Source: Spirochaetota bacterium
GTDB taxonomy: Bacteria; Spirochaetota; UBA12135; COTS27; CBDBHE01
Length of the DNA stretch: 64,000 nt
NCBI GenBank assembly: GCA_965205605.1
Contig: CBDBHE010000006.1
Span: 32,001 to 96,000, forward strand
Direction of reading: 5' to 3'
Shown here piece by piece: positions 1 to 64,000 of this stretch. Both the position numbers and the translations under genes were made by a program. The notes below the pieces were generated by a model, which saw only the letters and a program-made list of their open reading frames with translations, did no database searches and was not told the origin of the DNA. Numbering within the stretch: position 1 is the first letter of the stretch; every line of letters begins with the position of its first letter.

Positions 1-1
1 G

Positions 2-2251
2 TATCCTGTGATTGGATTTCGAGAACGTTTTAGTCGTTTATCCCCTAAAGAGCTTTTAGAGTATTACTATAAAAGATATAAACCTAATAATATGATTTTA
101 TCAGTTGTAGGCGATTTTGATTTGTCACAAATATTGGGAGTGATTGAAAAGGTTTTTTCACCACAGGAAAAGGGTGTCATTGATGAAATAGCTTATGAAG
201 CTGAAGAAAAATGGAGTTTTCAGCGTGCTGAAACAAGTCATGCAAAAGCAAATTTTGTTCGTTTTTCATTAATATGGCAAACGGTTTCATATAAGGACAA
301 GAAAATGTATCCTTTAGATGTTTTGGCGTATCTTTTGGGTTCGGGGAAGGGGAGCTTACTTTATGAGAAGCTTAAAGATGAGCTTAAATTAATTGAAGAT
401 ATTTCAGCTTTTTCGTGGACGCCTAAAGAAAATGGTATTTTTGATATTTCTTTTTCTTTACCGGTGCTTAAAAGTAGAAATGAAATTAAGGAGCGAATTG
501 ATCAGATTCAACTTGTTGTTGAAAACATGCTTAAAAATCTTTCAGTAAAAGCAATTGAAAAACATCGTTTAGAATCAGTTAAAAGAAGAATTCTTTTAAA
601 CTTCATTGATAGTAGAGAAACTGTCATGGGGATGGCGATGGGTTTGGCAGAATCGGTAATGATGAAAGGGGGTAAGTTGAATCAAGATGAAATTTATCTT
701 TCTAAGATTAATGGAGTGAAGAAAAAAGATATTATACGGGTTGCTAAAGAGTTTTTAAAACCTCATAAAATGAAAATTGCTATTTTAATGCCAGAAAAAT
801 TTTCTAAACCAACTCCTCTTTATGCTAATTCGATTTTGGATAAGGCTAATTTAGGACGTTTTCCAATTAAAGTCAATCATTTGAAAAAAGAGCAAAAAGC
901 TTCAAAGTCTAAATGGACTAATGTCCAAAAATTAAAGCAAGTCTTAAAAAAAAATACTATCAAATCTGATCATAAAAAACCACGCATTGCTTCTAAAAAA
1001 GTTTTAAAAAATGGGCTCAAGCTTCTTTTCTGCGAAGATAAAGAGCTTCCTAAAGTTGAGCTAATTATTGCTTCTTTAGGGGGTCTTGCTTTTGAAGAAG
1101 AGCCTATTTTAAATGGAAGTTTTAATCTTTTAACGCAACTTTTTATGACTTCTAATTCAAAGTATTCTAGAAAAGAGCTTATTTATAAACTCAAGCAGCA
1201 TGGGATTAGTTTGCAACCCTTCTCAGGTAAAAACTTTTTTGGTCTTAAGCTTAGTTTTTTAAAAGATAAAACTAGCATAGCTTCAAAGCTTTTAAAAGCA
1301 ATTTTGCTTGAAGAAAATTATTTTGAAGAAGATTTTATAAGAGAAAAAGAAGAAGTTCTTTTTGATTTAGAATCTCAAAAAGAAAATGGATGGGTGGTTT
1401 CTCGAGATAAATTTAGAGAAATTTTTTTTAAAGGAACAGTTTATGAAAAAAATCCAGAAGGGACTCAAAAAATTGTTGAAAAAATAAAATTAGAAGATCT
1501 GAAAAACCTTAAAAAACAATTTTTATACTCAAAAAATATGATTGTTTCTATTTATGGAGATATTCATTTTAAAGAAATTAAAAAATATTTTTCTTGGCTA
1601 GAAGCATTAAAACTTTCTTCAGCTATCAATGAAAAAAAGATTGTTTTGCAAGATATTTCATATGAAAAAACAAAGAGCCCTATTGTTACAAAACAAAAAG
1701 GATTTAGACAATCTTTTTTTAGAATGGGTTTTAGAGCTCCCGTGATAGGTGATCAAGATAGTATTAAATTTAAAGTGCTTGAAGGGTATCTTTCAGGAAT
1801 GGGGGGGCCTCTTTTTAAATTAAGAAGCGCTCCTTTTAAAAATAAAAATGGGGGACGTGCTTATCAATTAGGGGTTTTTTATGATGAAAACAAAGATTAT
1901 GGAGCGTTAATTTTTTACGCAGCTCTCCGTCATGAAGCAAGAAAAGAATATTCTTGGTTAATCCAATCTTTTTTAAAAGAAATTGAAGCTCTTAAAACGA
2001 CCCCTTTAACTCCCGACCAACTTAGAAGAGCAAAGCTTTCTGTGATTGGAGACGAAATGATAGCTTCACAAAGAATTGCAACTAAAGCTTTTCAAGAGAC
2101 CCTTTATGAACTTTATGGGTATGATTATTCTTTTTATGCTGATGAGCTTGATGAAATTGATCTTGTGACGGCTGAAGATATTTTAAGAGTAGCTCGTAAG
2201 TATTTAGAAAAAAATCGTTTTATGGTGCATGTTCTTTTGGGAGAAGAATGA
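2..2251 (+). CDS. M16 family (pitrilysin-like) zinc peptidase with fused halves, 5' end truncated by the window
   Basis: Frame is open from nt 2 (YPVIG). M16 motifs: YYKRYKPNNMILSVVGDF, LDVLAYLLGSGKGSLLY, and a second half starting LKNGLKLL and ending VTAEDILRVARKYL. The HxxEH site would lie upstream of the window. Confidence 0.85.
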   Translation, partial: YPVIGFRERFSRLSPKELLEYYYKRYKPNNMILSVVGDFDLSQILGVIEKVFSPQEKGVIDEIAYEAEEKWSFQRAETSHAKANFVRFSLIWQTVSYKDKKMYPLDVLAYLLGSGKGSLLYEKLKDELKLIEDISAFSWTPKENGIFDISFSLPVLKSRNEIKERIDQIQLVVENMLKNLSVKAIEKHRLESVKRRILLNFIDSRETVMGMAMGLAESVMMKGGKLNQDEIYLSKINGVKKKDIIRVAKEFLKPHKMKIAILMPEKFSKPTPLYANSILDKANLGRFPIKVNHLKKEQKASKSKWTNVQKLKQVLKKNTIKSDHKKPRIASKKVLKNGLKLLFCEDKELPKVELIIASLGGLAFEEEPILNGSFNLLTQLFMTSNSKYSRKELIYKLKQHGISLQPFSGKNFFGLKLSFLKDKTSIASKLLKAILLEENYFEEDFIREKEEVLFDLESQKENGWVVSRDKFREIFFKGTVYEKNPEGTQKIVEKIKLEDLKNLKKQFLYSKNMIVSIYGDIHFKEIKKYFSWLEALKLSSAINEKKIVLQDISYEKTKSPIVTKQKGFRQSFFRMGFRAPVIGDQDSIKFKVLEGYLSGMGGPLFKLRSAPFKNKNGGRAYQLGVFYDENKDYGALIFYAALRHEARKEYSWLIQSFLKEIEALKTTPLTPDQLRRAKLSVIGDEMIASQRIATKAFQETLYELYGYDYSFYADELDEIDLVTAEDILRVARKYLEKNRFMVHVLLGEE

Positions 2252-3723
2252 AAAATAGATTGACAAACATGCTTTTAAAAAATTGGATTTTTTCTAAAAG
2301 ACCAGACCTTTCCTTGGCTATTTGTATTGGTATTTTTAGTATTTTTTTTTATACGCTTAATTTAACGCCTTCTATTTCTGCAGGAGATAATGGTGAACTT
2401 ACAACAGCGATGCATTTTCTTGGTGTTGCTCATGCACCGGGGTATCCGCTGCATTCTCTTATTGGGAAGATAGCAACGTTTATTCCCATCCACAATGTTG
2501 CTTGGAGAGCTAATTTTTTTTCTGCCATTTGTGGGGGGTTGACTCTTTTTTTTGCAACGCTTGTTTATATACGACTATTAATATTAGTCAAAGTGCTTAA
2601 ACGGTATGTGTTTATTAGTGCTGCAGTGGCAGCTTTGGCATTCATGCTTTCAGAAACCTTTTGGGGACAAGCGATTATTTGTGAAGTTTATACGATGTCT
2701 TCCATTTTTTATCCTCTTTTATTTTTAATTCTTCTTAGGTGGTATGAAGCTGTAGTTGGAAATAAAGAAAAAAAATACCCTTATTTTGGAGAAAATTATT
2801 TGTTAGCTTTTAGTTTTCTTTTTGGGGTTGCACTTTGTGGTCATCAAACGATCATCTTAATTGAAGTTTTTGTTGGTTGTTTTGTTTTATATGGTCTTTT
2901 AAAGCATGTGATTTTACAGAGGAAACTTTCTACTAGACAATTGTATATTGGGATGGGGTATCTTGGATTTGTTTGCTTGGTTTTTTTAATGGCTTGGATT
3001 TTTTATTATTTATATATTATGAGGCTTAAATCAAATCTTTATTTTGAAGATCATCTTAATGTCAAAATAGGACTTGGTGTTTTTGTTTCTTTAAATTTAG
3101 TGTTATTTTTTTATTACTTTTTTTTCAGATTTTTTGCTTCTGATTTATTAAACCCACATAATTCACTACAAAAGCTTTCTTTTTTATTAATTAAAATGTT
3201 TGTTTTTCTTTATCTTGGTTTTGCGATTTATCTTTATATGATTATTAGAAGTCATGGTAATCCGCCTATTAATTGGATGGGCATTAGCGAAGCAGAAAGT
3301 TTTTGGGGGAAATTAAGTAAATTTTTTAATGCCCTTCACAGGAAGCAATTTGGAAATACAGGAAAGATTCCTTTTAGTCTTCATAATTTCGTTTGGCAAA
3401 TTAAGATTTTAATTTTTAATATTCATGGGAGTCAATTTACGATATCGTTTTTTTTATTAGCCCTGGGAGGACTTTTAAAACTTTATTTACGTTCTACTTT
3501 TTGGTTTTGGTTTCTTTTAATAATGGTCATTAGTTATAATCTTCAGTTGACACTTTTTCTTCGGTTTGACTTTAACGATAAGGATATTTTTTTTGTTAAA
3601 GTTTTTTATATTTTCTCTTATTTTACTTTTTCAATTTTCATTGCGTTTGGAATCAGCTGGTTTTTGGAAGCTTTAGAAAAAGGAATTTCTTTTTTTAAAA
3701 AAGAAAAAAAAATTAAAGGTTAA
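2248..3723 (+). CDS. DUF2723/TMEM260-like GT-C membrane glycosyltransferase, N-terminal polytopic part
   Basis: Motifs GDNGELTTA, GVAHAPGYPL, EVY, YLYMIIRSHGNPPINW and LHRKQFG; about 10-11 hydrophobic segments. Confidence 0.85.
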   Translation: MKNRLTNMLLKNWIFSKRPDLSLAICIGIFSIFFYTLNLTPSISAGDNGELTTAMHFLGVAHAPGYPLHSLIGKIATFIPIHNVAWRANFFSAICGGLTLFFATLVYIRLLILVKVLKRYVFISAAVAALAFMLSETFWGQAIICEVYTMSSIFYPLLFLILLRWYEAVVGNKEKKYPYFGENYLLAFSFLFGVALCGHQTIILIEVFVGCFVLYGLLKHVILQRKLSTRQLYIGMGYLGFVCLVFLMAWIFYYLYIMRLKSNLYFEDHLNVKIGLGVFVSLNLVLFFYYFFFRFFASDLLNPHNSLQKLSFLLIKMFVFLYLGFAIYLYMIIRSHGNPPINWMGISEAESFWGKLSKFFNALHRKQFGNTGKIPFSLHNFVWQIKILIFNIHGSQFTISFFLLALGGLLKLYLRSTFWFWFLLIMVISYNLQLTLFLRFDFNDKDIFFVKVFYIFSYFTFSIFIAFGISWFLEALEKGISFFKKEKKIKG

Positions 3724-3732
3724 TTTTAAGCG

Positions 3733-5721
3733 ATGTTTTCTTCTAAAGTTTTATCTAGTGTTTTGGGGGGATGTTTTTTCTTCTTTTTGCTATTTGGTTT
3801 GGGAGATGGTTTTAATAAGAAGTATTCACAAATGATCATGTGGTATAAAAGTAAAGATAAAAATGATAATTCTAAAAATTGGGCTTGTCATAATTATGCA
3901 CATAATCTCATGATGACAGCAGAACCAAATGCTATTTTTATGACAGAAGGAGGTGATAATCAAGTTTTTTCACTTCTATACTTTTCTTATGTTGAGAAAA
4001 AAAGACCAGATATTGATTTTTATGATCAAAAAGGAAATGTTTTTCCAAGACTTTATGGAGATTTGATGAATGTGTTTTTTTATGATTTAGAAATCATTCG
4101 AGCGCTTAGAGATTTTCAACTTTATTCAACAGCACGACCTGTTTATCTAACTTGGAAAAGAGATGGCATTGAAAAAATTAGCTCGATAGGATTGCAAAAA
4201 ATTTATGAAAATACAGCTAAAAAAGCACAGCTTAATCGATCTTTTGTAGGAAAAAAATATGATTTAACAACCCTTGATAAAATTGAACAAGAAGTCGACA
4301 CCATGGTCCCTAAAGCAACTTTTGATATGAGATTTAAAAATGGAGACCTTATTAGTCAATTTGATATGAAAGAAAAAGGCCCTTGGTTTTTTAAAAATTA
4401 TGGACTCCTTTATAAGCTAGTGCCTCTTCGTTATAGTATTTTAGAAGCTTTGAAAAATAAAAAACAAGCTTCTTATTTTCAAATTGTTACTTACATTAAT
4501 CAGGTCTTTGATTTCCCCATTACTGTTTTAGAGTTAACAAAACAAGTTAAATTATTAGAGGCAGAAGGTTATATTAGTGAAAATGGAAGTCAAGTTTTTC
4601 TTCTTAAAAGTAGAAAAGATCCTTTTAATGAAAATTACTGGCAATTGTATAAAAAAGATTTTACTAATGTGGCAAATGCAAATCAATGGGATTATTTAAC
4701 TCGAGAAATTTTTTATAATTATTTTATTAATGAAGCAAGTGATTTACTTGAAAAGAAAAAAATTTTAGCTTTAGAAAAATCTACCTTACTTGGTGACTTG
4801 GTACTTACTTTGGACAAGCAAATAGAAACCCTTTATCAATCAGCTTGTCATTATGCTCATAACGTAAAATCTGCTTTTTACTTTTATGCTCGTTTTGCTT
4901 TAGATCAAGGTAATCTTAAAAAATCAACTTCTCTTTTTTCTAATTGCGCTAATGTGGATTATAATTTTTATGATCCGTATTTAACCATTTCAAAGTTATA
5001 TTTACAAAAGTCTTTATCAAGCCCTTTAGAAGACGAACAAAAATATTTATTGATTGCCCAAGAAAATGTTCAAGAAGCTAAGAAAATTTACCAAACAAAA
5101 GCCAAGGTACAAGGAACCCTTAAAAATATTGAAGAAGAAAAAAAGTATCAAGCCATCAAAGCCTTAGACCAACAAATCTCTAACTTTATACAGATCCCTA
5201 GAAAATCTCTTAATCAATTGATTAAAAATGCAAAACAAGGAGAGATAAAAGATCTAGAAACTCTTTTTATTGCTTATCAAAAACGAGCTGATTTTTTTCA
5301 AGCCAATAAAACTATTAATCAAATTTTACAAAAAAAACCTTTTAATATTCATTATACTTTAATGGCATATAACTTTTTTATCCAATATGATACTTTAAGA
5401 GGGATTGCTTTTTTAGAAAAAGTGGTCGCCAATTATGACTTTTACAAAGGAAAAAAACCTTCTATTTTTGATTTTCAAGAACGTTGTGCTTCAGACTATC
5501 TAAAACAAGCTGAAAGTAGTCTCAATAATCAAAATTATAAACAAGCTCTTTATTTTTATCGTCGCTCTCTTTATTATATGAACCTTTTTAAACAATTCAC
5601 TTTTGATCAGAAAACTAACCCATCACTTAGAAAACGAATTATTACTATAGAACGAACCGAACGTTTAGTTGAAGATCGGATTAAAAAAATAGAATCATTA
5701 TTATCAGAAAAAAAATTATAA
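3733..5721 (+). CDS. DUF2723-type C-terminal periplasmic part with TPR-like helical repeats
   Basis: One N-terminal hydrophobic segment, then YAHNLMMTAEPNAIFMTEGGDNQVFSLLYFSYVEKKRPD, matching the GDNDTFPLWY...RPD segment of full-length DUF2723 proteins. C-terminal half is helical/TPR-like. Confidence 0.75.
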   Translation: MFSSKVLSSVLGGCFFFFLLFGLGDGFNKKYSQMIMWYKSKDKNDNSKNWACHNYAHNLMMTAEPNAIFMTEGGDNQVFSLLYFSYVEKKRPDIDFYDQKGNVFPRLYGDLMNVFFYDLEIIRALRDFQLYSTARPVYLTWKRDGIEKISSIGLQKIYENTAKKAQLNRSFVGKKYDLTTLDKIEQEVDTMVPKATFDMRFKNGDLISQFDMKEKGPWFFKNYGLLYKLVPLRYSILEALKNKKQASYFQIVTYINQVFDFPITVLELTKQVKLLEAEGYISENGSQVFLLKSRKDPFNENYWQLYKKDFTNVANANQWDYLTREIFYNYFINEASDLLEKKKILALEKSTLLGDLVLTLDKQIETLYQSACHYAHNVKSAFYFYARFALDQGNLKKSTSLFSNCANVDYNFYDPYLTISKLYLQKSLSSPLEDEQKYLLIAQENVQEAKKIYQTKAKVQGTLKNIEEEKKYQAIKALDQQISNFIQIPRKSLNQLIKNAKQGEIKDLETLFIAYQKRADFFQANKTINQILQKKPFNIHYTLMAYNFFIQYDTLRGIAFLEKVVANYDFYKGKKPSIFDFQERCASDYLKQAESSLNNQNYKQALYFYRRSLYYMNLFKQFTFDQKTNPSLRKRIITIERTERLVEDRIKKIESLLSEKKL

Positions 5722-7587
5722 ATGAGCCTTTTATTTAAAGTTTTTTTTTATAGTTATCTTTTTTTAAGTATTTTTTTATTCGCTCAAGATAAAGGTTATT
5801 TAGAACTCAAACGTCTTTTTGAAAAAAGTCTTTATAATGAAGCTTATGATCGAGCTAATTATTATTTTGATGAACAAAAAAATGATTTTAGATTTCGAAA
5901 ACTTTATTTTGAAATTTTGCTAAAAAAAAAGCTATTTGACAAAGCTTTAGTAGAATTAGAATGGTTAGAAAAAATTGAAAAAACAACAGATACTTTTTAT
6001 TTAAGAGCTCTTTATTACTTTAATATTGGAGATCTAGTAAAGTCAGAAACTTTTTGTAAAAAAGTTCTTTTTTATAATAAGAGAAATATTCAAGCGATGT
6101 TGCTTTTAATTAAGATCAATAAAGAAAAAAAATACGACACCGTTGTTGAAAACCTTTTAGAAACTATTGAAACCATTGATCCAGAAAATGAAGAATTTCT
6201 TTTTGAAAAAGGGATTATTAGCCTTGATAAGGATTTAAAAAATTTTAAGTTAACGCTTAAAAAAATGCAGCAACATTACCCTGAATCTCACAAGTATTTT
6301 TATATGGAAGCTCGTTTTTCTCAAAAAGAAAAAGATTTTGAAAAAGCACTTTCTTGGATTAATAAAGCTATTTATTATCAGGCCAATAATCACCAATATA
6401 TTAATCTTAAATCTGAGGTGCTTTTTAAATTAAAAAAGTATGAATTCTTAATTAATTTCATTTTATCTAATAAGGATAAAGAGCCTTATGATTACTATCG
6501 GTTGGCGTTTCTTTATTATATGAAGACAAGAAAAAATCTTTGGAAAGTTGATAATTTGGATTATTTAGAAGTCAATATTTTGTCTATCATTAATCAGTGC
6601 CTTAATTTAAACGCTACTTTAGAAATTCCTAGGCGATTTGGAGAAATTATGGCTATTTCAAATACTTCTTTTAGATCTGAGGTTAGAAAAATTTTTACTC
6701 CTTACCATTATGAAAGAGCTAAATTTTTTCATAGTAAAGGATATTATGCGATGGCAAGATTTGAATATATTAAACTAATTCACCTCTTGCCACAAGAAGT
6801 AAAATATCGAAAAGAATACGCCTTGCTTTTAAAGGATCAAGGGCTGTATGCTTCTTATTTAAATCAGCTTGAGGTTGTTAAATTTTTGGAGAAGAAAGAA
6901 GATTACAAATTGGATACAAAAATTGGGCTACTTAAACGTAAGTTGAAAAATTCCCTTCATGTTAAAGAAAGCATTAAAAATGAAACTAGAAAAAAATTTA
7001 AAACAAGAATTTTATTTATTGCTCCAGATGAAGATATTTCTTTAGAAAATCCTCTTTATTTAGCTATTTATCATAATTTATTACTAGATACTTTTAAATT
7101 AGTTATTAAGTTTGATGTGGCATCGTGTTATTTTAAAGATTTTGAAAAAGAAATTTTGGAAAAAAGATATGATTTTTATGTTCGTTATTCTTTTCAGTTT
7201 AAAGAAGATAGAGTGGGAGTTGATTTTAATATTTTTGATGTTAATACTAGAAAAAAACTTTATCAGCATCAAATTTTTTCTTCTGGAAATGATAAGCTTT
7301 TTCAACTTAATTTTTCAGCTAAAAAATACTTTGATTCGATTATTTCTTTAAGGGGCAATGTTTTAAAAACAAAAGCAAATGGAGAGATTATTATTTCTTT
7401 AGGAATTTTAGATGGGCTTAAAAAAGATCAAGAAGTTTTGATTAAAAAAAACGATAGGACTTTTGTTGCTAAAGCGAAAGTAGTAATTCTTGATGAAAAT
7501 ATTGCAATGCTTGAATTGCTCGACAAAAGTAAAATTAATTTTATTAGAACTGGCTTTGTTATTGAAGAAAGTAAGAAAAAAAAATAA
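5722..7587 (+). CDS. Exported TPR protein with C-terminal beta domain (FlgT_C-like)
   Basis: Signal peptide ending LFA|QD; TPR-like repeats; C-terminal IIISLGILDGLKKDQEV...AKAKVVILDENIA pattern. Confidence 0.65.
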   Translation: MSLLFKVFFYSYLFLSIFLFAQDKGYLELKRLFEKSLYNEAYDRANYYFDEQKNDFRFRKLYFEILLKKKLFDKALVELEWLEKIEKTTDTFYLRALYYFNIGDLVKSETFCKKVLFYNKRNIQAMLLLIKINKEKKYDTVVENLLETIETIDPENEEFLFEKGIISLDKDLKNFKLTLKKMQQHYPESHKYFYMEARFSQKEKDFEKALSWINKAIYYQANNHQYINLKSEVLFKLKKYEFLINFILSNKDKEPYDYYRLAFLYYMKTRKNLWKVDNLDYLEVNILSIINQCLNLNATLEIPRRFGEIMAISNTSFRSEVRKIFTPYHYERAKFFHSKGYYAMARFEYIKLIHLLPQEVKYRKEYALLLKDQGLYASYLNQLEVVKFLEKKEDYKLDTKIGLLKRKLKNSLHVKESIKNETRKKFKTRILFIAPDEDISLENPLYLAIYHNLLLDTFKLVIKFDVASCYFKDFEKEILEKRYDFYVRYSFQFKEDRVGVDFNIFDVNTRKKLYQHQIFSSGNDKLFQLNFSAKKYFDSIISLRGNVLKTKANGEIIISLGILDGLKKDQEVLIKKNDRTFVAKAKVVILDENIAMLELLDKSKINFIRTGFVIEESKKKK

Positions 7588-8461
7588 CTTTTTTTTAAAA
7601 ATATTTTTTATTTCTTTTTTATTTCTTTTTTATTCTTTTGTTTATGGAAAACAAACCAATTACTATGGAATTGTTGTTTTAAAAAAAAGTAAACTTGAAG
7701 GAAAGGTTTTTGCTTTTAATCAACAAACATTACAGACTATTTTACTTAAAGAAAATGAAAATGTTTTGCCTTTTGGATCTTATGAAATCACGTCTTCTTT
7801 AAAAAGCTATCAAGATTTTAAAACTAATTTGATTCTTTCTAAAGATGACTTTAGAATTACCGTTTCTATTGATTATCGTTTAAATCCGTTTACTCTTAAT
7901 TTTAAAGGACTTGTAAGAAAGAGCGAGTTTTATTTTAATAAAAAGTATGTCACTACTTTTAAATCTCCCCAAGTAACACTTTCTAATATAGAAGGAGGAA
8001 AGCATCGTATTTTTTTAAAAAAGGGAGATTTATTTTATTATAAAACAATTGATTCCAAAGGGGCATCTACTATTACCATCAAAGATCCTGTGATGAATCA
8101 ATTACAATATAAGGCCTTACTGGCGTCATTAATGGGAATGATTCCTGGTTGTAATTTGTTTTTGCATTTGCCTCAGTCTTCACTTGAATATTTAATTCCG
8201 ACTTCTTTACTTTTTTATACAGGAGTTTTTTTAAAACTGAGTTTAAATCATATGAATGTTTTATTGCTTTCTCCTTATAATGATTCGATTAGAGATGATG
8301 CTTTTAATTGGATGATTATTTTATCTTCTATTTTTCATGTTCTTTTTGTTTATAATGGGACAGTGCAAGACTATAAAATGATTAAAAAAGATTACTTGCC
8401 TGTAAATGAACAAGGATTGATTTTATCTATAAAAGGGTTGTATTATAGTTATTATTTTTAG
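7562..8461 (+). CDS. Hypothetical exported/membrane protein with PEGA-like beta segments and C-terminal hydrophobic helices
   Basis: ORF is 7490-8461; the in-frame TTG at 7562 gives a signal peptide (MKKVRKKNNFFLKIFFISFLFLFYSFVYG). PEGA-like segments LPFGSYEITSSLKSYQDF and IEGGKHRIFLKK. Confidence 0.55.
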   Translation: MKKVRKKNNFFLKIFFISFLFLFYSFVYGKQTNYYGIVVLKKSKLEGKVFAFNQQTLQTILLKENENVLPFGSYEITSSLKSYQDFKTNLILSKDDFRITVSIDYRLNPFTLNFKGLVRKSEFYFNKKYVTTFKSPQVTLSNIEGGKHRIFLKKGDLFYYKTIDSKGASTITIKDPVMNQLQYKALLASLMGMIPGCNLFLHLPQSSLEYLIPTSLLFYTGVFLKLSLNHMNVLLLSPYNDSIRDDAFNWMIILSSIFHVLFVYNGTVQDYKMIKKDYLPVNEQGLILSIKGLYYSYYF

Positions 8462-11400
8462 AAAAGAATTTTTCCTTTAATGGAAAAATCAAAACCCATT
8501 TGAATATAATCATCTTCTCTTAAATAATTTTCTTGCCAGTTAGCATTGTTATTATAAGGGATTTTTAAATAAGCTTGAAAAGAATTAGCAACAAACTCAG
8601 AAATAACAGCAAGAACAAAAGAAGTTTCAAAAGAAAAGTTTTCAGTTACTTTATAAATATTTAAAAAAGTTGCTTTTGTTAGCCAATTTCTTACGATTTT
8701 ACTATTATTGGGATTTGTGAATAAAGAAAGATTTTTTCTACCGATGGCATTAGGTTGATCGTTAGGAGAGACTTTGCCGTCTTCTAAAAGCGTTGAACGA
8801 TTGACAAAGGGAAGGTCATAATCATAAAAAGTAAAATCAAAGCTAAGTCTTTTGGAAGAATTAGGAGGTAGGGAAAATAGATTAAAAAATTTTGTAGGAT
8901 TTTTGTTTTCCCAAGAAAAAGCAAGTCTAAAAGAATGCGTTCTTTTAATAAGGTCGGTGGGATCTTTTCCAAAATCATTGATATCTGAAAAAAAATAAAT
9001 ATTTTCTAATTCTCCTAAATTAAGTGTTTCTTCTGTCTTTAGGGTTGAGTCAGTAGATTTAATTTCATGATAGGGACCTATTCCCAGATAAGGCAAATAA
9101 TGAGTTTTGCCTTGTGTGTCATTATATCGATAACGAAGAGCATAATAAGTTTCTGTTTGATCAAAAATATAAGCACTTTGAATATTGACATGTTTGATTA
9201 ATTGATAATTATTATTAAGAGTAAATTTATATTTTTTGATCAAACTTTTTTCGTTAAAATCTTTGTTTTCATTAAACTCTAATGCGGCACTAAAATTAAT
9301 CGATCGTTCAAAATCTTTTGCTTTAGGGATCCATTTTCTACTGATATAATGACTAAGAGATTGAAAACGTTTTTCTAATTTTAAAGAACGATTTTGTTTT
9401 TGATAAATAATCCAATTTGTTTTTCTTGTTTCTAAGCTTCCAGAATATAAAAACTGACTTGGTAAGTAATCTTTTAAAATAGGGATTCTTGATAAATTCA
9501 TTTCCATACGAAATGATTCATTATGGCTGACTGTAGAACTAAACTCAGAATGAGACGTAAATTGAGAAATATGTTCAGTGCCACTAAAAGAAGGTTTTTT
9601 ACTTCTATAATTAATACTGCTATCAATCTCTTTAGAAGCCCAAAAACGATGTGCGTTTAAAAAAGAAAGTCGATTTCTTTCATCATTTTTTAATTTTCCT
9701 ATAAAGGGACTGATCACTGCATAAGCTAAATCGTTTAAAAACCAAAAATCAAAATAAGGAAAATAAAGAGCGGTGCTTCTTATTTTTTCAAAATAAGCTA
9801 ATTGTTGTTCTTCTCCTTTAAGGCCAATGCTTAAATCTGAAAAATTATCTTCAATTCCTTTCCAAAGTTTTTTTTCACTTGAAGAGAGATCATTTTCTTT
9901 TAAATCTAAAACATTATTTTCTAAAAGAGAAAGCCTTCTAGAAAAATTAAGTCGAAGCGATTTGAATAAATGATTTTTGAAAATAATAGGTAATGTAAGA
10001 TTTAGATTTAGTGTATTTTGAATGTTTTTATATTTTTGTTCGTCTTGATAAAAATCAACTAATTGATCACTATAATCGATGAGTAGTTTTTTTTCTTTAG
10101 AAGAATAATTATTTTGATTGGTTTGATAGAGTATAAACTCACTACTTAAGAAATCAGTTGTTGTTTTTCTAAAATTGTTTTCTGCATACGAATAAGAAAT
10201 AGATGCATTAAAACTAGATAAAAGAGGAGTATTAAAAATATAAACAGGGTTTAGATAAGAAAAAGTAATAGAATAATTTCTTTTTTTTGAAAGATATTTT
10301 GATTGATCTTCTATAAAAGGGTTACTAAAAATACTCGAAAACTCAGACCAATAAAATTCGTACCATTGGAGTTCGATGGATTCTTTTTCATAAAGGGAGG
10401 CGATTTTTTCTAAATCAAGTTTAGAAATATTAGTACTTAAAAGATTGTGTTGATCTTCTATTGTATAACGGAAATCAAGTCTAAATTTTTCAATGCCAAG
10501 AGTCGTTGAAATGGATTGTCTTTGGTAGAAGCTATATTCTAATTCTTCTAGGAGATTTCTTTTTTCATCAATTGAATCTGAAATATTTGGAAATTTTTCT
10601 AAAATAGGAAATCGTTTTTTATTTGAATTTTCGTCTAGGAGTTCTACAGGGTGGAAGAAAGGGTCTTGAGTGTTATAAAAAACAACTTCGTTAATATCAA
10701 CATTTTTTTTTAAAAGAGCTATTTTATTAAAAGTAGTGGCTATTTTGTATTCTTGATCAATGAATAAATCGGGAGTAAAATTAAATTTTTTTGATTCCCC
10801 TAAACTATAAGTTTTAACACTAATTTCATTTAAGTCTAAAGAATATTCTCGATTAATAACATTAGAGCTTAACGTCACAAAGCCAAGGTTTCGAGTTTTA
10901 TTATAACTGGCGGTATGTTGGATGGTGGGTATTATTAGATTATCTTTTAGATCAAGTTGAAAACTAAATCCAGTTAAATCTCTGTGAGTTAACGTTTGAT
11001 TTTCTTTAGGGAGAAAAGATTCTCTATATTCAGAGACATCGTAATCTTTTGATTTATTAAAAGAAAATCTAAGTCTATCTAGAATTTTTGTCTGAAGATT
11101 GAAAGAAGATAGTTCTTGTTGATTTCTGTTGGCTTGTTGATCAAGCGTACTAAAGCCAAGACCTTCGTGGCGATATTTAAAACTTGATTGGGTTTCACTA
11201 ATGATATTACGCTGTCGATATTGTAAAGGTTCATTTTGTTTGTAAGTAAGACCAAAGCGATAGGCATGACCGAAAAAAATTTCACTGTTATCCACATGAA
11301 ATTCATTTAACCAAAAACGTCCTGTTGCATTTTGCCCTTTAGAATCCACCCCTATTAAAAAATAACTTACTTCATAAAGGCTCGGGTTTCCTATTTTTCG

Positions 11401-14400
11401 AATTGTATAATCATCAAAATCTACATTTTCTAACTTTCCTTCATCTCGATTTCCTTCGTTTTTCACCTCTAAAGAGCTTTTCGAAAGCAGAAAATAATGG
11501 TCGTCTCTATAAGCAACTCTATTCATGAATTGTTGTTCTTGGTAGTCTTTTCCTCTTAGTTTTATATTTAGTTCGTGCCATTTATTTTGATTATTTCCAT
11601 TACTTTCTCCGATATTTTTAAAAGGAATTCGGAGTTCAAAATAGTTGTTTGGATTATCTCCAAATTGGTAAACAAGTTCTTCATTTCCAGAAGAGTAATC
11701 CACAGGATAAAAATATAATTTAAAATCTTTATAATAAGATAAATTAAGAGTTCTCTCTCCCTTTGCTTCATAGCGTTCTACCCAGGCAAAGCGTCCATCT
11801 ATACTATTGCTAATATTTTTATTTTCAACTCCATTTAAGTTATATTCGATATTTTGAGCTTGTTCAGTGAGGGTTTCAAATTCACGACTTAGCAAATTCC
11901 CATGCAGTCTTTCATAAGCCCTACGATATGCTTTTGAGAGGTGGTTTTTGTTGTAAAAATCATCTTGTTTAGTATTAATAGTTGAAAACAAAAACTGTCT
12001 TGGTGTAATCACTTCATTATTATCGACTTTAGCCTGCTGCCAAGTCGTGCCTTTAAAGCGAATGCTATCAATCACCACACGTCCTTTATTAAAAGCAGAG
12101 TTTGTAATTTCTAAAAAATTAAGTCGTAAATGCGTGACTTTAGTAAGACTATTATTAGTAACAAGATTCCTAAGAGGAACGGTGATTTTGATATATCGCT
12201 CTTTTTGAAACACGTCTGTTGAAGAACTATTGTTGTCTAAAATTTCATAAAAAGCTCTATTGGTATTAAAAGTATTTAAATTAAGCCCTTGGTCACTAAT
12301 GTACTCAGAATTAAACAGAAGAAAGTAATTTGTTGGGTTTTGACCTAATTCTGAACTAGGATAATTTATAATTTGTTCTTGAGAACTTGTTAAAGTGTCA
12401 AGTTGACCGTTTTGGTTTAAATCTTCTGTATCTTTTCGACCATTTCCTTCTGCAATATCATTTGGACTATTCCATCCTTTGTCACCGGCTCCTAATTTTG
12501 TTTCAATAGTATTAAAAATAGGAGATTTATTATAATTAAAAGTAAAACCATCAGCATCACTAATAAAATTTTCTTCATCCAGCTGACCATCTAAGTCAAA
12601 GTCTTCATTCAAATTGCCAATATCAATTGAAAACCCAAGTACTTTTGGATTATCTTCTAAATTCCCACTATTATCTGTTGTAGGAAGAAGTTTATAAATG
12701 ATTTCGATGGTGTTATAGCGTTTAAAATCACTAGATCTACCTACAAATTGAGCTCTGGTAATAAAAGAAACATAGCCATTAGAAGGACTTGTCGTTGCAT
12801 GAGAGGCTTCGAAATCATAATCAAAAACTAAAGAACTTTGATAGGGATAAAGTGTTCTACTTAAATGCCCTTCACTAACAACTTGATAAGGACCAGGCCT
12901 CACATTAAAAGGTCTAAAGTTGACATCTTGACGATAAATAAGGCCATTGGCATTATTGGCTCGCATAGCTTGTTCATTGTTTAAAGTAAACTCAATAGGC
13001 ACTTTATTGTCTGGATTTAAAAAAGAATATTCTGAAAAATCAATGTAATAACTTTTTCCAAGAGAACGATTTGCTAATGTTTCTAGCTGTGGGTTGGCTG
13101 TTAAATAATAACTATGATGATTCCCTGGAAAAGAAAAAGTTAAATCATCGCCTTCAACTGTATTAATGATTGCTTTTCCATTATTATTTGGGTTGTAAAT
13201 AGAAAAAGCATATTCACCATCTAAAATCAGAGAAGATTTATTAAGACGACGGCGTTGAAACATGCTAATTAAATCAATAGAAGTATCAATGTCACCTACT
13301 AACTGACTGGTTGATTCAAAACCTATTTGAGGAGCATTTAAACTGGCTTGGCCTAAAGAACCCGCTAAAGTCATACCGATATAATTTTCTTCTCCTCTAA
13401 ATTTCCAATCCATTCTTGCTGCTGCGATGGCTTTTTGAAGAGATGAACCAAAAGGTCGATATTCATAATAAACTTTTAATTTATTTCCTCTATACAATTC
13501 TTCTCCTTTATTAAAAAAAATTCTTCCAAAACTAGTAACGGTATATTTTTTTTTTTCTAATAGCTGATTATCTTTATAAATAATTACAGATTCAGGAATA
13601 ATATTAAAGCGTTCTAAATCAATATAATTTTTGTATTGTGTTTTATAGTTTAATTCAAGGTTAATGCGATTGTTATTTTCTGCATTTGGTTCTTTTACAG
13701 AATACATATTGGCATAATAGGCACTTTGTCTTGTAAAAACGGCTTGATCTTCAAAATAAAAATAACCTTTATTAAGGCTTATTTTACTATCACCATAAAT
13801 ATCAAAAGTATGATTAAAGGTCCCTCTCCACTCACTAGGATCAATTTTGATATTATTGTTATCTGTAATGAGTATCTTTAAACTTTCTATTTCAATGGAT
13901 TTTTCAATACGGTACCGATTTCTAAGTTCATAATAATTAGTAATATCTCTATCACCTAATTGTTCATCGGAGACAAAAATAATCACAAAGTTTGTTAAAG
14001 TATCACTTAAGTTTTGTCTATGATGAATTGTATAACTAGGGCCAAAAAAGTAACTAGCGTTTGTCCCTGTTGTCGAACGATAAGCTCCATTTGTTTGTTG
14101 AAAATTATAAAATAAAAGCGTGTGACCTTCTGGTTTACTTTTTTTGTGTTCAAAAACCCCCATATCATTTTCAATTTCATAACTTGCTTCACTGAGCTTT
14201 TTAAAATAACGACTGCCATTAATAATACCATCTCCATTGATATTACTAATGACTAAAAAAGCTTGAGAATAATTATCAGAATCTGTAATTTCTTCGTAAT
14301 AGTGAGCTTCATTAATATTACGATCAGGTAATTGAAAATATCTATTTTTAATATAATCAATGTCTCTTATGGTTTTTTGTTCTTTGCTTTCGATTGTAAA

Positions 14401-15315
14401 TTCTTTGACTTCTGAAACCCCTGCCGATAAGCTTAAAGAAGATTCAAAACTAAAAGGCCCTTTTTTCCCTTGAAGTAAAACACCAAATCCTTCTTTTTGA
14501 AGCCCTCCTGCTGTAATAAATTCAGATTTTGACCTAACGTTTAAATCAATTTGTCCAAACTTAATTTTTTTCAAAAGCTCATCATTATCTCCTACATACT
14601 CAATACGATAAGTATTCCTTCTATTTCGACTATTATGATTAACCTCTAGCTCTATTTTTCTTCCTATTTTTCCTTTGAGGTTTAAAATTAAGTTTTGATC
14701 GGCTGTGAGCCCATTACCAATTAAAGTAGGATCTAAAAAAGGCTCTTGAATTAGAGGGTTAAGACCTGTGAAGAAATCTTGAAAAATATATTGATAGGCG
14801 TAATTTCTTTTTTGTCGTTCTGAAGGGATGAGTTTGTTAATATACTGTGAAAACCCATAACGAAAACTAATATCTTGATTTCCAAATAAGCGTAAGCTTG
14901 TTTCAATATCTTCAAAAGAAAGCCCTAAATTTAATCCTTTTTTTTCTGTTTCATTTTTCCCTTCTCTTTCTCTTTGAATTTTTTTTAGTAACCATTTTGC
15001 TTCTTTATCATAAGTGATCAAGTGATCTCCAAAAAAATCTTCTCCGTATTTATAATAATCTTTTAAATAAAGATTTAAAATGATAGCTCTTAAATAGGTG
15101 CTTTCTTCACTAAGTTGGTCTAAAGAACTGTAATCAAGATTAGTGTAGATATAAAAGTTTTTATTAATTTCTTTTTCATTATTTTCCAGATTATTTTGGC
15201 TTAACTCTAAGAGCTTGTCTTCTAAAAGACTTGGGAAATCATAAATCTCTTCACTATAAATATAAACAAAAAATAAGAAGAAAATTAAAATAATTCTTCT
15301 TAAAAATGAGAACAA
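8458..15315 (-). CDS. sprA: Very large outer-membrane beta-barrel protein, SprA/Sov (T9SS translocon)-like
   Basis: Signal peptide. SprA-like motifs: LKGKIGRKIELEVNH...IEYVGDNDELLKKIKFGQIDL...FGVLLQGKKGPF, DIGNLNEDFDLDGQLDEEN, DTEDLNQNGQLD, GNPSLYEVSYFLIGV...GRFWLNEF. Amphipathic strands, C-terminal Phe, 2285 aa. Confidence 0.72.
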   Translation of the reverse strand: MFSFLRRIILIFFLFFVYIYSEEIYDFPSLLEDKLLELSQNNLENNEKEINKNFYIYTNLDYSSLDQLSEESTYLRAIILNLYLKDYYKYGEDFFGDHLITYDKEAKWLLKKIQREREGKNETEKKGLNLGLSFEDIETSLRLFGNQDISFRYGFSQYINKLIPSERQKRNYAYQYIFQDFFTGLNPLIQEPFLDPTLIGNGLTADQNLILNLKGKIGRKIELEVNHNSRNRRNTYRIEYVGDNDELLKKIKFGQIDLNVRSKSEFITAGGLQKEGFGVLLQGKKGPFSFESSLSLSAGVSEVKEFTIESKEQKTIRDIDYIKNRYFQLPDRNINEAHYYEEITDSDNYSQAFLVISNINGDGIINGSRYFKKLSEASYEIENDMGVFEHKKSKPEGHTLLFYNFQQTNGAYRSTTGTNASYFFGPSYTIHHRQNLSDTLTNFVIIFVSDEQLGDRDITNYYELRNRYRIEKSIEIESLKILITDNNNIKIDPSEWRGTFNHTFDIYGDSKISLNKGYFYFEDQAVFTRQSAYYANMYSVKEPNAENNNRINLELNYKTQYKNYIDLERFNIIPESVIIYKDNQLLEKKKYTVTSFGRIFFNKGEELYRGNKLKVYYEYRPFGSSLQKAIAAARMDWKFRGEENYIGMTLAGSLGQASLNAPQIGFESTSQLVGDIDTSIDLISMFQRRRLNKSSLILDGEYAFSIYNPNNNGKAIINTVEGDDLTFSFPGNHHSYYLTANPQLETLANRSLGKSYYIDFSEYSFLNPDNKVPIEFTLNNEQAMRANNANGLIYRQDVNFRPFNVRPGPYQVVSEGHLSRTLYPYQSSLVFDYDFEASHATTSPSNGYVSFITRAQFVGRSSDFKRYNTIEIIYKLLPTTDNSGNLEDNPKVLGFSIDIGNLNEDFDLDGQLDEENFISDADGFTFNYNKSPIFNTIETKLGAGDKGWNSPNDIAEGNGRKDTEDLNQNGQLDTLTSSQEQIINYPSSELGQNPTNYFLLFNSEYISDQGLNLNTFNTNRAFYEILDNNSSSTDVFQKERYIKITVPLRNLVTNNSLTKVTHLRLNFLEITNSAFNKGRVVIDSIRFKGTTWQQAKVDNNEVITPRQFLFSTINTKQDDFYNKNHLSKAYRRAYERLHGNLLSREFETLTEQAQNIEYNLNGVENKNISNSIDGRFAWVERYEAKGERTLNLSYYKDFKLYFYPVDYSSGNEELVYQFGDNPNNYFELRIPFKNIGESNGNNQNKWHELNIKLRGKDYQEQQFMNRVAYRDDHYFLLSKSSLEVKNEGNRDEGKLENVDFDDYTIRKIGNPSLYEVSYFLIGVDSKGQNATGRFWLNEFHVDNSEIFFGHAYRFGLTYKQNEPLQYRQRNIISETQSSFKYRHEGLGFSTLDQQANRNQQELSSFNLQTKILDRLRFSFNKSKDYDVSEYRESFLPKENQTLTHRDLTGFSFQLDLKDNLIIPTIQHTASYNKTRNLGFVTLSSNVINREYSLDLNEISVKTYSLGESKKFNFTPDLFIDQEYKIATTFNKIALLKKNVDINEVVFYNTQDPFFHPVELLDENSNKKRFPILEKFPNISDSIDEKRNLLEELEYSFYQRQSISTTLGIEKFRLDFRYTIEDQHNLLSTNISKLDLEKIASLYEKESIELQWYEFYWSEFSSIFSNPFIEDQSKYLSKKRNYSITFSYLNPVYIFNTPLLSSFNASISYSYAENNFRKTTTDFLSSEFILYQTNQNNYSSKEKKLLIDYSDQLVDFYQDEQKYKNIQNTLNLNLTLPIIFKNHLFKSLRLNFSRRLSLLENNVLDLKENDLSSSEKKLWKGIEDNFSDLSIGLKGEEQQLAYFEKIRSTALYFPYFDFWFLNDLAYAVISPFIGKLKNDERNRLSFLNAHRFWASKEIDSSINYRSKKPSFSGTEHISQFTSHSEFSSTVSHNESFRMEMNLSRIPILKDYLPSQFLYSGSLETRKTNWIIYQKQNRSLKLEKRFQSLSHYISRKWIPKAKDFERSINFSAALEFNENKDFNEKSLIKKYKFTLNNNYQLIKHVNIQSAYIFDQTETYYALRYRYNDTQGKTHYLPYLGIGPYHEIKSTDSTLKTEETLNLGELENIYFFSDINDFGKDPTDLIKRTHSFRLAFSWENKNPTKFFNLFSLPPNSSKRLSFDFTFYDYDLPFVNRSTLLEDGKVSPNDQPNAIGRKNLSLFTNPNNSKIVRNWLTKATFLNIYKVTENFSFETSFVLAVISEFVANSFQAYLKIPYNNNANWQENYLREDDYIQMGFDFSIKGKILF

Positions 15316-15342
15316 GGGGATTAATTTAGATGAATTGTTTTT

Positions 15343-17118
15343 TTATTTAAGGCTTCTAATATCATTATAGAAAACAAATACAAATAAGCAAATCAAAAAT
15401 ATAAGCCCACAAATATGGATTACGTTTAAAATTTCTTGCTTAATAGGTTTTCTTCGAAAAAGTTCGTATAAAAGTATGATAAAATGTCCCCCATCAACAA
15501 CAGGAATAGGTAACATATTCACAATGGCAAGACTAACTCCTATTTTAGCAAAAAGTAAAATAAAATAGGCCAGTCCTTTATTTTCAGCAACATAATAAGA
15601 AACTTCAAAAATTCTAATAGGTCCCCCTAGCATTTTCACAGACATCTTTCCTGTAATCAGTCTTTGTAAAAAAGTATAAACTTCTTTTAATTCGTCACCT
15701 GTCTTTCCAAACGCTTTGTATAAAGAGGTGCCAAGGGAATAACGAATAATTTTATTTTCTTCTTTTAATTTAACAAGATGACCTTTTTCTTTTAAATCAA
15801 GTATTAATTTTGAAATTGAAACAACTTTAGGTTTCCCTCTTCTTACGATGACAAAATCAACGATGGTTTCTTTAATTTTTGTTTTTAAAATTTGATCCCC
15901 TACTTTAAGACCTTCACCTAATTTTGAAAGGGAAGGATTTAAATAGCTAACTTGGTTGGCTTTTTCCTTAAAGGTGATAGAATGAGAAATCCCAAGAAAA
16001 TACCTTTCTTTATTAGAATCAAATTGAGGGGTTAAAGTTAAATTGGTAATAATATCCTCTCTTTTAATAGAGAGGATAATGGGTTTATTTGCTTGGATTT
16101 TTTTAGAAGATTGGTTTAGATCTTCCCATCCTTTAATAACTTCTCCGTTAAAAGAAAGAATTTCATCCCCATTTTTAAACCCTGCTTTTTCAGCGGCTCC
16201 ATTAGGAAGCACATCGATGATGGCTTTTAACATATAGCCTTTTGAAAAGATTTTTTCAGCAGGAATGATTGTCTTTTGAATGACAATTTGGTTTTCTTTT
16301 CTAACAAATAAGGTTACTTGTTTGTTAGGGTTATTGTAAATGAGATCGTAAATACCGTAAGGAGTTTGCCTAGTGAGGTTAGCAGTGGGGATGTGTGCTT
16401 TAATAATTTCTCCTTGTGTTATAAGAGAGTTTGAAACATCATTTTTTTGATGAATAATGGCAGCACTATAAGGCAAAATTCCTAATTGAGGAGGAAGATC
16501 ATTTTTTTGATTTATTTTTTTAAGCTTTGTTTTAAAAGTAAGGTTTTTATCAAGTCGTTTAACCCCAAGCACCACTTCTTTAGAAGTATCTTTAATAAAA
16601 GCAACTTCTGTTAAGATTTCTTCCCAAGTTTCTACTTTTTTATCATTGATATGAGTGACTTCATCTCTTAGCTGAACCCCACTGTTATTAATAGGAAAAG
16701 AAGGCATAAAACCACCTACTTTATTGGTTGTAAACGGAACTCCGATTTTAAAAGCAATTACAATTAAAAAATAAGCGAAAATGAGGTTCATAATCACCCC
16801 TGCAGTCACAATAAAAATTCTTTGTAAAGGAGTTTTGGATAAATAATGACCTTCTTCAAAGAGATTTTTTTTTGTTTTTTTGGTATTACGTTTAGGAAGA
16901 TCTTCTTGGCCTAGCATTTCAACATAGCCCCCGATAGGCAGTAGGGCAATAATGTAATCAGTCCCTTTTTTGTCTGTATACAGATGCAGGATTTTAGGTC
17001 CCATGCCAATAGCAAATGTTTTTACTTTTACTCCCACTATTCTAGCAGCTAAAAAATGACCTAGCTCGTGAACAAAAATAGTTAAAGTAAACCCAATTAG
17101 AATCATTAAAACAATCAT
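15343..17118 (-). CDS. rseP: RIP metalloprotease RseP (M50) with multiple PDZ domains
   Basis: HELGH, LPIGGYV and NMLPIPVVDGGH motifs; PDZ segments; adjacent to dxr. Confidence 0.95.
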   Translation of the reverse strand: MIVLMILIGFTLTIFVHELGHFLAARIVGVKVKTFAIGMGPKILHLYTDKKGTDYIIALLPIGGYVEMLGQEDLPKRNTKKTKKNLFEEGHYLSKTPLQRIFIVTAGVIMNLIFAYFLIVIAFKIGVPFTTNKVGGFMPSFPINNSGVQLRDEVTHINDKKVETWEEILTEVAFIKDTSKEVVLGVKRLDKNLTFKTKLKKINQKNDLPPQLGILPYSAAIIHQKNDVSNSLITQGEIIKAHIPTANLTRQTPYGIYDLIYNNPNKQVTLFVRKENQIVIQKTIIPAEKIFSKGYMLKAIIDVLPNGAAEKAGFKNGDEILSFNGEVIKGWEDLNQSSKKIQANKPIILSIKREDIITNLTLTPQFDSNKERYFLGISHSITFKEKANQVSYLNPSLSKLGEGLKVGDQILKTKIKETIVDFVIVRRGKPKVVSISKLILDLKEKGHLVKLKEENKIIRYSLGTSLYKAFGKTGDELKEVYTFLQRLITGKMSVKMLGGPIRIFEVSYYVAENKGLAYFILLFAKIGVSLAIVNMLPIPVVDGGHFIILLYELFRRKPIKQEILNVIHICGLIFLICLFVFVFYNDIRSLK

Positions 17119-17140
17119 TTTATTTTTCCTTAACTTTTGT

Positions 17141-17149
17141 ATTGTATCA
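17141..17149 (-). promoter_or_regulatory. Extended -10 promoter element upstream of rseP and the sprA-like gene
   Basis: TGATACAAT on the minus strand, followed by AAGGA and the rseP ATG 22 nt downstream. Confidence 0.45.
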
Positions 17150-17160
17150 CTAAAATAGTT

Positions 17161-18296
17161 TTAATGCTTTGAGATAATTCCTTTTTTTATTTCTTTATCT
17201 AAAGTAATAATGTCTTTTAAAGTCATGTTATTTTTGATAGGGTAGGTTGAAACAGCTTCATAAACAATTGAATAAATTTCTTTAAAAGTTATCTTTTTAA
17301 GTAAAAAAAGATTGACAGCTGCTTCATTAGCTGCATTTAAAATTGCGTTACAAGAGCCTCCTTTTTTTCCAGATTCAAAAGCAAGTTTGAGTAAAGGAAA
17401 TTGCTTTAAATTAGTTTTAAAAAACTGAAGTGATGCCACTTCCCAAAGCTTAAAAGATGGTAAAGACGATGGGTATAGGTGGGGATAGGTTAGGGCGTTT
17501 TGAATGGGTATCTTCATATCACGATGTCCTATTTGAGCGTAAAGTTCACCTTCGATAGTTTCAATAAAAGAATGAACAATTGATTGAGGATGAATAATGG
17601 TTTCTATTTTTTCATAAGGCAGATTAAAAAGGTAATGTGCTTCAATAATTTCTAGCCCTTTATTCATCATCGTTGCTGAATCAATTGAAATTTTTTTCCC
17701 CATTTTCCAAGTAGGATGATTTAAAGCTTGCTCAACACTTGGGTTTTTGATATTTTGATTAAAAAAAGGACCTCCAGAAGCGGTTAGAATTACTTTTTTC
17801 AAGTTTTTTTTTTCTAAGTTTTTAAGCATCATAAAAATAGCAGAATGTTCACTATCAATCGGCAAAAGTTTGATTTTTTTTTTTTTGCTTTTTGAATGAC
17901 TAAATCTCCTGCCATCACAAGCGTTTCTTTATTGGCTAAAGCGATATCAGCTTTTTTTTCAATGGCTAATAGAGTTGGTTCTAAACCCACACTGCCAACA
18001 ACGGCATTAATAAGGAGTTGGAAAGAGCTTTCTAAAACAGCTTCTTGGATGTTATTTTTAATTAATATTTTGGGGAATTCTTTTTTAATTTCTTGATAAG
18101 CTTTTTCATTATCAATGCAGATAATTTCAGGGTTTAAAAGATTAATTTGTTTTTTTAATAGGTTTTTGTTTGTATGGGCACTAAGACCTACTATTTTATA
18201 TTTAGGGGTTTTTTCTAGGTGGTTTAAGTGTTGGATGGTTGCAATTGTATTGGTGCCAATAGAGCCAGTGCTACCTAAAATAAAAACACGTTTCAT
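17161..18296 (-). pseudogene. dxr: 1-deoxy-D-xylulose-5-phosphate reductoisomerase split by a 1-nt frameshift in an A13 tract (ORFs 17829-18296 and 17161-17865)
   Basis: N-terminal part has LGSTGSIG and ANKETLV; C-terminal part has PIDSEH, LTASGGPF, HPTWKMGKKISIDSATMMNKGLE. One extra A at 17874-17886 restores AKKKKIKLLPIDSEH. No other lesion seen, so it may be functional or an assembly error. Confidence 0.9.
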
Positions 18297-18312
18297 TTTT
18301 TAAAATGAACGG

Positions 18313-18903
18313 TTATTCAATTAAAGAACGATGGAATAAAGCTTTTTTTAAAGTAATTTCATCAATATATTCTAATTCTGTTCCTATTGGGATGCCAATA
18401 GCAATACGACTAAGTTTGATTTTTTTGTCTTTAAACTTACTTCTTATGATTTTAATAGTTGCTTCGGCTTCGATTGTTTGTTCTAAAGCAAAAATGACTT
18501 CATCAACGGGGTAAGTGAGACGTTTTAGTAGGGTATTAATGGATATATCTTGTTCATTAATATCATTGATAGGTGAAATAAGCCCACCTAAGACATGATA
18601 AAGACCTAAATAAGCATGCGCTCTTTCTATGTTAAGGGCATCTTGAATGCTCTTAACAACACAAATACTTTTCTTGCTTCTCTTTGACGAAGTGCAAATT
18701 TTACAAGGTTTTTGCTCAGAAATGAGCCCGCAAATATGACAACGAACGGTTTTTTCAATAAAGTCTTCAATGGATTGTGTGAGTAGCTTGACTTCTCGTT
18801 TGTTGGATTCTAAAAGATAAAAAGCAATATTTTCCGCTGATTTTTTTCCGATAGAAGGCAGTCTTTTTAAAGCTTGAATCACATTATTAAAGCTGGAAGC
18901 CAT
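18313..18903 (-). CDS. recR: Recombination protein RecR
   Basis: LPSIGKKSA HhH motif, C4 zinc finger (CHICG...CKIC), YHVLGGLISP; dnaX-ybaB-recR synteny. Confidence 0.96.
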   Translation of the reverse strand: MASSFNNVIQALKRLPSIGKKSAENIAFYLLESNKREVKLLTQSIEDFIEKTVRCHICGLISEQKPCKICTSSKRSKKSICVVKSIQDALNIERAHAYLGLYHVLGGLISPINDINEQDISINTLLKRLTYPVDEVIFALEQTIEAEATIKIIRSKFKDKKIKLSRIAIGIPIGTELEYIDEITLKKALFHRSLIE

Positions 18904-18916
18904 TAAAAAATTCTAA

Positions 18917-19234
18917 TTAAAAAGAAGGAAGGTCAGGAATATTGAATCCTTTTGTAAGGCCTTGAAGTCCACTTTTTGCTTCTTCGTCTGCTTTGGCAAT
19001 AGCACTATTATAGGCAGAAACAATTAGATCTTCTAAAACTTCAACTTCCTTAGGATCCACAACTTCTTTACTAATTTTAATTTTTTTTGCTTCTTTTTTC
19101 CCATTGATAGTAACCGTAACTAAATCGCCACCTGAAGAAGCTGAAAACTCTTTATTCTCTAGTTTTTGTTGTGCTTTTAGCATTTCTTGTTGTAATTTTT
19201 GAGCTTGTTTTAACATATTGTTCATTTGATTCAT
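18917..19234 (-). CDS. ybaB: YbaB/EbfC nucleoid-associated protein
   Basis: KQAQKLQQEM, SGGDLVTVTINGKKE, LEDLIVSAYN. Confidence 0.95.
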   Translation of the reverse strand: MNQMNNMLKQAQKLQQEMLKAQQKLENKEFSASSGGDLVTVTINGKKEAKKIKISKEVVDPKEVEVLEDLIVSAYNSAIAKADEEAKSGLQGLTKGFNIPDLPSF

Positions 19235-19268
19235 TTTTTTTTAAAAACCTCTTTTTTGGGTACAATTC

Positions 19269-20726
19269 TTATTCTTCTGTAATAGAACCATTGAAAATTT
19301 CAGCAGCCTGTTCTGCACTTGATTTAAAAGATCCTTCTTTAAGAAAAATTTTATTTATTGTATCATTTCCTTTCTTTTTTATCTTATCGAATAAAAGATT
19401 TTTAAATTGTTCCCAAATTTTTTTATTCAATTTATTTTTAATTGTTGAAAATGTAAGTGTTTGTTTATTAAAATCTTTTAATACAATCGTTTGTTTTAAA
19501 TCTTTCATTGATGGGTTTTGTTTTTCAATTTCGTCAATAAAGCCATTGATATCTTCTTTAGATAAAACGTCTTCTTGTTTTTCAAGATTTTTTGCAAAAG
19601 CGAGCAAGTCTGTTTTAAGTTGTTCTGGAGTAATAAGGGTCCGATAGCGATGAAGTTTGATTAGAAAAAATTGAATCATTATCTTTTCACTGATGGTTGT
19701 TTTGAGTTCTTTTAAAAACTCAAAGCAAATATCATTTAATAAAAATAGTTCTTCGACTTCAAAATAGTCTTTAATTTCTTTTAAAAAAACAATGTGTTCT
19801 TCACTTACTTCTAAAAGATTGGGGTCTTCTAAGCCTTCTTTAAGATAAAGAATGGTTGAAAAACATTCGATGAGTTCATAAAGAAATAATTGAATATCTT
19901 TGCCTTCTTCTAAAAGAGCAGAAACAATTTGCTTTGTATGCGTTATTTTATTTTCAAATAGAGAATGAATAAATTTTTTTTTAATCTCTAACTCTGTTTT
20001 TCCAAGAAGAGCAATTGTTTTTTTTTCACTTAAATGCCCTTGGCAATAAGCAATCACTTGATCGAGAATATTTTGAGCATCTCTCATGGATCCATTTCCT
20101 CCTTGAGCAATGTGAAAAAGACTTTCTTTATCATAGGTGATTTTTTCTGCTGCTAAAATAGCTTTCAGTTGGGATTCAAGGGTTTTAATGTCAAACGCTT
20201 TAAAAGCATAATGCTGGCAACGAGAGCGAATCGTTACAGGGACCTTGTGACTTTCTGTTGTACAAAAAATAAAAATCACTTTAAAAGGAGGTTCTTCAAG
20301 AGATTTTAAAAGTGCATTAAAAGCTTCTATGGTCAACATATGCACTTCATCAATAACAAAAATACGATATTTCCCTTCAGGAGATGAATACTGCAGGCTT
20401 TCATTAAGTTCTCTTATTTGGTTGATGCCCCTATTAGAAGCACCATCAATTTCTTTATAGTTAATGGAAGTATTAAGGTGGACTTCTTGACAAAAACTGC
20501 AAATGTTACAAGGTTTTTCAGTAGGAGCATCAGTGCAATTAAGCGCTTTAGCAAGGATCCGTGACATCGTTGTTTTTCCTACCCCTCTTGGTCCTGAAAA
20601 AAGGTAAGATTGAGAAATCTTCTTTTTTAAAATTGCGTTTTTAAGTGTAAGAGTGACATGTTTTTGACCTAAGACTTCATTAAAATTTTGAGGTCTCCAT
20701 TTTCTAGCTGTAATTAAATAGCCCAT
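19269..20726 (-). CDS. dnaX: DNA polymerase III subunit gamma/tau
   Basis: ARKWRPQNF, GPRGVGKTT, DEVHML, AFNALLK, SRC. Confidence 0.97.
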   Translation of the reverse strand: MGYLITARKWRPQNFNEVLGQKHVTLTLKNAILKKKISQSYLFSGPRGVGKTTMSRILAKALNCTDAPTEKPCNICSFCQEVHLNTSINYKEIDGASNRGINQIRELNESLQYSSPEGKYRIFVIDEVHMLTIEAFNALLKSLEEPPFKVIFIFCTTESHKVPVTIRSRCQHYAFKAFDIKTLESQLKAILAAEKITYDKESLFHIAQGGNGSMRDAQNILDQVIAYCQGHLSEKKTIALLGKTELEIKKKFIHSLFENKITHTKQIVSALLEEGKDIQLFLYELIECFSTILYLKEGLEDPNLLEVSEEHIVFLKEIKDYFEVEELFLLNDICFEFLKELKTTISEKIMIQFFLIKLHRYRTLITPEQLKTDLLAFAKNLEKQEDVLSKEDINGFIDEIEKQNPSMKDLKQTIVLKDFNKQTLTFSTIKNKLNKKIWEQFKNLLFDKIKKKGNDTINKIFLKEGSFKSSAEQAAEIFNGSITEE

Positions 20727-20749
20727 AGATAATCTTCTTTTAAAAAAAG

Positions 20750-20865
20750 GTCCCCTGTAAAGAACGATAATCTTTTCACCTTAACAAATCATCTTCCGCT
20801 GCTGTCTTCCGACCCTGACGGCTTGAGATGATTTTTAATCGAAAAGCATCCCTCTTCACAGGAGT
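20750..20865 (-). ncRNA. ffs: Signal recognition particle RNA (4.5S)
   Basis: Minus strand reads CCGTCAGGGTCGGAAGACAGCAGCGG (helix 8 GGAA tetraloop and AGCAG motif) inside a long hairpin closed by CTCCTGTGAAGAG/TTCTTTACAGGGG; usual position upstream of dnaX. Confidence 0.92.
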
Positions 20866-20974
20866 TTTAGTTATTTCTATTAATAGAATTTAATCTATTT
20901 TATCATTTCATTAAAGACATTTAATTTTTTTTTAAAATTAAAAAAAAGAAGATTTAGAAAAATTTAATGAGTTT

Positions 20975-21697
20975 TTAAGCTTCTTTTAATAAAGAAAGCA
21001 TGTCTTTGACGGCTTTTTGCATTCCGACTAAAACCGATCGGCTAATAATCGAATGCCCAATATTAAACTCATAAATCGATTTTATTTTTTTTACAAGAGG
21101 AAGGATATTAAAATAAGTTAACCCATGCCCGGCATTAACCACTAGACCCAATTTATGAGCTAAAGCACTAGCAGTAATGAGTTTTTCTAATTGTTCATTT
21201 CGTTTTGGGCCTAAAGGAGCCTGTGCATAAGGACCGGTGTGAAGTTCGATTTGGTTGGCTTTACAAAAAGAACAAACTTGGATTTCTTCTTGGGTAGGAT
21301 CAATAAAGATAGAAACTTGGATGCCTGCTTGCTTAAGTTTTGGGATTGCTTTTTCAAGAGAGTTTTGATGGGTACTTGCTAAAAACCCACTTTCTGTTGT
21401 AATCTCTTGCCTTTTTTCTGGAACAAGACAAATAGAATCAGGTTTTAGCTCAAGAGCAAAATCAACAAGATCTTCTCTAAGAGCCATTTCAAGATTTAAC
21501 TTAGTTCTAATTTTTTTTCTAAGTTCATAAACATCTTGTTTTTTGATATGTCGTTCATCTTCTCTAAGGTGGACAGTGATGCTATGGCAACCGGCGATTT
21601 CTGCAAGAAATGCAGCTTGAATAGGGTCAGGTTCGATTGCTTTTCTAGCTTCTCTTATCGTGGCTACATGGTCAATATTAACTCCTAAATAAGCCAT
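20975..21697 (-). CDS. pdxJ: Pyridoxine 5'-phosphate synthase
   Basis: LGVNIDHVATIREAR, HLREDERHI, IELHTG, NAGHGL, NIGHSII. Confidence 0.97.
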   Translation of the reverse strand: MAYLGVNIDHVATIREARKAIEPDPIQAAFLAEIAGCHSITVHLREDERHIKKQDVYELRKKIRTKLNLEMALREDLVDFALELKPDSICLVPEKRQEITTESGFLASTHQNSLEKAIPKLKQAGIQVSIFIDPTQEEIQVCSFCKANQIELHTGPYAQAPLGPKRNEQLEKLITASALAHKLGLVVNAGHGLTYFNILPLVKKIKSIYEFNIGHSIISRSVLVGMQKAVKDMLSLLKEA

Positions 21698-22734
21698 TAA
21701 TTTTCCTTGGGTATTTCTTGATTTTCAGATTCTTTTTTTTCAATGATGTTTAAAGTAATCTCAGTAGGTTCATAGGAAAATATTTGCCAATTTCTAGGTT
21801 TGATAAGATCTACTTTGATGTTATAAGTCCCTCCTTGATTAACTTCTTTTAAATTAGCAATGGATAGAATTCGAATGTTTTTTAAAGAAAGATTTTCTTC
21901 TTCTTTTTTTTGATTGGTTGAAATCTGATACTTGATGTTAGAAACAAAAAGTGGTTCTTGGTCTAAAACTTGTAAACTTTCTTTTAAGTTAATAATTTTA
22001 ATGGGAATATTACTTGGAAAAATACTTTCTTTAGATATTGAATGAATATGTACTTTTACTTTATATTTTTTATCTTTTTGAAATTGGACTAAAGAACTAA
22101 CATTTTTATTAATAAAAATTTCAAACTCTTTAGGGGCTTCAAGATTTTTAATTGAAATAGGCTCTGTTTTAAGACTGACAATAGAGCTTAAAATTTCTTT
22201 AGGTCCTTTAATTCTTACTTTACTAGGAGAAACTTTATAATCAACAATAGAAAATCCTTTTTTAGGAGATGAGATAAACTCAGGTTCTAAATCTACATAT
22301 TTGATACTTGCAATAGAAAGCTTAATATTGATTTCAGCAGGACTAACTCTAGTGATTTTAATATTGCTTGGAATTTTTCCTTTAATAATAGGTTTATAGT
22401 AATACATTCCTTCTTTTTTTTCTTTCATTTGGATATGGGCTTTTAATAAATTGTTGTCAAATGTTTCAATACTAGCTTTTGTGCCACTTAAATAAAAATT
22501 GACACTTTTAGGAGTTTCACTAGCGATAAAAAGTCCTTTAGGATTTGAAATTTCTAAAGGCACAGAGACTGTTTTTTCAGTAATATTACTCATTTCAAAA
22601 TAAATAAAAATACCAAAAGTAACTAATAAAGAAATAATTTTTTTTCTAATGTTTTTTTTAAAAAAGTTCGTAAAATTTTTTTTTATTTTCTTTTGTTTTG
22701 TAATAGGTAAAAATTTTTTCTTAAAAAATTTCAT
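21697..22734 (-). CDS. cdaR: CdaR/YbbR-domain regulator of diadenylate cyclase
   Basis: N-terminal TM segment, repeated YbbR-like domains (VSPSKVRIKGP), directly downstream of cdaA. Confidence 0.85.
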   Translation of the reverse strand: MKFFKKKFLPITKQKKIKKNFTNFFKKNIRKKIISLLVTFGIFIYFEMSNITEKTVSVPLEISNPKGLFIASETPKSVNFYLSGTKASIETFDNNLLKAHIQMKEKKEGMYYYKPIIKGKIPSNIKITRVSPAEINIKLSIASIKYVDLEPEFISSPKKGFSIVDYKVSPSKVRIKGPKEILSSIVSLKTEPISIKNLEAPKEFEIFINKNVSSLVQFQKDKKYKVKVHIHSISKESIFPSNIPIKIINLKESLQVLDQEPLFVSNIKYQISTNQKKEEENLSLKNIRILSIANLKEVNQGGTYNIKVDLIKPRNWQIFSYEPTEITLNIIEKKESENQEIPKEN

Positions 22735-23522
22735 TCTTTTTCCCCTCGATTAAAAAAAGTATCGAGTTTTTTTTTAAGTTCATTTATGGTAATATTTAGA
22801 AAAATTTTGGAATCTTTAGCTAAAGAAATATTACCTGTTTCTTCACTTGTAATAATGATAAAAGCATCCGAAAGCTCACTCAGTCCCAAAGCAGATCGAT
22901 GCCTTGTTCCATAAGTTTTTTTGATATCGCTTGATGAAGATAAATTAGCAATAAAACAAGCCGCTGCAACAATTTCACTTTGCTTAATGACAACAGCTCC
23001 ATCATGAAGAGGAGATTTTTTTTGAAAAATCGCAATTAATAAGTTTTTATTTAAATTAGCATTTAGCAAACTACCTGTGTCAATAATATTTTGAAGAGAA
23101 TCATTGCCTTTAATAATCATCAAAGACCCTATTTTTTTTTTAGAAAAATAAGACGTCACTTCTAAAATTTTACTTAGCTGTCCTTCTTGTTTTTTTAAAA
23201 TTTTTCGAATGAAAAAAGTCTTTTTACCAATCGTATATAAACTTTTTCTAATTTCAGAAGGAAATAAAATAACAAAAGAAATAAGCATCGGAGAAACTAC
23301 TTTTTCTAAAATAGCTTTTAATGTATCTAGTTCGAAATAGGCTGCTAAAATCGTTGCTAATAAAATAAGACCAAATCCTTGTAAAACAGGAAACACCCTT
23401 GTTTTAGAAACTGATTTATAGATATAGTAAATAATTAAATAAACAATCAGAATATCAACAACGTCAATAAAACTAAAGTCTTCAAAGAAAAAAGGAAATT
23501 TCGTTTGATAAGTCACCATCAT
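22731..23522 (-). CDS. cdaA: Diadenylate cyclase CdaA
   Basis: Three N-terminal TM segments; SPLHDGA, GTRHRSALG and SEETG motifs. Confidence 0.95.
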   Translation of the reverse strand: MMVTYQTKFPFFFEDFSFIDVVDILIVYLIIYYIYKSVSKTRVFPVLQGFGLILLATILAAYFELDTLKAILEKVVSPMLISFVILFPSEIRKSLYTIGKKTFFIRKILKKQEGQLSKILEVTSYFSKKKIGSLMIIKGNDSLQNIIDTGSLLNANLNKNLLIAIFQKKSPLHDGAVVIKQSEIVAAACFIANLSSSSDIKKTYGTRHRSALGLSELSDAFIIITSEETGNISLAKDSKIFLNITINELKKKLDTFFNRGEKE

Positions 23523-24376
23523 TAATTTGCTATCGCCCCTTGATACCCTTTAATACTATCTCTTATTTCTTCACTATGATGGACTCTTATGATATCACAC
23601 CCATTATTAATAGCGGCTAAATGAAATCCAATATTACCAAAAAGACAGTCTTGGATTTTTTTTTGAGTCAGCTCTTGGATTACTTTTTTCATCGAAGCCC
23701 CTATTAAGACAGGAAAGCCTAAAGATTTTAATTTTTTTATTTGTTTGACTAAAATGATATTATGCTCTTTAGTTTTTCCAAAACCGATTCCAGGATCAAT
23801 AATAATTTGTTCTCTTCTTGCTCCTAATTTTTTTATTAATTTTACTTTTTCTCTTAAGTATTGCAGCACTTCTTTTAAAACATCATTATAATGAGGGTTT
23901 TTTTGCATAAGAAGGGGGATGCCTTTTTTATGCATTAAAATAATAGGTGTTTTTAATTTACAAGCCAGAGATAACATTTCATTATTCGAAGCATCTCCAG
24001 ATGAAATATCATTAATCATATCGGCCCCAGCTTCGATTGCTTTTTTGGCAACATCTACTTTAGTGGTGTCGATAGAGATCAAGATATTTTTAAGTTTTTT
24101 TTTAATAAGTTTAATGATGGGAATGACTCTTTTGATTTCGACTTGTTCACTGATTCCTTTTGAAAAAGGTCGTGTTGATTCTCCGCCGATGTCCAAAATA
24201 GCCACTTGTGATTTTTGGGCTTTAGTCACTTTTTTTAGGATTTTTTTTTCGTTTAAATACTTTCCTCCATCATAAAACGAATCAGGAGTAACGTTGATAA
24301 TTTCCATAATAGCAGGAGTTTTTATAAAAAATCTTGAAGTATCTTTTAAAGTTAGAAAAAAGCCTTTTTGATTCAT
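23522..24376 (-). CDS. folP: Dihydropteroate synthase
   Basis: NVTPDSFYDGG, DIGGESTRP, IDPGIGFGK, IIRVH. Confidence 0.95.
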   Translation of the reverse strand: MNQKGFFLTLKDTSRFFIKTPAIMEIINVTPDSFYDGGKYLNEKKILKKVTKAQKSQVAILDIGGESTRPFSKGISEQVEIKRVIPIIKLIKKKLKNILISIDTTKVDVAKKAIEAGADMINDISSGDASNNEMLSLACKLKTPIILMHKKGIPLLMQKNPHYNDVLKEVLQYLREKVKLIKKLGARREQIIIDPGIGFGKTKEHNIILVKQIKKLKSLGFPVLIGASMKKVIQELTQKKIQDCLFGNIGFHLAAINNGCDIIRVHHSEEIRDSIKGYQGAIAN

Positions 24377-25536
24377 TGAAACACAATTTCTTTTTCTTGA
24401 TGAGTAATGGTTAATTTGTTTTTATTTGCTTTTTCAGTATGACCGATGATTTTGGAATCAATGTGATAGTCTTTTGCAATTGTTTGTATTTCTGTAGCAG
24501 TTTTTTCAGTTGTATAAATTTCCATTCGGTGACCACAATTAAAGGTTTTAAACATTTCTTCATGGTTAATTGTTTTAGAAAGCAATTTAAAAATAGGAGG
24601 AAAATCAAAAAGGTTGTTTTTAATATAATGGATGTTTTTTGAAAATTTAAGACATTTAGTTAATCCCCCTCCTGTACAATGAATGATGCCAAAAATATCT
24701 TTTTTAAATAGAGGTAATACTTTTTTAAATAAAGGTAAATAAGTGCGTGTTGGAGATAGTAGCGCTTTACCAATTGTTAAAGCACTACTAGGAGTCGCAT
24801 CACTTACTTGATACTTTCCACAATAAACTAAGTCTTTTGGAAGATTTTCATCATAAGTTTCAGGGTATTTTTCTCGATATATTTTTGATAAAAGCTCGTG
24901 TCTTGCTAGGGTAAGCCCATTAGAAGCAATCCCGGAGTTTTCTTCTTTTTCATAAGTTGTTTTTCCAAAAGAAGCCAGTCCTAAAATAACAAGATTGCTT
25001 TCAATATGATTAGGATTGATAAAATCTTTTTTTTTGACTTGAGTACAAGACGTAGCATCAAGAACAAGGGTTTTAACCACGTCTCCTATATCAGCTGTTT
25101 CTCCTCCTGTCAGTGATAGGGTAAAGCCTTTTTTGTTTAAAGCTTCAATAAATTCTTGCATGCCTTCTAGGAGGTTTTGAAGGATTTCTTTTGGGATACG
25201 CTCTTTATGCCTTCCTATGGTATTGGAAAAATAAATTTTGTCAAAAACACCCGAGCAAATAAGATCATCGGTGTTCATGACAATGGCATCTTGAGCTAAG
25301 GTTCTAAAAACTGAAAGGTCGCCAGTTTCTTTCCAGTATAAATAAGCTAAAGAAGATTTGCTACCTGTCCCATCGGCATGCATCATAAAAATATCTTTAT
25401 TATCATGGCTAAAAATATTTTTAAATCCGTTACAAAACGCACCTGGATAAAGACCTTTTTCTAAATTTTGAGTTGCCTCTTCGACTTCTTTTTTATCGTT
25501 TGAAACCCCTCTTTTAGCGTATGAATGAAAGTTCAC
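24373..25536 (-). CDS. purM: Phosphoribosylformylglycinamidine cyclo-ligase (AIR synthase, long Bacteroidota-type form)
   Basis: MHADGTGSKSSLAYLYWKETGD, GGETAD, SNGLTLARH, HCTGGG, FNCGHRME. Confidence 0.9.
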   Translation of the reverse strand: MNFHSYAKRGVSNDKKEVEEATQNLEKGLYPGAFCNGFKNIFSHDNKDIFMMHADGTGSKSSLAYLYWKETGDLSVFRTLAQDAIVMNTDDLICSGVFDKIYFSNTIGRHKERIPKEILQNLLEGMQEFIEALNKKGFTLSLTGGETADIGDVVKTLVLDATSCTQVKKKDFINPNHIESNLVILGLASFGKTTYEKEENSGIASNGLTLARHELLSKIYREKYPETYDENLPKDLVYCGKYQVSDATPSSALTIGKALLSPTRTYLPLFKKVLPLFKKDIFGIIHCTGGGLTKCLKFSKNIHYIKNNLFDFPPIFKLLSKTINHEEMFKTFNCGHRMEIYTTEKTATEIQTIAKDYHIDSKIIGHTEKANKNKLTITHQEKEIVFQ

Positions 25537-25547
25537 TGGAATGTTTT

Positions 25548-25556
25548 ATTATAGCA
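25548..25556 (-). promoter_or_regulatory. Extended -10 promoter of the purM-folP-cdaA-cdaR-pdxJ operon
   Basis: Perfect TGCTATAAT on the minus strand, 11 nt upstream of the purM GTG. Confidence 0.6.
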
Positions 25557-25663
25557 TTATCTCAAGTTTTGAGATGAATGCTTTGTGGTTTATTGTTGCG
25601 TTATCAAAAAAAATATTTTCATTAATATTTTTTAATATTACAATCAGTACTTTCCTTATGTTT

Positions 25664-25753
25664 GGAGTGATGTCTGAGTGGTCGAAGGAGCACGCTTGGA
25701 AAGCGTGTGTGCCTTAAGTGGTACCGAGGGTTCGAATCCCTCTCGCTCCGCCA
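25664..25753 (+). tRNA. tRNA-Ser(GGA)
   Basis: Acceptor stem GGAGTGA/TCGCTCC, anticodon arm CACGC-TTGGAAA-GCGTG, long variable arm, GGTTCGAATCC, encoded CCA. Confidence 0.97.
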
Positions 25754-25755
25754 TT

Positions 25756-25783
25756 AAACAATCTGTTTTAAACAACCTGTTTT
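25756..25783 (+). repeat. Tandem repeat, 2 x 14 bp, each unit a small palindrome
   Basis: AAACAATCTGTTTT AAACAACCTGTTTT. Confidence 0.7.
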
Positions 25784-25810
25784 ATTTTTTGATTTCAAAA
25801 ATAAAAAAAA

Positions 25811-25840
25811 ATTTGAAAAATCGCAATTTGAAAAATCGCA
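25811..25840 (+). repeat. Perfect tandem repeat, 2 x 15 bp
   Basis: ATTTGAAAAATCGCA twice. Confidence 0.8.
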
Positions 25841-25870
25841 TTTGTATGACTTTGAAGCTTGAAAGATAAA

Positions 25871-25900
25871 ATTTATGATTTTCTAAAAAAAATCATAAAT
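25871..25900. repeat. 12-bp perfect inverted repeat (operator or hairpin)
   Basis: ATTTATGATTTT-N6-AAAATCATAAAT. Confidence 0.6.
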
Positions 25901-26084
25901 CCATTAAGGTGTAAAGCATTGAAAGCTAAGAAATTTTTTTATTTTTGAAATCATATAAAATTATTTTTATTAGTATAATATTATGAAAATAAGTATTAAG
26001 ATTTCTTGCTTTCAGTTTTTAAAAAAATTATTTACTTGATAATGATTTATTTGGTTATTACAAGATAAAAATAGGAGTTAGTTT

Positions 26085-26906
26085 ATGAAAGAAAAAAAAA
26101 CAGCCTTAGTAACAGGAGCTTCATCAGGAATGGGAAAGGATTTTGTTAAAGCTTTGTTAAAAGAAGGTTATCTTGTTTATGGGGTTGCTCGTCGTGTGGA
26201 AAAGATGAAGGACATCAAAAAAGCTGGAGCGATCACCCTTAAAATGGATATTACAAAAGACCAAGAAATTAAAGAAGTAGTTTCAACAATTGAAAAAAAA
26301 CATGGGGGGTTAGATGTTTTGGTTAATAATGCGGGTTATGGTTTGTATGGGTCGGTTGAAGAGGTAACGATTAAAGAAGCTCGTTATCAGTTTGAGGTCA
26401 ATTTGTTTGGTTTAGCTCGTTTGACCCAATTATTACTTCCGGGGATGCGTCATAAAAAATCGGGAAAAATCATTAATATTTCTTCTATTGGAGCTAAGAT
26501 TTATGGCTCTTTAGGAGCTTGGTATTATGGAACGAAACATGCTTTAGAAGGGTGGTCCAATGTTCTTCGAGTTGAAGTCAAGCAATTTGGGATTCAAGTG
26601 GTGATTATTGAGCCTGGGTTGATTGCAACTGGATTTGGTGATGCTATGAAGAATTCTGTAATGAGTACCTCTGGAAAAGGCCCTTATAAACATTTAGCTG
26701 AAAAAGTGGCAAAATCTTTTGAGAGACTTGGTAAAATTGGTTCAAAACCAACCGTGATTACCAATTTGGTGATTAAAGCAGTACGGGCTAAAAATCCAAA
26801 AATACGTTATATTGGTGGAAAATTTGCTAAATCTTTTTTATTTTTACGCAGATATCTTAGCGATCGACTCTTTGATAAACTCATTTATATGTCCGATAAG
26901 AGTTAA
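26085..26906 (+). CDS. Short-chain dehydrogenase/reductase
   Basis: TGASSGMG, NNAGYG, YYGTK (YxxxK), IEPG; AGGAG ribosome-binding site. Confidence 0.93.
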   Translation: MKEKKTALVTGASSGMGKDFVKALLKEGYLVYGVARRVEKMKDIKKAGAITLKMDITKDQEIKEVVSTIEKKHGGLDVLVNNAGYGLYGSVEEVTIKEARYQFEVNLFGLARLTQLLLPGMRHKKSGKIINISSIGAKIYGSLGAWYYGTKHALEGWSNVLRVEVKQFGIQVVIIEPGLIATGFGDAMKNSVMSTSGKGPYKHLAEKVAKSFERLGKIGSKPTVITNLVIKAVRAKNPKIRYIGGKFAKSFLFLRRYLSDRLFDKLIYMSDKS

Positions 26907-26989
26907 AAATAAGGTAAAAATGCTTCTTTAGATTTCGTTTTTTATCAACGAAAGCTTGTATTTAAATTGTAAAAAATAGGAAAAAAAAA

Positions 26990-27202
26990 GTGTATCAAGC
27001 AACCCAGTTTAGAAGTTTTATTAAAACATTTTCTTGGCGTATTTTAGCGACTATGACGACAATTAGCTTAGTTTATTTTTTTACAAATGAATTAGAAGTT
27101 GCTGCAACCATAGGAGGCATTGAAATCATTGTTAAAATGATTTTGTATTATTTTCACGAAAGAGCTTGGAATAAAATTTCTTTAGGGAAAAAGACAAGTT
27201 AG
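26990..27202 (+). CDS. DUF2061 small membrane protein
   Basis: RSFIKTFSWR...YYFHERAW signature. Confidence 0.85.
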   Translation: MYQATQFRSFIKTFSWRILATMTTISLVYFFTNELEVAATIGGIEIIVKMILYYFHERAWNKISLGKKTS

Positions 27203-27217
27203 ATAAGGCTTTAAAAA

Positions 27218-28213
27218 TCAAGGCAAGGTTATTTCTAATAACTTTGCCTTTTGATGAGTTGTTTTTTCTAAAGAAAGTTTTATTTTTTGTAAACTTGCAG
27301 GAATAAGAACAACTTCTCCATAGTTTAGAGATTCTTTATCATTTTCTAAAGACAACACGCATTTGTTTTCAACGTTTATTAAAATCTTAAAAGAATCCAG
27401 GTTTTCATAGTTTCTTTCTACTGTATTTTCTATTGTGATTAAAGAAGTGTTAAAATACGGACAAGAGACGATTGGGGTTGTTGGAGTGTTTTGAGGATGA
27501 TAATCAATTTCTTTGTTTGTTGATTTTTGAAAATCAATGGCTTGTAAAGCAAGCTTTGTGTGCAGCTCTCTTTTTTTACCATTTTTGTTCACCCGATCCC
27601 AATCATAAATACGATAAGTGATATCAGAAGCTTGTTGGATTTCGGCTAGTAAAATTTTTCCTCCAATGGCGTGAACTTTTCCTGCAGGTAAGAAGAAAAC
27701 ATTTCCTTTTTTAACAGGCACTTGATTTAAAATAGAAAGCAATGTTTTTTCTTTTAAATGTTTAAGGTAAGTTTCTTTGGATATTTTTTGATTAAACCCA
27801 TAGATAATCCTAGCATTTTTTTCTGCTTGTAAAATATACCACATTTCTGTTTTACCAAAGGATTGGTGTGCTTTAAGTGCTAAGTTGTCATTTGGATGGA
27901 GTTGGATCGAAAGATCACTTTTAGCATCAATAAATTTAATTAATAAAGGAAACGTATCACCATAAACTTCATAAGCTTTTTTTCCTAGAAGACTAGATTG
28001 ATATTTTCTAATCGCCTTTTTTAAAGAAGTTCCTTTGAGAAACCCATTAGTGATCATTGAAATTTCTTTTCCAAATCCGGTGATTTCCCAAGATTCTCCA
28101 CATTGTTTTAAAGAAGAAGTATCTTTTTTAAGAATGGTTTTAATTTTATCTCCTCCCCATATGGTTTCTTTAAAAATGGGTTGGAATTTTAATGGATAGT
28201 TTATTAAAGTCAT
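27218..28213 (-). CDS. manA: Mannose-6-phosphate isomerase, type I
   Basis: IWGG, GESWE, FPLLIKFIDAKSDLSIQLHP, GKTEMWY, HAIG, EIQQASDITYRIYDW. Confidence 0.93.
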   Translation of the reverse strand: MTLINYPLKFQPIFKETIWGGDKIKTILKKDTSSLKQCGESWEITGFGKEISMITNGFLKGTSLKKAIRKYQSSLLGKKAYEVYGDTFPLLIKFIDAKSDLSIQLHPNDNLALKAHQSFGKTEMWYILQAEKNARIIYGFNQKISKETYLKHLKEKTLLSILNQVPVKKGNVFFLPAGKVHAIGGKILLAEIQQASDITYRIYDWDRVNKNGKKRELHTKLALQAIDFQKSTNKEIDYHPQNTPTTPIVSCPYFNTSLITIENTVERNYENLDSFKILINVENKCVLSLENDKESLNYGEVVLIPASLQKIKLSLEKTTHQKAKLLEITLP

Positions 28214-28277
28214 TGGCTTTAGTGTCTTTAAATTTATTTTATATTAAAATGATCATGTTAAGGGGGATTATTTTTTT

Positions 28278-28961
28278 ATGAATAATCTTTTTCAAGTGAT
28301 TTATCAAGAAGCTTGTCATCTTTATAAAAAAAAAAAGTATGAGCAAGCAGAAGTTGTTTTAATAAAGCTTTTTCAAAATAACCCTAAAGAAGTTTGTATC
28401 CATTATATGTTGGCAGTTGTCATGATTCGTTTAAAAAGGGATAGAAAAAGAATTTTTGGGCATTTAAAAAATATTCTTCATTTACAAGGCTCGTCTTCTT
28501 TTGTGAATCGCTCTCGTTTACTTTTGGGTTATTTATCGATTGAAGAAAATGAGTTTAATTTAGCTAAAGATTATTTAAATCCATTGAAAGATCATGTTTC
28601 TAAAAAAAAAAATCCTTATTCGTTTTTGGCTTATATTGCTTACAAGGAAAATGAATATAAGCAAGCAAAAACGTATTATGAAAAATCGTTACAAATTGAT
28701 ACTGATAATCCCAATACTTTGAATGCACTGGGGTATTTGTATCTGGAAATGGGTCAAGAAAATAAAGCAGAAGAATATCTTTTAAAAGCTTTAAAAAAAA
28801 ATGAGAGTCATTATGCTTATCTTGATAGTGTAGGGTGGTTTTACTTTCTTAAAAAACAATTTTCTAAAGCGATTCATTATTTAACAAAGTCATTTGAAAC
28901 TAAACCCCTTGAAATCACTAAAAAGCATTTAGAAATAGCCAAAAAAGCGAGTTTTAAATGA
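28278..28961 (+). CDS. TPR protein
   Basis: TPR motifs NPNTLNALGYLY and YLDSVGWFYF. Confidence 0.85.
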   Translation: MNNLFQVIYQEACHLYKKKKYEQAEVVLIKLFQNNPKEVCIHYMLAVVMIRLKRDRKRIFGHLKNILHLQGSSSFVNRSRLLLGYLSIEENEFNLAKDYLNPLKDHVSKKKNPYSFLAYIAYKENEYKQAKTYYEKSLQIDTDNPNTLNALGYLYLEMGQENKAEEYLLKALKKNESHYAYLDSVGWFYFLKKQFSKAIHYLTKSFETKPLEITKKHLEIAKKASFK

Positions 28962-29626
28962 GAGGGTGGTTACTTTGTTTTTTTTTGGGAGGGTTTGTTT
29001 TTTCTTGTTTGAGAAATGAACAGAAAATTTATCAAGAAGCGGTGAATTTTTTGCTTAAAGAAGATATCAAATCTTTAAATCAGGCGGTTAAAAAATATGA
29101 TGAAACGATTCGATATACCTTACTAGCTTTAGATGGGAAATATAAGGCTTACAAAGTTTTAGGGATGAAACTTTTAGAGCATAAAATGTATTTAGAAGCG
29201 TCTAAAGCCTTTAATTTAGCGAGAAAAATTGATCCCACGGGTCCTAATATTCATTATTATTTAGGGCTTTGTTATGCTAATTATGCAGAAGTCATTTTTG
29301 ATGAACGAAGAAAATATATTGACTTGGCTGAAAAAGCCTATCAAGCTGGACTGAAACAAGATAAAAATAATGCCATTATTTATTATGCTCTTGGGGTGTT
29401 GACTGGGTTTCTTAAAAAAGATCTTGATGAAGGGATTAGGTTGCTTGAAATTGCAAAAACAAAAGAACCGAATGATTTGAGTATTTTATTTGCGTGTGCT
29501 AATCTATATTATCAAAAAGGATTTAAAGAAATTGCTAGGGGTTATTATCAAAAAATTATGCAAATAGCCCCTAAAAAATCAGAAAAGTGGCAAAAAGCAA
29601 AATCTAATTTGGAGGATCTTTTTTAA
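28958..29626 (+). CDS. TPR lipoprotein
   Basis: Spirochaete-type lipobox (FVFSC) and TPR repeats (HYYLGLCYAN). Confidence 0.8.
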   Translation: MRGWLLCFFLGGFVFSCLRNEQKIYQEAVNFLLKEDIKSLNQAVKKYDETIRYTLLALDGKYKAYKVLGMKLLEHKMYLEASKAFNLARKIDPTGPNIHYYLGLCYANYAEVIFDERRKYIDLAEKAYQAGLKQDKNNAIIYYALGVLTGFLKKDLDEGIRLLEIAKTKEPNDLSILFACANLYYQKGFKEIARGYYQKIMQIAPKKSEKWQKAKSNLEDLF

Positions 29627-29632
29627 AAAACA

Positions 29633-30739
29633 ATGATTTCTTCTTATGATCCTGTAAAAACAATTAGTTTAACGTGTTCTAAGACGTTGAAAGGTAAAGC
29701 GCTTAATTTATTGGCAAAACAATTGGGGGGATATGATCGAGTTTTGTCTTTAAGTGATCAAGAAATTACAAAATGGTTAAAAGAATTTAAAAAAGATTTT
29801 GAAGGCAAAGAGGTTCTTTATGAAAAAGGTAAGGTTATTTTCAAACAATGTAAGGAGCAGGGAATTAAGATTCTTTTTATAGAAGACTCATTGTATCCTA
29901 GTCGTCTTAAACAAATTTATAATCCGCCTTTAGTGCTTTATTATAAAGGAGCGTTTTCTACAAAGCTTTTGTGTTTAGAGCAAAAGACGGTTTCAGTTGT
30001 AGGGACTCGAAAACCTCATAAAGATACTTTGAAAAAAACAAAAGAGTGGTGTTTTCATTTATCAAAGTTAGGCTTTCATATTATTTCAGGGATGGCTTTA
30101 GGGATTGATGCGTTTTCTCACTTGGGAGCTTTAGAAGGGGTTAATGGGGGGACTACAGCTGTTTTAGGTAGTGGAGTTGATTTTGTTTACCCTTATGGTA
30201 ATCTTCCTTTATATCGTCAAATTTTAGACAAAGGCGGAACCATTCTTTCTGAATATCCTCCAAAAACAAAGCCTAAAAGATATTATTTTCCTTTTAGAAA
30301 TCGTATTATTAGTGGGCTTTCGGATGTGCTTATTATGATGCAAGCGGGGGCTAAAAGCGGGGCTTTAATTACAGCGAGGTATTCTTTAGAAAATAATAGA
30401 GATATTCTTGTTTACAAAGGGGAGTTTAATTCGTCATTATTTGAGGGAAATCAAAATTTAATTAAAGAAGGGGCTAAATCGATTTATTCTTTAGGAGATT
30501 TATTACGATACTTTAATTGTGATGAGGTTCTTTCTTTTGAAGCAGTAGAAATGACTGATGTTGAAAAAAAAATCATGGCAACCCTTTGTGGTAAAAAATC
30601 TAAAGATTTAACAACCCTTTCAAAAACACTGATGATAAAATCAGAAGACCTTGTGGGACATTTATTACATTTGATTTTAAAAGGAATGGTTGAAGAGCTT
30701 CCTGGTAAAAGATATTTTAAAAAAAATCCTTATCATTAA
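29633..30739 (+). CDS. dprA: DNA-processing protein DprA/Smf
   Basis: YPSRLKQIYNPP, VVGTRK, ISGMALGID, FPFRNRIISGLS, KSGALITA. Confidence 0.96.
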   Translation: MISSYDPVKTISLTCSKTLKGKALNLLAKQLGGYDRVLSLSDQEITKWLKEFKKDFEGKEVLYEKGKVIFKQCKEQGIKILFIEDSLYPSRLKQIYNPPLVLYYKGAFSTKLLCLEQKTVSVVGTRKPHKDTLKKTKEWCFHLSKLGFHIISGMALGIDAFSHLGALEGVNGGTTAVLGSGVDFVYPYGNLPLYRQILDKGGTILSEYPPKTKPKRYYFPFRNRIISGLSDVLIMMQAGAKSGALITARYSLENNRDILVYKGEFNSSLFEGNQNLIKEGAKSIYSLGDLLRYFNCDEVLSFEAVEMTDVEKKIMATLCGKKSKDLTTLSKTLMIKSEDLVGHLLHLILKGMVEELPGKRYFKKNPYH

Positions 30740-30742
30740 TTA

Positions 30743-31675
30743 GTGGCTAAAGTAAAGAAACGATCAATGGATGATTTAAAAAAAATTTTCAATTGCTATT
30801 TAAGCTACTTAAAGATAGAAAGAAATTATTCTCTCAACACAGTTGAAGCTTATAAAAAAGATGTTTTGCGATTTACAACTTTTTTACCTAAAGAGTTTCA
30901 TTTGTATACTAGAGAAGATATTCGTTTTTATTTAAGAAATTTAAAAAAAAAAAAAAAATCTAATAGTTCGATTATTCGAAATATTTCAAGTCTTAAAAAT
31001 TTTTTTTCTTTTTTAACAAAATATTCTTTAATGAATTATAGTCCCATGACTGCTATGAGTCGTTATAAGAAAAAAAAAAACCTTCCTTGTTTTTTGTATC
31101 AAAATCAATTGGTGGATCTTTTGGACTCTTTTCCAAAGGAAACGTATCTAGATGAAAGAAATCGAATTATTTTTGAAGCCCTTTATGGTTTGGGAATAAG
31201 AATTTCAGAACTTTCTAAAATTGGAGAAGGAGATATTTGTTTTGAAACAAAGATGATTAAAATTAATGGGAAGGGAAGAAAAATACGTTTTTTACCTTTA
31301 ACCGAAAGGCTCTTTACAGTTTTTAAAAATTTTATTAAAATTAAAAATAAAGCTTTAGATAAAATTTTTAAATCTAATGAAAAATTATTTTTAAATCATA
31401 AAGGACAAACATTGTCGATTAGAGGGATTCGTTTTTTATTTTATAAAATGGTATTAAAACATTCGGCTTTTTTAAAGATTTCTCCTCATGCGCTTAGGCA
31501 TTCTTTGGCAACGCATCTTTTAGAAAACGATTGTGATATTAAAAAAGTACAAGAAATTTTAGGGCATAGCTCACTGAGCTCGACACAAGTGTACATGCAC
31601 CTCTCTAAAAGCCAATTGAAGAAAAAATATTTAACTCACCACCCTCTTTCTATAAAAAAAAAGGCAATGTTTTGA
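30743..31675 (+). CDS. xerC: Tyrosine recombinase XerC/XerD family
   Basis: [37 protein letters not shown]...TQVY; between dprA and hslV. Confidence 0.88.
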
Positions 31676-32220
31676 AAAGAAACCAAAATACTTTTTATGG
31701 GACAACGATTGTTTGTGTAAGGAGGTCTAAGAAAGTTGCCATAGCGGGAGATGGACAAGTAACACTTGGTAATAGTGTGATTAAAGGTAATGCTAAAAAA
31801 ATTAGAAAACTTTATAATGGGACCGTCATTAGTGGTTTTGCTGGAGCAGTAGCGGATGCACTTAGCTTGTATGAGAGGGTAGAGAAGAAATTAGAATCTT
31901 TAAATGGAGATCTTTTGGCCGCTTGTGTAGAGCTTGCTAAAGATTGGAGGATGGATAAATACCTTAGAAAACTTGAAGCGATGATTATTTTAGCGGATAA
32001 AAGCAAAACCTTTCTTTTAAGTGGAAATGGAGAGATTTTTGAATCTGAAGATGGAGTGATTGCCATTGGTTCTGGGGGAGATTTTGCTCGTAGTGCCGCT
32101 CTTGCTTTGCTTGAAAACACCAAACTACAAGCCGATGAGATTGCAAATAAATCTATTCAAATTGCTTCTAAAATTTGTATTTATACCAATGATTTTCAAG
32201 TTTTGGAGACTCTTTTTTAA
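31672..32220 (+). CDS. hslV: ATP-dependent protease subunit HslV
   Basis: [23 protein letters not shown]. Confidence 0.97.
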
Positions 32221-33593
32221 TGCCTATGTTAGACAATTCTCAAGAAAGTTTATCTCCAAAAGAAATCGTTGAGGCTTTAGATCGTTACGTTGTTGGTCAA
32301 AAAAAAGCTAAAAAAGCAGTTGCCATTGCTCTTCGTAATCGGATCCGAAGAAAAAAAGTCCCTAAAGAATTAAGAGATGAAATTTTGCCTAAAAATATTA
32401 TGATGATTGGTTCAACAGGAGTTGGGAAAACTGAAATCGCCAGAAGACTCGCTTATTTAGATGAAGCTCCTTTTATTAAAGTAGAAGCAACTAAATTTAC
32501 AGAAGTCGGCTATGTTGGTCGAGATGTTGATTCTATTATTCGAGATCTTGTTAATATTGCTATTAACAAAGAAAAAGAAGCTCTTAAAAAAAAAGTTGAA
32601 AAAGAAGCTGAAAAAACAACTGAAGAAATCCTTTTAGATTTACTCATCACTCCTCCTAAAGGAAAATCTGTCGTTAGTTCGCTATCACAAGAAGATGCTG
32701 CTTCTTCTTATGAAAAGACACGAAGTAAAATAAGACAAATGCTCCGAGATGGAGTCTTTGAAAATAAAATCATAGAAATTGAAATTAATCAAAATTTAAG
32801 TAATCGAAAAATGATGGAATTTTCCTCTGAACAAGGATTTGAACAAATTGATTCTTTGCTTCAAAATTTAATGCAACAATTTAAAACCAAAAAAAATAAG
32901 AGAAAATTAAAAGTTAAGCAAGCAAGAAAAATTATTAAAGAACAAGCAGTTGAAAAATTAATTGATATGGATAAAATAATTGAAATAGCGATTTTAAAAA
33001 CCGAACAAAATGGGATTGTTTTCTTAGATGAAATCGATAAAATTGTTAGTGGTACACAAGCTCAATCAGCACAAGTTTCAAGAGAAGGGGTTCAAAGAGA
33101 TTTGTTGCCTTTGATAGAAGGTTCTTCTGTTAATACGCGCTATGGTATTATTAAAACAGATCATATTTTATTTATTGCTGCAGGGGCTTTTCATGTCAGT
33201 TCACCATCAGACATGATCCCAGAGTTACAGGGTCGTTTCCCCATACGTGTAGAGCTAAATCCCCTTTCTGTTAAAGATTTAGAAAAAATTTTATCAAGTC
33301 CTAAAAATGCTTTGATCAAACAATACCAAGCCCTTCTTAAAACGGAAGGCATTCATCTTGAATTTTCTTCTGAAGCAATAAAAAAAATTGCAACGATTGC
33401 TGCTGATGTTAATCAATCTTCTCCCAATATAGGTGCTAGACGTTTAACCACAATAATGGAAAAATTATTAGAAGATATTTTGTTTTCAGCTCCTGATATT
33501 GAAAATAAAAAAATCTCTATTGACCTCACTTATGTTAAAAAATACATGGACCCTTTAATCGAGAGTAAAGATTTAACAAAGTATATTTTGTGA
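32220..33593 (+). CDS. hslU: ATP-dependent protease ATPase HslU
   Basis: GVGKTEIARR, GYVGRD, DEIDK, GVQRDLLP, ELQGRFPIR, NIGARRL. Confidence 0.98.
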   Translation: MPMLDNSQESLSPKEIVEALDRYVVGQKKAKKAVAIALRNRIRRKKVPKELRDEILPKNIMMIGSTGVGKTEIARRLAYLDEAPFIKVEATKFTEVGYVGRDVDSIIRDLVNIAINKEKEALKKKVEKEAEKTTEEILLDLLITPPKGKSVVSSLSQEDAASSYEKTRSKIRQMLRDGVFENKIIEIEINQNLSNRKMMEFSSEQGFEQIDSLLQNLMQQFKTKKNKRKLKVKQARKIIKEQAVEKLIDMDKIIEIAILKTEQNGIVFLDEIDKIVSGTQAQSAQVSREGVQRDLLPLIEGSSVNTRYGIIKTDHILFIAAGAFHVSSPSDMIPELQGRFPIRVELNPLSVKDLEKILSSPKNALIKQYQALLKTEGIHLEFSSEAIKKIATIAADVNQSSPNIGARRLTTIMEKLLEDILFSAPDIENKKISIDLTYVKKYMDPLIESKDLTKYIL

Positions 33594-34480
33594 AACAATT
33601 TTGGAGTCATTTTTATTCTAGAGAAATTGTAGCTACTACATCATCAATTATCATTCATTTATTTGTGATTGCTTTATTTTCCATTAACTCGGACTTGAAT
33701 CGTTTTTTTTTCAAATCAAAAAAAACCAACCAATTTAATAATATTTTAATTGATTTATCAGACTTAAAAGAAACACAAGAAATCATCGATAACAAAGTTC
33801 CTTTTATTTCTCAAAAAAATAGAGCTTTAAAAGGAAAGCTCACTGAAAAAAAAGGAATCCATATCCTCTCTCCAAAATCTCTTCCTCAAAACCCTACTAA
33901 GTATCAAGCACCTTCTCTTTCTGTTGTTATTTTAGAAGATAACGATAACGGAAAAGAGGAGAAAAAAAAAAATTTTTTGCAAAAAAAAAAAAATGTTCAA
34001 AATCCTAATAAGAAACAAAATCAACAAATCTTAAAACAACTTGTTACTGAAAATATTTCTGATTATCGTTTTAATTTTAATTTAGAACAACCCATTCAAA
34101 TTGGGAGTCGAAAAGATAAAAATGCAGAGTTTTATTTAGAGTTTTCAAAAATTATTAAAAAACAATTTATTACTTATATTCAAAGTAGTTTGAGACAAAA
34201 CTTATCTTATGTAAATGCAGATAAAGTCTCTTCTGTTGGTAAAATTTTTAAAGATGGCAGTATTGTTTTTGTGAAGGTAAAAAAAATTAGTAAAAAGCAA
34301 CCTTATTTTAATTACTTAGCTGAGAGAGTCATTAATAAACCAGGTAAAATCAGTAAAGTCCCAAAAAGTATTTTAGGGCGAAAAAAAACCTTTGCTTTTT
34401 TTGAACTCAGTATTATTTTTACAGGACCTCCAGGAAATCAGTGGTGGTGTGGGTATCAGTTTTACCCTAGTGAAGAATAA
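33590..34480 (+). CDS. Putative TonB/TolA-like energy transducer (divergent)
   Basis: N-terminal TM segment with SxxxH (SIIIH), low-complexity Lys/Gln linker, C-terminal KDGSIVFVKVKKIS...FNYLAERVI...KVP resembling a TonB_C/TolA domain. Confidence 0.55.
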   Translation: MKQFWSHFYSREIVATTSSIIIHLFVIALFSINSDLNRFFFKSKKTNQFNNILIDLSDLKETQEIIDNKVPFISQKNRALKGKLTEKKGIHILSPKSLPQNPTKYQAPSLSVVILEDNDNGKEEKKKNFLQKKKNVQNPNKKQNQQILKQLVTENISDYRFNFNLEQPIQIGSRKDKNAEFYLEFSKIIKKQFITYIQSSLRQNLSYVNADKVSSVGKIFKDGSIVFVKVKKISKKQPYFNYLAERVINKPGKISKVPKSILGRKKTFAFFELSIIFTGPPGNQWWCGYQFYPSEE

Positions 34481-34491
34481 AAATCCTTATT

Positions 34492-34998
34492 ATGATAAGA
34501 CCACTTGTATTTCTTGGAAACCCTCTTTTAAAAAAAAAAAGTGAGACGATCAAAATCTTTGATAAAGAATTAGAAACTTTAGTAGGAGATATGTTTGATA
34601 CGATGTATGCTTTTCATGGCATTGGGCTTGCGGCTGTTCAAGTAGGTATTTTGAAAAGAGTTTTTGTCATAGATATCCCAAACATTACTCCAGAACCAAT
34701 GGTTTGTATCAACCCAATCATACGTACTTTTTCCAAAGATCAGAAAAAAAAAGAAGAAGGCTGTCTTTCAATCCCTGATTTTAAGTACCCAGTCACTCGT
34801 TCCCATTCTGTTGTTTTTGAATATCAAACGTTTGAACAAGAAAAAAAAGAGATGCTTGTTGAAGAAGTTTTTGCTATTTGTGTCCAACATGAGTTTGATC
34901 ACTTAGAAGGAATCTTATTTTTAGATCGCCTTAAAAAACGAAGCAAAAAAAAAATAAACCTTCTTTTACAAGAAAAAGGGCTGCCTTCTTATTTTTAA
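34492..34998 (+). CDS. def: Peptide deformylase
   Basis: GIGLAAVQ, EGCLS, QHEFDHLEG. Confidence 0.97.
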   Translation: MIRPLVFLGNPLLKKKSETIKIFDKELETLVGDMFDTMYAFHGIGLAAVQVGILKRVFVIDIPNITPEPMVCINPIIRTFSKDQKKKEEGCLSIPDFKYPVTRSHSVVFEYQTFEQEKKEMLVEEVFAICVQHEFDHLEGILFLDRLKKRSKKKINLLLQEKGLPSYF

Positions 34999-35007
34999 AA
35001 AAAAAAG

Positions 35008-37731
35008 TTATCTACTCAAGTAGTCTTCACAAGTGATGTTGACATCTAATATTTTTTCAAAAGGTTTCACATCAATCATACATTTAGAAATTTTTTTAAT
35101 TGTTTCTTTTAAAATTTCTTCTTTAATATAAAAAACAAGTTCATCGTGAATTTGCATAATCATTTTTGCTTTAATTTGTCCTCGTTGTACTTGTTGATCG
35201 ATTTCAATCATACTCAGTTTAATAATATCAGCAGCTGTTCCTTGAATGACATTATTAAACGCAATTCTTTCAGCTCGACTTCTGATATGAAACTGACTAG
35301 CGTTAATGTCAAGTACCGGTCGCTGTCTTCCATAATAAGTTTTGACAAATCGTGTCTTTCGTGTTTGTTCAATAATTGATTTGATGTATTGGGTCACTTG
35401 TTTATAATGTTCAAAGTAAAGATTAATAAAATGTTGGGCTTCTTTTGGGCCAATGCCCAAGTCTTCAGAAAGTGCATAAGCAGAAATCCCGTAAATAACC
35501 GAGAAGTTGATTGTTTTTGCGATGCGTCGCTGGTCTTCATTAATCATTTCAGTGGCTGTTTTAAATAGCAAGGAGGCCGTTTCAAGGTGAATGTCTTGAT
35601 TATTTTCATATGCTTTTAATAAAATAGTATCTTTAGAAAGTTGTGCTAAAATACGCAATTCTACTTGAGAATAATCAATAGAAACAACTTTATAACCTTT
35701 TGGGGCAATGAAAGCTTTTCGAATGCTTCTGCCTTCTTTTGCTTTAATAGGAATGTTTTGTAAATTAGGGTTATGAGAGCTTAGCCGACCTGTTGCGGCA
35801 ATAATTTGACTGTAGCTTGTATGAATCTTATCGGTATGTGGATTGATCATTTTTGGAAGGGCATTGATATATGTATTTAAAAGTTTTGAAAATTTTCTAT
35901 GCTTGAGCAAAAAATCAGCGATGAGGTGTTTGTAAGAGAGTTTTTTTAAAACATCGGTATCCGTAGAATAGCCTGTTTTTGTTTTTTTAATGGGTTTGAT
36001 GGCGAGTTTTTCAAATAAGATTTTTTGAACTTGTTTGGTAGAACTAATATTAAATTCTTCCTCTGCCAAATCATAAATTTTTTTTTCAATTTCCTTTAAT
36101 TCTAAACTCATCTTCTTAGATACTTTTTTTAAATATAAGCTGTCAATCAAAACCCCTTCTAGCTCCATATGAGCTAAAACTGTAATGAGAGGAATATCAA
36201 TCAAATAATAAGGTTTTGTTATTTCTTTATTGAGGGTTTTTTCTTGTGCTTGATAAAGTAAAAACGTATATTCACCATCTTCAAAAGTATATGTTTCCAA
36301 GTTTTTTTCAGGGATGTCCCAAATGGATTCATGCCCTTTTTCAAGATCTTGATAATTTTTTTTTTCTATACCAAAGTATTGCCTGATAAGATTTTCTAAA
36401 TTGTAATGACTTTTAACTGGGTTAAGAATGTATTCTCTTAACATGGTATCTTCTGCAAGGCCTTTTAAAGCGATGTTTTGTTCTTTTAAAATGGAATATT
36501 CATATTTTAGGTTATGTCCTATTTTTTTGATGGTTTCATCTTCCATTAAATCTTTAAAAGGTTGTAAAAAAATTGGTAAGTGATTTTGTGTTTTGGTTTG
36601 AAAAGCAAGATAAAAAGATAGGTGACTAGGGAGGACAAAAACAACAGAAATCAATTTTGCTTCAAACGAATCTAAAGAAGTTGTTTCAAGATCAAAAATA
36701 ATTAATTTTTCTTTTTTAGCTAATGTTAAAAAAGAATCGAAATCTTCTTTAGTCTTTATTAAAGATCGTTTAAAGGTAGGGGTTTGAATGGCTGTTTTTG
36801 TTGTTTTTGGAGGGTTTTTAGTCAGCTCTAAAAGAGTACCACTAAAATCAGTGTTTTCTTTTGGAAACTGATAAAGTTTTAAAAGATTGAAGCATTCTTT
36901 ATCGGTTAATTTTTTATTGATTTCTTTAAGATTTATCTTTTGAAGATTTAAACTTACTAGAGGAGGGATAGAATCAATATTTTTTTCAATAACAACCAAT
37001 TTTTTAGATAAAAAAGCATTTTCTTTATTTACAAAAAGTTTTTTTTGTATTGATTTGTTTTCAATTGCTTCTAAATTGGCATAGATTTGTTCAAGAGACT
37101 TATAGTCTTCAATCAGCTTACTGGCTGACTTGGGCCCAATTCCTTGCACTCCCGGGATATTGTCAGATCGATCTCCTGTCAAAGCTAAATAATCAATCAT
37201 ATTTTCTGGAAAAACTAAAAATTTATCCTTGACACTTTGAGCATCTTTTGTAACAAGTTCATTAGTTTTTTGATCAAAAGCAATTAATTGAGTAGTTTGA
37301 TTAATTAGCTGGGCCAAATCTTTATCAGTAGAGAAAATAGATGTTTCTATTTTTTCATTCACCGCTTCTGTGGCATAAGTCCCTATAATGTCATCAGCTT
37401 CAAATCCTTTAGCAGCAATGCAAGGAATGCCCATGGCTTTTAAAACTTCGACTAAAAATCCAATTTGGATTTTTAAAGCATCAGGCATTGGAGGTCTTTG
37501 GGCTTTATAATTTTTATCAAGATCATGGCGAAATGTTTTCCCTTTTGAATCTAATGCAACAATCACTAAATCATAATGAGTGATAGAAAGTAATTTATAA
37601 AAAGTATTTAAAAATCCATAAATAACAGATGTTTCTTCCCCTTTTTGGTTTTTGAGTGGGTTTTTAATAAAAGCAAAATAAGACTTATAAAAAGCCCCAT
37701 ACCCATCGATTAATAATAATTTACGCATCAT
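35008..37731 (-). CDS. polA: DNA polymerase I
   Basis: 5'-3' exonuclease (EADD, GDRSDNIPG), 3'-5' exonuclease (DLETT), polymerase motifs DYSQVELR, KTINF..YG, HDEL. Confidence 0.97.
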   Translation of the reverse strand: MMRKLLLIDGYGAFYKSYFAFIKNPLKNQKGEETSVIYGFLNTFYKLLSITHYDLVIVALDSKGKTFRHDLDKNYKAQRPPMPDALKIQIGFLVEVLKAMGIPCIAAKGFEADDIIGTYATEAVNEKIETSIFSTDKDLAQLINQTTQLIAFDQKTNELVTKDAQSVKDKFLVFPENMIDYLALTGDRSDNIPGVQGIGPKSASKLIEDYKSLEQIYANLEAIENKSIQKKLFVNKENAFLSKKLVVIEKNIDSIPPLVSLNLQKINLKEINKKLTDKECFNLLKLYQFPKENTDFSGTLLELTKNPPKTTKTAIQTPTFKRSLIKTKEDFDSFLTLAKKEKLIIFDLETTSLDSFEAKLISVVFVLPSHLSFYLAFQTKTQNHLPIFLQPFKDLMEDETIKKIGHNLKYEYSILKEQNIALKGLAEDTMLREYILNPVKSHYNLENLIRQYFGIEKKNYQDLEKGHESIWDIPEKNLETYTFEDGEYTFLLYQAQEKTLNKEITKPYYLIDIPLITVLAHMELEGVLIDSLYLKKVSKKMSLELKEIEKKIYDLAEEEFNISSTKQVQKILFEKLAIKPIKKTKTGYSTDTDVLKKLSYKHLIADFLLKHRKFSKLLNTYINALPKMINPHTDKIHTSYSQIIAATGRLSSHNPNLQNIPIKAKEGRSIRKAFIAPKGYKVVSIDYSQVELRILAQLSKDTILLKAYENNQDIHLETASLLFKTATEMINEDQRRIAKTINFSVIYGISAYALSEDLGIGPKEAQHFINLYFEHYKQVTQYIKSIIEQTRKTRFVKTYYGRQRPVLDINASQFHIRSRAERIAFNNVIQGTAADIIKLSMIEIDQQVQRGQIKAKMIMQIHDELVFYIKEEILKETIKKISKCMIDVKPFEKILDVNITCEDYLSR

Positions 37732-37836
37732 TTTTTTTATAGTATTGTTGTTTGGAGAGAAAAATATTACTAGTTTTTTATGAATGAAAAGATTGTTTTT
37801 TTTCTAAGCGTATCGCCCAGAAAAGAAAAAATTTAA

Positions 37837-38892
37837 TTAGATAATCATTAAAAATAAAATAACAATGCCAATAAAAATAGAAAAATACAAAATCATTTTA
37901 CCAAGATCATTTTCTTCTTTTGTGTTTTTTTTCTCTTCAGATTTTTCTGAGTTCATTTTCAATTTCACTTGTTCACTTTCTGAAATTTTGCCATATAAAG
38001 AGTCTTTAATTTGAACTAAAAGAAGATACGCTTGATCTTGTATTTTGATTTCTATTACGGTTGCTAAAATAGAAAGAGTATTCCCTTCTTTCCCTTTAAG
38101 TTTTAACATTGCATTATATTTTTGTCCTTTGGCATCGTTAAAAATTTTAACCATAATTTCATCTCCTACTTTAATATCAAAAATAGGCTTCCCTGTAATC
38201 GGAGCTAAGACAGGATAACATTCTAATAAAGTACTATTTTGGGGAAGATTAGAAAAATCCTTATGAGGCTTAATAGACGTAGTAGAGATTTTATTTTTTT
38301 TTTGATTTTCTGTTGGTTCTTCTTCTTCTTTCTTGTTTTCTTCCTTGTTAAAGTATTCATCAACATCACTTTCTTTAACGGTTTCTAAGTGTAGTTTAAT
38401 AACAATATTTCGGTCAAAGAGAATACTTAATAAAATTGATTTAACCAGTTCAGTGATTTTTTCTTTTTTTCCTTTTAAGATTAGATTTTTAATTTCTAAA
38501 ATTTCACTTGTTTCAAACCCACTTTTTGAAGCTATTAAAATTTTTTTTTCTAGCTGTTGTTGTTGAGTAGATGATTTTTGAGCTTCATTTTTGACGTAAT
38601 TTATAAAATTAGACCAAGAATCTTCTAAATAAGTGTTTGTTAAAATAGAGGAATATGGAGAAGTGGCAACTTGTTGATATTGAGCTCCATGTGTTTTAGA
38701 ATTGAGCAAAACATAAGCAACCCCATAAGCATTTGCTTCATCAGATGCGAAACTATATTTTAAAATGATAAGATAATTATCTTCTTTTTCTTGGTTTGGG
38801 TTTAGTAATGAATCATTTTCTAAATTTTCATCGTTAGGTTGTGAATTAATTTTAAGATTGGATGGTTCGTCGGCTTGGTTTGGAGTATCCAT
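37837..38892 (-). CDS. Hypothetical tail-anchored membrane protein (possibly DUF4899-like)
   Basis: 351-aa ORF with no signal peptide, a PVLAPITGKPIFDIKVGDEIMVKI segment and a single C-terminal TM segment. Confidence 0.6.
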   Translation of the reverse strand: MDTPNQADEPSNLKINSQPNDENLENDSLLNPNQEKEDNYLIILKYSFASDEANAYGVAYVLLNSKTHGAQYQQVATSPYSSILTNTYLEDSWSNFINYVKNEAQKSSTQQQQLEKKILIASKSGFETSEILEIKNLILKGKKEKITELVKSILLSILFDRNIVIKLHLETVKESDVDEYFNKEENKKEEEEPTENQKKNKISTTSIKPHKDFSNLPQNSTLLECYPVLAPITGKPIFDIKVGDEIMVKIFNDAKGQKYNAMLKLKGKEGNTLSILATVIEIKIQDQAYLLLVQIKDSLYGKISESEQVKLKMNSEKSEEKKNTKEENDLGKMILYFSIFIGIVILFLMII

Positions 38893-39045
38893 TGGTATCT
38901 TTATAATATCATTGATTGAGTTTAACTTTTTGATTGCTTAATTAAAATTCGGACTTTAGAGCTTAAAATTTTAATAAATTTCAATTTTATACAAATGAAA
39001 TTTAAAAAATATGAATAAAGAAAAGAAATTAAATAAAATAAAAAC

Positions 39046-39118
<73 letters not shown>

Positions 39119-39187
39119 AAATGAAAAACATTGTTATACTATTATGGTTTACTTCTAAAAGCAAGAGACTACTTTCTCTTTTATCTA

Positions 39188-39196
39188 TGCTATAAT
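39188..39196 (+). promoter_or_regulatory. Extended -10 promoter for lepB and the spiro-SPASM gene
   Basis: Perfect TGCTATAAT overlapping the first ATG, suggesting the true start is ATG 39222. Confidence 0.55.
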
Positions 39197-39221
39197 GGCT
39201 TTTAAAATTTTCTTATTACCA

Positions 39222-40697
39222 ATGAATACAAAAAAAAAGTGGATTGATAAACTTTATGATTATTCTATCGATCACTTCGTTAATTGGAAGAAACACTTAA
39301 AAGAATATCTATGGGCAATTGCGATTGTCCTTATGATTCGTTCAACTCTGATCACTATTTATAGGATCCCTACCGGATCGATGATCCCTACTTTTAAAAT
39401 AGGCGATATCTTAGTGGCTAATCATTTTTATTATGGTTTGAAAATCCCCTTTACTTATGGTTTAAAAAACTTTCGTTTAAAGCCTATTAAGAAACCAGAC
39501 AGAGGAGACATTGTTATTTTTAGAGGGCCCAGAGAAGAATTCTTTTATATTATTAACCTTTTGGTTTTTAACAAAGAAGGAAAAGCATTTTTAAACCAAC
39601 TCAATCATTTGTCTTCTTTTAAACGACCGATTTCGATACAAGGAACACAAACAAATTATATTTTTCTTCCCAACCCTTCTTTAGGCAAAGAAAATACCAT
39701 CATTACTTTACATCATTCTGTTTATAAAAAATTTTTAAAAGGTTTAAAAAAACCCTTAAAAGAGCCTTATCTTTCACTTAGAATCCAAATCTTAAATAAA
39801 AAAGGTAGAAAAATTATTGAGCAAATTCAAAAAAATACAACTTCTGAAAAAAATATCTTCTTTTATCCTTTAGATAAAAATGCAAGCTTCATTACTTTAA
39901 ATTTACCTAAAAGTGAATATTTAGATAAAAAAATACTTTTAGAACAAAATGAAGCTTCTTTAAAAGTGATGAGCACTAAAATAGAAAAAAAATTATTTAT
40001 CATTCAGGGCATTGAAAAACAAAAAAAATATATCACTTATCATACTAATCGTTATCGTGGATTTGTAAGCTCATTAATCAATACCCCTATGGCTGGATTA
40101 TCGATTGCTTCAACGATTCTCATTAATTCTCCATTTTTTATGATTTATAAAATAATTTATAACCATTTTTCCAACCGTTTTATATTTGATTTTATTTCTT
40201 TTTATCCTAATAAATACATCGATACGACTAAAGATTATGTTAAACGAGTTGTTGCTAAAGAGGGGGATATCGTTGAAATTTTTGATAAAAAACTTTTTGT
40301 TAATGGAAAGCAGTATCTTTCCAATCTGCAAAATAGCCATATTGATTCAACTGATAATACGTTTATGCTTTTTGAAGAGAAAGTCTCTTTTGACCATACT
40401 AAAAATAAGATTTACCCCGTTCGTTATAATAAGTTTATCGATTCTAAAAAACCAAAAGTAAAATTCGATGCTTCTATTTGGCCTTTAGATCCTAATAATA
40501 GTTGGTATTTTAATGGAGATAGTTATCGAGATCATTTTGGTCCCATTGTTGTGCCTTTAAATCATTATTTTGTTTTAGGGGATAATCGAGATGAATCTTT
40601 TGACTCCCGTTATTGGGGGTTTGTGCCTTATTATGCGATTAAAGGAATCCCAATGGTCAAGCTATTTCCTTTTAATCGATTTGGGATGATTAAATAA
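39222..40697 (+). CDS. lepB: Signal peptidase I with a large internal insertion
   Basis: IPTGSMIPT (catalytic Ser), RGDIVIF, DYVKRVV (catalytic Lys), GDNRDESFDSRYWGFVP. ORF is open from 39195. Confidence 0.92.
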   Translation: MNTKKKWIDKLYDYSIDHFVNWKKHLKEYLWAIAIVLMIRSTLITIYRIPTGSMIPTFKIGDILVANHFYYGLKIPFTYGLKNFRLKPIKKPDRGDIVIFRGPREEFFYIINLLVFNKEGKAFLNQLNHLSSFKRPISIQGTQTNYIFLPNPSLGKENTIITLHHSVYKKFLKGLKKPLKEPYLSLRIQILNKKGRKIIEQIQKNTTSEKNIFFYPLDKNASFITLNLPKSEYLDKKILLEQNEASLKVMSTKIEKKLFIIQGIEKQKKYITYHTNRYRGFVSSLINTPMAGLSIASTILINSPFFMIYKIIYNHFSNRFIFDFISFYPNKYIDTTKDYVKRVVAKEGDIVEIFDKKLFVNGKQYLSNLQNSHIDSTDNTFMLFEEKVSFDHTKNKIYPVRYNKFIDSKKPKVKFDASIWPLDPNNSWYFNGDSYRDHFGPIVVPLNHYFVLGDNRDESFDSRYWGFVPYYAIKGIPMVKLFPFNRFGMIK

Positions 40698-40727
40698 TAA
40701 TTGTTCTTGTTTTTTTAGTAGGTTAAT

Positions 40728-42161
40728 ATGAAATATGTCGGCTTTATCTTAGACCTTTTTCGAGATAATCGGTATGCAGACTTTAATGAAGATTTGCGTC
40801 ATTTTTATCAAAAAATTAATATCACAGAGATTAAAGTTGTAAATAATCTTAATCAACCTTTGCTTTCTTTTTTATATAAGCATTCGCAAGGGTTTGATGC
40901 GATTGTGATGGTGCATAGTGATAGTGAATTTTATAATGTTGGGGAAAACCAAAGGCTTTTGAGTAATTTTGAAAAATATGGTTGTGATATTGGTTTTGGG
41001 GATGATTTCCCAAAAGGGATTGTAGGAGAAGTCGTTCGAAGAGATGCTTTGTCTGTTTTAGAAAATTTGCGTGTTGAAAAAGGGCTTAAAGAAGAAAGAA
41101 ATTTGATTCATAATCTCATTCATATTGATGTGAATATGTTTGATTTAGAAAACTTATATGCAGAAATTAATTTACATACTTTAAGATTATCTTTTTTTAG
41201 TGATAACCAGCAGGATGCTTTTGTAATCAAAAAAATTAAATCAATACTTCCTTATAAAAAAGGAGACTGCTTCAATTTTTCTTTTACAGAGATGGCACAA
41301 TCTATTATAAATCATCGGCATCACTTGCGTACCATAAGCAAATATTTTGAAGTTGAAATTTCTAATCAATGTGAACAAGCATGTGTTTTTTGTCCTAAAA
41401 CACACCTTCCTAAACAAGAAGCGATTTTTATGAGTTTTGATGATTATAAAGTCATTTTGGAAAAAATCTCTTCTTTTTCTGATAACCCTACTATTAATTT
41501 TACAGGGATGGGCGAAGCGTTAAAAAATAAAGATTTTTTGACTATCTTAAAAGATACCTTAGCTAAAAACATTGCTTGTTTTTGGGAAACATCGGCTTGT
41601 GAATTAACCTCAGAAATAGCTGATGAAATCCTTTCTTTTGAAAATCAAGAAAAATTGTTAACCATTATTTTTTCTATTGATGCGGTTGATGAAACTCTTT
41701 ATAAAAAGCTTAGACCTTCTAAGCATTCTTTTAAAGAAACTTTGGAAAATATTGAATATGTTCTTCTTCGAAAAAGAGACAATGCGTATGTTCAAGCAGT
41801 TAAGATGAAAGACAATTTTGAACATTTAGTGACTTATCATCATTATTTTAAGCGTTACACGAATAATATTATTATTCAAAAATACAATGGTTATAAAGGT
41901 TTTCTAGAAGAAAGACGACTCAATCCTATGGAGCCTTTTGAAGCCATTGGTTGTTGGCATTTGAAGCGAGAGATGGTGGTTGATGTTAGAGGAGATGTGT
42001 ATGTGTGTAAGCAAGATATTAAAAAAGAACATTGTTTGGGAAATTTAAAAACAGAGCCAATACAAGCTATTTTTGATAAAGGGCAATCTTATTTTGAAAA
42101 ACATCTTAAAAAATGGGATTTTTGTAAAAATTGTGATGAATATTACACTTATAATCTTTAA
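40728..42161 (+). CDS. Spiro-SPASM radical SAM protein
   Basis: N-terminal cytidylyltransferase-like region (GDDFPKGIVGE), CEQACVFC (CxxxCxxC), C-terminal CWHLKREM...VCKQD...CKNCDEYYTYN; matches the TIGR04321 architecture. Confidence 0.85.
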   Translation: MKYVGFILDLFRDNRYADFNEDLRHFYQKINITEIKVVNNLNQPLLSFLYKHSQGFDAIVMVHSDSEFYNVGENQRLLSNFEKYGCDIGFGDDFPKGIVGEVVRRDALSVLENLRVEKGLKEERNLIHNLIHIDVNMFDLENLYAEINLHTLRLSFFSDNQQDAFVIKKIKSILPYKKGDCFNFSFTEMAQSIINHRHHLRTISKYFEVEISNQCEQACVFCPKTHLPKQEAIFMSFDDYKVILEKISSFSDNPTINFTGMGEALKNKDFLTILKDTLAKNIACFWETSACELTSEIADEILSFENQEKLLTIIFSIDAVDETLYKKLRPSKHSFKETLENIEYVLLRKRDNAYVQAVKMKDNFEHLVTYHHYFKRYTNNIIIQKYNGYKGFLEERRLNPMEPFEAIGCWHLKREMVVDVRGDVYVCKQDIKKEHCLGNLKTEPIQAIFDKGQSYFEKHLKKWDFCKNCDEYYTYNL

Positions 42162-42255
42162 ATTTTCATTTTTTCTATAAGTTTTCTTATTTTTTTTTGA
42201 TAGGCTATGTTTTTAAAAAACCTATACCGAAAATTATAAGGTAATTATCTTTATA

Positions 42256-42996
42256 ATGGTTCGCTTTATGCATCGATTTATTTTTATAGCTTTAATAATT
42301 TTTTCTTTTCTTTTTTCAAAGACGCCATCAAAAGTGTTTGAAACTCAAACAGCGGTTGTTTCTGATCAAGGAGCCTATGCTTTTGAGTTTAATTTTTATA
42401 ATAATGGAGGGGTTCAAGGGAAGGCTGGTTTGGCGATTAGTTCTTTTTTTGAGCTTGGTGTTATTGAATACATTGATGGGCTTATTGGAAAAGAAAAAGT
42501 TACTTTTAATGTTCCGGGTGTTTTTGCAAAAATTAAATTTACAGATAATGCGGTAGAAAAATGGAATTTTTCTTTTGGGTATGATGCTCTTTATAGTGGT
42601 TCTTTTTCAGAATATGCAGATAAACGTTATGGAGTTTATGGAGTTTTTTCTAAAGGATTCTTTTTTATTTTACCGCTTCCTCATGTTTATAGTGTTGGGA
42701 TTGTTTATCCGGTAGTACCTGATGAAGGTACTTTAAATTTTTATTCTTCTATTATTTCTAGTTTTAATGAAATGTTTTCACTTGGAATTGAGTTGACGAG
42801 CCTTTCTCTTGAAGACAGGAAAAATTATAACTTTATTAACAATTGGTCTTTTAATTTTAATCTTAATGAACAGTTTTCTATCCAATTTACTTTACAACTT
42901 GGAAGTCGAAATGAATACAATGCTCAAGATTCTTTAGAAAAAACGATTATAGACTATAGTCGAAATGTTCGTTTAGTATACGGAAGTTTTTTTTAA
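42256..42996 (+). CDS. Putative small outer-membrane beta-barrel protein (YjbH-like)
   Basis: Signal peptide, alternating aromatic/Gly strands, C-terminal VRLVYGSFF. Start may be ATG 42268. Confidence 0.6.
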   Translation: MVRFMHRFIFIALIIFSFLFSKTPSKVFETQTAVVSDQGAYAFEFNFYNNGGVQGKAGLAISSFFELGVIEYIDGLIGKEKVTFNVPGVFAKIKFTDNAVEKWNFSFGYDALYSGSFSEYADKRYGVYGVFSKGFFFILPLPHVYSVGIVYPVVPDEGTLNFYSSIISSFNEMFSLGIELTSLSLEDRKNYNFINNWSFNFNLNEQFSIQFTLQLGSRNEYNAQDSLEKTIIDYSRNVRLVYGSFF

Positions 42997-43114
42997 ATTA
43001 AATCTTAAACAGCTACAGCCGTTAGTTAATATCTTAAAAAAAAGCTAGATCGATCAATAAAGATTAATTTCTAATGATATAGATAAGGACTAAACGAATA
43101 AAAAAATTGATTTT

Positions 43115-43732
43115 TTACCTAGAATAAAACTCAATAATTAAAGATTCATTCAATTCAAAAGGATAATAAATATCTTCTCTTTCAGGCAGGCGATCTAATT
43201 TACCGCTAATTTTTTGAGAATCAAGTGTTAAATAAAGAGGAACTTCTCTTTCTGGATGCTCAAGATGAGTTTTAATAAGAGGGATTTCTTTTGATTTGCC
43301 TTTAATACGTATAACGTCATCTTTTTTAACAAGATATGAACAAATATTAATTTTTTTTTCATTAACCAAAATATGTCCATGAGAAACAATTTGTTTCGCT
43401 GCAAAAATAGTTGGAACCAAGTTCATCCGGTAAACAATCACATCAAGTCTTTTTTCTAAAAGAAGAATGAAATTATTCCCTATATTACCACCTTTTTGTT
43501 TTGCTTTTTTGTAATAGTGATTAAATTGATGTTCGCGTATACTACCATAAAAAAACTTTAATTTTTGTTTTTCATCAAGACGTAAACCATATTCTGATTT
43601 TTTTCGGGTTCTTTTTTGAAAACTACCCCCACCACTTTCTTTTTTTTTTGCTAAAGGGTCTCGTGGCCGTCCCCAAAGGTTTACTCGAAACCTTTTTGCA
43701 ATTTTATTTTTAGGGCCAAAATTTGAAGACAT
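43115..43732 (-). CDS. rpsD: 30S ribosomal protein S4 (zinc-free form, stand-alone gene)
   Basis: SEYGLRLDEKQKLK, LLEKRLD, QIVSHGH, IIEFYSR. Confidence 0.97.
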   Translation of the reverse strand: MSSNFGPKNKIAKRFRVNLWGRPRDPLAKKKESGGGSFQKRTRKKSEYGLRLDEKQKLKFFYGSIREHQFNHYYKKAKQKGGNIGNNFILLLEKRLDVIVYRMNLVPTIFAAKQIVSHGHILVNEKKINICSYLVKKDDVIRIKGKSKEIPLIKTHLEHPEREVPLYLTLDSQKISGKLDRLPEREDIYYPFELNESLIIEFYSR

Positions 43733-43748
43733 CGTTAATAAGTATTTT

Positions 43749-43778
43749 ATTATAAGGTTAAAATTATTTTCAAGTCAA
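43749..43778 (-). promoter_or_regulatory. Sigma70 promoter of rpsD
   Basis: TTGACT-N18-TATAAT on the minus strand, 16 nt upstream of the ATG. Confidence 0.55.
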
Positions 43779-43833
43779 TTTTTGTTAAAGTTTTATTTTC
43801 TTTTGTCAATTAATACAAGCTTAAAGCTGATGA

Positions 43834-43842
43834 TGCTATAAT
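43834..43842 (+). promoter_or_regulatory. Extended -10 promoter of the DEAD-box helicase gene
   Basis: Perfect TGCTATAAT. Confidence 0.5.
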
Positions 43843-43938
43843 CATAAACACTCTTTTAAGCAATTCTTTTCTGTTTTCAATGTCACTTTTTCATTTAAAC
43901 CAATTAATTTTGTTGCTTTAAATATTTAACTTCAAAAA

Positions 43939-45264
43939 ATGTTCAAGTGGTTTAAAACTTTATCTTTATTTAATCATCACCAACACTTTTCAGAAGAGCA
44001 AAAAGAAAAGATTGAAGTTTTTAAAAATCAAATTCTTCAAAGTATTAATTCTTCTAAAAACCATGTTCCTAAAGAGATGTCTTTAAACTTTGTTTCAAAA
44101 AAAGATACAACTGAAACTAAAGAAGATAAAACTAAAACTAAAAATTCTTTTTTATCTTCTTATCGTTTTGAAGAATTATTTTTAAAAAAAGAAATTATTA
44201 TTCGTCTTCGTCATTTAAATTTTATATCTCCAACAGAAGTACAAGAAAAAGTCCTTCCTTTGGCTTTAGAAGGGAAAAATATTTTATGTTCATCAGAGAC
44301 AGGTTCTGGGAAAACGTTAGCGTTTGTTTTGCCAATGATTCAACAATTAATAGAACAAAAAATTTCCCAAGGGTTGATTATTGTCCCAACAAGAGAAATT
44401 GCCATTCAAATCGAATCACTCTTAGAGAATTTTTTAAAAGAATTTAGCTTTAGATCTGTTCTCCTTATAGGCGGGGTAAATATTAAAGAACAAAAGCTTG
44501 TTCTTAAAAATTATCCTCAAATTATAGTAGCAACTCCAGGGCGATTACTCGATGTATTAAATACAGGTCTTTTGTGGCTTAAGTACACTCATTTTGTTGT
44601 TTTAGATGAAGCCGACCGAATGCTTGATATGGGGTTTGAAAAAGACTTGATTCGTATTTATCAAGAGCTTCCAGGAAATCAACAAACTCTTTTTTTTACA
44701 GCGACTTTAGTTAAAGGTGTTGAATCTCTTGTTTTAAGATATACAAGAAATTATGAAAAAATTATTATTGGACAAAGACTTGCCGCTGGAAAAAATATTA
44801 AGCATGGATTAATAAAAGTCGATCAAAGAAGTAAAACTAAAATATTAAAAAATATTTTTTCTTTAGAAAAAGAAAAAATGATTGTTTTTTTTAATACCAT
44901 TAAATCCGCCCAAAAATGTTATGCTTTTTTTAAAAACCTTGGTCTTAAAAAAATGGAAGTAATTCACTCTGGGAGAAGTCAAGAAAAAAGAGAAGAGATT
45001 ATTTTTAAATTTAAATCAAATGAAATAAATATTCTTTTTGGGACTGATTTGGCAGCTAGGGGCTTGGATATTGTTAATGTTTCTTTGGTGATAAATTATG
45101 ATATCCCAAGATATTCTGAAGAATACATTCATCGCATTGGTAGGACAGGTCGAGCTGGAAAATCAGGTCGGGCTTATAGTTTTTTTACTCCTCAAGATGG
45201 CAAGAACGTTAAAGCGATCGAATCCATTATTGGTAAAAAACTGCAATTTCTTTCTTTTTGTTAA
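43939..45264 (+). CDS. DEAD-box RNA helicase
   Basis: PTEVQ, TGSGKT, PTRE, TPGR, DEAD, ARGLD, HRIGRTGRAG. Confidence 0.95.
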   Translation: MFKWFKTLSLFNHHQHFSEEQKEKIEVFKNQILQSINSSKNHVPKEMSLNFVSKKDTTETKEDKTKTKNSFLSSYRFEELFLKKEIIIRLRHLNFISPTEVQEKVLPLALEGKNILCSSETGSGKTLAFVLPMIQQLIEQKISQGLIIVPTREIAIQIESLLENFLKEFSFRSVLLIGGVNIKEQKLVLKNYPQIIVATPGRLLDVLNTGLLWLKYTHFVVLDEADRMLDMGFEKDLIRIYQELPGNQQTLFFTATLVKGVESLVLRYTRNYEKIIIGQRLAAGKNIKHGLIKVDQRSKTKILKNIFSLEKEKMIVFFNTIKSAQKCYAFFKNLGLKKMEVIHSGRSQEKREEIIFKFKSNEINILFGTDLAARGLDIVNVSLVINYDIPRYSEEYIHRIGRTGRAGKSGRAYSFFTPQDGKNVKAIESIIGKKLQFLSFC

Positions 45265-45267
45265 GGA

Positions 45268-45296
45268 TTGAATTTTTTTTTTTGAAATGACATAAT
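45268..45296 (+). promoter_or_regulatory. Sigma70 promoter of the flgH-like/amidase pair
   Basis: TTGAAT-N17-CATAAT with TG extension, 12 nt before the ATG. Confidence 0.5.
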
Positions 45297-45308
45297 TATT
45301 AAATAAAT

Positions 45309-45995
45309 ATGAAAATAATCTTTTTAATTATTTTTTTATTGGTTTCTTTTGTTTTTCCACAAGATCTTTGGAAAGAAACAGGAGATATTTTTACCGATCA
45401 AAGGCTCCTTTCTATAGGAGAGATTATTCATATTCATTTTGAAGAAGGTTTGATTATTTCTTACCAGTCTACCCTTAATAAATTAATTCAAAAAAATACT
45501 CAAAGCCCTACAAGTAAAGCTGAAATACTTTCTTTTTTGCCTAGTTTGTCACTAGATAAAAATCAAAGTGCTTCTTCAGAGTTTTCAGCACAATCTTCTC
45601 AAGAATTTAGTGGATCCATTGCAGCTAGAATTGTTAATTACCAAGCCGCTTCAAAAGTCTACACCATTGAAGCCACTCAAAGCATTAATATCGAAGGCAG
45701 TCCACAAACCATTCTTTTACGGGGTTTGATTAGTCGAAAAGATTTGTCAGCTCGTCAAATCTCTTCTAGTAAAATCGCTAACACTCAAATCTTTTTTCAA
45801 GGAAATATCATTAAAGATAAAAAAAAATTTTTAGAAAAAGATTTTATCAATTTGTTTAATGATGAAAAAAATGACAACACTAATGACAAAAATAGTGAAA
45901 ATAAAAGTCAAACTAACACCATCAAATTAGCAACAGATAAAAAAAAACAAATTTTTTTAGATTTTTTTAATCTTTTTTTAAATGAACTTTTTTAA
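45309..45995 (+). CDS. Flagellar L-ring protein FlgH-like
   Basis: IFTDQRLLSIGEIIHIHFEE, FSGSIAARIV, IEATQSINIEG...LRGLISRKDL, ISSSKIANTQIFFQG follow the FlgH pattern; no lipobox Cys. Confidence 0.65.
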   Translation: MKIIFLIIFLLVSFVFPQDLWKETGDIFTDQRLLSIGEIIHIHFEEGLIISYQSTLNKLIQKNTQSPTSKAEILSFLPSLSLDKNQSASSEFSAQSSQEFSGSIAARIVNYQAASKVYTIEATQSINIEGSPQTILLRGLISRKDLSARQISSSKIANTQIFFQGNIIKDKKKFLEKDFINLFNDEKNDNTNDKNSENKSQTNTIKLATDKKKQIFLDFFNLFLNELF

Positions 45996-46000
45996 AAGTA

Positions 46001-47182
46001 ATGTTTTTTTCTTTTGCAAAGAAAATTTTTAAATTTTTTTTTTTTCTTCTTTTCTTATTTTTTTTTTCTTCTCTTTCTTCTTTTTATATCACGCCTTATT
46101 TAGTTAATAAAGGTTACAAGGCGATTTTGCTTCCTCAAGCTCAAGGGATTGAATATGTCAAAAAAGGAATTAAAATCAAAATAAAAGAATATAGCCCTCT
46201 TATAAAAATTAATAAAGCTTATTTTTTTTTTAAGGATTTTCCTCATATCGGCCTAAAAGGGACCGTGTTAAACAAAGAAGATGCTATTTTTTTACAGCAA
46301 ACTCTTTTAGTGTATGAAAAAGAAGTTGAATATAAAAGAAAAAAAATGCTTAAAAGTAAAAAAAAAACACCAGGTATTAAAACAAATACTTTTGATCTTA
46401 GGGCTTCTCCTCCTATTCGTCAATTAAGGCATGGGAGTCAAAAAAATAAAATTGATAAAATTATTTTAGATGCAGGTCATGGAGGACAAGACGTGGGAGC
46501 TTCTTCTTACGGGTTTTTAGAAAAAGATTTGGCTATATTGGTCACTCGGGACTTGAAAAAATCTTTATTAAAACTTGGCTCTAAAGCTAAAATTATTTTG
46601 ATTCGAAATCGCGACCAATATGTTTCTTTAGAAAAACGATGCCACTTAGCTAATCGCTCTCTTGGGCCTTATGAAAATGGGTTATTTGTTAGCATTCATT
46701 TAAACACTTGGTTTAATGAAAAAATAACGGGATTTGAAACATATTACTTGGGTCATAATAAAAAAATTCTTAAAGCAAGAGTGTATGCTCATATTGAAGA
46801 CACCAGTTTTAATATTCAAAAAACAAATCTTTCTTATATGGATCCTTTTAAAATTATTTTTAGTCATCTCGAAGTCATCCAATATCAAAAAGAAAGTCGT
46901 TTTATTGCTAATAAAGTATCTACTTTAGTGCATCAAAAAATTAATGATTATACAGTTAATCGAGGGGTGAAATCAGAGCTTTTTTACGTTTTAAAAGGAG
47001 TTTTAATGCCTTCAATTTTAATTGAAGTCGGCTTTATTTCTAATAAAAACGATCTTGAGTTTATAACCGATGTAAAAAATAGAAGGCGCCTGACAGATAG
47101 TGTTGCTAGTGGTATTATTGAATATGAAAAAGATTTTGAAAAAACAATTGGTTTTTCTCAAAATCTTTTTTTGTTAGAATGA
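46001..47182 (+). CDS. N-acetylmuramoyl-L-alanine amidase (Amidase_3)
   Basis: DAGHGGQD, EKD, SIHLN, LIEVGFISN; signal peptide. Confidence 0.93.
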   Translation: MFFSFAKKIFKFFFFLLFLFFFSSLSSFYITPYLVNKGYKAILLPQAQGIEYVKKGIKIKIKEYSPLIKINKAYFFFKDFPHIGLKGTVLNKEDAIFLQQTLLVYEKEVEYKRKKMLKSKKKTPGIKTNTFDLRASPPIRQLRHGSQKNKIDKIILDAGHGGQDVGASSYGFLEKDLAILVTRDLKKSLLKLGSKAKIILIRNRDQYVSLEKRCHLANRSLGPYENGLFVSIHLNTWFNEKITGFETYYLGHNKKILKARVYAHIEDTSFNIQKTNLSYMDPFKIIFSHLEVIQYQKESRFIANKVSTLVHQKINDYTVNRGVKSELFYVLKGVLMPSILIEVGFISNKNDLEFITDVKNRRRLTDSVASGIIEYEKDFEKTIGFSQNLFLLE

Positions 47183-47190
47183 TTTTTAAA

Positions 47191-48030
47191 TTAATTAGAC
47201 TTAGTTTTTTCTAATTGCTTAGCTCTTTTAAGGGCTGCTTTAACAGCAGAAACAATGATAGTTTCTAATTTATTTTTTTTTAAAATTTCCAGCGCCTTAG
47301 TGGTGGTGCCTTTAGAGGAACTGACTTGTTTTATTAACGACAGGGGAGTCATTTTTTCTTGTTCTTCTAAAAGAGAGCACGTCCCTTTTGAAGTTTTAAT
47401 TGCCAAATCTAAAGAAGTCTTTGCATCAAGTCCACATTGTTGCCCCGCTTTTGATAAGGCTTCTAAAAAAACAGCCACGTAAGCGGGGCCACTTCCTGAT
47501 AGAGCTGTAATAGCATTTATTTTTTCTTCTTTTACTTTGATATAGTTACCAAGTAATTCTAAATAAAAACAAATGATTGATTGATTTTTTTTTTTGAAAT
47601 ATTTATTAAAACAAACTCCCCCAGTGCCTTTACCAATAATAGATGGTAAATTAGGCATCAAACGAGCAATTTGTACCTTTGGATTTGAAAAGCTGTCTTC
47701 TAGTGTTTTTAATTTGATGCCCGCAGCAATGGAGATGAATATTTTATTATGTAAATTAGGAGCTTGTCTGATACTTTCAATGACTTTTGTTATTTCAAAA
47801 GGCTTGACACAAATAAAAATGAGATTACTTTTAGCAACTAATTGTTTTAGATCAGTTGTTAGCTTAAGATTAAGTTTTTTATTAAATTTTTTAAGTGTTT
47901 TTTCATTGACATCATAAAGAACTATTTTTTTAATCTTTCTTTTTTTTTCTATAAAAGATTTGGCAATACCAAAACCCATGTTGCCAACACCAATAACTCC
48001 TATTGTTTTGCCAAATAAATAATTTTTCAA
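47191..48030 (-). CDS. proC: Pyrroline-5-carboxylate reductase
   Basis: IGVGNMG, VKP, ISIAAG, RLMPN, LSGSGPAY, GTT. Confidence 0.95.
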   Translation of the reverse strand: MKNYLFGKTIGVIGVGNMGFGIAKSFIEKKRKIKKIVLYDVNEKTLKKFNKKLNLKLTTDLKQLVAKSNLIFICVKPFEITKVIESIRQAPNLHNKIFISIAAGIKLKTLEDSFSNPKVQIARLMPNLPSIIGKGTGGVCFNKYFKKKNQSIICFYLELLGNYIKVKEEKINAITALSGSGPAYVAVFLEALSKAGQQCGLDAKTSLDLAIKTSKGTCSLLEEQEKMTPLSLIKQVSSSKGTTTKALEILKKNKLETIIVSAVKAALKRAKQLEKTKSN

Positions 48031-48184
48031 TTTTTTTTAAAGAAGAAAACAAACTTTTTTTAAAAAAGGATTTTTCTCTAAAAGTTTCTATAATGCTAAG
48101 ATACTATAATACATTTTTAAAGACAAGAGTTTTTATTAGTCTCTTTTTTGTAAAATAAATCAAATTTAATAGAGTAGTTTTATT

Positions 48185-49966
48185 TTGGCTTTTGATAAAG
48201 AAATCATTGAACAAGTTAGAAGTGTTTGTGATATTGTTGATGTTATTGGTGAGAAAATCACTTTAAAAAAACAAGCTAACCAATATAAAGCGCTTTGTCC
48301 TTTTCATAATGATAAGCATCCTTCTTTGTTGGTTTCAAGACAAAAACAAATTTATAAATGCTTTTCTTGTGGATCAGGAGGAGATGTTTTTAAATTTCTT
48401 ATGGAGTACGAGCATTTGTCTTTTCCAGAAGCGATTAAAGCACTTGCTAGCAAATATAACATTCCCTTACCTAATGAATCTTTTTTAGAAGGCAATAGTA
48501 TTGATCGATTTTTATCCATTAAGGCGATCAATCTTTTTACCACTGATCTCTATCATCAATATCTTTTAAAGCATCAAAAAGCAAAATCAGCTCGAGAATA
48601 CCTTAAGAAAAGAGGACTTAGTAAAAAATCCATTGAAATTTTTAAAATTGGATATGCTCCTGAAGAATGGCATTTTCTTGAAAAATATTTACAGAAAAAA
48701 AAATTTTCTAAAAAAGATATTTTAAATTCAGGTTTATTGGGACTTCGGTCGAAGGATCAAAAAGCTTATGATTTTTTTAGAGATCGAATTATTTTTCCAA
48801 TTTTTAATGAAAAAAGTGAAGTCATCGGTTTTGGAGGAAGACGCCTAAATGAACAAAATGAAATTAAATATTTAAATACCAAAGAAAGTCTTCTTTTTAA
48901 AAAAAGATCAATCCTTTATGGATTTAGTCATGGCTATCATCAAATTTTAAAAGAAAAGCAAGTTTATATTGTAGAAGGTTATTTAGATGTAATCGCTTGT
49001 TATTTAAATAAGATTCCAGCGGTTGCTCCTTTAGGGACGGCTTTGACACGAGAGCACTTGCAAAAGCTTAAGCGATACCTTTTAAAAATTAATCTTTTAT
49101 TTGATGGAGATTTAGCAGGTAAAAAAGCTTTGCTTAAAGCTTGCTTGGAGATGATTAAAAATGAAATGGAAGGCTTTGCGATAGAGCTGCCTACTAATGA
49201 AGATCCGTATACTTTTTTTAAAAAAAATGGAAAACAATCTTTTTTAAATTTTATTAAAGATCATCAAGTTTTAATTGATGATTATATTATCCAAGCTTAT
49301 GTCCCTAAGCAAGGAAATTTTTCTGTGATTGAAAAAAAAAAAACAATTCAACAGTTTAATGATTTTTTATTAGACATTAAGGATTTATTTTTAAGAAAAG
49401 AGCTTAGTAAAAAAATAGCAAAAGTACTTGATGTTGAAGTTAAACTACTGCAAAATCATTCACCTTCTTTTCAGAAAAAACTTACTGTTTGGAAAAAAAA
49501 AACCCAGAAAGACACTTCTTATTTTGCAATTGAAAGAGAAATGATGCTTTTTTTATGTCATCATCCTGTGTTTGTTGATAAAGTTTTAACGATTATTTCT
49601 CTTGATGAAATTAAAGATACGTTGTCAAAAATTATTTTTGAAAAGCTTATTAATATCGAGAATAAAGAAAAAGCAACTTTTAATATGATTTTGGATTTGT
49701 TTGAAAATGAGCGCATTAAAGATTACTTACTAACTAAATTTGCTCAAGAAGATTTTTTTAAACATGATAACCAAGAAGAACAATTAACGGCTTATTTATG
49801 GACTTTAAGAAGAAAAAATATTGATGATGAAGTTAAAAAAATCACCCAAAAAATTTCAGATTGCTTGATTCATGGCAATAAGAATAAGCTAAATGAGCTT
49901 ATTGAAGAGAAGACGCTGCGTATTAAAGAAAGAGAAAATCTTAGGGAATATATTGAAAACAATTAA
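48185..49966 (+). CDS. dnaG: DNA primase
   Basis: CPFH...CFSC zinc finger, FRDRIIFPI, GFGGR, KYLN, EGYLD, FDGD. Confidence 0.97.
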   Translation: MAFDKEIIEQVRSVCDIVDVIGEKITLKKQANQYKALCPFHNDKHPSLLVSRQKQIYKCFSCGSGGDVFKFLMEYEHLSFPEAIKALASKYNIPLPNESFLEGNSIDRFLSIKAINLFTTDLYHQYLLKHQKAKSAREYLKKRGLSKKSIEIFKIGYAPEEWHFLEKYLQKKKFSKKDILNSGLLGLRSKDQKAYDFFRDRIIFPIFNEKSEVIGFGGRRLNEQNEIKYLNTKESLLFKKRSILYGFSHGYHQILKEKQVYIVEGYLDVIACYLNKIPAVAPLGTALTREHLQKLKRYLLKINLLFDGDLAGKKALLKACLEMIKNEMEGFAIELPTNEDPYTFFKKNGKQSFLNFIKDHQVLIDDYIIQAYVPKQGNFSVIEKKKTIQQFNDFLLDIKDLFLRKELSKKIAKVLDVEVKLLQNHSPSFQKKLTVWKKKTQKDTSYFAIEREMMLFLCHHPVFVDKVLTIISLDEIKDTLSKIIFEKLINIENKEKATFNMILDLFENERIKDYLLTKFAQEDFFKHDNQEEQLTAYLWTLRRKNIDDEVKKITQKISDCLIHGNKNKLNELIEEKTLRIKERENLREYIENN

Positions 49967-49970
49967 TTTT

Positions 49971-50891
49971 TTAAAAGTTTTTAATATCAGAAGCTTGTTT
50001 AATTAAAGCTACTTTTTGTTTTCGAATGTGCTGAATGTAAGGTAATTCGACTTGCATGGAAAGAAAGCTTTCTTCATTAAAAACTTTCAGAGATTTGAGC
50101 TTTCTTTTTTTGATTTTGTCTTTAATGGTTTCGAGTTTGATTGTTTTTGGATTTACCTTTTCTGAACAAACAGCAATGGTCCACAAAGTAGAATACATTT
50201 GAATGTAATTATAAAAAGGACTCACATAGTTAAAAACAGTAGAAAGTGTTTTTAAGATTTGGTTAAAGAGGGTAGGTCTTGTAATGGGAGATTCGGCGTG
50301 CATGACGAAGATGCTATGATTGTCTTTCAAAACTTTTTTGATGTTTTTAAAGAAGTCTAGTGTATATAGATTTTTTGCTAATCCTAAAGGATCGATCATA
50401 TCCATAATAATGATGTCATAATTATTTTTTGTATTTTTAATAAAATGATTGCCGTCATCGATAATGATATTTGTTTTTGGATGCTCGAAGGCTTTTTTAG
50501 AAATAAAAGGGAGGTATTTTTTACAATACTCTATAACATCTTTTTCGAGTTCAACATGAGTTAGATTGTTAACGGTAGGGTGTTTTAAGATTTCATAATC
50601 ACACCCACCATCACCTCCGCCAATAACAAGGATTTCTTTAGGGTTGCTATGAGAACACATAGCAGGATGGATCATCACCTCATGATAGAGAAAATCATTT
50701 TTCTCAACGACTTGAGTAATATCATCAATTAAAAGCACTCGTCCAAACTCTTCTGTTTCAATCAATTTTAATGTTTGAAAGGGAGTTTTTTTTTCAGCTA
50801 AGACTTTGCTATAAGTATAAAAGTAGCCAAAATGTTCGTTTAGCTTTTCTTGAAATAATTTCTGAGGTTTTTTCAAAAGCATGAAAAGCAT
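49971..50891 (-). CDS. speE: Polyamine aminopropyltransferase (spermidine synthase)
   Basis: YHEVMIHP, IGGGDGG, IIMDMIDP; downstream of speD. Confidence 0.93.
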   Translation of the reverse strand: MLFMLLKKPQKLFQEKLNEHFGYFYTYSKVLAEKKTPFQTLKLIETEEFGRVLLIDDITQVVEKNDFLYHEVMIHPAMCSHSNPKEILVIGGGDGGCDYEILKHPTVNNLTHVELEKDVIEYCKKYLPFISKKAFEHPKTNIIIDDGNHFIKNTKNNYDIIIMDMIDPLGLAKNLYTLDFFKNIKKVLKDNHSIFVMHAESPITRPTLFNQILKTLSTVFNYVSPFYNYIQMYSTLWTIAVCSEKVNPKTIKLETIKDKIKKRKLKSLKVFNEESFLSMQVELPYIQHIRKQKVALIKQASDIKNF

Positions 50892-50892
50892 T

Positions 50893-51663
50893 TTAAGTAA
50901 AAATATTTCTACAATGAAAAATCTCTTCCATTTCTTCTTTTAACATTTTACTAACTTTTTCTTTTTCTTCTTTTTTATGTTCGATGGTTTCTTCTTCTTT
51001 TAAAAAAAGATAGTCATCAAGAGAAAACTCTTTTAAAATCATTTTGGTATGAAAAATATATTCTTGATAAACATTGATGTCGTAGGCAGTATATTTTTTG
51101 ATTATTTCAGGACTAATAAAATCTAGGATAGAGTTAATCTTATGGTCGATAAAATATTTCCTCCCCTTAATCCCTCTAGTAAAACCTCTAACACGATAAT
51201 CCATCGTCACAACGTCAGAATCAAAACTTTCTAAAAGAAAGTCAAGGGTTTTTAAAGGAGATACTCGCCCACAAGTCGCCACATCAATATCAACTCTAAA
51301 AGTAGAAATCCCTGTATAATCATTGGTTTCTGGATAGGTATGAGCAGAAATGTGACTTTTGTCTAAATGCATTAGTTGTCCATTTTGTTGAAACGCATCT
51401 TCAGCGACTAATATCGTAGCACTGGCACCTAAAGGCTCATAATCTTGCATCGAAACATTAATTACATACGCTCCAATACATTTGACAACCTTTCTAAGAA
51501 TTTTTCCTAATTTTTTTCCATTGTATTCTTCGTTGATATATTTTAAGTAATCTCTTCTAGATTGTTTTGAAGGGGCGTAAGAAATATCATAGATATTAAA
51601 GCTAAGTGATTTTGTTAAATTATTAAATCCATTTAGTTTGATTTTTTTTTTATTAAATTTCAT
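50893..51663 (-). CDS. speD: S-adenosylmethionine decarboxylase proenzyme (long E. coli-type)
   Basis: GFNNLTKSLSFNIYD, HLDKSHISAHTYPE (self-cleavage site K|S), TCG, DYRVRGFTR. Confidence 0.95.
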   Translation of the reverse strand: MKFNKKKIKLNGFNNLTKSLSFNIYDISYAPSKQSRRDYLKYINEEYNGKKLGKILRKVVKCIGAYVINVSMQDYEPLGASATILVAEDAFQQNGQLMHLDKSHISAHTYPETNDYTGISTFRVDIDVATCGRVSPLKTLDFLLESFDSDVVTMDYRVRGFTRGIKGRKYFIDHKINSILDFISPEIIKKYTAYDINVYQEYIFHTKMILKEFSLDDYLFLKEEETIEHKKEEKEKVSKMLKEEMEEIFHCRNIFT

Positions 51664-51773
51664 TTTTTATTTTTGAGTTTACCATGATATTCTTTCTAGA
51701 AGAGATGATGCCTCTGCTTTAGGAGAATCGTTATCTAATTTTTTTTTAGCTTTATTTATAAGCAGACTTTTTT

Positions 51774-52874
51774 GTGAAATTTAAACGAATTCCTTCTTTT
51801 GTTTTTATTATTATTTTATTTTTTTTCCTAGGAGGCTTGATTTATTGGGTACTTGTTCCTTCTTTTAAAAAAAATGAAATTATTCAATTACTTGTTGTTA
51901 AGAAAAATGAAGCCAATAAAATTGAAGCCGCTTTTATTTTATTTGCTTACCCATTAGAAAAATACCTTTATACCTATATTATTAACCCAGAAATTTCTTT
52001 GCTTTATGGGAAAAAAACAAAGAAAATTAAAGAGATAAAGAATGTTAAAGTCCTTAAAAAATTTTTAAATCAATTACTTAATATTAAAATCAATGGCACC
52101 ATTGAGCTTAATGATAAACAAATTTTTTCTTTAATCAAAAAAGTAGGCATCGGGAAGTTTTTAAATTTATTTTCAGATTATTTGCCTAAAGGAGAAATTA
52201 TTATTAATGAACAAAATTATGCACCCTTTATGGCCAGTATTGGAGATTTTATGTTTAAAAGAGATGTTATTTATAGTTTTTGGCTGAATCTTTTTTATCA
52301 AAATTTTTCATTTTTAAAAAAAATCAAAGTCCCTTATTGGTTTTTAAATCGATATTATGATCTTATGGATACTTCCCTTAAAAGAGGAGATTTTTTATAT
52401 TTGTTGAATCAATTTATTTTTTCTTTAGATGAAGTTTATTTTTTTAAATCTAATATGAATATTGAAAAGAGTGTTTTTTTGGGAAAAGAAGTTTTTGTTC
52501 CTTTCCAAAATGGTTTTTATGATAAAAATAAAGTTCGAAGAATGATAAAATCTTTTTATGAACAAATTCCTTCTATAAATAAATTTCCTATTTCGGTACA
52601 AATAAAAAACATGACCTCTTATAAACGTCTAGCAGCAAAAGTTTCAGGGGGACTTCATTTAAGAAAGTGTAGTGTTAAAGAATATTTGAATTCTGAAATT
52701 AGTGTTAGAAACTCAATCATTTTAGATCGCTCGGGCTCTCCTTTGAAAAGAGTTTATTTTTCTAAAGCAACTAAAGTTAGTAATATTTATTTTTTATTTG
52801 ATTACCGAGAAAATTTTGATTTTTCACTTTATATAGGAGAAGATTATTATGCCATCCCTTACTTTGAAAAATAA
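51774..52874 (+). CDS. LCP-like membrane protein with LytR C-terminal domain
   Basis: N-terminal TM segment; C-terminal SVQIKNMTSYKRLAAKV...SIILDRSG...LYIGEDY LytR_C pattern; precedes rsfS. Confidence 0.7.
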   Translation: MKFKRIPSFVFIIILFFFLGGLIYWVLVPSFKKNEIIQLLVVKKNEANKIEAAFILFAYPLEKYLYTYIINPEISLLYGKKTKKIKEIKNVKVLKKFLNQLLNIKINGTIELNDKQIFSLIKKVGIGKFLNLFSDYLPKGEIIINEQNYAPFMASIGDFMFKRDVIYSFWLNLFYQNFSFLKKIKVPYWFLNRYYDLMDTSLKRGDFLYLLNQFIFSLDEVYFFKSNMNIEKSVFLGKEVFVPFQNGFYDKNKVRRMIKSFYEQIPSINKFPISVQIKNMTSYKRLAAKVSGGLHLRKCSVKEYLNSEISVRNSIILDRSGSPLKRVYFSKATKVSNIYFLFDYRENFDFSLYIGEDYYAIPYFEK

Positions 52875-53226
52875 TAACGATAACACTCACTCTCTTCTTT
52901 TTTTAACTCAAAATCTTTTAGAAAATCATAAAGCAAAAGATATTTGTGTTTTTGATGCAGAGGGAAAAGTGAATTATACTTCTTATATTATTGTTGCTTC
53001 TGCCACTTCTTCACTTCACTTACAAGCTCTTTTTGGAAAAATAAATAGGTTATATAAAGATCATTTTTATCAACTGCTTGTTAAAAAAAAAAAAGAAATT
53101 AATAATTGGGTTGTTTTGGATTATAGTGATATTGTGATACATTTGATTTCTAATGAATTAAGGAACTATTATCGTTTAGATGATTTATTCAAATCTAAAA
53201 AAAAAACAATTTTTCTTAGACAATGA
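52849..53226 (+). CDS. rsfS: Ribosome silencing factor
   Basis: KAKDI, IIVASATSSLH, WVVLDYSDIVIH, RNYYRLDDL. Confidence 0.92.
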   Translation: MPSLTLKNNNDNTHSLLFLTQNLLENHKAKDICVFDAEGKVNYTSYIIVASATSSLHLQALFGKINRLYKDHFYQLLVKKKKEINNWVVLDYSDIVIHLISNELRNYYRLDDLFKSKKKTIFLRQ

Positions 53227-54497
53227 AATCTTATTATCGCGTTGAGCTTTTTGATAAGAAAGGTTGTTTTTCTTTTGAGGCCATTTCTGAAGCAATTGCA
53301 AAAGGGAATCGATATTTTTTTATTTTTTTTCCTAGAAAATGTCAGTTAACTGAAGTCGTTGAAATGCAGAAATTTTTTTCTAAACATAAAGGCTTGTCTT
53401 TTTGTATTCACGATAAGACGCCGATTAACAAGGAAAACGAGATCAATATAAGTAATAATCTTGTTTTTTACCACATGCTTTGTGAAGCGGGAATGCTCAT
53501 AGAGAATATTTCTTTTCACTTAGGTTCTTTGGTTGGTTTTGGAGCTGAAAAAAATATAGAACATGTCGAATCTTTAATTAAAAGTTCTTTTAAAAAAGAA
53601 GTTTCTGAACAACGTTTTTTAATTGCGAAGTTTTCAAAAAAACATTATGAAGAGCATCTTAAGGTGTGTATTTTTTACATTAAAAAAATAGCGGCTATTT
53701 TAAAAAAGAAAAACATTCGACTTTTAATTAAAAATCTTTCTGTAGATTATGTGCTTGTTGGAGAAAAACAAAAAGAATATTTTGAAACATTAGGCTATAC
53801 TTATTTAAAATTTAAAAAAAATCTTTTTAGTTTTCCTATTTTGTTAGAAAAAGGGGATTTGCCTCGTTTGATGAATGAAATGAAATTTTTATTAGATGAA
53901 TGTGATATTGGGATTGCTTTGGATGTTACTCATCTTAAAAATACGTTATTGCTTTCTAATAAATACAATGTAAATCATAAAAAAATTATAAAAGAATGGG
54001 GAATTAAGTTTTCAAAACAAGATTTAGTTTTTTTAAAAAAACATGGCTTTTCTATTTCAGAACAATTTCCTATTTTTTATCAAGAGCCATTGAATTTTTA
54101 TGATCAAATTGATTTAATAAAAGACAAAATTGAAATCGTTCATCTTTCTGGTAGTATTGGCCCTGTTTTTGTTGATAAAAAAAATTTAAAATTTGAAGAA
54201 GTGACTAATGATATGTTAATTGGGCAACTTTCCAAATTAGATATTCCTTTTGCCATTCATGGAAAAGATCAAGAGATTTTTTTTGTTAATTTGGAGCCTT
54301 CAAGTAAAGCTAAAAAAAATTTTATTTATAAAGAGACTCAAGAAATTTGGGAAAAATTTTTTAAAAGGCAGTTTTTAGAAAACATCTTACTTTTTAAAGA
54401 AATTGGATGCTTAAGAATGGTTCAAAAAAGTAAAAATTTTATAGATGATTCTGTAAAAACTTATGAATTTTTTGATAACCTTACAAATTCTGAATAA
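53223..54497 (+). CDS. Hypothetical protein, degenerate xylose-isomerase-like/AP-endonuclease-2 TIM barrel
   Basis: SFHLG, LLIKNL, IALDVTHL and IEIVHLSG resemble the family's strand-end motifs, with several metal ligands replaced. Confidence 0.5.
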   Translation: MKSYYRVELFDKKGCFSFEAISEAIAKGNRYFFIFFPRKCQLTEVVEMQKFFSKHKGLSFCIHDKTPINKENEINISNNLVFYHMLCEAGMLIENISFHLGSLVGFGAEKNIEHVESLIKSSFKKEVSEQRFLIAKFSKKHYEEHLKVCIFYIKKIAAILKKKNIRLLIKNLSVDYVLVGEKQKEYFETLGYTYLKFKKNLFSFPILLEKGDLPRLMNEMKFLLDECDIGIALDVTHLKNTLLLSNKYNVNHKKIIKEWGIKFSKQDLVFLKKHGFSISEQFPIFYQEPLNFYDQIDLIKDKIEIVHLSGSIGPVFVDKKNLKFEEVTNDMLIGQLSKLDIPFAIHGKDQEIFFVNLEPSSKAKKNFIYKETQEIWEKFFKRQFLENILLFKEIGCLRMVQKSKNFIDDSVKTYEFFDNLTNSE

Positions 54498-54511
54498 TTA
54501 ATTCGTTAAAA

Positions 54512-55549
54512 ATGTCTCATCATATAGATCAAAAAAAGCTTTCTAATCCTGTAAAGAAGGTTAGTAAAAGAACCACCATTATTGATATTGCTAATTATAC
54601 TGGGTATAGTGTTGCAACGGTTTCAAGAGCGCTTAATGGATTTGAGCTTATCAAGGAAAAAACAAAAGCTAATATTTTATCAGCTGCTAAAAAATTGGGT
54701 TATATTCCAAATCTTATGGCTCAAAATCTAGTTAATAAGCAAAGCAAGTCTATTGGCCTTGTGGTCACTGAAAACACACAGTTTTATTATGAATTTTATC
54801 TTCATCTTAGAAAACTCATTTCTTTAAAGGGATATAACCTTATTATTAGTTATTCTAACAATGATGCCAGTACGCAAGATTTTCATCTCAATCGTTTTTT
54901 AAGTCTTCAAGTGGAAGGAATTATTATTGCGCCTATTCTTGAAAAAATCGACTTTATCGAAAAAATCAAAATAACCAAGACTCCTTTTATAATTTTAAAT
55001 TGTGTCTTTACTCAAAATGAAGAAAAATCAATTACATTTGATTTTAAAGATGGGATTAAGCAGGCGATTGATTTTCTTTTTGAGAAAGGAAAGAAAAATT
55101 TTTATCAGCTAGCTAGAAAAGAAATTTATTATGGAATTGAAAGAAGAAATTTTTTTAAGTTTGCTTTAGAGGGTAATGGTTACGTTTATGATGTTAGTAA
55201 AGTCTTTTTTGTTCGGGATGTGATTGATGATGGTTATGAGAAAATGATGGAAATTTTAGGAAAGGACCATGGAGTAGATGCGGTTATTTGTTCTTCTGAT
55301 TATACGGCTTTGGGAGCGCTTAGAGCTCTTTTTGATTCTGGGAAAAAAGTGCCACAAGAAGTGGCTCTAGTGGGTTGTTATAATACAAAATTGTCTCAGT
55401 ATTCGATTCCTCGCCTTTCAAGTGTTAAGACTAATATTAAAGATATTGCTGAAAAATCAGTGGAAAAGTTATTTTTTGAAATGAAAAATCTTAATAAATC
55501 TCATCAAATAGAACTTAAAACAAGTTTTATTTCAAGAGAAACTACTTAA
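54512..55549 (+). CDS. LacI family transcriptional regulator
   Basis: TIIDIANYTGYSVATVSRALN, LGYIPN, KVPQEVALVG, RETT. Confidence 0.95.
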   Translation: MSHHIDQKKLSNPVKKVSKRTTIIDIANYTGYSVATVSRALNGFELIKEKTKANILSAAKKLGYIPNLMAQNLVNKQSKSIGLVVTENTQFYYEFYLHLRKLISLKGYNLIISYSNNDASTQDFHLNRFLSLQVEGIIIAPILEKIDFIEKIKITKTPFIILNCVFTQNEEKSITFDFKDGIKQAIDFLFEKGKKNFYQLARKEIYYGIERRNFFKFALEGNGYVYDVSKVFFVRDVIDDGYEKMMEILGKDHGVDAVICSSDYTALGALRALFDSGKKVPQEVALVGCYNTKLSQYSIPRLSSVKTNIKDIAEKSVEKLFFEMKNLNKSHQIELKTSFISRETT

Positions 55550-55636
55550 AATTTTACTTCATAAAGAAGCGATATCATTTTTCCTATCATTTTGTTATAG
55601 GACTTCATTGAGTTTTTTATTTTTAATGATAGCTAA

Positions 55637-56314
55637 TTATAACTGGGCATAAACCAGATACCTCGTTGTTATAAAATTTGATTTAATTATTTTTCCTATT
55701 AAATAATAGAGAGGAAATAAAATAATATGAATCATAATAAAAAAAGGAGCTAGTAAACGAGAAATTGTTTTTTTATCCATAATCAATCTCATCCATAAGA
55801 CAAGTATGGCTTCTGTCCAAGAATTGTTTTCTTTAATGCTGAGATGAGTAAAATCTTTTAAAAGAAATTGTAGTCCGTATTTTGTGTATCGATAGTAATC
55901 GTAAGGTTTTTCATGTATTGGAAAAATAAAAGGAGTTGTGAGAATTAATTTTCCTTTTTTTTTTAAAATACTTTTAATATTTTTAATTGCTAGGTGAGGT
56001 GAATGGAGGTGTTCTAATACTTCAGAAATAATAACCACATCAATATATTTTTTCTTTGGAAATACGTAAGAGCAAATATCTCCTTTAATATCTGGATTTT
56101 GATTTTTGTCGATATCAAAGGTTGTTAGTTTAAATTTGTTTTTATTAGAATATTTTTTTAATAATGTATTAATTTGTCCCCCGGAGCCAATATTAAAAAC
56201 ATGATTTGACGAGGGGATCTTTTCTATTTTTTTTTCTAAGAAAGGTATTAAATTTTTTCTGGAAAAAATCTTAGAAAGATGAATAAAAAATTTAAAGATT
56301 ATTTTAATCATCAT
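55637..56314 (-). CDS. Class I SAM-dependent methyltransferase
   Basis: NIGSGG, SEVLEH, LTTPFIFPIHEKPYDYYRYT. Confidence 0.85.
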   Translation of the reverse strand: MMIKIIFKFFIHLSKIFSRKNLIPFLEKKIEKIPSSNHVFNIGSGGQINTLLKKYSNKNKFKLTTFDIDKNQNPDIKGDICSYVFPKKKYIDVVIISEVLEHLHSPHLAIKNIKSILKKKGKLILTTPFIFPIHEKPYDYYRYTKYGLQFLLKDFTHLSIKENNSWTEAILVLWMRLIMDKKTISRLLAPFFIMIHIILFPLYYLIGKIIKSNFITTRYLVYAQL

Positions 56315-57210
56315 TAATTTAATTTTTTTAAGTGTCCTAATAAAAAAAGCTCGGAAGCTTTATAGGATGATCTTACTAGGGGGCCACTGGCTACAAATAA
56401 AAATCCCATTTTTCTAGCAATGATCTCTAAGTTTGAAAATTCTTTTGGCTTGTAATATTTTTTAACGGGGTAATGTCTTTTTGAAGGTCTTAGATACTGA
56501 CCAAACGTAATAATATCAATTCCAATTTTTTTCAAATCTTCACAGCATTTGATGACTTCTTTAAGGTCTTCTCCTAAACCTAGCATTAAAGAAGTTTTTG
56601 TTAATTTTTGAGGGTTTTTGAGTTTTACTTTTTTTAAAAGTTGGAGTGATTGGTGATAATTAGCTTTCCCGTCTCGGATAAGTGGGGTGATAGATTGGAC
56701 GGTTTCGATATTATGAGCGAGGACATCAGGGTTTGCTTTTAAGATTCGATCTAAAGAGTTTTCATTTCCAGCGTAGTCAGAAATGAGAGCTTCTATTTTA
56801 ATTTGAGGAGAAAGGGCTTTGGTTTTTTCAATAGTTTGTCCAAATATTTCGGCTCCTCCATCAGCTAAGTCGTCTCGGTCAACGCAAGTGATGACAAGAT
56901 ACTTTAAATTAGTTTGACTAATTTGCTCAGCGACTCTTAAAGGTTCTTGGGTATCAATGATGCCTTTTGGGTTTCCTGACTTGACATTACAAAAACGGCA
57001 ACCTCTTGTACAAACATCTCCTAAAATCATAATCGTTGCTGTTCCTGAAGACCAACATTCATTCATATTGGGACATTTTCCTTCTTGACAAATCGTGTGT
57101 AAGTTTTGGAGGTTTAATTGTTTTTTTAATTTAGCATAATCATCATTTGTTGTAGGGGAGATTCGGATCCATTTAGGTTTTTTTATTATTAAGGGGTTAC
57201 AGGAGCTCAT
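56314..57210 (-). CDS. lipA: Lipoyl synthase
   Basis: CQEGKCPNMNEC, CTRGCRFC, GQYLRP, RSSY. Confidence 0.97.
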   Translation of the reverse strand: MSSCNPLIIKKPKWIRISPTTNDDYAKLKKQLNLQNLHTICQEGKCPNMNECWSSGTATIMILGDVCTRGCRFCNVKSGNPKGIIDTQEPLRVAEQISQTNLKYLVITCVDRDDLADGGAEIFGQTIEKTKALSPQIKIEALISDYAGNENSLDRILKANPDVLAHNIETVQSITPLIRDGKANYHQSLQLLKKVKLKNPQKLTKTSLMLGLGEDLKEVIKCCEDLKKIGIDIITFGQYLRPSKRHYPVKKYYKPKEFSNLEIIARKMGFLFVASGPLVRSSYKASELFLLGHLKKLN

Positions 57211-57429
57211 TTTTATTTTTTTATAAGATATAATTTACTTATTTAATGCTAGAATAAGATGTGAAAATAATCAAATACATAGGTTATTTTTATAATCAAT
57301 ACTTTATTAAAAGCGCATAAACTAAATTTATTTTTTTTTTTTAAAAAAACCACGATAATAAATTTGACTATTGATATTAAATGATTACTTTATAGGTTGA
57401 AACTAAATTAGAATTAATTTCATAAAAAA

Positions 57430-58080
57430 ATGATGAAGAAAGAAACTCAAAAAATAAATAAAAATAAAGAGGAAACTTCTAAAGTAGATTTGAGGTTAGA
57501 ATCTGAAGAAACAGCAGATTTAAAGGGAAAATCTAGTGAAAAACAAGAGCATGAAAGTATTGAGAAAGAAAATATTCTTTTAAAAAATAAACTTTTAGAA
57601 TACGAAGACCTTATCAAAAGACAACAAGCTGAGTTTGATAACTTTCGTAAAAGAAGTAGTCGAGAGAAGGGAGAGTTTTTTCAACATGCTCAAGTTGAAG
57701 TTTTAAAAGAAATTCTTGAAGTGGTAGATAATTTTCAAAGAGCATTAGAAGCTGGAAAAAAAGATAATAAACTTGGATCTTATTTACAAGGGTTTGAAAT
57801 GATTTATGAGCAAATAAAAACTTTTTTAATTTCTAAAGAAATTAAAGAAATTGGTAAAGAGGGGGATGTATTTGATCCCAAATTTCACAAAGCCATACAG
57901 TTTGAAGATAGTAAAGAAGATAAGGAAGATAAGATTAGTGAAGTGTATCAAAAAGGGTATCTTTTAGGGGATAAAATTTTGAGAATTGCTACAGTTAAAA
58001 TTAAAAAAGGATTTAATTTAGAAACGACTCACGATAAGAGTCATGATTCTTTTCAGGAAGAAAACAAAATGGATTCATAA
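57430..58080 (+). CDS. grpE: Nucleotide exchange factor GrpE
   Basis: [28 protein letters not shown]...LR. Confidence 0.96.
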
Positions 58081-58097
58081 TTAATAGGAGTACGAAT

Positions 58098-60035
58098 ATG
58101 GGAAAAATTATAGGAATTGATCTTGGGACAACAAATTCTTGTGTTGCTGTTATGGAAGGGGGAGAATCTGTTGTTATTCAAAATGCAGAAGGGATGAGGA
58201 CCACGCCTTCAATTGTTGGTTTTACAGATAAAGGGGATAAATTAGTAGGGCAGTCTGCTAAAAATCAAATGGTAACCAATCCTCAAAACACAGTTTATTC
58301 GATTAAGCGTTTTATGGGGATGACTTATGGTGAAAGTAAAGCAGAGCTTGATAAGATTCCTTATAGTGTTATTAACGCTAGTGAAAAGGTTAAAATAAAA
58401 ATAAAAGAGAAAGATTACACTCCCCAAGAGATTTCTGCTCTTGTTTTACAAAAGATGAAGCAATCAGCAGAAGATTATTTAGGGAGCAAAATTAAAGAAG
58501 CGGTGATCACCGTCCCAGCTTATTTTAATGATTCACAGCGTCAAGCAACAAAAGATGCCGGTCGTATTGCAGGTCTTGATGTCAAACGAATTGTTAATGA
58601 ACCAACAGCTGCTGCTTTAGCGTATGGTCTTGACAAGAAAAATGACCAAAAAATAGCTGTTTTTGATTTAGGTGGGGGGACGTTTGATATCTCTATTTTA
58701 GAGTTAGGAGATGGTGTTTTTGAAGTAAAAAGTACTAATGGAGACACTCATCTTGGGGGAGATGATTTTGACAATCTTATAATTGATTGGCTTGTAGATG
58801 AATTTAAAAAAAGCAGTGGGATTGATCTTAAAAAAGATAAAATGGCTCTTCAGCGTTTAAAAGAAGCTGCTGAAAAAGCTAAAAAAGAACTTTCTTCTGC
58901 TAACGCTACTGACATTAATTTACCTTTTATTACAGCTGATCAATCAGGCCCTAAACATTTAAATATTAATTTAACAAGATCTAAATTTGAACAAATTATT
59001 GATGTTTTGATTCAAAGGTTAAAAGCACCTTGCAGCAATGCCTTAAAAGATGCAGGAATGTCGATGTCTAATATTAATGAAATTATTTTAGTAGGAGGCT
59101 CGACTCGTATCCCTGCTGTTAAGGAAATGGTAAAGTCTTTTTTTCAAAAAGAACCAAATCGAAGCGTTAATCCAGATGAAGTCGTCGCTCTTGGAGCAGC
59201 TGTGCAAGCAGGTATTTTGGGAGGAGATGTAAAAGATGTTTTGCTTTTAGATGTCACTCCTTTGTCTTTAGGGATTGAAACTTTAGGGGGAGTTTTTACT
59301 AAACTCATTGAAAGAAACACGACAATCCCTACTAAAAAAAATCAAGTGTTTTCAACAGCAGCTGATAATCAAACAGCTGTAAGTATTCATGTCTATCAAG
59401 GGGAAAGAGAAATGGCAAGAGATAATCGACTCTTGGGTAAATTTGATCTAGTCAATATCCCCCCTGCTCCAAGAGGGATCCCTCAAATTGACGTGAGCTT
59501 TGATATTGATGCTAACGGGATTTTACATGTCAATGCAAAAGATCTTGGGACAGGGAAAGAAAATAAAATTCGTATTGAGTCTTCAAGTGGGATAAGCGAA
59601 GAAGAAATTCAAAGAATGGTCAAAGAAGGTGAAGTTAATGCCAATGAAGATAAGCAAAAAAAAGAAAGCATTGAAATTAAAAATAATGCTGATAATCTTG
59701 CTTACCAAATGGAAAAAACTTTAAAAGAACATGGCGATAAAATTGATGATGCTGAAAAGAAAAAAGTTAATGAAGCCATTGCAGATGTAAGGCAAAAAGT
59801 AGCAGGCGATAATGTAGGCGAAATTAAAAAAGCAGTCGAAAACCTTACTCAAGTTTCTCATAAACTTTCTGAAATCATCTATAAAGAAGCTTCAAAAAAA
59901 GCAGGTAATCAAAAACCATCTGAAGAGAGTGAAAAAAAATCAACTAATGATACTAGTGGTAGTGATAAGAAAAAAAGTAAAGATAATGTGGTAGATGCTG
60001 ATTATGAAGTGGTTGATGATAATAAAGAAAAATAA
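58098..60035 (+). CDS. dnaK: Chaperone DnaK
   Basis: [25 protein letters not shown]; AGGAG ribosome-binding site at 58086-58090. Confidence 0.99.
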
Positions 60036-60084
60036 CCTATTTTTTTCTTTATTATAAAATTTTTTTTTAGGGTTTATACTTTTT

Positions 60085-61215
60085 ATGTCTAAAGATTTAT
60101 ATACTCTTCTTGGGGTTTCTAAGTCAGCTACCAAAGAAGAGCTAAAAAAAGCTTATCGAAAAAAAGCTATCGAACACCACCCTGATAAAAACAAAGGGAA
60201 TTCTGCTGCTGAAGAAAAATTTAAAGAGATTAATGAAGCTTATGCTGTTCTTTCAGATGATCAAAAAAGAAAAACTTATGATCAATTTGGAATGGATGGT
60301 GTAAAAGGAGGCTTTGGGGGAGGGGGTACTTCGGGCTTTAGTTCTGATTTTAATTTTAATGATATTTTTGAAGAAGTTTTTGGTGGAGAAAGTATTTTTG
60401 ATAGCTTTTTTGGTGGTGGAAGCTCAAGAAGAACAAGAAAAAGACGTGGAAGAGATATTCATTACCAAATGGATCTTTCTTTAGAAGAAGCTTTTAATGG
60501 AAAAGAAACTTTTATTGATGTAAAAAAAAAAGACTCTTGTCCAGAATGTAATGGGAATGGAGGAAAGGGTGGGAGCACACCTGGTGACTGTCCTGATTGC
60601 GGGGGAAGTGGTCAAATAAGACAAAATCGGAGTCTTTTTACAATTAGTTCGACATGTCCTAAGTGTTCGGGTTCGGGGCAATTTGTTATTAATCCTTGTT
60701 CACGTTGTTTTGGGACGGGGGTATTGGATAAAAAAAAATCTATTCGTATTAAAATACCCGTTGGTGTTGATAATGGACAAAGTATTAAAATTACAGGTGA
60801 AGGTGAATCTGTTGGGACACGTAATCAAAATGGAGATTTGTATATTAGCTTAACTGTAAGAAACCATCATTCTTTTTTACGAAAAGAAGAAAATCTTTAC
60901 TGTCAAATTCCTATTAATATTACTCAAGCTGTTTTAGGCTCTCACATTATTGTAAAAACAATTGATAATAAAAGTATTAAACTAAAAATCCCCTCTGGTA
61001 CTGCTGATGGAGACACACTTCGAATTAAATCAGAAGGAATGCCTATTTTAAATAGTGGCCAACGTAGAGGAGATTTGAATATTGGTTTTAAAATTATGGT
61101 TCCAAAAAAACTCTCTTCTAAAGAAAAAAAACTTTTTGAAGAAATATCCAATATTGCTAATACTTCACTTGAACCAGAGCCTATTCCTATTAGAAAAAAG
61201 TTCTCTTTCTTTTAA
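60085..61215 (+). CDS. dnaJ: Chaperone DnaJ
   Basis: HPD J-domain, G/F-rich region, four CxxCxGxG repeats. Confidence 0.98.
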
Positions 61216-61239
61216 TTAACAAAACAAGCTATTTTTAAC

Positions 61240-61959
61240 TTATTTTTTCAGGTGCTTTGTGTAAAGAATTTTGCCTGTTTGGAAAAGGTCTTTTTTAGCA
61301 TAAGAGGATAAAAATAAATAATCTTTTTTAGGTGGTTTTAAAGCATCTTTATTGTTTAATAAATTTTGAAATAAATTAGATTTTTCAATGGTTTTTAAAT
61401 GTTCTTCATAAAGAAAAGAAACATCAGTTGCGGTGTATAAAACACCTGATTTTTTGAGTGTTTTGTGAATGAGTTGAATATTTTTACTATTAATAATTCT
61501 TCTTTTAGCATGTTTTTTTTTAGGCCATGGGTCAGGGAAATTGACCATTATTTCATCAAATGAATCGTGTTTACATTCAATTTCTAAAAAAGTCACCGCA
61601 TCTCCTGAATAAAGCAATATGTTGTTTAAGTCTTCTTTGGCTGCTTTTTTGATTACTCTTTGAATGCATGCTAGAGCATAATCAAGCCCAACAAAACAAG
61701 TTTTTTTTAGATTGTTTTTTGCACTCTCAATAAGAAAGTCTCCAGTCCCACAGCATAGTTCTAAACAATATTTTTTGTATCCTTTTTTTAATTTTTCAAT
61801 ATTAAAAGGAATGATTTTTTTTTTAGGAAAAAAGAAGTTTTGATTTTCTTCTAATTTTTTTTGAGGGGTGATTTGATAGACTTTATAACGAGTTGGAAGA
61901 AGGTACTGTTTTAGAAGTTCTTCATCTAAGTGCAATTTTTTTAACCGACACTTAACCAA
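61240..61959 (-). CDS. trmB: tRNA (guanine-N7)-methyltransferase
   Basis: LELCCGTGDF, NFPDPWPKKKHAKRR, ATD. Confidence 0.92.
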   Translation of the reverse strand: MVKCRLKKLHLDEELLKQYLLPTRYKVYQITPQKKLEENQNFFFPKKKIIPFNIEKLKKGYKKYCLELCCGTGDFLIESAKNNLKKTCFVGLDYALACIQRVIKKAAKEDLNNILLYSGDAVTFLEIECKHDSFDEIMVNFPDPWPKKKHAKRRIINSKNIQLIHKTLKKSGVLYTATDVSFLYEEHLKTIEKSNLFQNLLNNKDALKPPKKDYLFLSSYAKKDLFQTGKILYTKHLKK

Positions 61960-61969
61960 TTGGAAAAAA

Positions 61970-63229
61970 TTAAATTTTCTTTAGAATTAAACAACTATTG
62001 TGACCACCAAATCCAAAAGAGTTGGAGATAGCGATATTAATGTCTTTTTCAATTGTTTCTTTAGGAAACATCTTTTCTTTAAGAGGAATTTCACTGTCAA
62101 AGTTATCGATATTAATCCCAGCAGGAATCTCATTGTTTTTAATAGCAAGAGCTGCGAAAATAGCTTCGATACCAGCAGCAGCGCCTAAACTATGACCTGT
62201 CATTGATTTAGTTGAGCTAATGTGAGTGTTTTCTTGATTTTTTCCTAATATTTTGGCCATGGCTTTAATTTCAGCGATATCTCCTAAAGGAGTGGAGGTC
62301 CCGTGAGTGTTAATGTAATCTATTTCTGAAGGATTGATTTTGGCATCTTTTAAAGCTGATCGGATACAAGCTTCTACTCCCTTTCCATCTGGATGAGGAG
62401 AGACAAGATCCCAAGCATCAGAGTTTAAAGCAACTGAAGCAATTTCACAAATAATATTAGCATTTCTTTTTTTTGCATGCTCATATTCTTCTAAAACAAG
62501 AACACCAGCACCATTAGCGATGACAAATCCATCTCGATCTTTGTCATAGGGTCTAGAGGCTATTTTAGGCTGATCGTTATATTTAGTAGAAAGGGCTCTC
62601 ATTTTTGAGAAAGCAGAAATCGTAATAGGATCAATTGTTGATTCAGCTCCCCCTACTAAAGCAACATCAATGAGACCCAATTGAATCATCCAAACAGCAA
62701 AAGAAATCGAATAGTTTCCAGTGGCACAGGCAGTTTGTACTGAAAAAGAAGGCCCAGTGAGCCCATGCATCATGCTTAAGAAGCCACTAATGGTATTGCT
62801 AATCATCGATGAAACAAAGAAAGGCGAAACAGCTCTAGGGCCTCTTTCAAAAAGTTTTTTTGAATTTTTATAACATGCTTCCATTCCTCCAACACCACTA
62901 CTAATAGTAATTCCCACACGATGGGGATTTTTTGAAAAATTTAAAGAAGCACTTTCAACTGCTTCTTTAGCTGCAGCAAGTCCAAATTGAGTGAATCGAT
63001 CTAATTTTTTTCCTTTTGAAAGATAGCGATCTTTTAGGAAATGGCTTAAATCAAAGTTTTTAACTTCTCCACCAACTTTACAAGGATAATTAGATAGATC
63101 TTCGCCTAGCCCTATGAGAGTTTTAATCCCACTTTTGCCATCTAAAATACCTTTCCAAGTTTCTTGGACATTGTTTGCAACTGAGTTAACGGTTCCTATT
63201 CCTGTAACAACAATTCTTTTTTTATCCAT
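61970..63229 (-). CDS. fabF: 3-oxoacyl-ACP synthase II
   Basis: TACATG, HGTSTPLGD, KSMTGH, NSFGFGG. Confidence 0.96.
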   Translation of the reverse strand: MDKKRIVVTGIGTVNSVANNVQETWKGILDGKSGIKTLIGLGEDLSNYPCKVGGEVKNFDLSHFLKDRYLSKGKKLDRFTQFGLAAAKEAVESASLNFSKNPHRVGITISSGVGGMEACYKNSKKLFERGPRAVSPFFVSSMISNTISGFLSMMHGLTGPSFSVQTACATGNYSISFAVWMIQLGLIDVALVGGAESTIDPITISAFSKMRALSTKYNDQPKIASRPYDKDRDGFVIANGAGVLVLEEYEHAKKRNANIICEIASVALNSDAWDLVSPHPDGKGVEACIRSALKDAKINPSEIDYINTHGTSTPLGDIAEIKAMAKILGKNQENTHISSTKSMTGHSLGAAAGIEAIFAALAIKNNEIPAGINIDNFDSEIPLKEKMFPKETIEKDINIAISNSFGFGGHNSCLILKKI

Positions 63230-63306
63230 ATTGTATTTATCTTATCGATAATTTTTTGAGGAAAAGAATCATAGAGGATCCATCTAATTAGTTTATAAGA
63301 AGCTTA

Positions 63307-63540
63307 TTAAGAAATATTGGCATTAATATAGTTAACCGCTTCTTTTACTGTTTTAATTTTTTCAGCATCTTCATCTGAAATTTCAATTTTGAATTCTTCT
63401 TCAAAACCCATAATGAGTTCTACTGAGTCTAAAGAATCTGCTCCTAAATCTTCAAAAGATGATCCCATTTTTACATCATCAGCATTACAATTTAATTTTT
63501 CAACAATAATTGATTTTACTTTTTTAAAATCAACAGCCAT
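63307..63540 (-). CDS. acpP: Acyl carrier protein
   Basis: [17 protein letters not shown]. Confidence 0.97.
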
Positions 63541-63607
63541 AGTTACTCTCCTTTTATGATTAATTTAACACTTATTTATCATATTCTTAATTTACCTTTT
63601 ATGTCAA

Positions 63608-64000
63608 TTACATAAAAAGTCCACCATTAACTGAAAGCACTTGTCCTGTAATATAAGAAGCCCTTTCTGAAGCTAAAAAACAAGCGCTATCAGCAATATC
63701 TTTTGTATTACCGAGTCTTTTAAGAGGGATTGCTTCTGTAATACCTGCTTTTGCCTTTTCATTCATTTGTTTGGTCATTTCTGTTTCAATAAATCCAGGA
63801 GCAATGGCATTAACTGTAATTTGTTTTCCAGCCACTTCTTTTGCTAAAGCTTTTGTAAAAGCAATGATGCCTCCTTTAGAGGCACAATAATTAACTTGAC
63901 CAGGATTTCCCATTTGTCCTACAACCGATGAAAGATTAATAATTCGTCCATTTCGTTCTCTCAACATCGGGCGAAGGCTTAGTTTGCTCATTAAAAAAGC
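63608..64000 (-). CDS. fabG: 3-oxoacyl-ACP reductase, 5' end truncated by the window
   Basis: SSVVG..GNPGQVNYCASK, APGFIETEMT, ITGQVLSVNGG; fabG-acpP-fabF synteny. Confidence 0.95.
   Translation of the reverse strand, partial: AFLMSKLSLRPMLRERNGRIINLSSVVGQMGNPGQVNYCASKGGIIAFTKALAKEVAGKQITVNAIAPGFIETEMTKQMNEKAKAGITEAIPLKRLGNTKDIADSACFLASERASYITGQVLSVNGGLFM

Follow-up and report, generated by a model that had tools for sequence, protein, structure and literature searches.

Does a spirochaete encode the giant pore of the T9SS (type IX secretion system), and would that pore work there as part of such a system? SprA, called Sov in P. gingivalis, is a giant beta-barrel of the outer membrane, built from a single chain and capped on its extracellular side, and forms the protein-conducting channel of the T9SS. 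PorV and PorQ are the shuttle and anchor barrels of this system, and transport is thought to need the GldL/M motor. Passages in two sources describe the T9SS as characteristic of Bacteroidota and the FCB group (PMC4793230; bioRxiv 10.1101/2025.01.03.631275), and our literature search found no paper on a SprA homologue in spirochaetes. An earlier note on a stretch of 64,000 nucleotides from a spirochaete contig (hereafter the window) had described a full-length SprA/Sov-like gene and had proposed a divergent T9SS-like or stand-alone export pore.

An intact giant gene at the end of a housekeeping run

According to the ORF list and its translation, the SprA/Sov-like gene occupies 8458..15315 on the minus strand (stop included), starts with TTG and encodes 2285 amino acids. 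A six-frame search met no stops across the 2294-aa open frame that holds the match to the SprA model TIGR04189, and an open frame of 6.9 kb in DNA of 28-31% G+C is not a chance frame. The protein begins with (M)FSFLRRIILIFFLFFVYIYSEE, which was judged by eye from the translation to be a signal peptide: residues 1-23 (15247..15315, minus strand) comprise a basic FSFLRR, the hydrophobic IILIFFLFFVYIY and then SEE. The C-terminal end reads ...IKGKILF, with an aromatic terminal Phe as is typical for outer-membrane barrels. The SprA-like motifs described in the earlier note were all found in the translation and in the order given there, namely a first block LKGKIGRKIE...YRIEYVGDNDELLKKIKFGQIDLNV...EGFGV followed by SIDIGNLNEDFDLDG, GRKDTEDLNQNGQLD and IGNPSLYEVSYFLIGVDSKGQNATGRFWLNEFHVD. 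The earlier observation thus held, and the gene is intact from its signal-like start to its terminal Phe. Its G+C content (0.278-0.308 in 2-kb bins) falls inside the range of the whole window (0.255-0.346), in agreement with the proposed similarity in composition to its neighbours.

Directly upstream, and all on the minus strand, Pfam confirmed the expected run of dnaX (19269-20726), ybaB (18917-19234), recR (18313-18903), dxr (17161-18296) and rseP (15343..17118), the last encoding a site-2 protease with Peptidase_M50 (190 bits) and PDZ domains. The dxr gene is divided at an A13 run (17874-17886) into two ORFs and is a single frame in G002 and G004, two genomes of the same order. rseP lies 27 nt upstream of the SprA-like gene on the same strand, and the two are probably co-transcribed. 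In E. coli, this position after rseP is held by bamA. At the other end, the SprA-like gene abuts the end of a convergent gene for a 323-aa membrane protein (7490..8461, plus strand), which is adjoined by a second convergent gene (5722..7587, plus strand) whose product is a TPR-type protein of 621 aa that starts with a signal-like stretch. Pfam at E<=0.01 gave no family for the 323-aa protein; one orthologue is weakly PEGA-like, and BLASTP matched the genes at the same position in G004 (E 5e-19) and G002 (E 7e-19). Likewise, the 621-aa protein matched same-position genes by phmmer (E 2.7e-65 in G002, 7.4e-39 in G004) and otherwise gave weak TPR matches alone. None of the genes porV, porU or gldKLMN was recognised by Pfam among the 18 ORFs scanned, within the first 24.4 kb of the window, in agreement over that part with the earlier note, which had stated this for the window.

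The block dnaX-ybaB-recR-dxr-rseP-SprA-like, together with the two convergent downstream genes, is kept in both G002 and G004, where the order rseP-then-SprA-like was seen at loci L079/L110 and L078/L111 respectively. The SprA-like orthologues of these genomes are 31-35% identical, and synteny that persists despite such divergence argues for long residence of the gene. The family tree agrees with this proposal: a branch with 100% support separates its 11 spirochaete rows from the 25 rows of other phyla.

The host genome (1.69 Mb, completeness 91%) gave three FlaA matches of 68-168 bits, a protein that had none in 14 control genomes, and its PolA has Spirochaetota and Brachyspira as nearest named relatives. 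These marker sequences place the host among the spirochaetes and outside the FCB group.

A divergent SprA/Sov-family protein

The curated cut-off of TIGR04189 is 200 bits. When the full-length protein was compared with NCBIfam, this model was unreported at E<=1, and Pfam SprA_N (PF14349) had no match at E<=1 for the full protein, its N-terminal piece or seven homologues. The piece of residues 150-400 did match TIGR04189 (41.3 bits, E 3e-11), and the six-frame search placed a match to model positions 134-256 at 14329..14700 on the minus strand (39.8 bits, E 4.1e-11), both below the cut-off; the latter stretch includes the KGKIG...FGQIDL...FGV motif block. The same model matched five of the seven homologues (P0005-P0009) in three stretches each at 29.6-114.4 bits and gave no match for P0003 and P0004, and none of the seven reached the cut-off.

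A phmmer search of the PDB with the single sequence found nothing. A profile of eight family members (A1), run against PDB chains, matched the solved F. johnsoniae SprA (6h3i_A and 6h3j_A) with E 4.3e-22 and 80.3 bits. The match is made of three collinear stretches, in which query positions 187-359, 521-747 and 1184-1397 correspond to SprA 155-329, 641-887 and 1350-1562. The KGKIG...FGV block falls in the first of these stretches and the GNPSL...FWLNE block in the third. The motif blocks, of the form GxxG..FG and GNP..G.[FV]W.NE in both proteins, are therefore at homologous positions and are not look-alikes. Together, these results show that the protein truly belongs to the SprA/Sov family, though as a very divergent member.

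The SprA-like protein was modelled as two separate halves. The N-terminal half, with the first barrel strands and cap-type domains (residues 133-1225; 11641..14919, minus strand), has a predicted fold that matches SprA, in a model of moderate confidence (residues 100-1299, pLDDT 66.8, pTM 0.48). Foldseek placed SprA chains at ranks 1-4 (E 1.9e-31 to 5.4e-19), while rank 5 had an E of only 2e-3, more than 16 orders of magnitude behind the top SprA match. In VIA, model residues 34-1126 were superposed on 8gl6_A 129-1393 with Z 17.1 and rmsd 10.1 over 850 aligned residues, and the next, unrelated entry had Z 10.6. The model contains 14 strands of at least 10 residues, some of them inside the cap domains. 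The predicted fold of this half is specific to SprA.

The C-terminal half is a predicted membrane beta-sheet region that runs to the terminal Phe (residues 1344-2285; 8461..11286, minus strand). In its model, also of moderate confidence (pLDDT 69.0, pTM 0.65), DSSP assigned 24 strands of 13-22 residues each. VIA aligned 573 residues of model positions 55-996 with SprA 1515-2401, and the alignment stays collinear right to the end; however, its Z of 12.2 is tied with the scores of generic barrels (BtuB 11.8, MtrB 11.6), and in Foldseek the SprA chains stood at ranks 2, 3, 5 and 6 amid generic large barrels. Structure comparison thus singles out SprA for the N-terminal half only. Both half-models together are collinear with SprA from residue 129 to 2401. 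SprA reportedly forms a single-chain barrel of about 36 strands; the strand total over the two half-models is compatible with 36, yet it is not a barrel count.

The protein has in common with F. johnsoniae SprA (PDB 6H3I, 6H3J, 8GL6, 8GL8) a similar size (2285 against 2403 residues), a signal-type N-terminus, three collinear profile blocks and, in the models, a superposable N-terminal half and C-terminal strand region. It differs in its identity to SprA of just 12-15% in structural alignments and in the location of its gene, in an rseP housekeeping operon of a spirochaete. What stands of the claim of a full-length SprA is a divergent family member, recognised by profile and fold; a canonical SprA, which would reach the TIGR04189 cut-off and match SprA_N, was not found.

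Search for T9SS partners in the same genome

The whole genome was searched for CTD-bearing cargo and for PorV, GldK, GldL, GldM, PorU and PorP. For cargo with a C-terminal domain (CTD) of type A, TIGR04183 gave no match at E<=2e-5; its best match had E 0.045, a level at which the model also rings in 12 of the 14 control genomes. A lineage-specific CTD profile, which recovers the cargo of relatives at E 1e-17 to 1e-31, gave nothing in this genome beyond internal repeats and a single weak match at a C-terminus (hhalign probability 28%). A type B candidate, a 255-aa Lsa66-like FlgD-Ig protein with 43.7 bits for CHU_C, stayed below the cut-off of TIGR04131 (32.8 bits against 35).

For PorV, NF033710 had no match. 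A profile built from 12 spirochaete PorV-like barrels picked up three ORFs (E 3.5e-10, 2.7e-7 and 8.9e-6). Two of these barrels gave hhalign probabilities of 96% and 92% and were weak in NCBIfam (at most 23.6 bits), so that the genome holds two or three distant PorV/PorQ look-alikes, all outside the window and, unlike members of the T9SS family NF033709, far below curated cut-offs. GldL (TIGR03513) and GldM (TIGR03517) had no matches, with models that lacked a positive control in any genome; neither did PorU (NF033707, also without a positive control) or PorP (TIGR03519). The sole match to the GldK model TIGR03525 (105 bits, cut-off 350) was rejected: the 343-aa protein is an FGE-sulfatase by Pfam (263.5 bits), and its gene adjoins sulfatase genes and has no gldLMN neighbours.

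In contrast to the setting of F. johnsoniae SprA, this genome has no recognised GldL/M, true GldK, PorU, CTD cargo or above-cut-off PorV. Of the export system that had been proposed, the divergent SprA-family pore stood, accompanied by distant PorV-like barrels; these searches lent no support to an operating T9SS, with no CTD cargo above threshold and neither GldL/M nor PorU found.

Cargo genes in relatives and spread of the family

The SprA-like protein was found in 12 of 40 genomes of the same phylum. Eleven of these 12 carriers contained TIGR04183 matches at E<=2e-5, against 5 of the 28 genomes without it, and at least three PorV-like copies were present in 7/12 carriers against 0/28 non-carriers; as related genomes are not independent, these counts overstate the case. 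FadL-like barrels also occur in 9/28 spirochaetes without the gene. Many NF033709 members in the relatives are encoded directly downstream of CTD-bearing genes, as in G012, whose PorV-like proteins score 164 and 148 bits (cut-off 90) and directly follow CTD genes.

Other carriers belong to Elusimicrobiota, Firestonebacteria, Fermentibacterota, Cloacimonadota, Gemmatimonadota, WOR-3 and other MAGs (loci L007-L076). In total, 75 family loci were confirmed by tblastn, and the A2 profile matched 6668 cluster representatives at E<=1e-3. The proteins from other phyla are of the same family and share the aromatic C-terminal residue; at 1700-2100 aa they are 200-500 aa shorter than the one studied here and form a separate, well-supported clade.

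Across 20 family-carrying genomes from several phyla, near-complete and closed ones included, GldL had no match and GldM a single weak one (G019, 23.8 bits), both models being without a positive control. A 'GldM' lead in G004 turned out to be a chemotaxis receptor. The PorU model NF033707 had matches in four relatives, all confined to model positions 938-1095, its CTD part, with no PorU body.

A proposed lean export route and alternative readings

We favor, with a probability of roughly 0.6, the reading that the gene encodes a vertically inherited, highly divergent translocon of the SprA family that serves a lean T9SS-like route. The gene would have been passed down in a deep order of spirochaetes, where it closes the dnaX-ybaB-recR-dxr-rseP run. 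Its product would be exported by Sec and inserted into the outer membrane by BamA, which is encoded elsewhere in the genome, and the pore may then pass folded periplasmic proteins to the cell surface. The data show homology, fold, synteny, taxonomy and co-occurrence, while we infer that the protein acts as a channel, which way transport runs and how it is energised. Across the phylum, such a route would combine the SprA-like pore with many cassettes, in each of which a single CTD cargo gene precedes a single barrel gene of the PorV/PorQ family, and would do so without a recognisable GldL/M motor, GldK or PorU sortase. Here, with the genome reduced to 1.69 Mb, the set of cargo proteins may have shrunk or diverged past recognition. 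It is also conceivable, if rather doubtful, that an ancient route around a SprA-family pore, with neither motor nor sortase, extends well past the FCB group into Spirochaetota, Elusimicrobiota and several candidate phyla, each CTD cargo gene having a PorV/PorQ-like barrel gene of its own as partner. In this host-reduced spirochaete the pore would then have outlived the cargo that can be recognised and be kept as a core envelope gene of the rseP operon, which would point to a second, housekeeping job for SprA-type barrels.

If a deep spirochaete order has indeed inherited a SprA-family pore vertically, and if larger relatives of this genome combine it with CTD cargo and PorV-like cassettes but with no recognisable motor, ring or sortase, the translocon would have arisen before the FCB radiation. 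Nature would also have supplied a 'minimal' system for probing what the pore is capable of without GldLM energy, and the spirochaetes, among them several pathogens or symbionts, would gain a candidate route of protein export. In the present genome, the analysis flags a 2285-aa protein that is predicted to be surface-exposed.

A different reading, which we find unlikely, gives the SprA-family barrel a CTD-independent core role in the envelope, either in outer-membrane biogenesis or in housekeeping surface export, instead of a translocon function in a T9SS. The retention of an intact 6.9-kb gene in a 1.69-Mb genome with no detectable CTD cargo is consistent with such a role, as is its place in a dxr-rseP envelope/housekeeping operon kept across the order. 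No LptD-type protein was found in this genome with PF04453 or PF03968, a negative that is uninformative for PF04453 because this model rang, among the control genomes, only in E. coli and Caulobacter. In other phyla, lptF/lptG adjoins the family gene in divergent orientation at 32 of the 57 loci whose upstream sequence spans 1 kb or more, including 19/20 Gemmatimonadota loci; this tight pairing hints at a housekeeping job for SprA-type barrels. However, the adjacency occurs at 0/10 spirochaete loci, and within Spirochaetota the protein does not follow the Lpt system: LptF/G are present in 38/40 relatives, including 26/28 genomes without the SprA-like gene, and absent from 2/12 carriers. Moreover, BamA is already provided by another locus, and the distribution of the SprA-like protein follows CTD cargo and PorV-like expansions.

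A complete canonical T9SS could also be hidden in this genome, its other parts being too divergent or AT-biased for HMMs trained on Bacteroidota, or lying in the approximately 9% that is unassembled (completeness 91%). Since Pfam and the full-length NCBIfam search miss even the SprA-like protein, they could miss other parts as well. Furthermore, none of the searches provided a positive control for the GldL and GldM models, and the divergent PorV-like barrels emerged only with a lineage-specific profile. We nevertheless regard a hidden system as improbable: the 20 carriers yielded no GldL and one weak GldM match, PorU matches were confined to the CTD part of the model, the GldK match was a plain FGE-sulfatase beside sulfatase genes, and the lineage-specific CTD profile that recovers the cargo of relatives found none here.

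That the resemblance is superficial, with a very large but unrelated adhesin or outer-membrane barrel matching SprA through shared beta-rich composition, would accord with the missed curated cut-offs, the empty single-sequence search of the PDB and a C-terminal half that matches TonB-dependent transporters and MtrB equally well, but is very improbable in view of the three collinear profile stretches to solved SprA (E 4.3e-22), the SprA-specific N-terminal fold in Foldseek and VIA, the collinear match over SprA 129 to 2401 and the ESM-Atlas feature matches. Among the latter, 26/30 were SprA_N clusters, with a score of 0.96.

A very divergent member of the SprA family

The SprA-like gene lies on the minus strand at positions 8458–15315 of the window and is one uninterrupted open reading frame of 2285 amino acids with a TTG start. 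The N-terminus of its product is composed of basic and then hydrophobic residues, which were read by eye as a putative signal peptide, and the last residue of the translation is Phe. The reading frame reported in the earlier note is confirmed as intact, with a signal-peptide-like start and a terminal Phe, and every SprA-like motif quoted there was found in the translation in the order claimed. The G+C content of the gene (0.278–0.308 in 2-kb bins) falls within the range of the window (0.255–0.346), in agreement with the earlier remark that the gene looks compositionally like its neighbours.

Pfam searches with the full-length protein gave no SprA_N match and NCBIfam gave no SprA match, the only hits being noise (Raftlin, VC1465 from Pfam and NCBIfam). 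The single sequence retrieved no PDB chain at E ≤ 10 with phmmer. TIGR04189 matched the piece spanning residues 150–400 (41.3 bits, profile positions 134–256) as well as five of the seven homologues scanned (29.6–114.4 bits, three stretches apiece), all below its cut-off of 200 bits. Of the two models proposed for checking the family assignment, SprA_N thus failed to match, and TIGR04189 matched the N-terminal piece, short of its cut-off. A family profile built from the eight closest members was used against the PDB chains in place of the single sequence. This profile matched the solved SprA of F. johnsoniae (6H3I, 6H3J; E 4.3e-22) in three collinear stretches, query 187–1397 being aligned to SprA 155–1562. 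Among the ESM-Atlas feature neighbours, 26 of 30 were SprA_N-carrying clusters (score 0.96), which is a lead only.

The protein was folded as two halves, each with a 36-row alignment drawn from the window and the locus references. When the N-terminal model (residues 100–1299; pLDDT 66.8, pTM 0.48) was submitted to Foldseek, SprA chains occupied ranks 1–4 (E 1.9e-31 to 5.4e-19) and the fifth match had an E of 2e-3; the proposed comparison with the solved SprA structure was therefore positive for this half. VIA-align placed model residues 34–1126 on SprA 129–1393 (Z 17.1, rmsd 10.1, 850 residues aligned), against Z 10.6 for the next unrelated entry. The C-terminal model (residues 1290–2285; pLDDT 69.0, pTM 0.65) contains 24 strands of 13–22 residues and aligned with SprA 1515–2401 over 573 residues, collinearly to the chain end, with a Z of 12.2 that is tied with those of BtuB (11.8) and MtrB (11.6). 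The two half-models are jointly collinear with SprA ~129–2401. The SprA barrel has 36 strands, and the total predicted here, 24 in the C-terminal half and some of the 14 longer N-terminal strands, as counted on two separate models, appears compatible with this number. Identity to F. johnsoniae SprA is only 12–15% in the structural alignments. Together, fold and homology provide solid evidence for SprA-family membership, and the protein is a true but very divergent member of this family.

Host lineage and long residence of the gene

The genome that carries the gene (G000; 1.69 Mb, 8 contigs, 91% complete) encodes three FlaA matches (168, 77 and 68 bits; cut-off 25), and none was found in 14 control genomes. 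The nearest named PolA relatives are from a "Spirochaetota bacterium" (44%), sequences filed under two molluscs (45–46%) and Brachyspira (39–41%); among named homologues of the pore, the closest are proteins from metagenome-assembled genomes of a "Spirochaetes bacterium" and a "Brevinematia bacterium". These lines of evidence place the host on a deep branch of the spirochaetes and outside the FCB group, as a result of which the taxonomic objection considered in the earlier note, an FCB origin of the contig, falls away. With polA (window 35008–37731), the scallop- and oyster-filed relatives rank after unnamed metagenome proteins; they are probably bacterial DNA inside host assemblies and hint that the lineage lives with marine invertebrates.

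Upstream of the SprA-like gene and on the same strand lie rseP, dxr, recR, ybaB and dnaX. The end of rseP is separated from the TTG codon by 27 nt, a gap in which no obvious ribosome-binding site was seen. The order dnaX-ybaB-recR-dxr-rseP-SprA-like is identical in two relatives of the same order, G002 and G004, where the SprA-like gene is also followed by a convergent gene for a 323-aa membrane protein and then by one for a 621-aa TPR protein. Since gene order is conserved although the orthologues are merely 31% (G002) and 35% (G004) identical, the long residence suggested in the earlier note is upheld by this sequence comparison. We conclude that this SprA-family gene of a spirochaete is real, intact and anciently resident.

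In the window, dxr (17161–18296, minus strand) consists of two overlapping reading frames broken at an A13 run (17874–17886), and is a single unbroken frame in G002 and G004. A Logan contig assembled from the sample itself, at a depth of ~3.7x, also has the A13 run, so the split may stem from an indel in the assembly or be a genuine frameshift. Contigs from three public runs of one study cover the window stretch at low depth and carry no information on expression; no RNA run is listed among the public runs holding the window. The public runs holding the window also contain contig pieces that differ by ~10% within stretches of the SprA-like gene (9256–10042 and 10575–11221 are two examples), so the sample seems to include another, related strain that carries the gene, consistent with the 87%-identical homologous protein P0003. 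Convergent with the pore gene, three plus-strand genes at 2248–7587 encode a TMEM260-like (protein O-mannosyltransferase-like) protein, a 662-aa protein with no confident family match and a 621-aa TPR protein.

A 90%-clustered protein collection contained only 8 matches (24–100% identity), including the protein of the window itself. The family is large: with the SprA-like family profile (A2), the count of cluster representatives is 6668 at E ≤ 1e-3 and 1912 at E ≤ 1e-30. In species-representative genomes, 75 SprA-like loci were confirmed, distributed over Spirochaetota, Elusimicrobiota, Firestonebacteria, Fermentibacterota, Cloacimonadota, Gemmatimonadota, WOR-3, TA06 and other phyla. A match was present in 12 of 40 genomes of the same phylum, G002 and G004 being among the 12 as well as two closed genomes. 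In an unrooted FastTree phylogeny of the N-terminal 972 columns, built without Bacteroidota sequences, a branch with 100% support parts 11 spirochaete rows from 25 rows of other phyla, and the window protein groups with that of G004 (97%) and then with those of G002 and G009 (100%).

T9SS-like parts in relatives and candidates in the host genome

Larger pore-bearing spirochaete genomes contain many cassettes in which a gene for a secreted protein with a type-A cargo C-terminal domain (CTD) at its end is directly followed by a PorV/PorQ-family gene (~310–350 aa). They are found in loci L083–L098 of G004, G002 and G012, e.g. L094:2687–4408 with 4453–5370 and L083:555–3740 with 3830–4822, and the PorV/PorQ examples of G012 exceed the NF033709 cut-off (164 and 148 bits versus 90). 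At E ≤ 1e-15, 47 PorV-like matches were counted in G012, 42 in G040 and 31 in G027. Across the 40 same-phylum relatives, TIGR04183, the type-A CTD model, matched at E ≤ 2e-5 in 11/12 genomes with the pore and in 5/28 without it (one of these five being 73% complete). PorV-like proteins at E ≤ 1e-15 were present in 10/12 and 9/28 respectively, and three or more copies in 7/12 and 0/28. These counts serve as an indication only, the genomes being related and so not independent of one another. In 20 pore-bearing genomes (8 from other phyla), the GldL and GldM models, for which no search supplied a positive control, gave no match and one weak match (G019) respectively. No GldL or GldM was found in G012, G027 and G040, and no PorU body in G012 and G027; PorU matches in relatives were limited to the CTD part of the model. 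A 536-aa reading frame of G004, considered as GldM, is by sequence a methyl-accepting chemotaxis protein.

Of the genome-wide search proposed in the earlier note, the part covering PorV, GldK, GldL, GldM, PorU and CTD cargo did not recover a wider T9SS in the host genome itself. PorV (NF033710) and PorP (TIGR03519) had no match, nor had GldL, GldM and PorU, whose models lacked a positive control in any search. TIGR04183 had none at 2e-5, and its best E (0.045) is of a level also reached in 12 of 14 control genomes. The lone GldK match is a 343-aa FGE-sulfatase adjoining sulfatase genes. One of these sulfatase genes (C2:127991–129410, L102:8991–10410), adjacent to that of the FGE-sulfatase, is broken into frames of 102 and 377 aa, possibly another assembly frameshift.

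A profile of the PorV-like barrels of 12 relatives matched three reading frames of the genome (E 3.5e-10, 2.7e-7 and 8.9e-6). The two that were tested reached hhalign probabilities of 96% and 92%; NCBIfam scores were at most 23.6 bits. The 96% frame (367 aa) lies in a three-gene run outside the window (C8:73458–76790, L100:4458–7788) between genes for a 492-aa OmpA-family protein and a 255-aa protein, an arrangement that may resemble the PorE-PorP-type-B-cargo trio of P. gingivalis. The 255-aa protein (C8:76023–76790) scored 43.7 bits with CHU_C; since NCBIfam reads it as Lsa66-N-like with FlgD-Ig and TIGR04131 stays under its cut-off, this type-B CTD lead was downgraded and the protein is not counted as cargo. 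A 1991-aa protein (C7:47327–53302, L104:3331–9303) carries FlgD-Ig/CHU_C-like repeats with a period of ~228 aa and has an OmpA domain at its C-terminus. The family that it matches best is that of the Leptospira adhesin Lsa66 (158 bits, short of the cut-off), and its CHU_C matches are internal repeats rather than a type-B CTD.

A lineage-specific CTD profile, which recovers the cargo of relatives at E 1e-17 to 1e-31, gave a single weak candidate in the host genome, a 211-aa frame in which the IY..W..GxY pattern is retained (28% probability by hhalign). At C6:281459–286916 (L103:4463–9916), outside the window, this frame is the last of five serial frames on the same strand, and an 843-aa barrel-like frame ending in Phe lies downstream. 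The five look like one broken or mis-assembled secreted protein of ~950 aa, whose start is signal-like and whose end weakly resembles a CTD, and together with the barrel-like frame may represent a decayed cargo-and-shuttle cassette. Two further candidates were reassigned: a 985-aa frame on C5, considered as BamA, is rather a peptidase-MA/PD40 protein whose end is of the Omp85 type, whereas a 2299-aa frame on C2, considered as TamB, encodes a TIG-domain protein. Of the divergent T9SS-like or stand-alone export system put forward earlier, the SprA-family pore is upheld by fold and homology; the case that secretion is at work in this particular genome is incomplete.

Possible roles of the pore

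The evidence best supports a channel of the SprA family in the outer membrane that would serve a lean T9SS-like route, in which we infer both channel function and energisation. Export of the pore would depend on Sec, and its insertion on BamA, the gene of which lies away from the pore gene (C8:16260–17339). On this reading, the cargo in this reduced genome is lost, decayed or no longer recognisable.

The main rival is a cargo-independent role of the pore in the envelope, in keeping with the retention of its gene in a housekeeping operon. A striking pattern in other phyla also favours it: lptF/lptG lie directly upstream of the SprA-like gene and divergent from it at 32 of the 57 loci whose upstream sequence spans 1 kb or more; this adjacency holds at 19/20 loci of Gemmatimonadota and 3/5 of Elusimicrobiota, but at 0/10 of spirochaetes. 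Against the rival, LptF/G occur in 38 of 40 spirochaete relatives regardless of the pore and are absent from 2 of the 12 that bear it. The idea of an LptD substitute is unsupported in spirochaetes given this independent occurrence; the negative results with LptD HMMs are uninformative.

The SprA-family gene lies in a phylum without a described T9SS. PMC4793230 gives T9SS as detected only in Bacteroidetes. In bioRxiv 10.1101/2025.01.03.631275, T9SS is called an FCB trait and a barrel of the PorV/PorQ family is reported for Brachyspira pilosicoli; the relevant passages in PMC12204202 deal with PorE only. No paper on a spirochaete SprA was found in a search of the main texts of openly accessible papers, and none on the adjacency of SprA-like and lptF/lptG genes.

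The lptF/lptG genes beside the SprA-like gene (loci L007–L075) are mostly divergent from it, e.g. L009:5027–7495 with 7538–12616 and L014:6120–8617 with 8735–14338. A ComF-like gene (DZR_2) often follows the SprA-like gene (L007, L008, L009 and L010), with Pribosyltran as well in L007 and L009; in L018, Pribosyltran alone follows.
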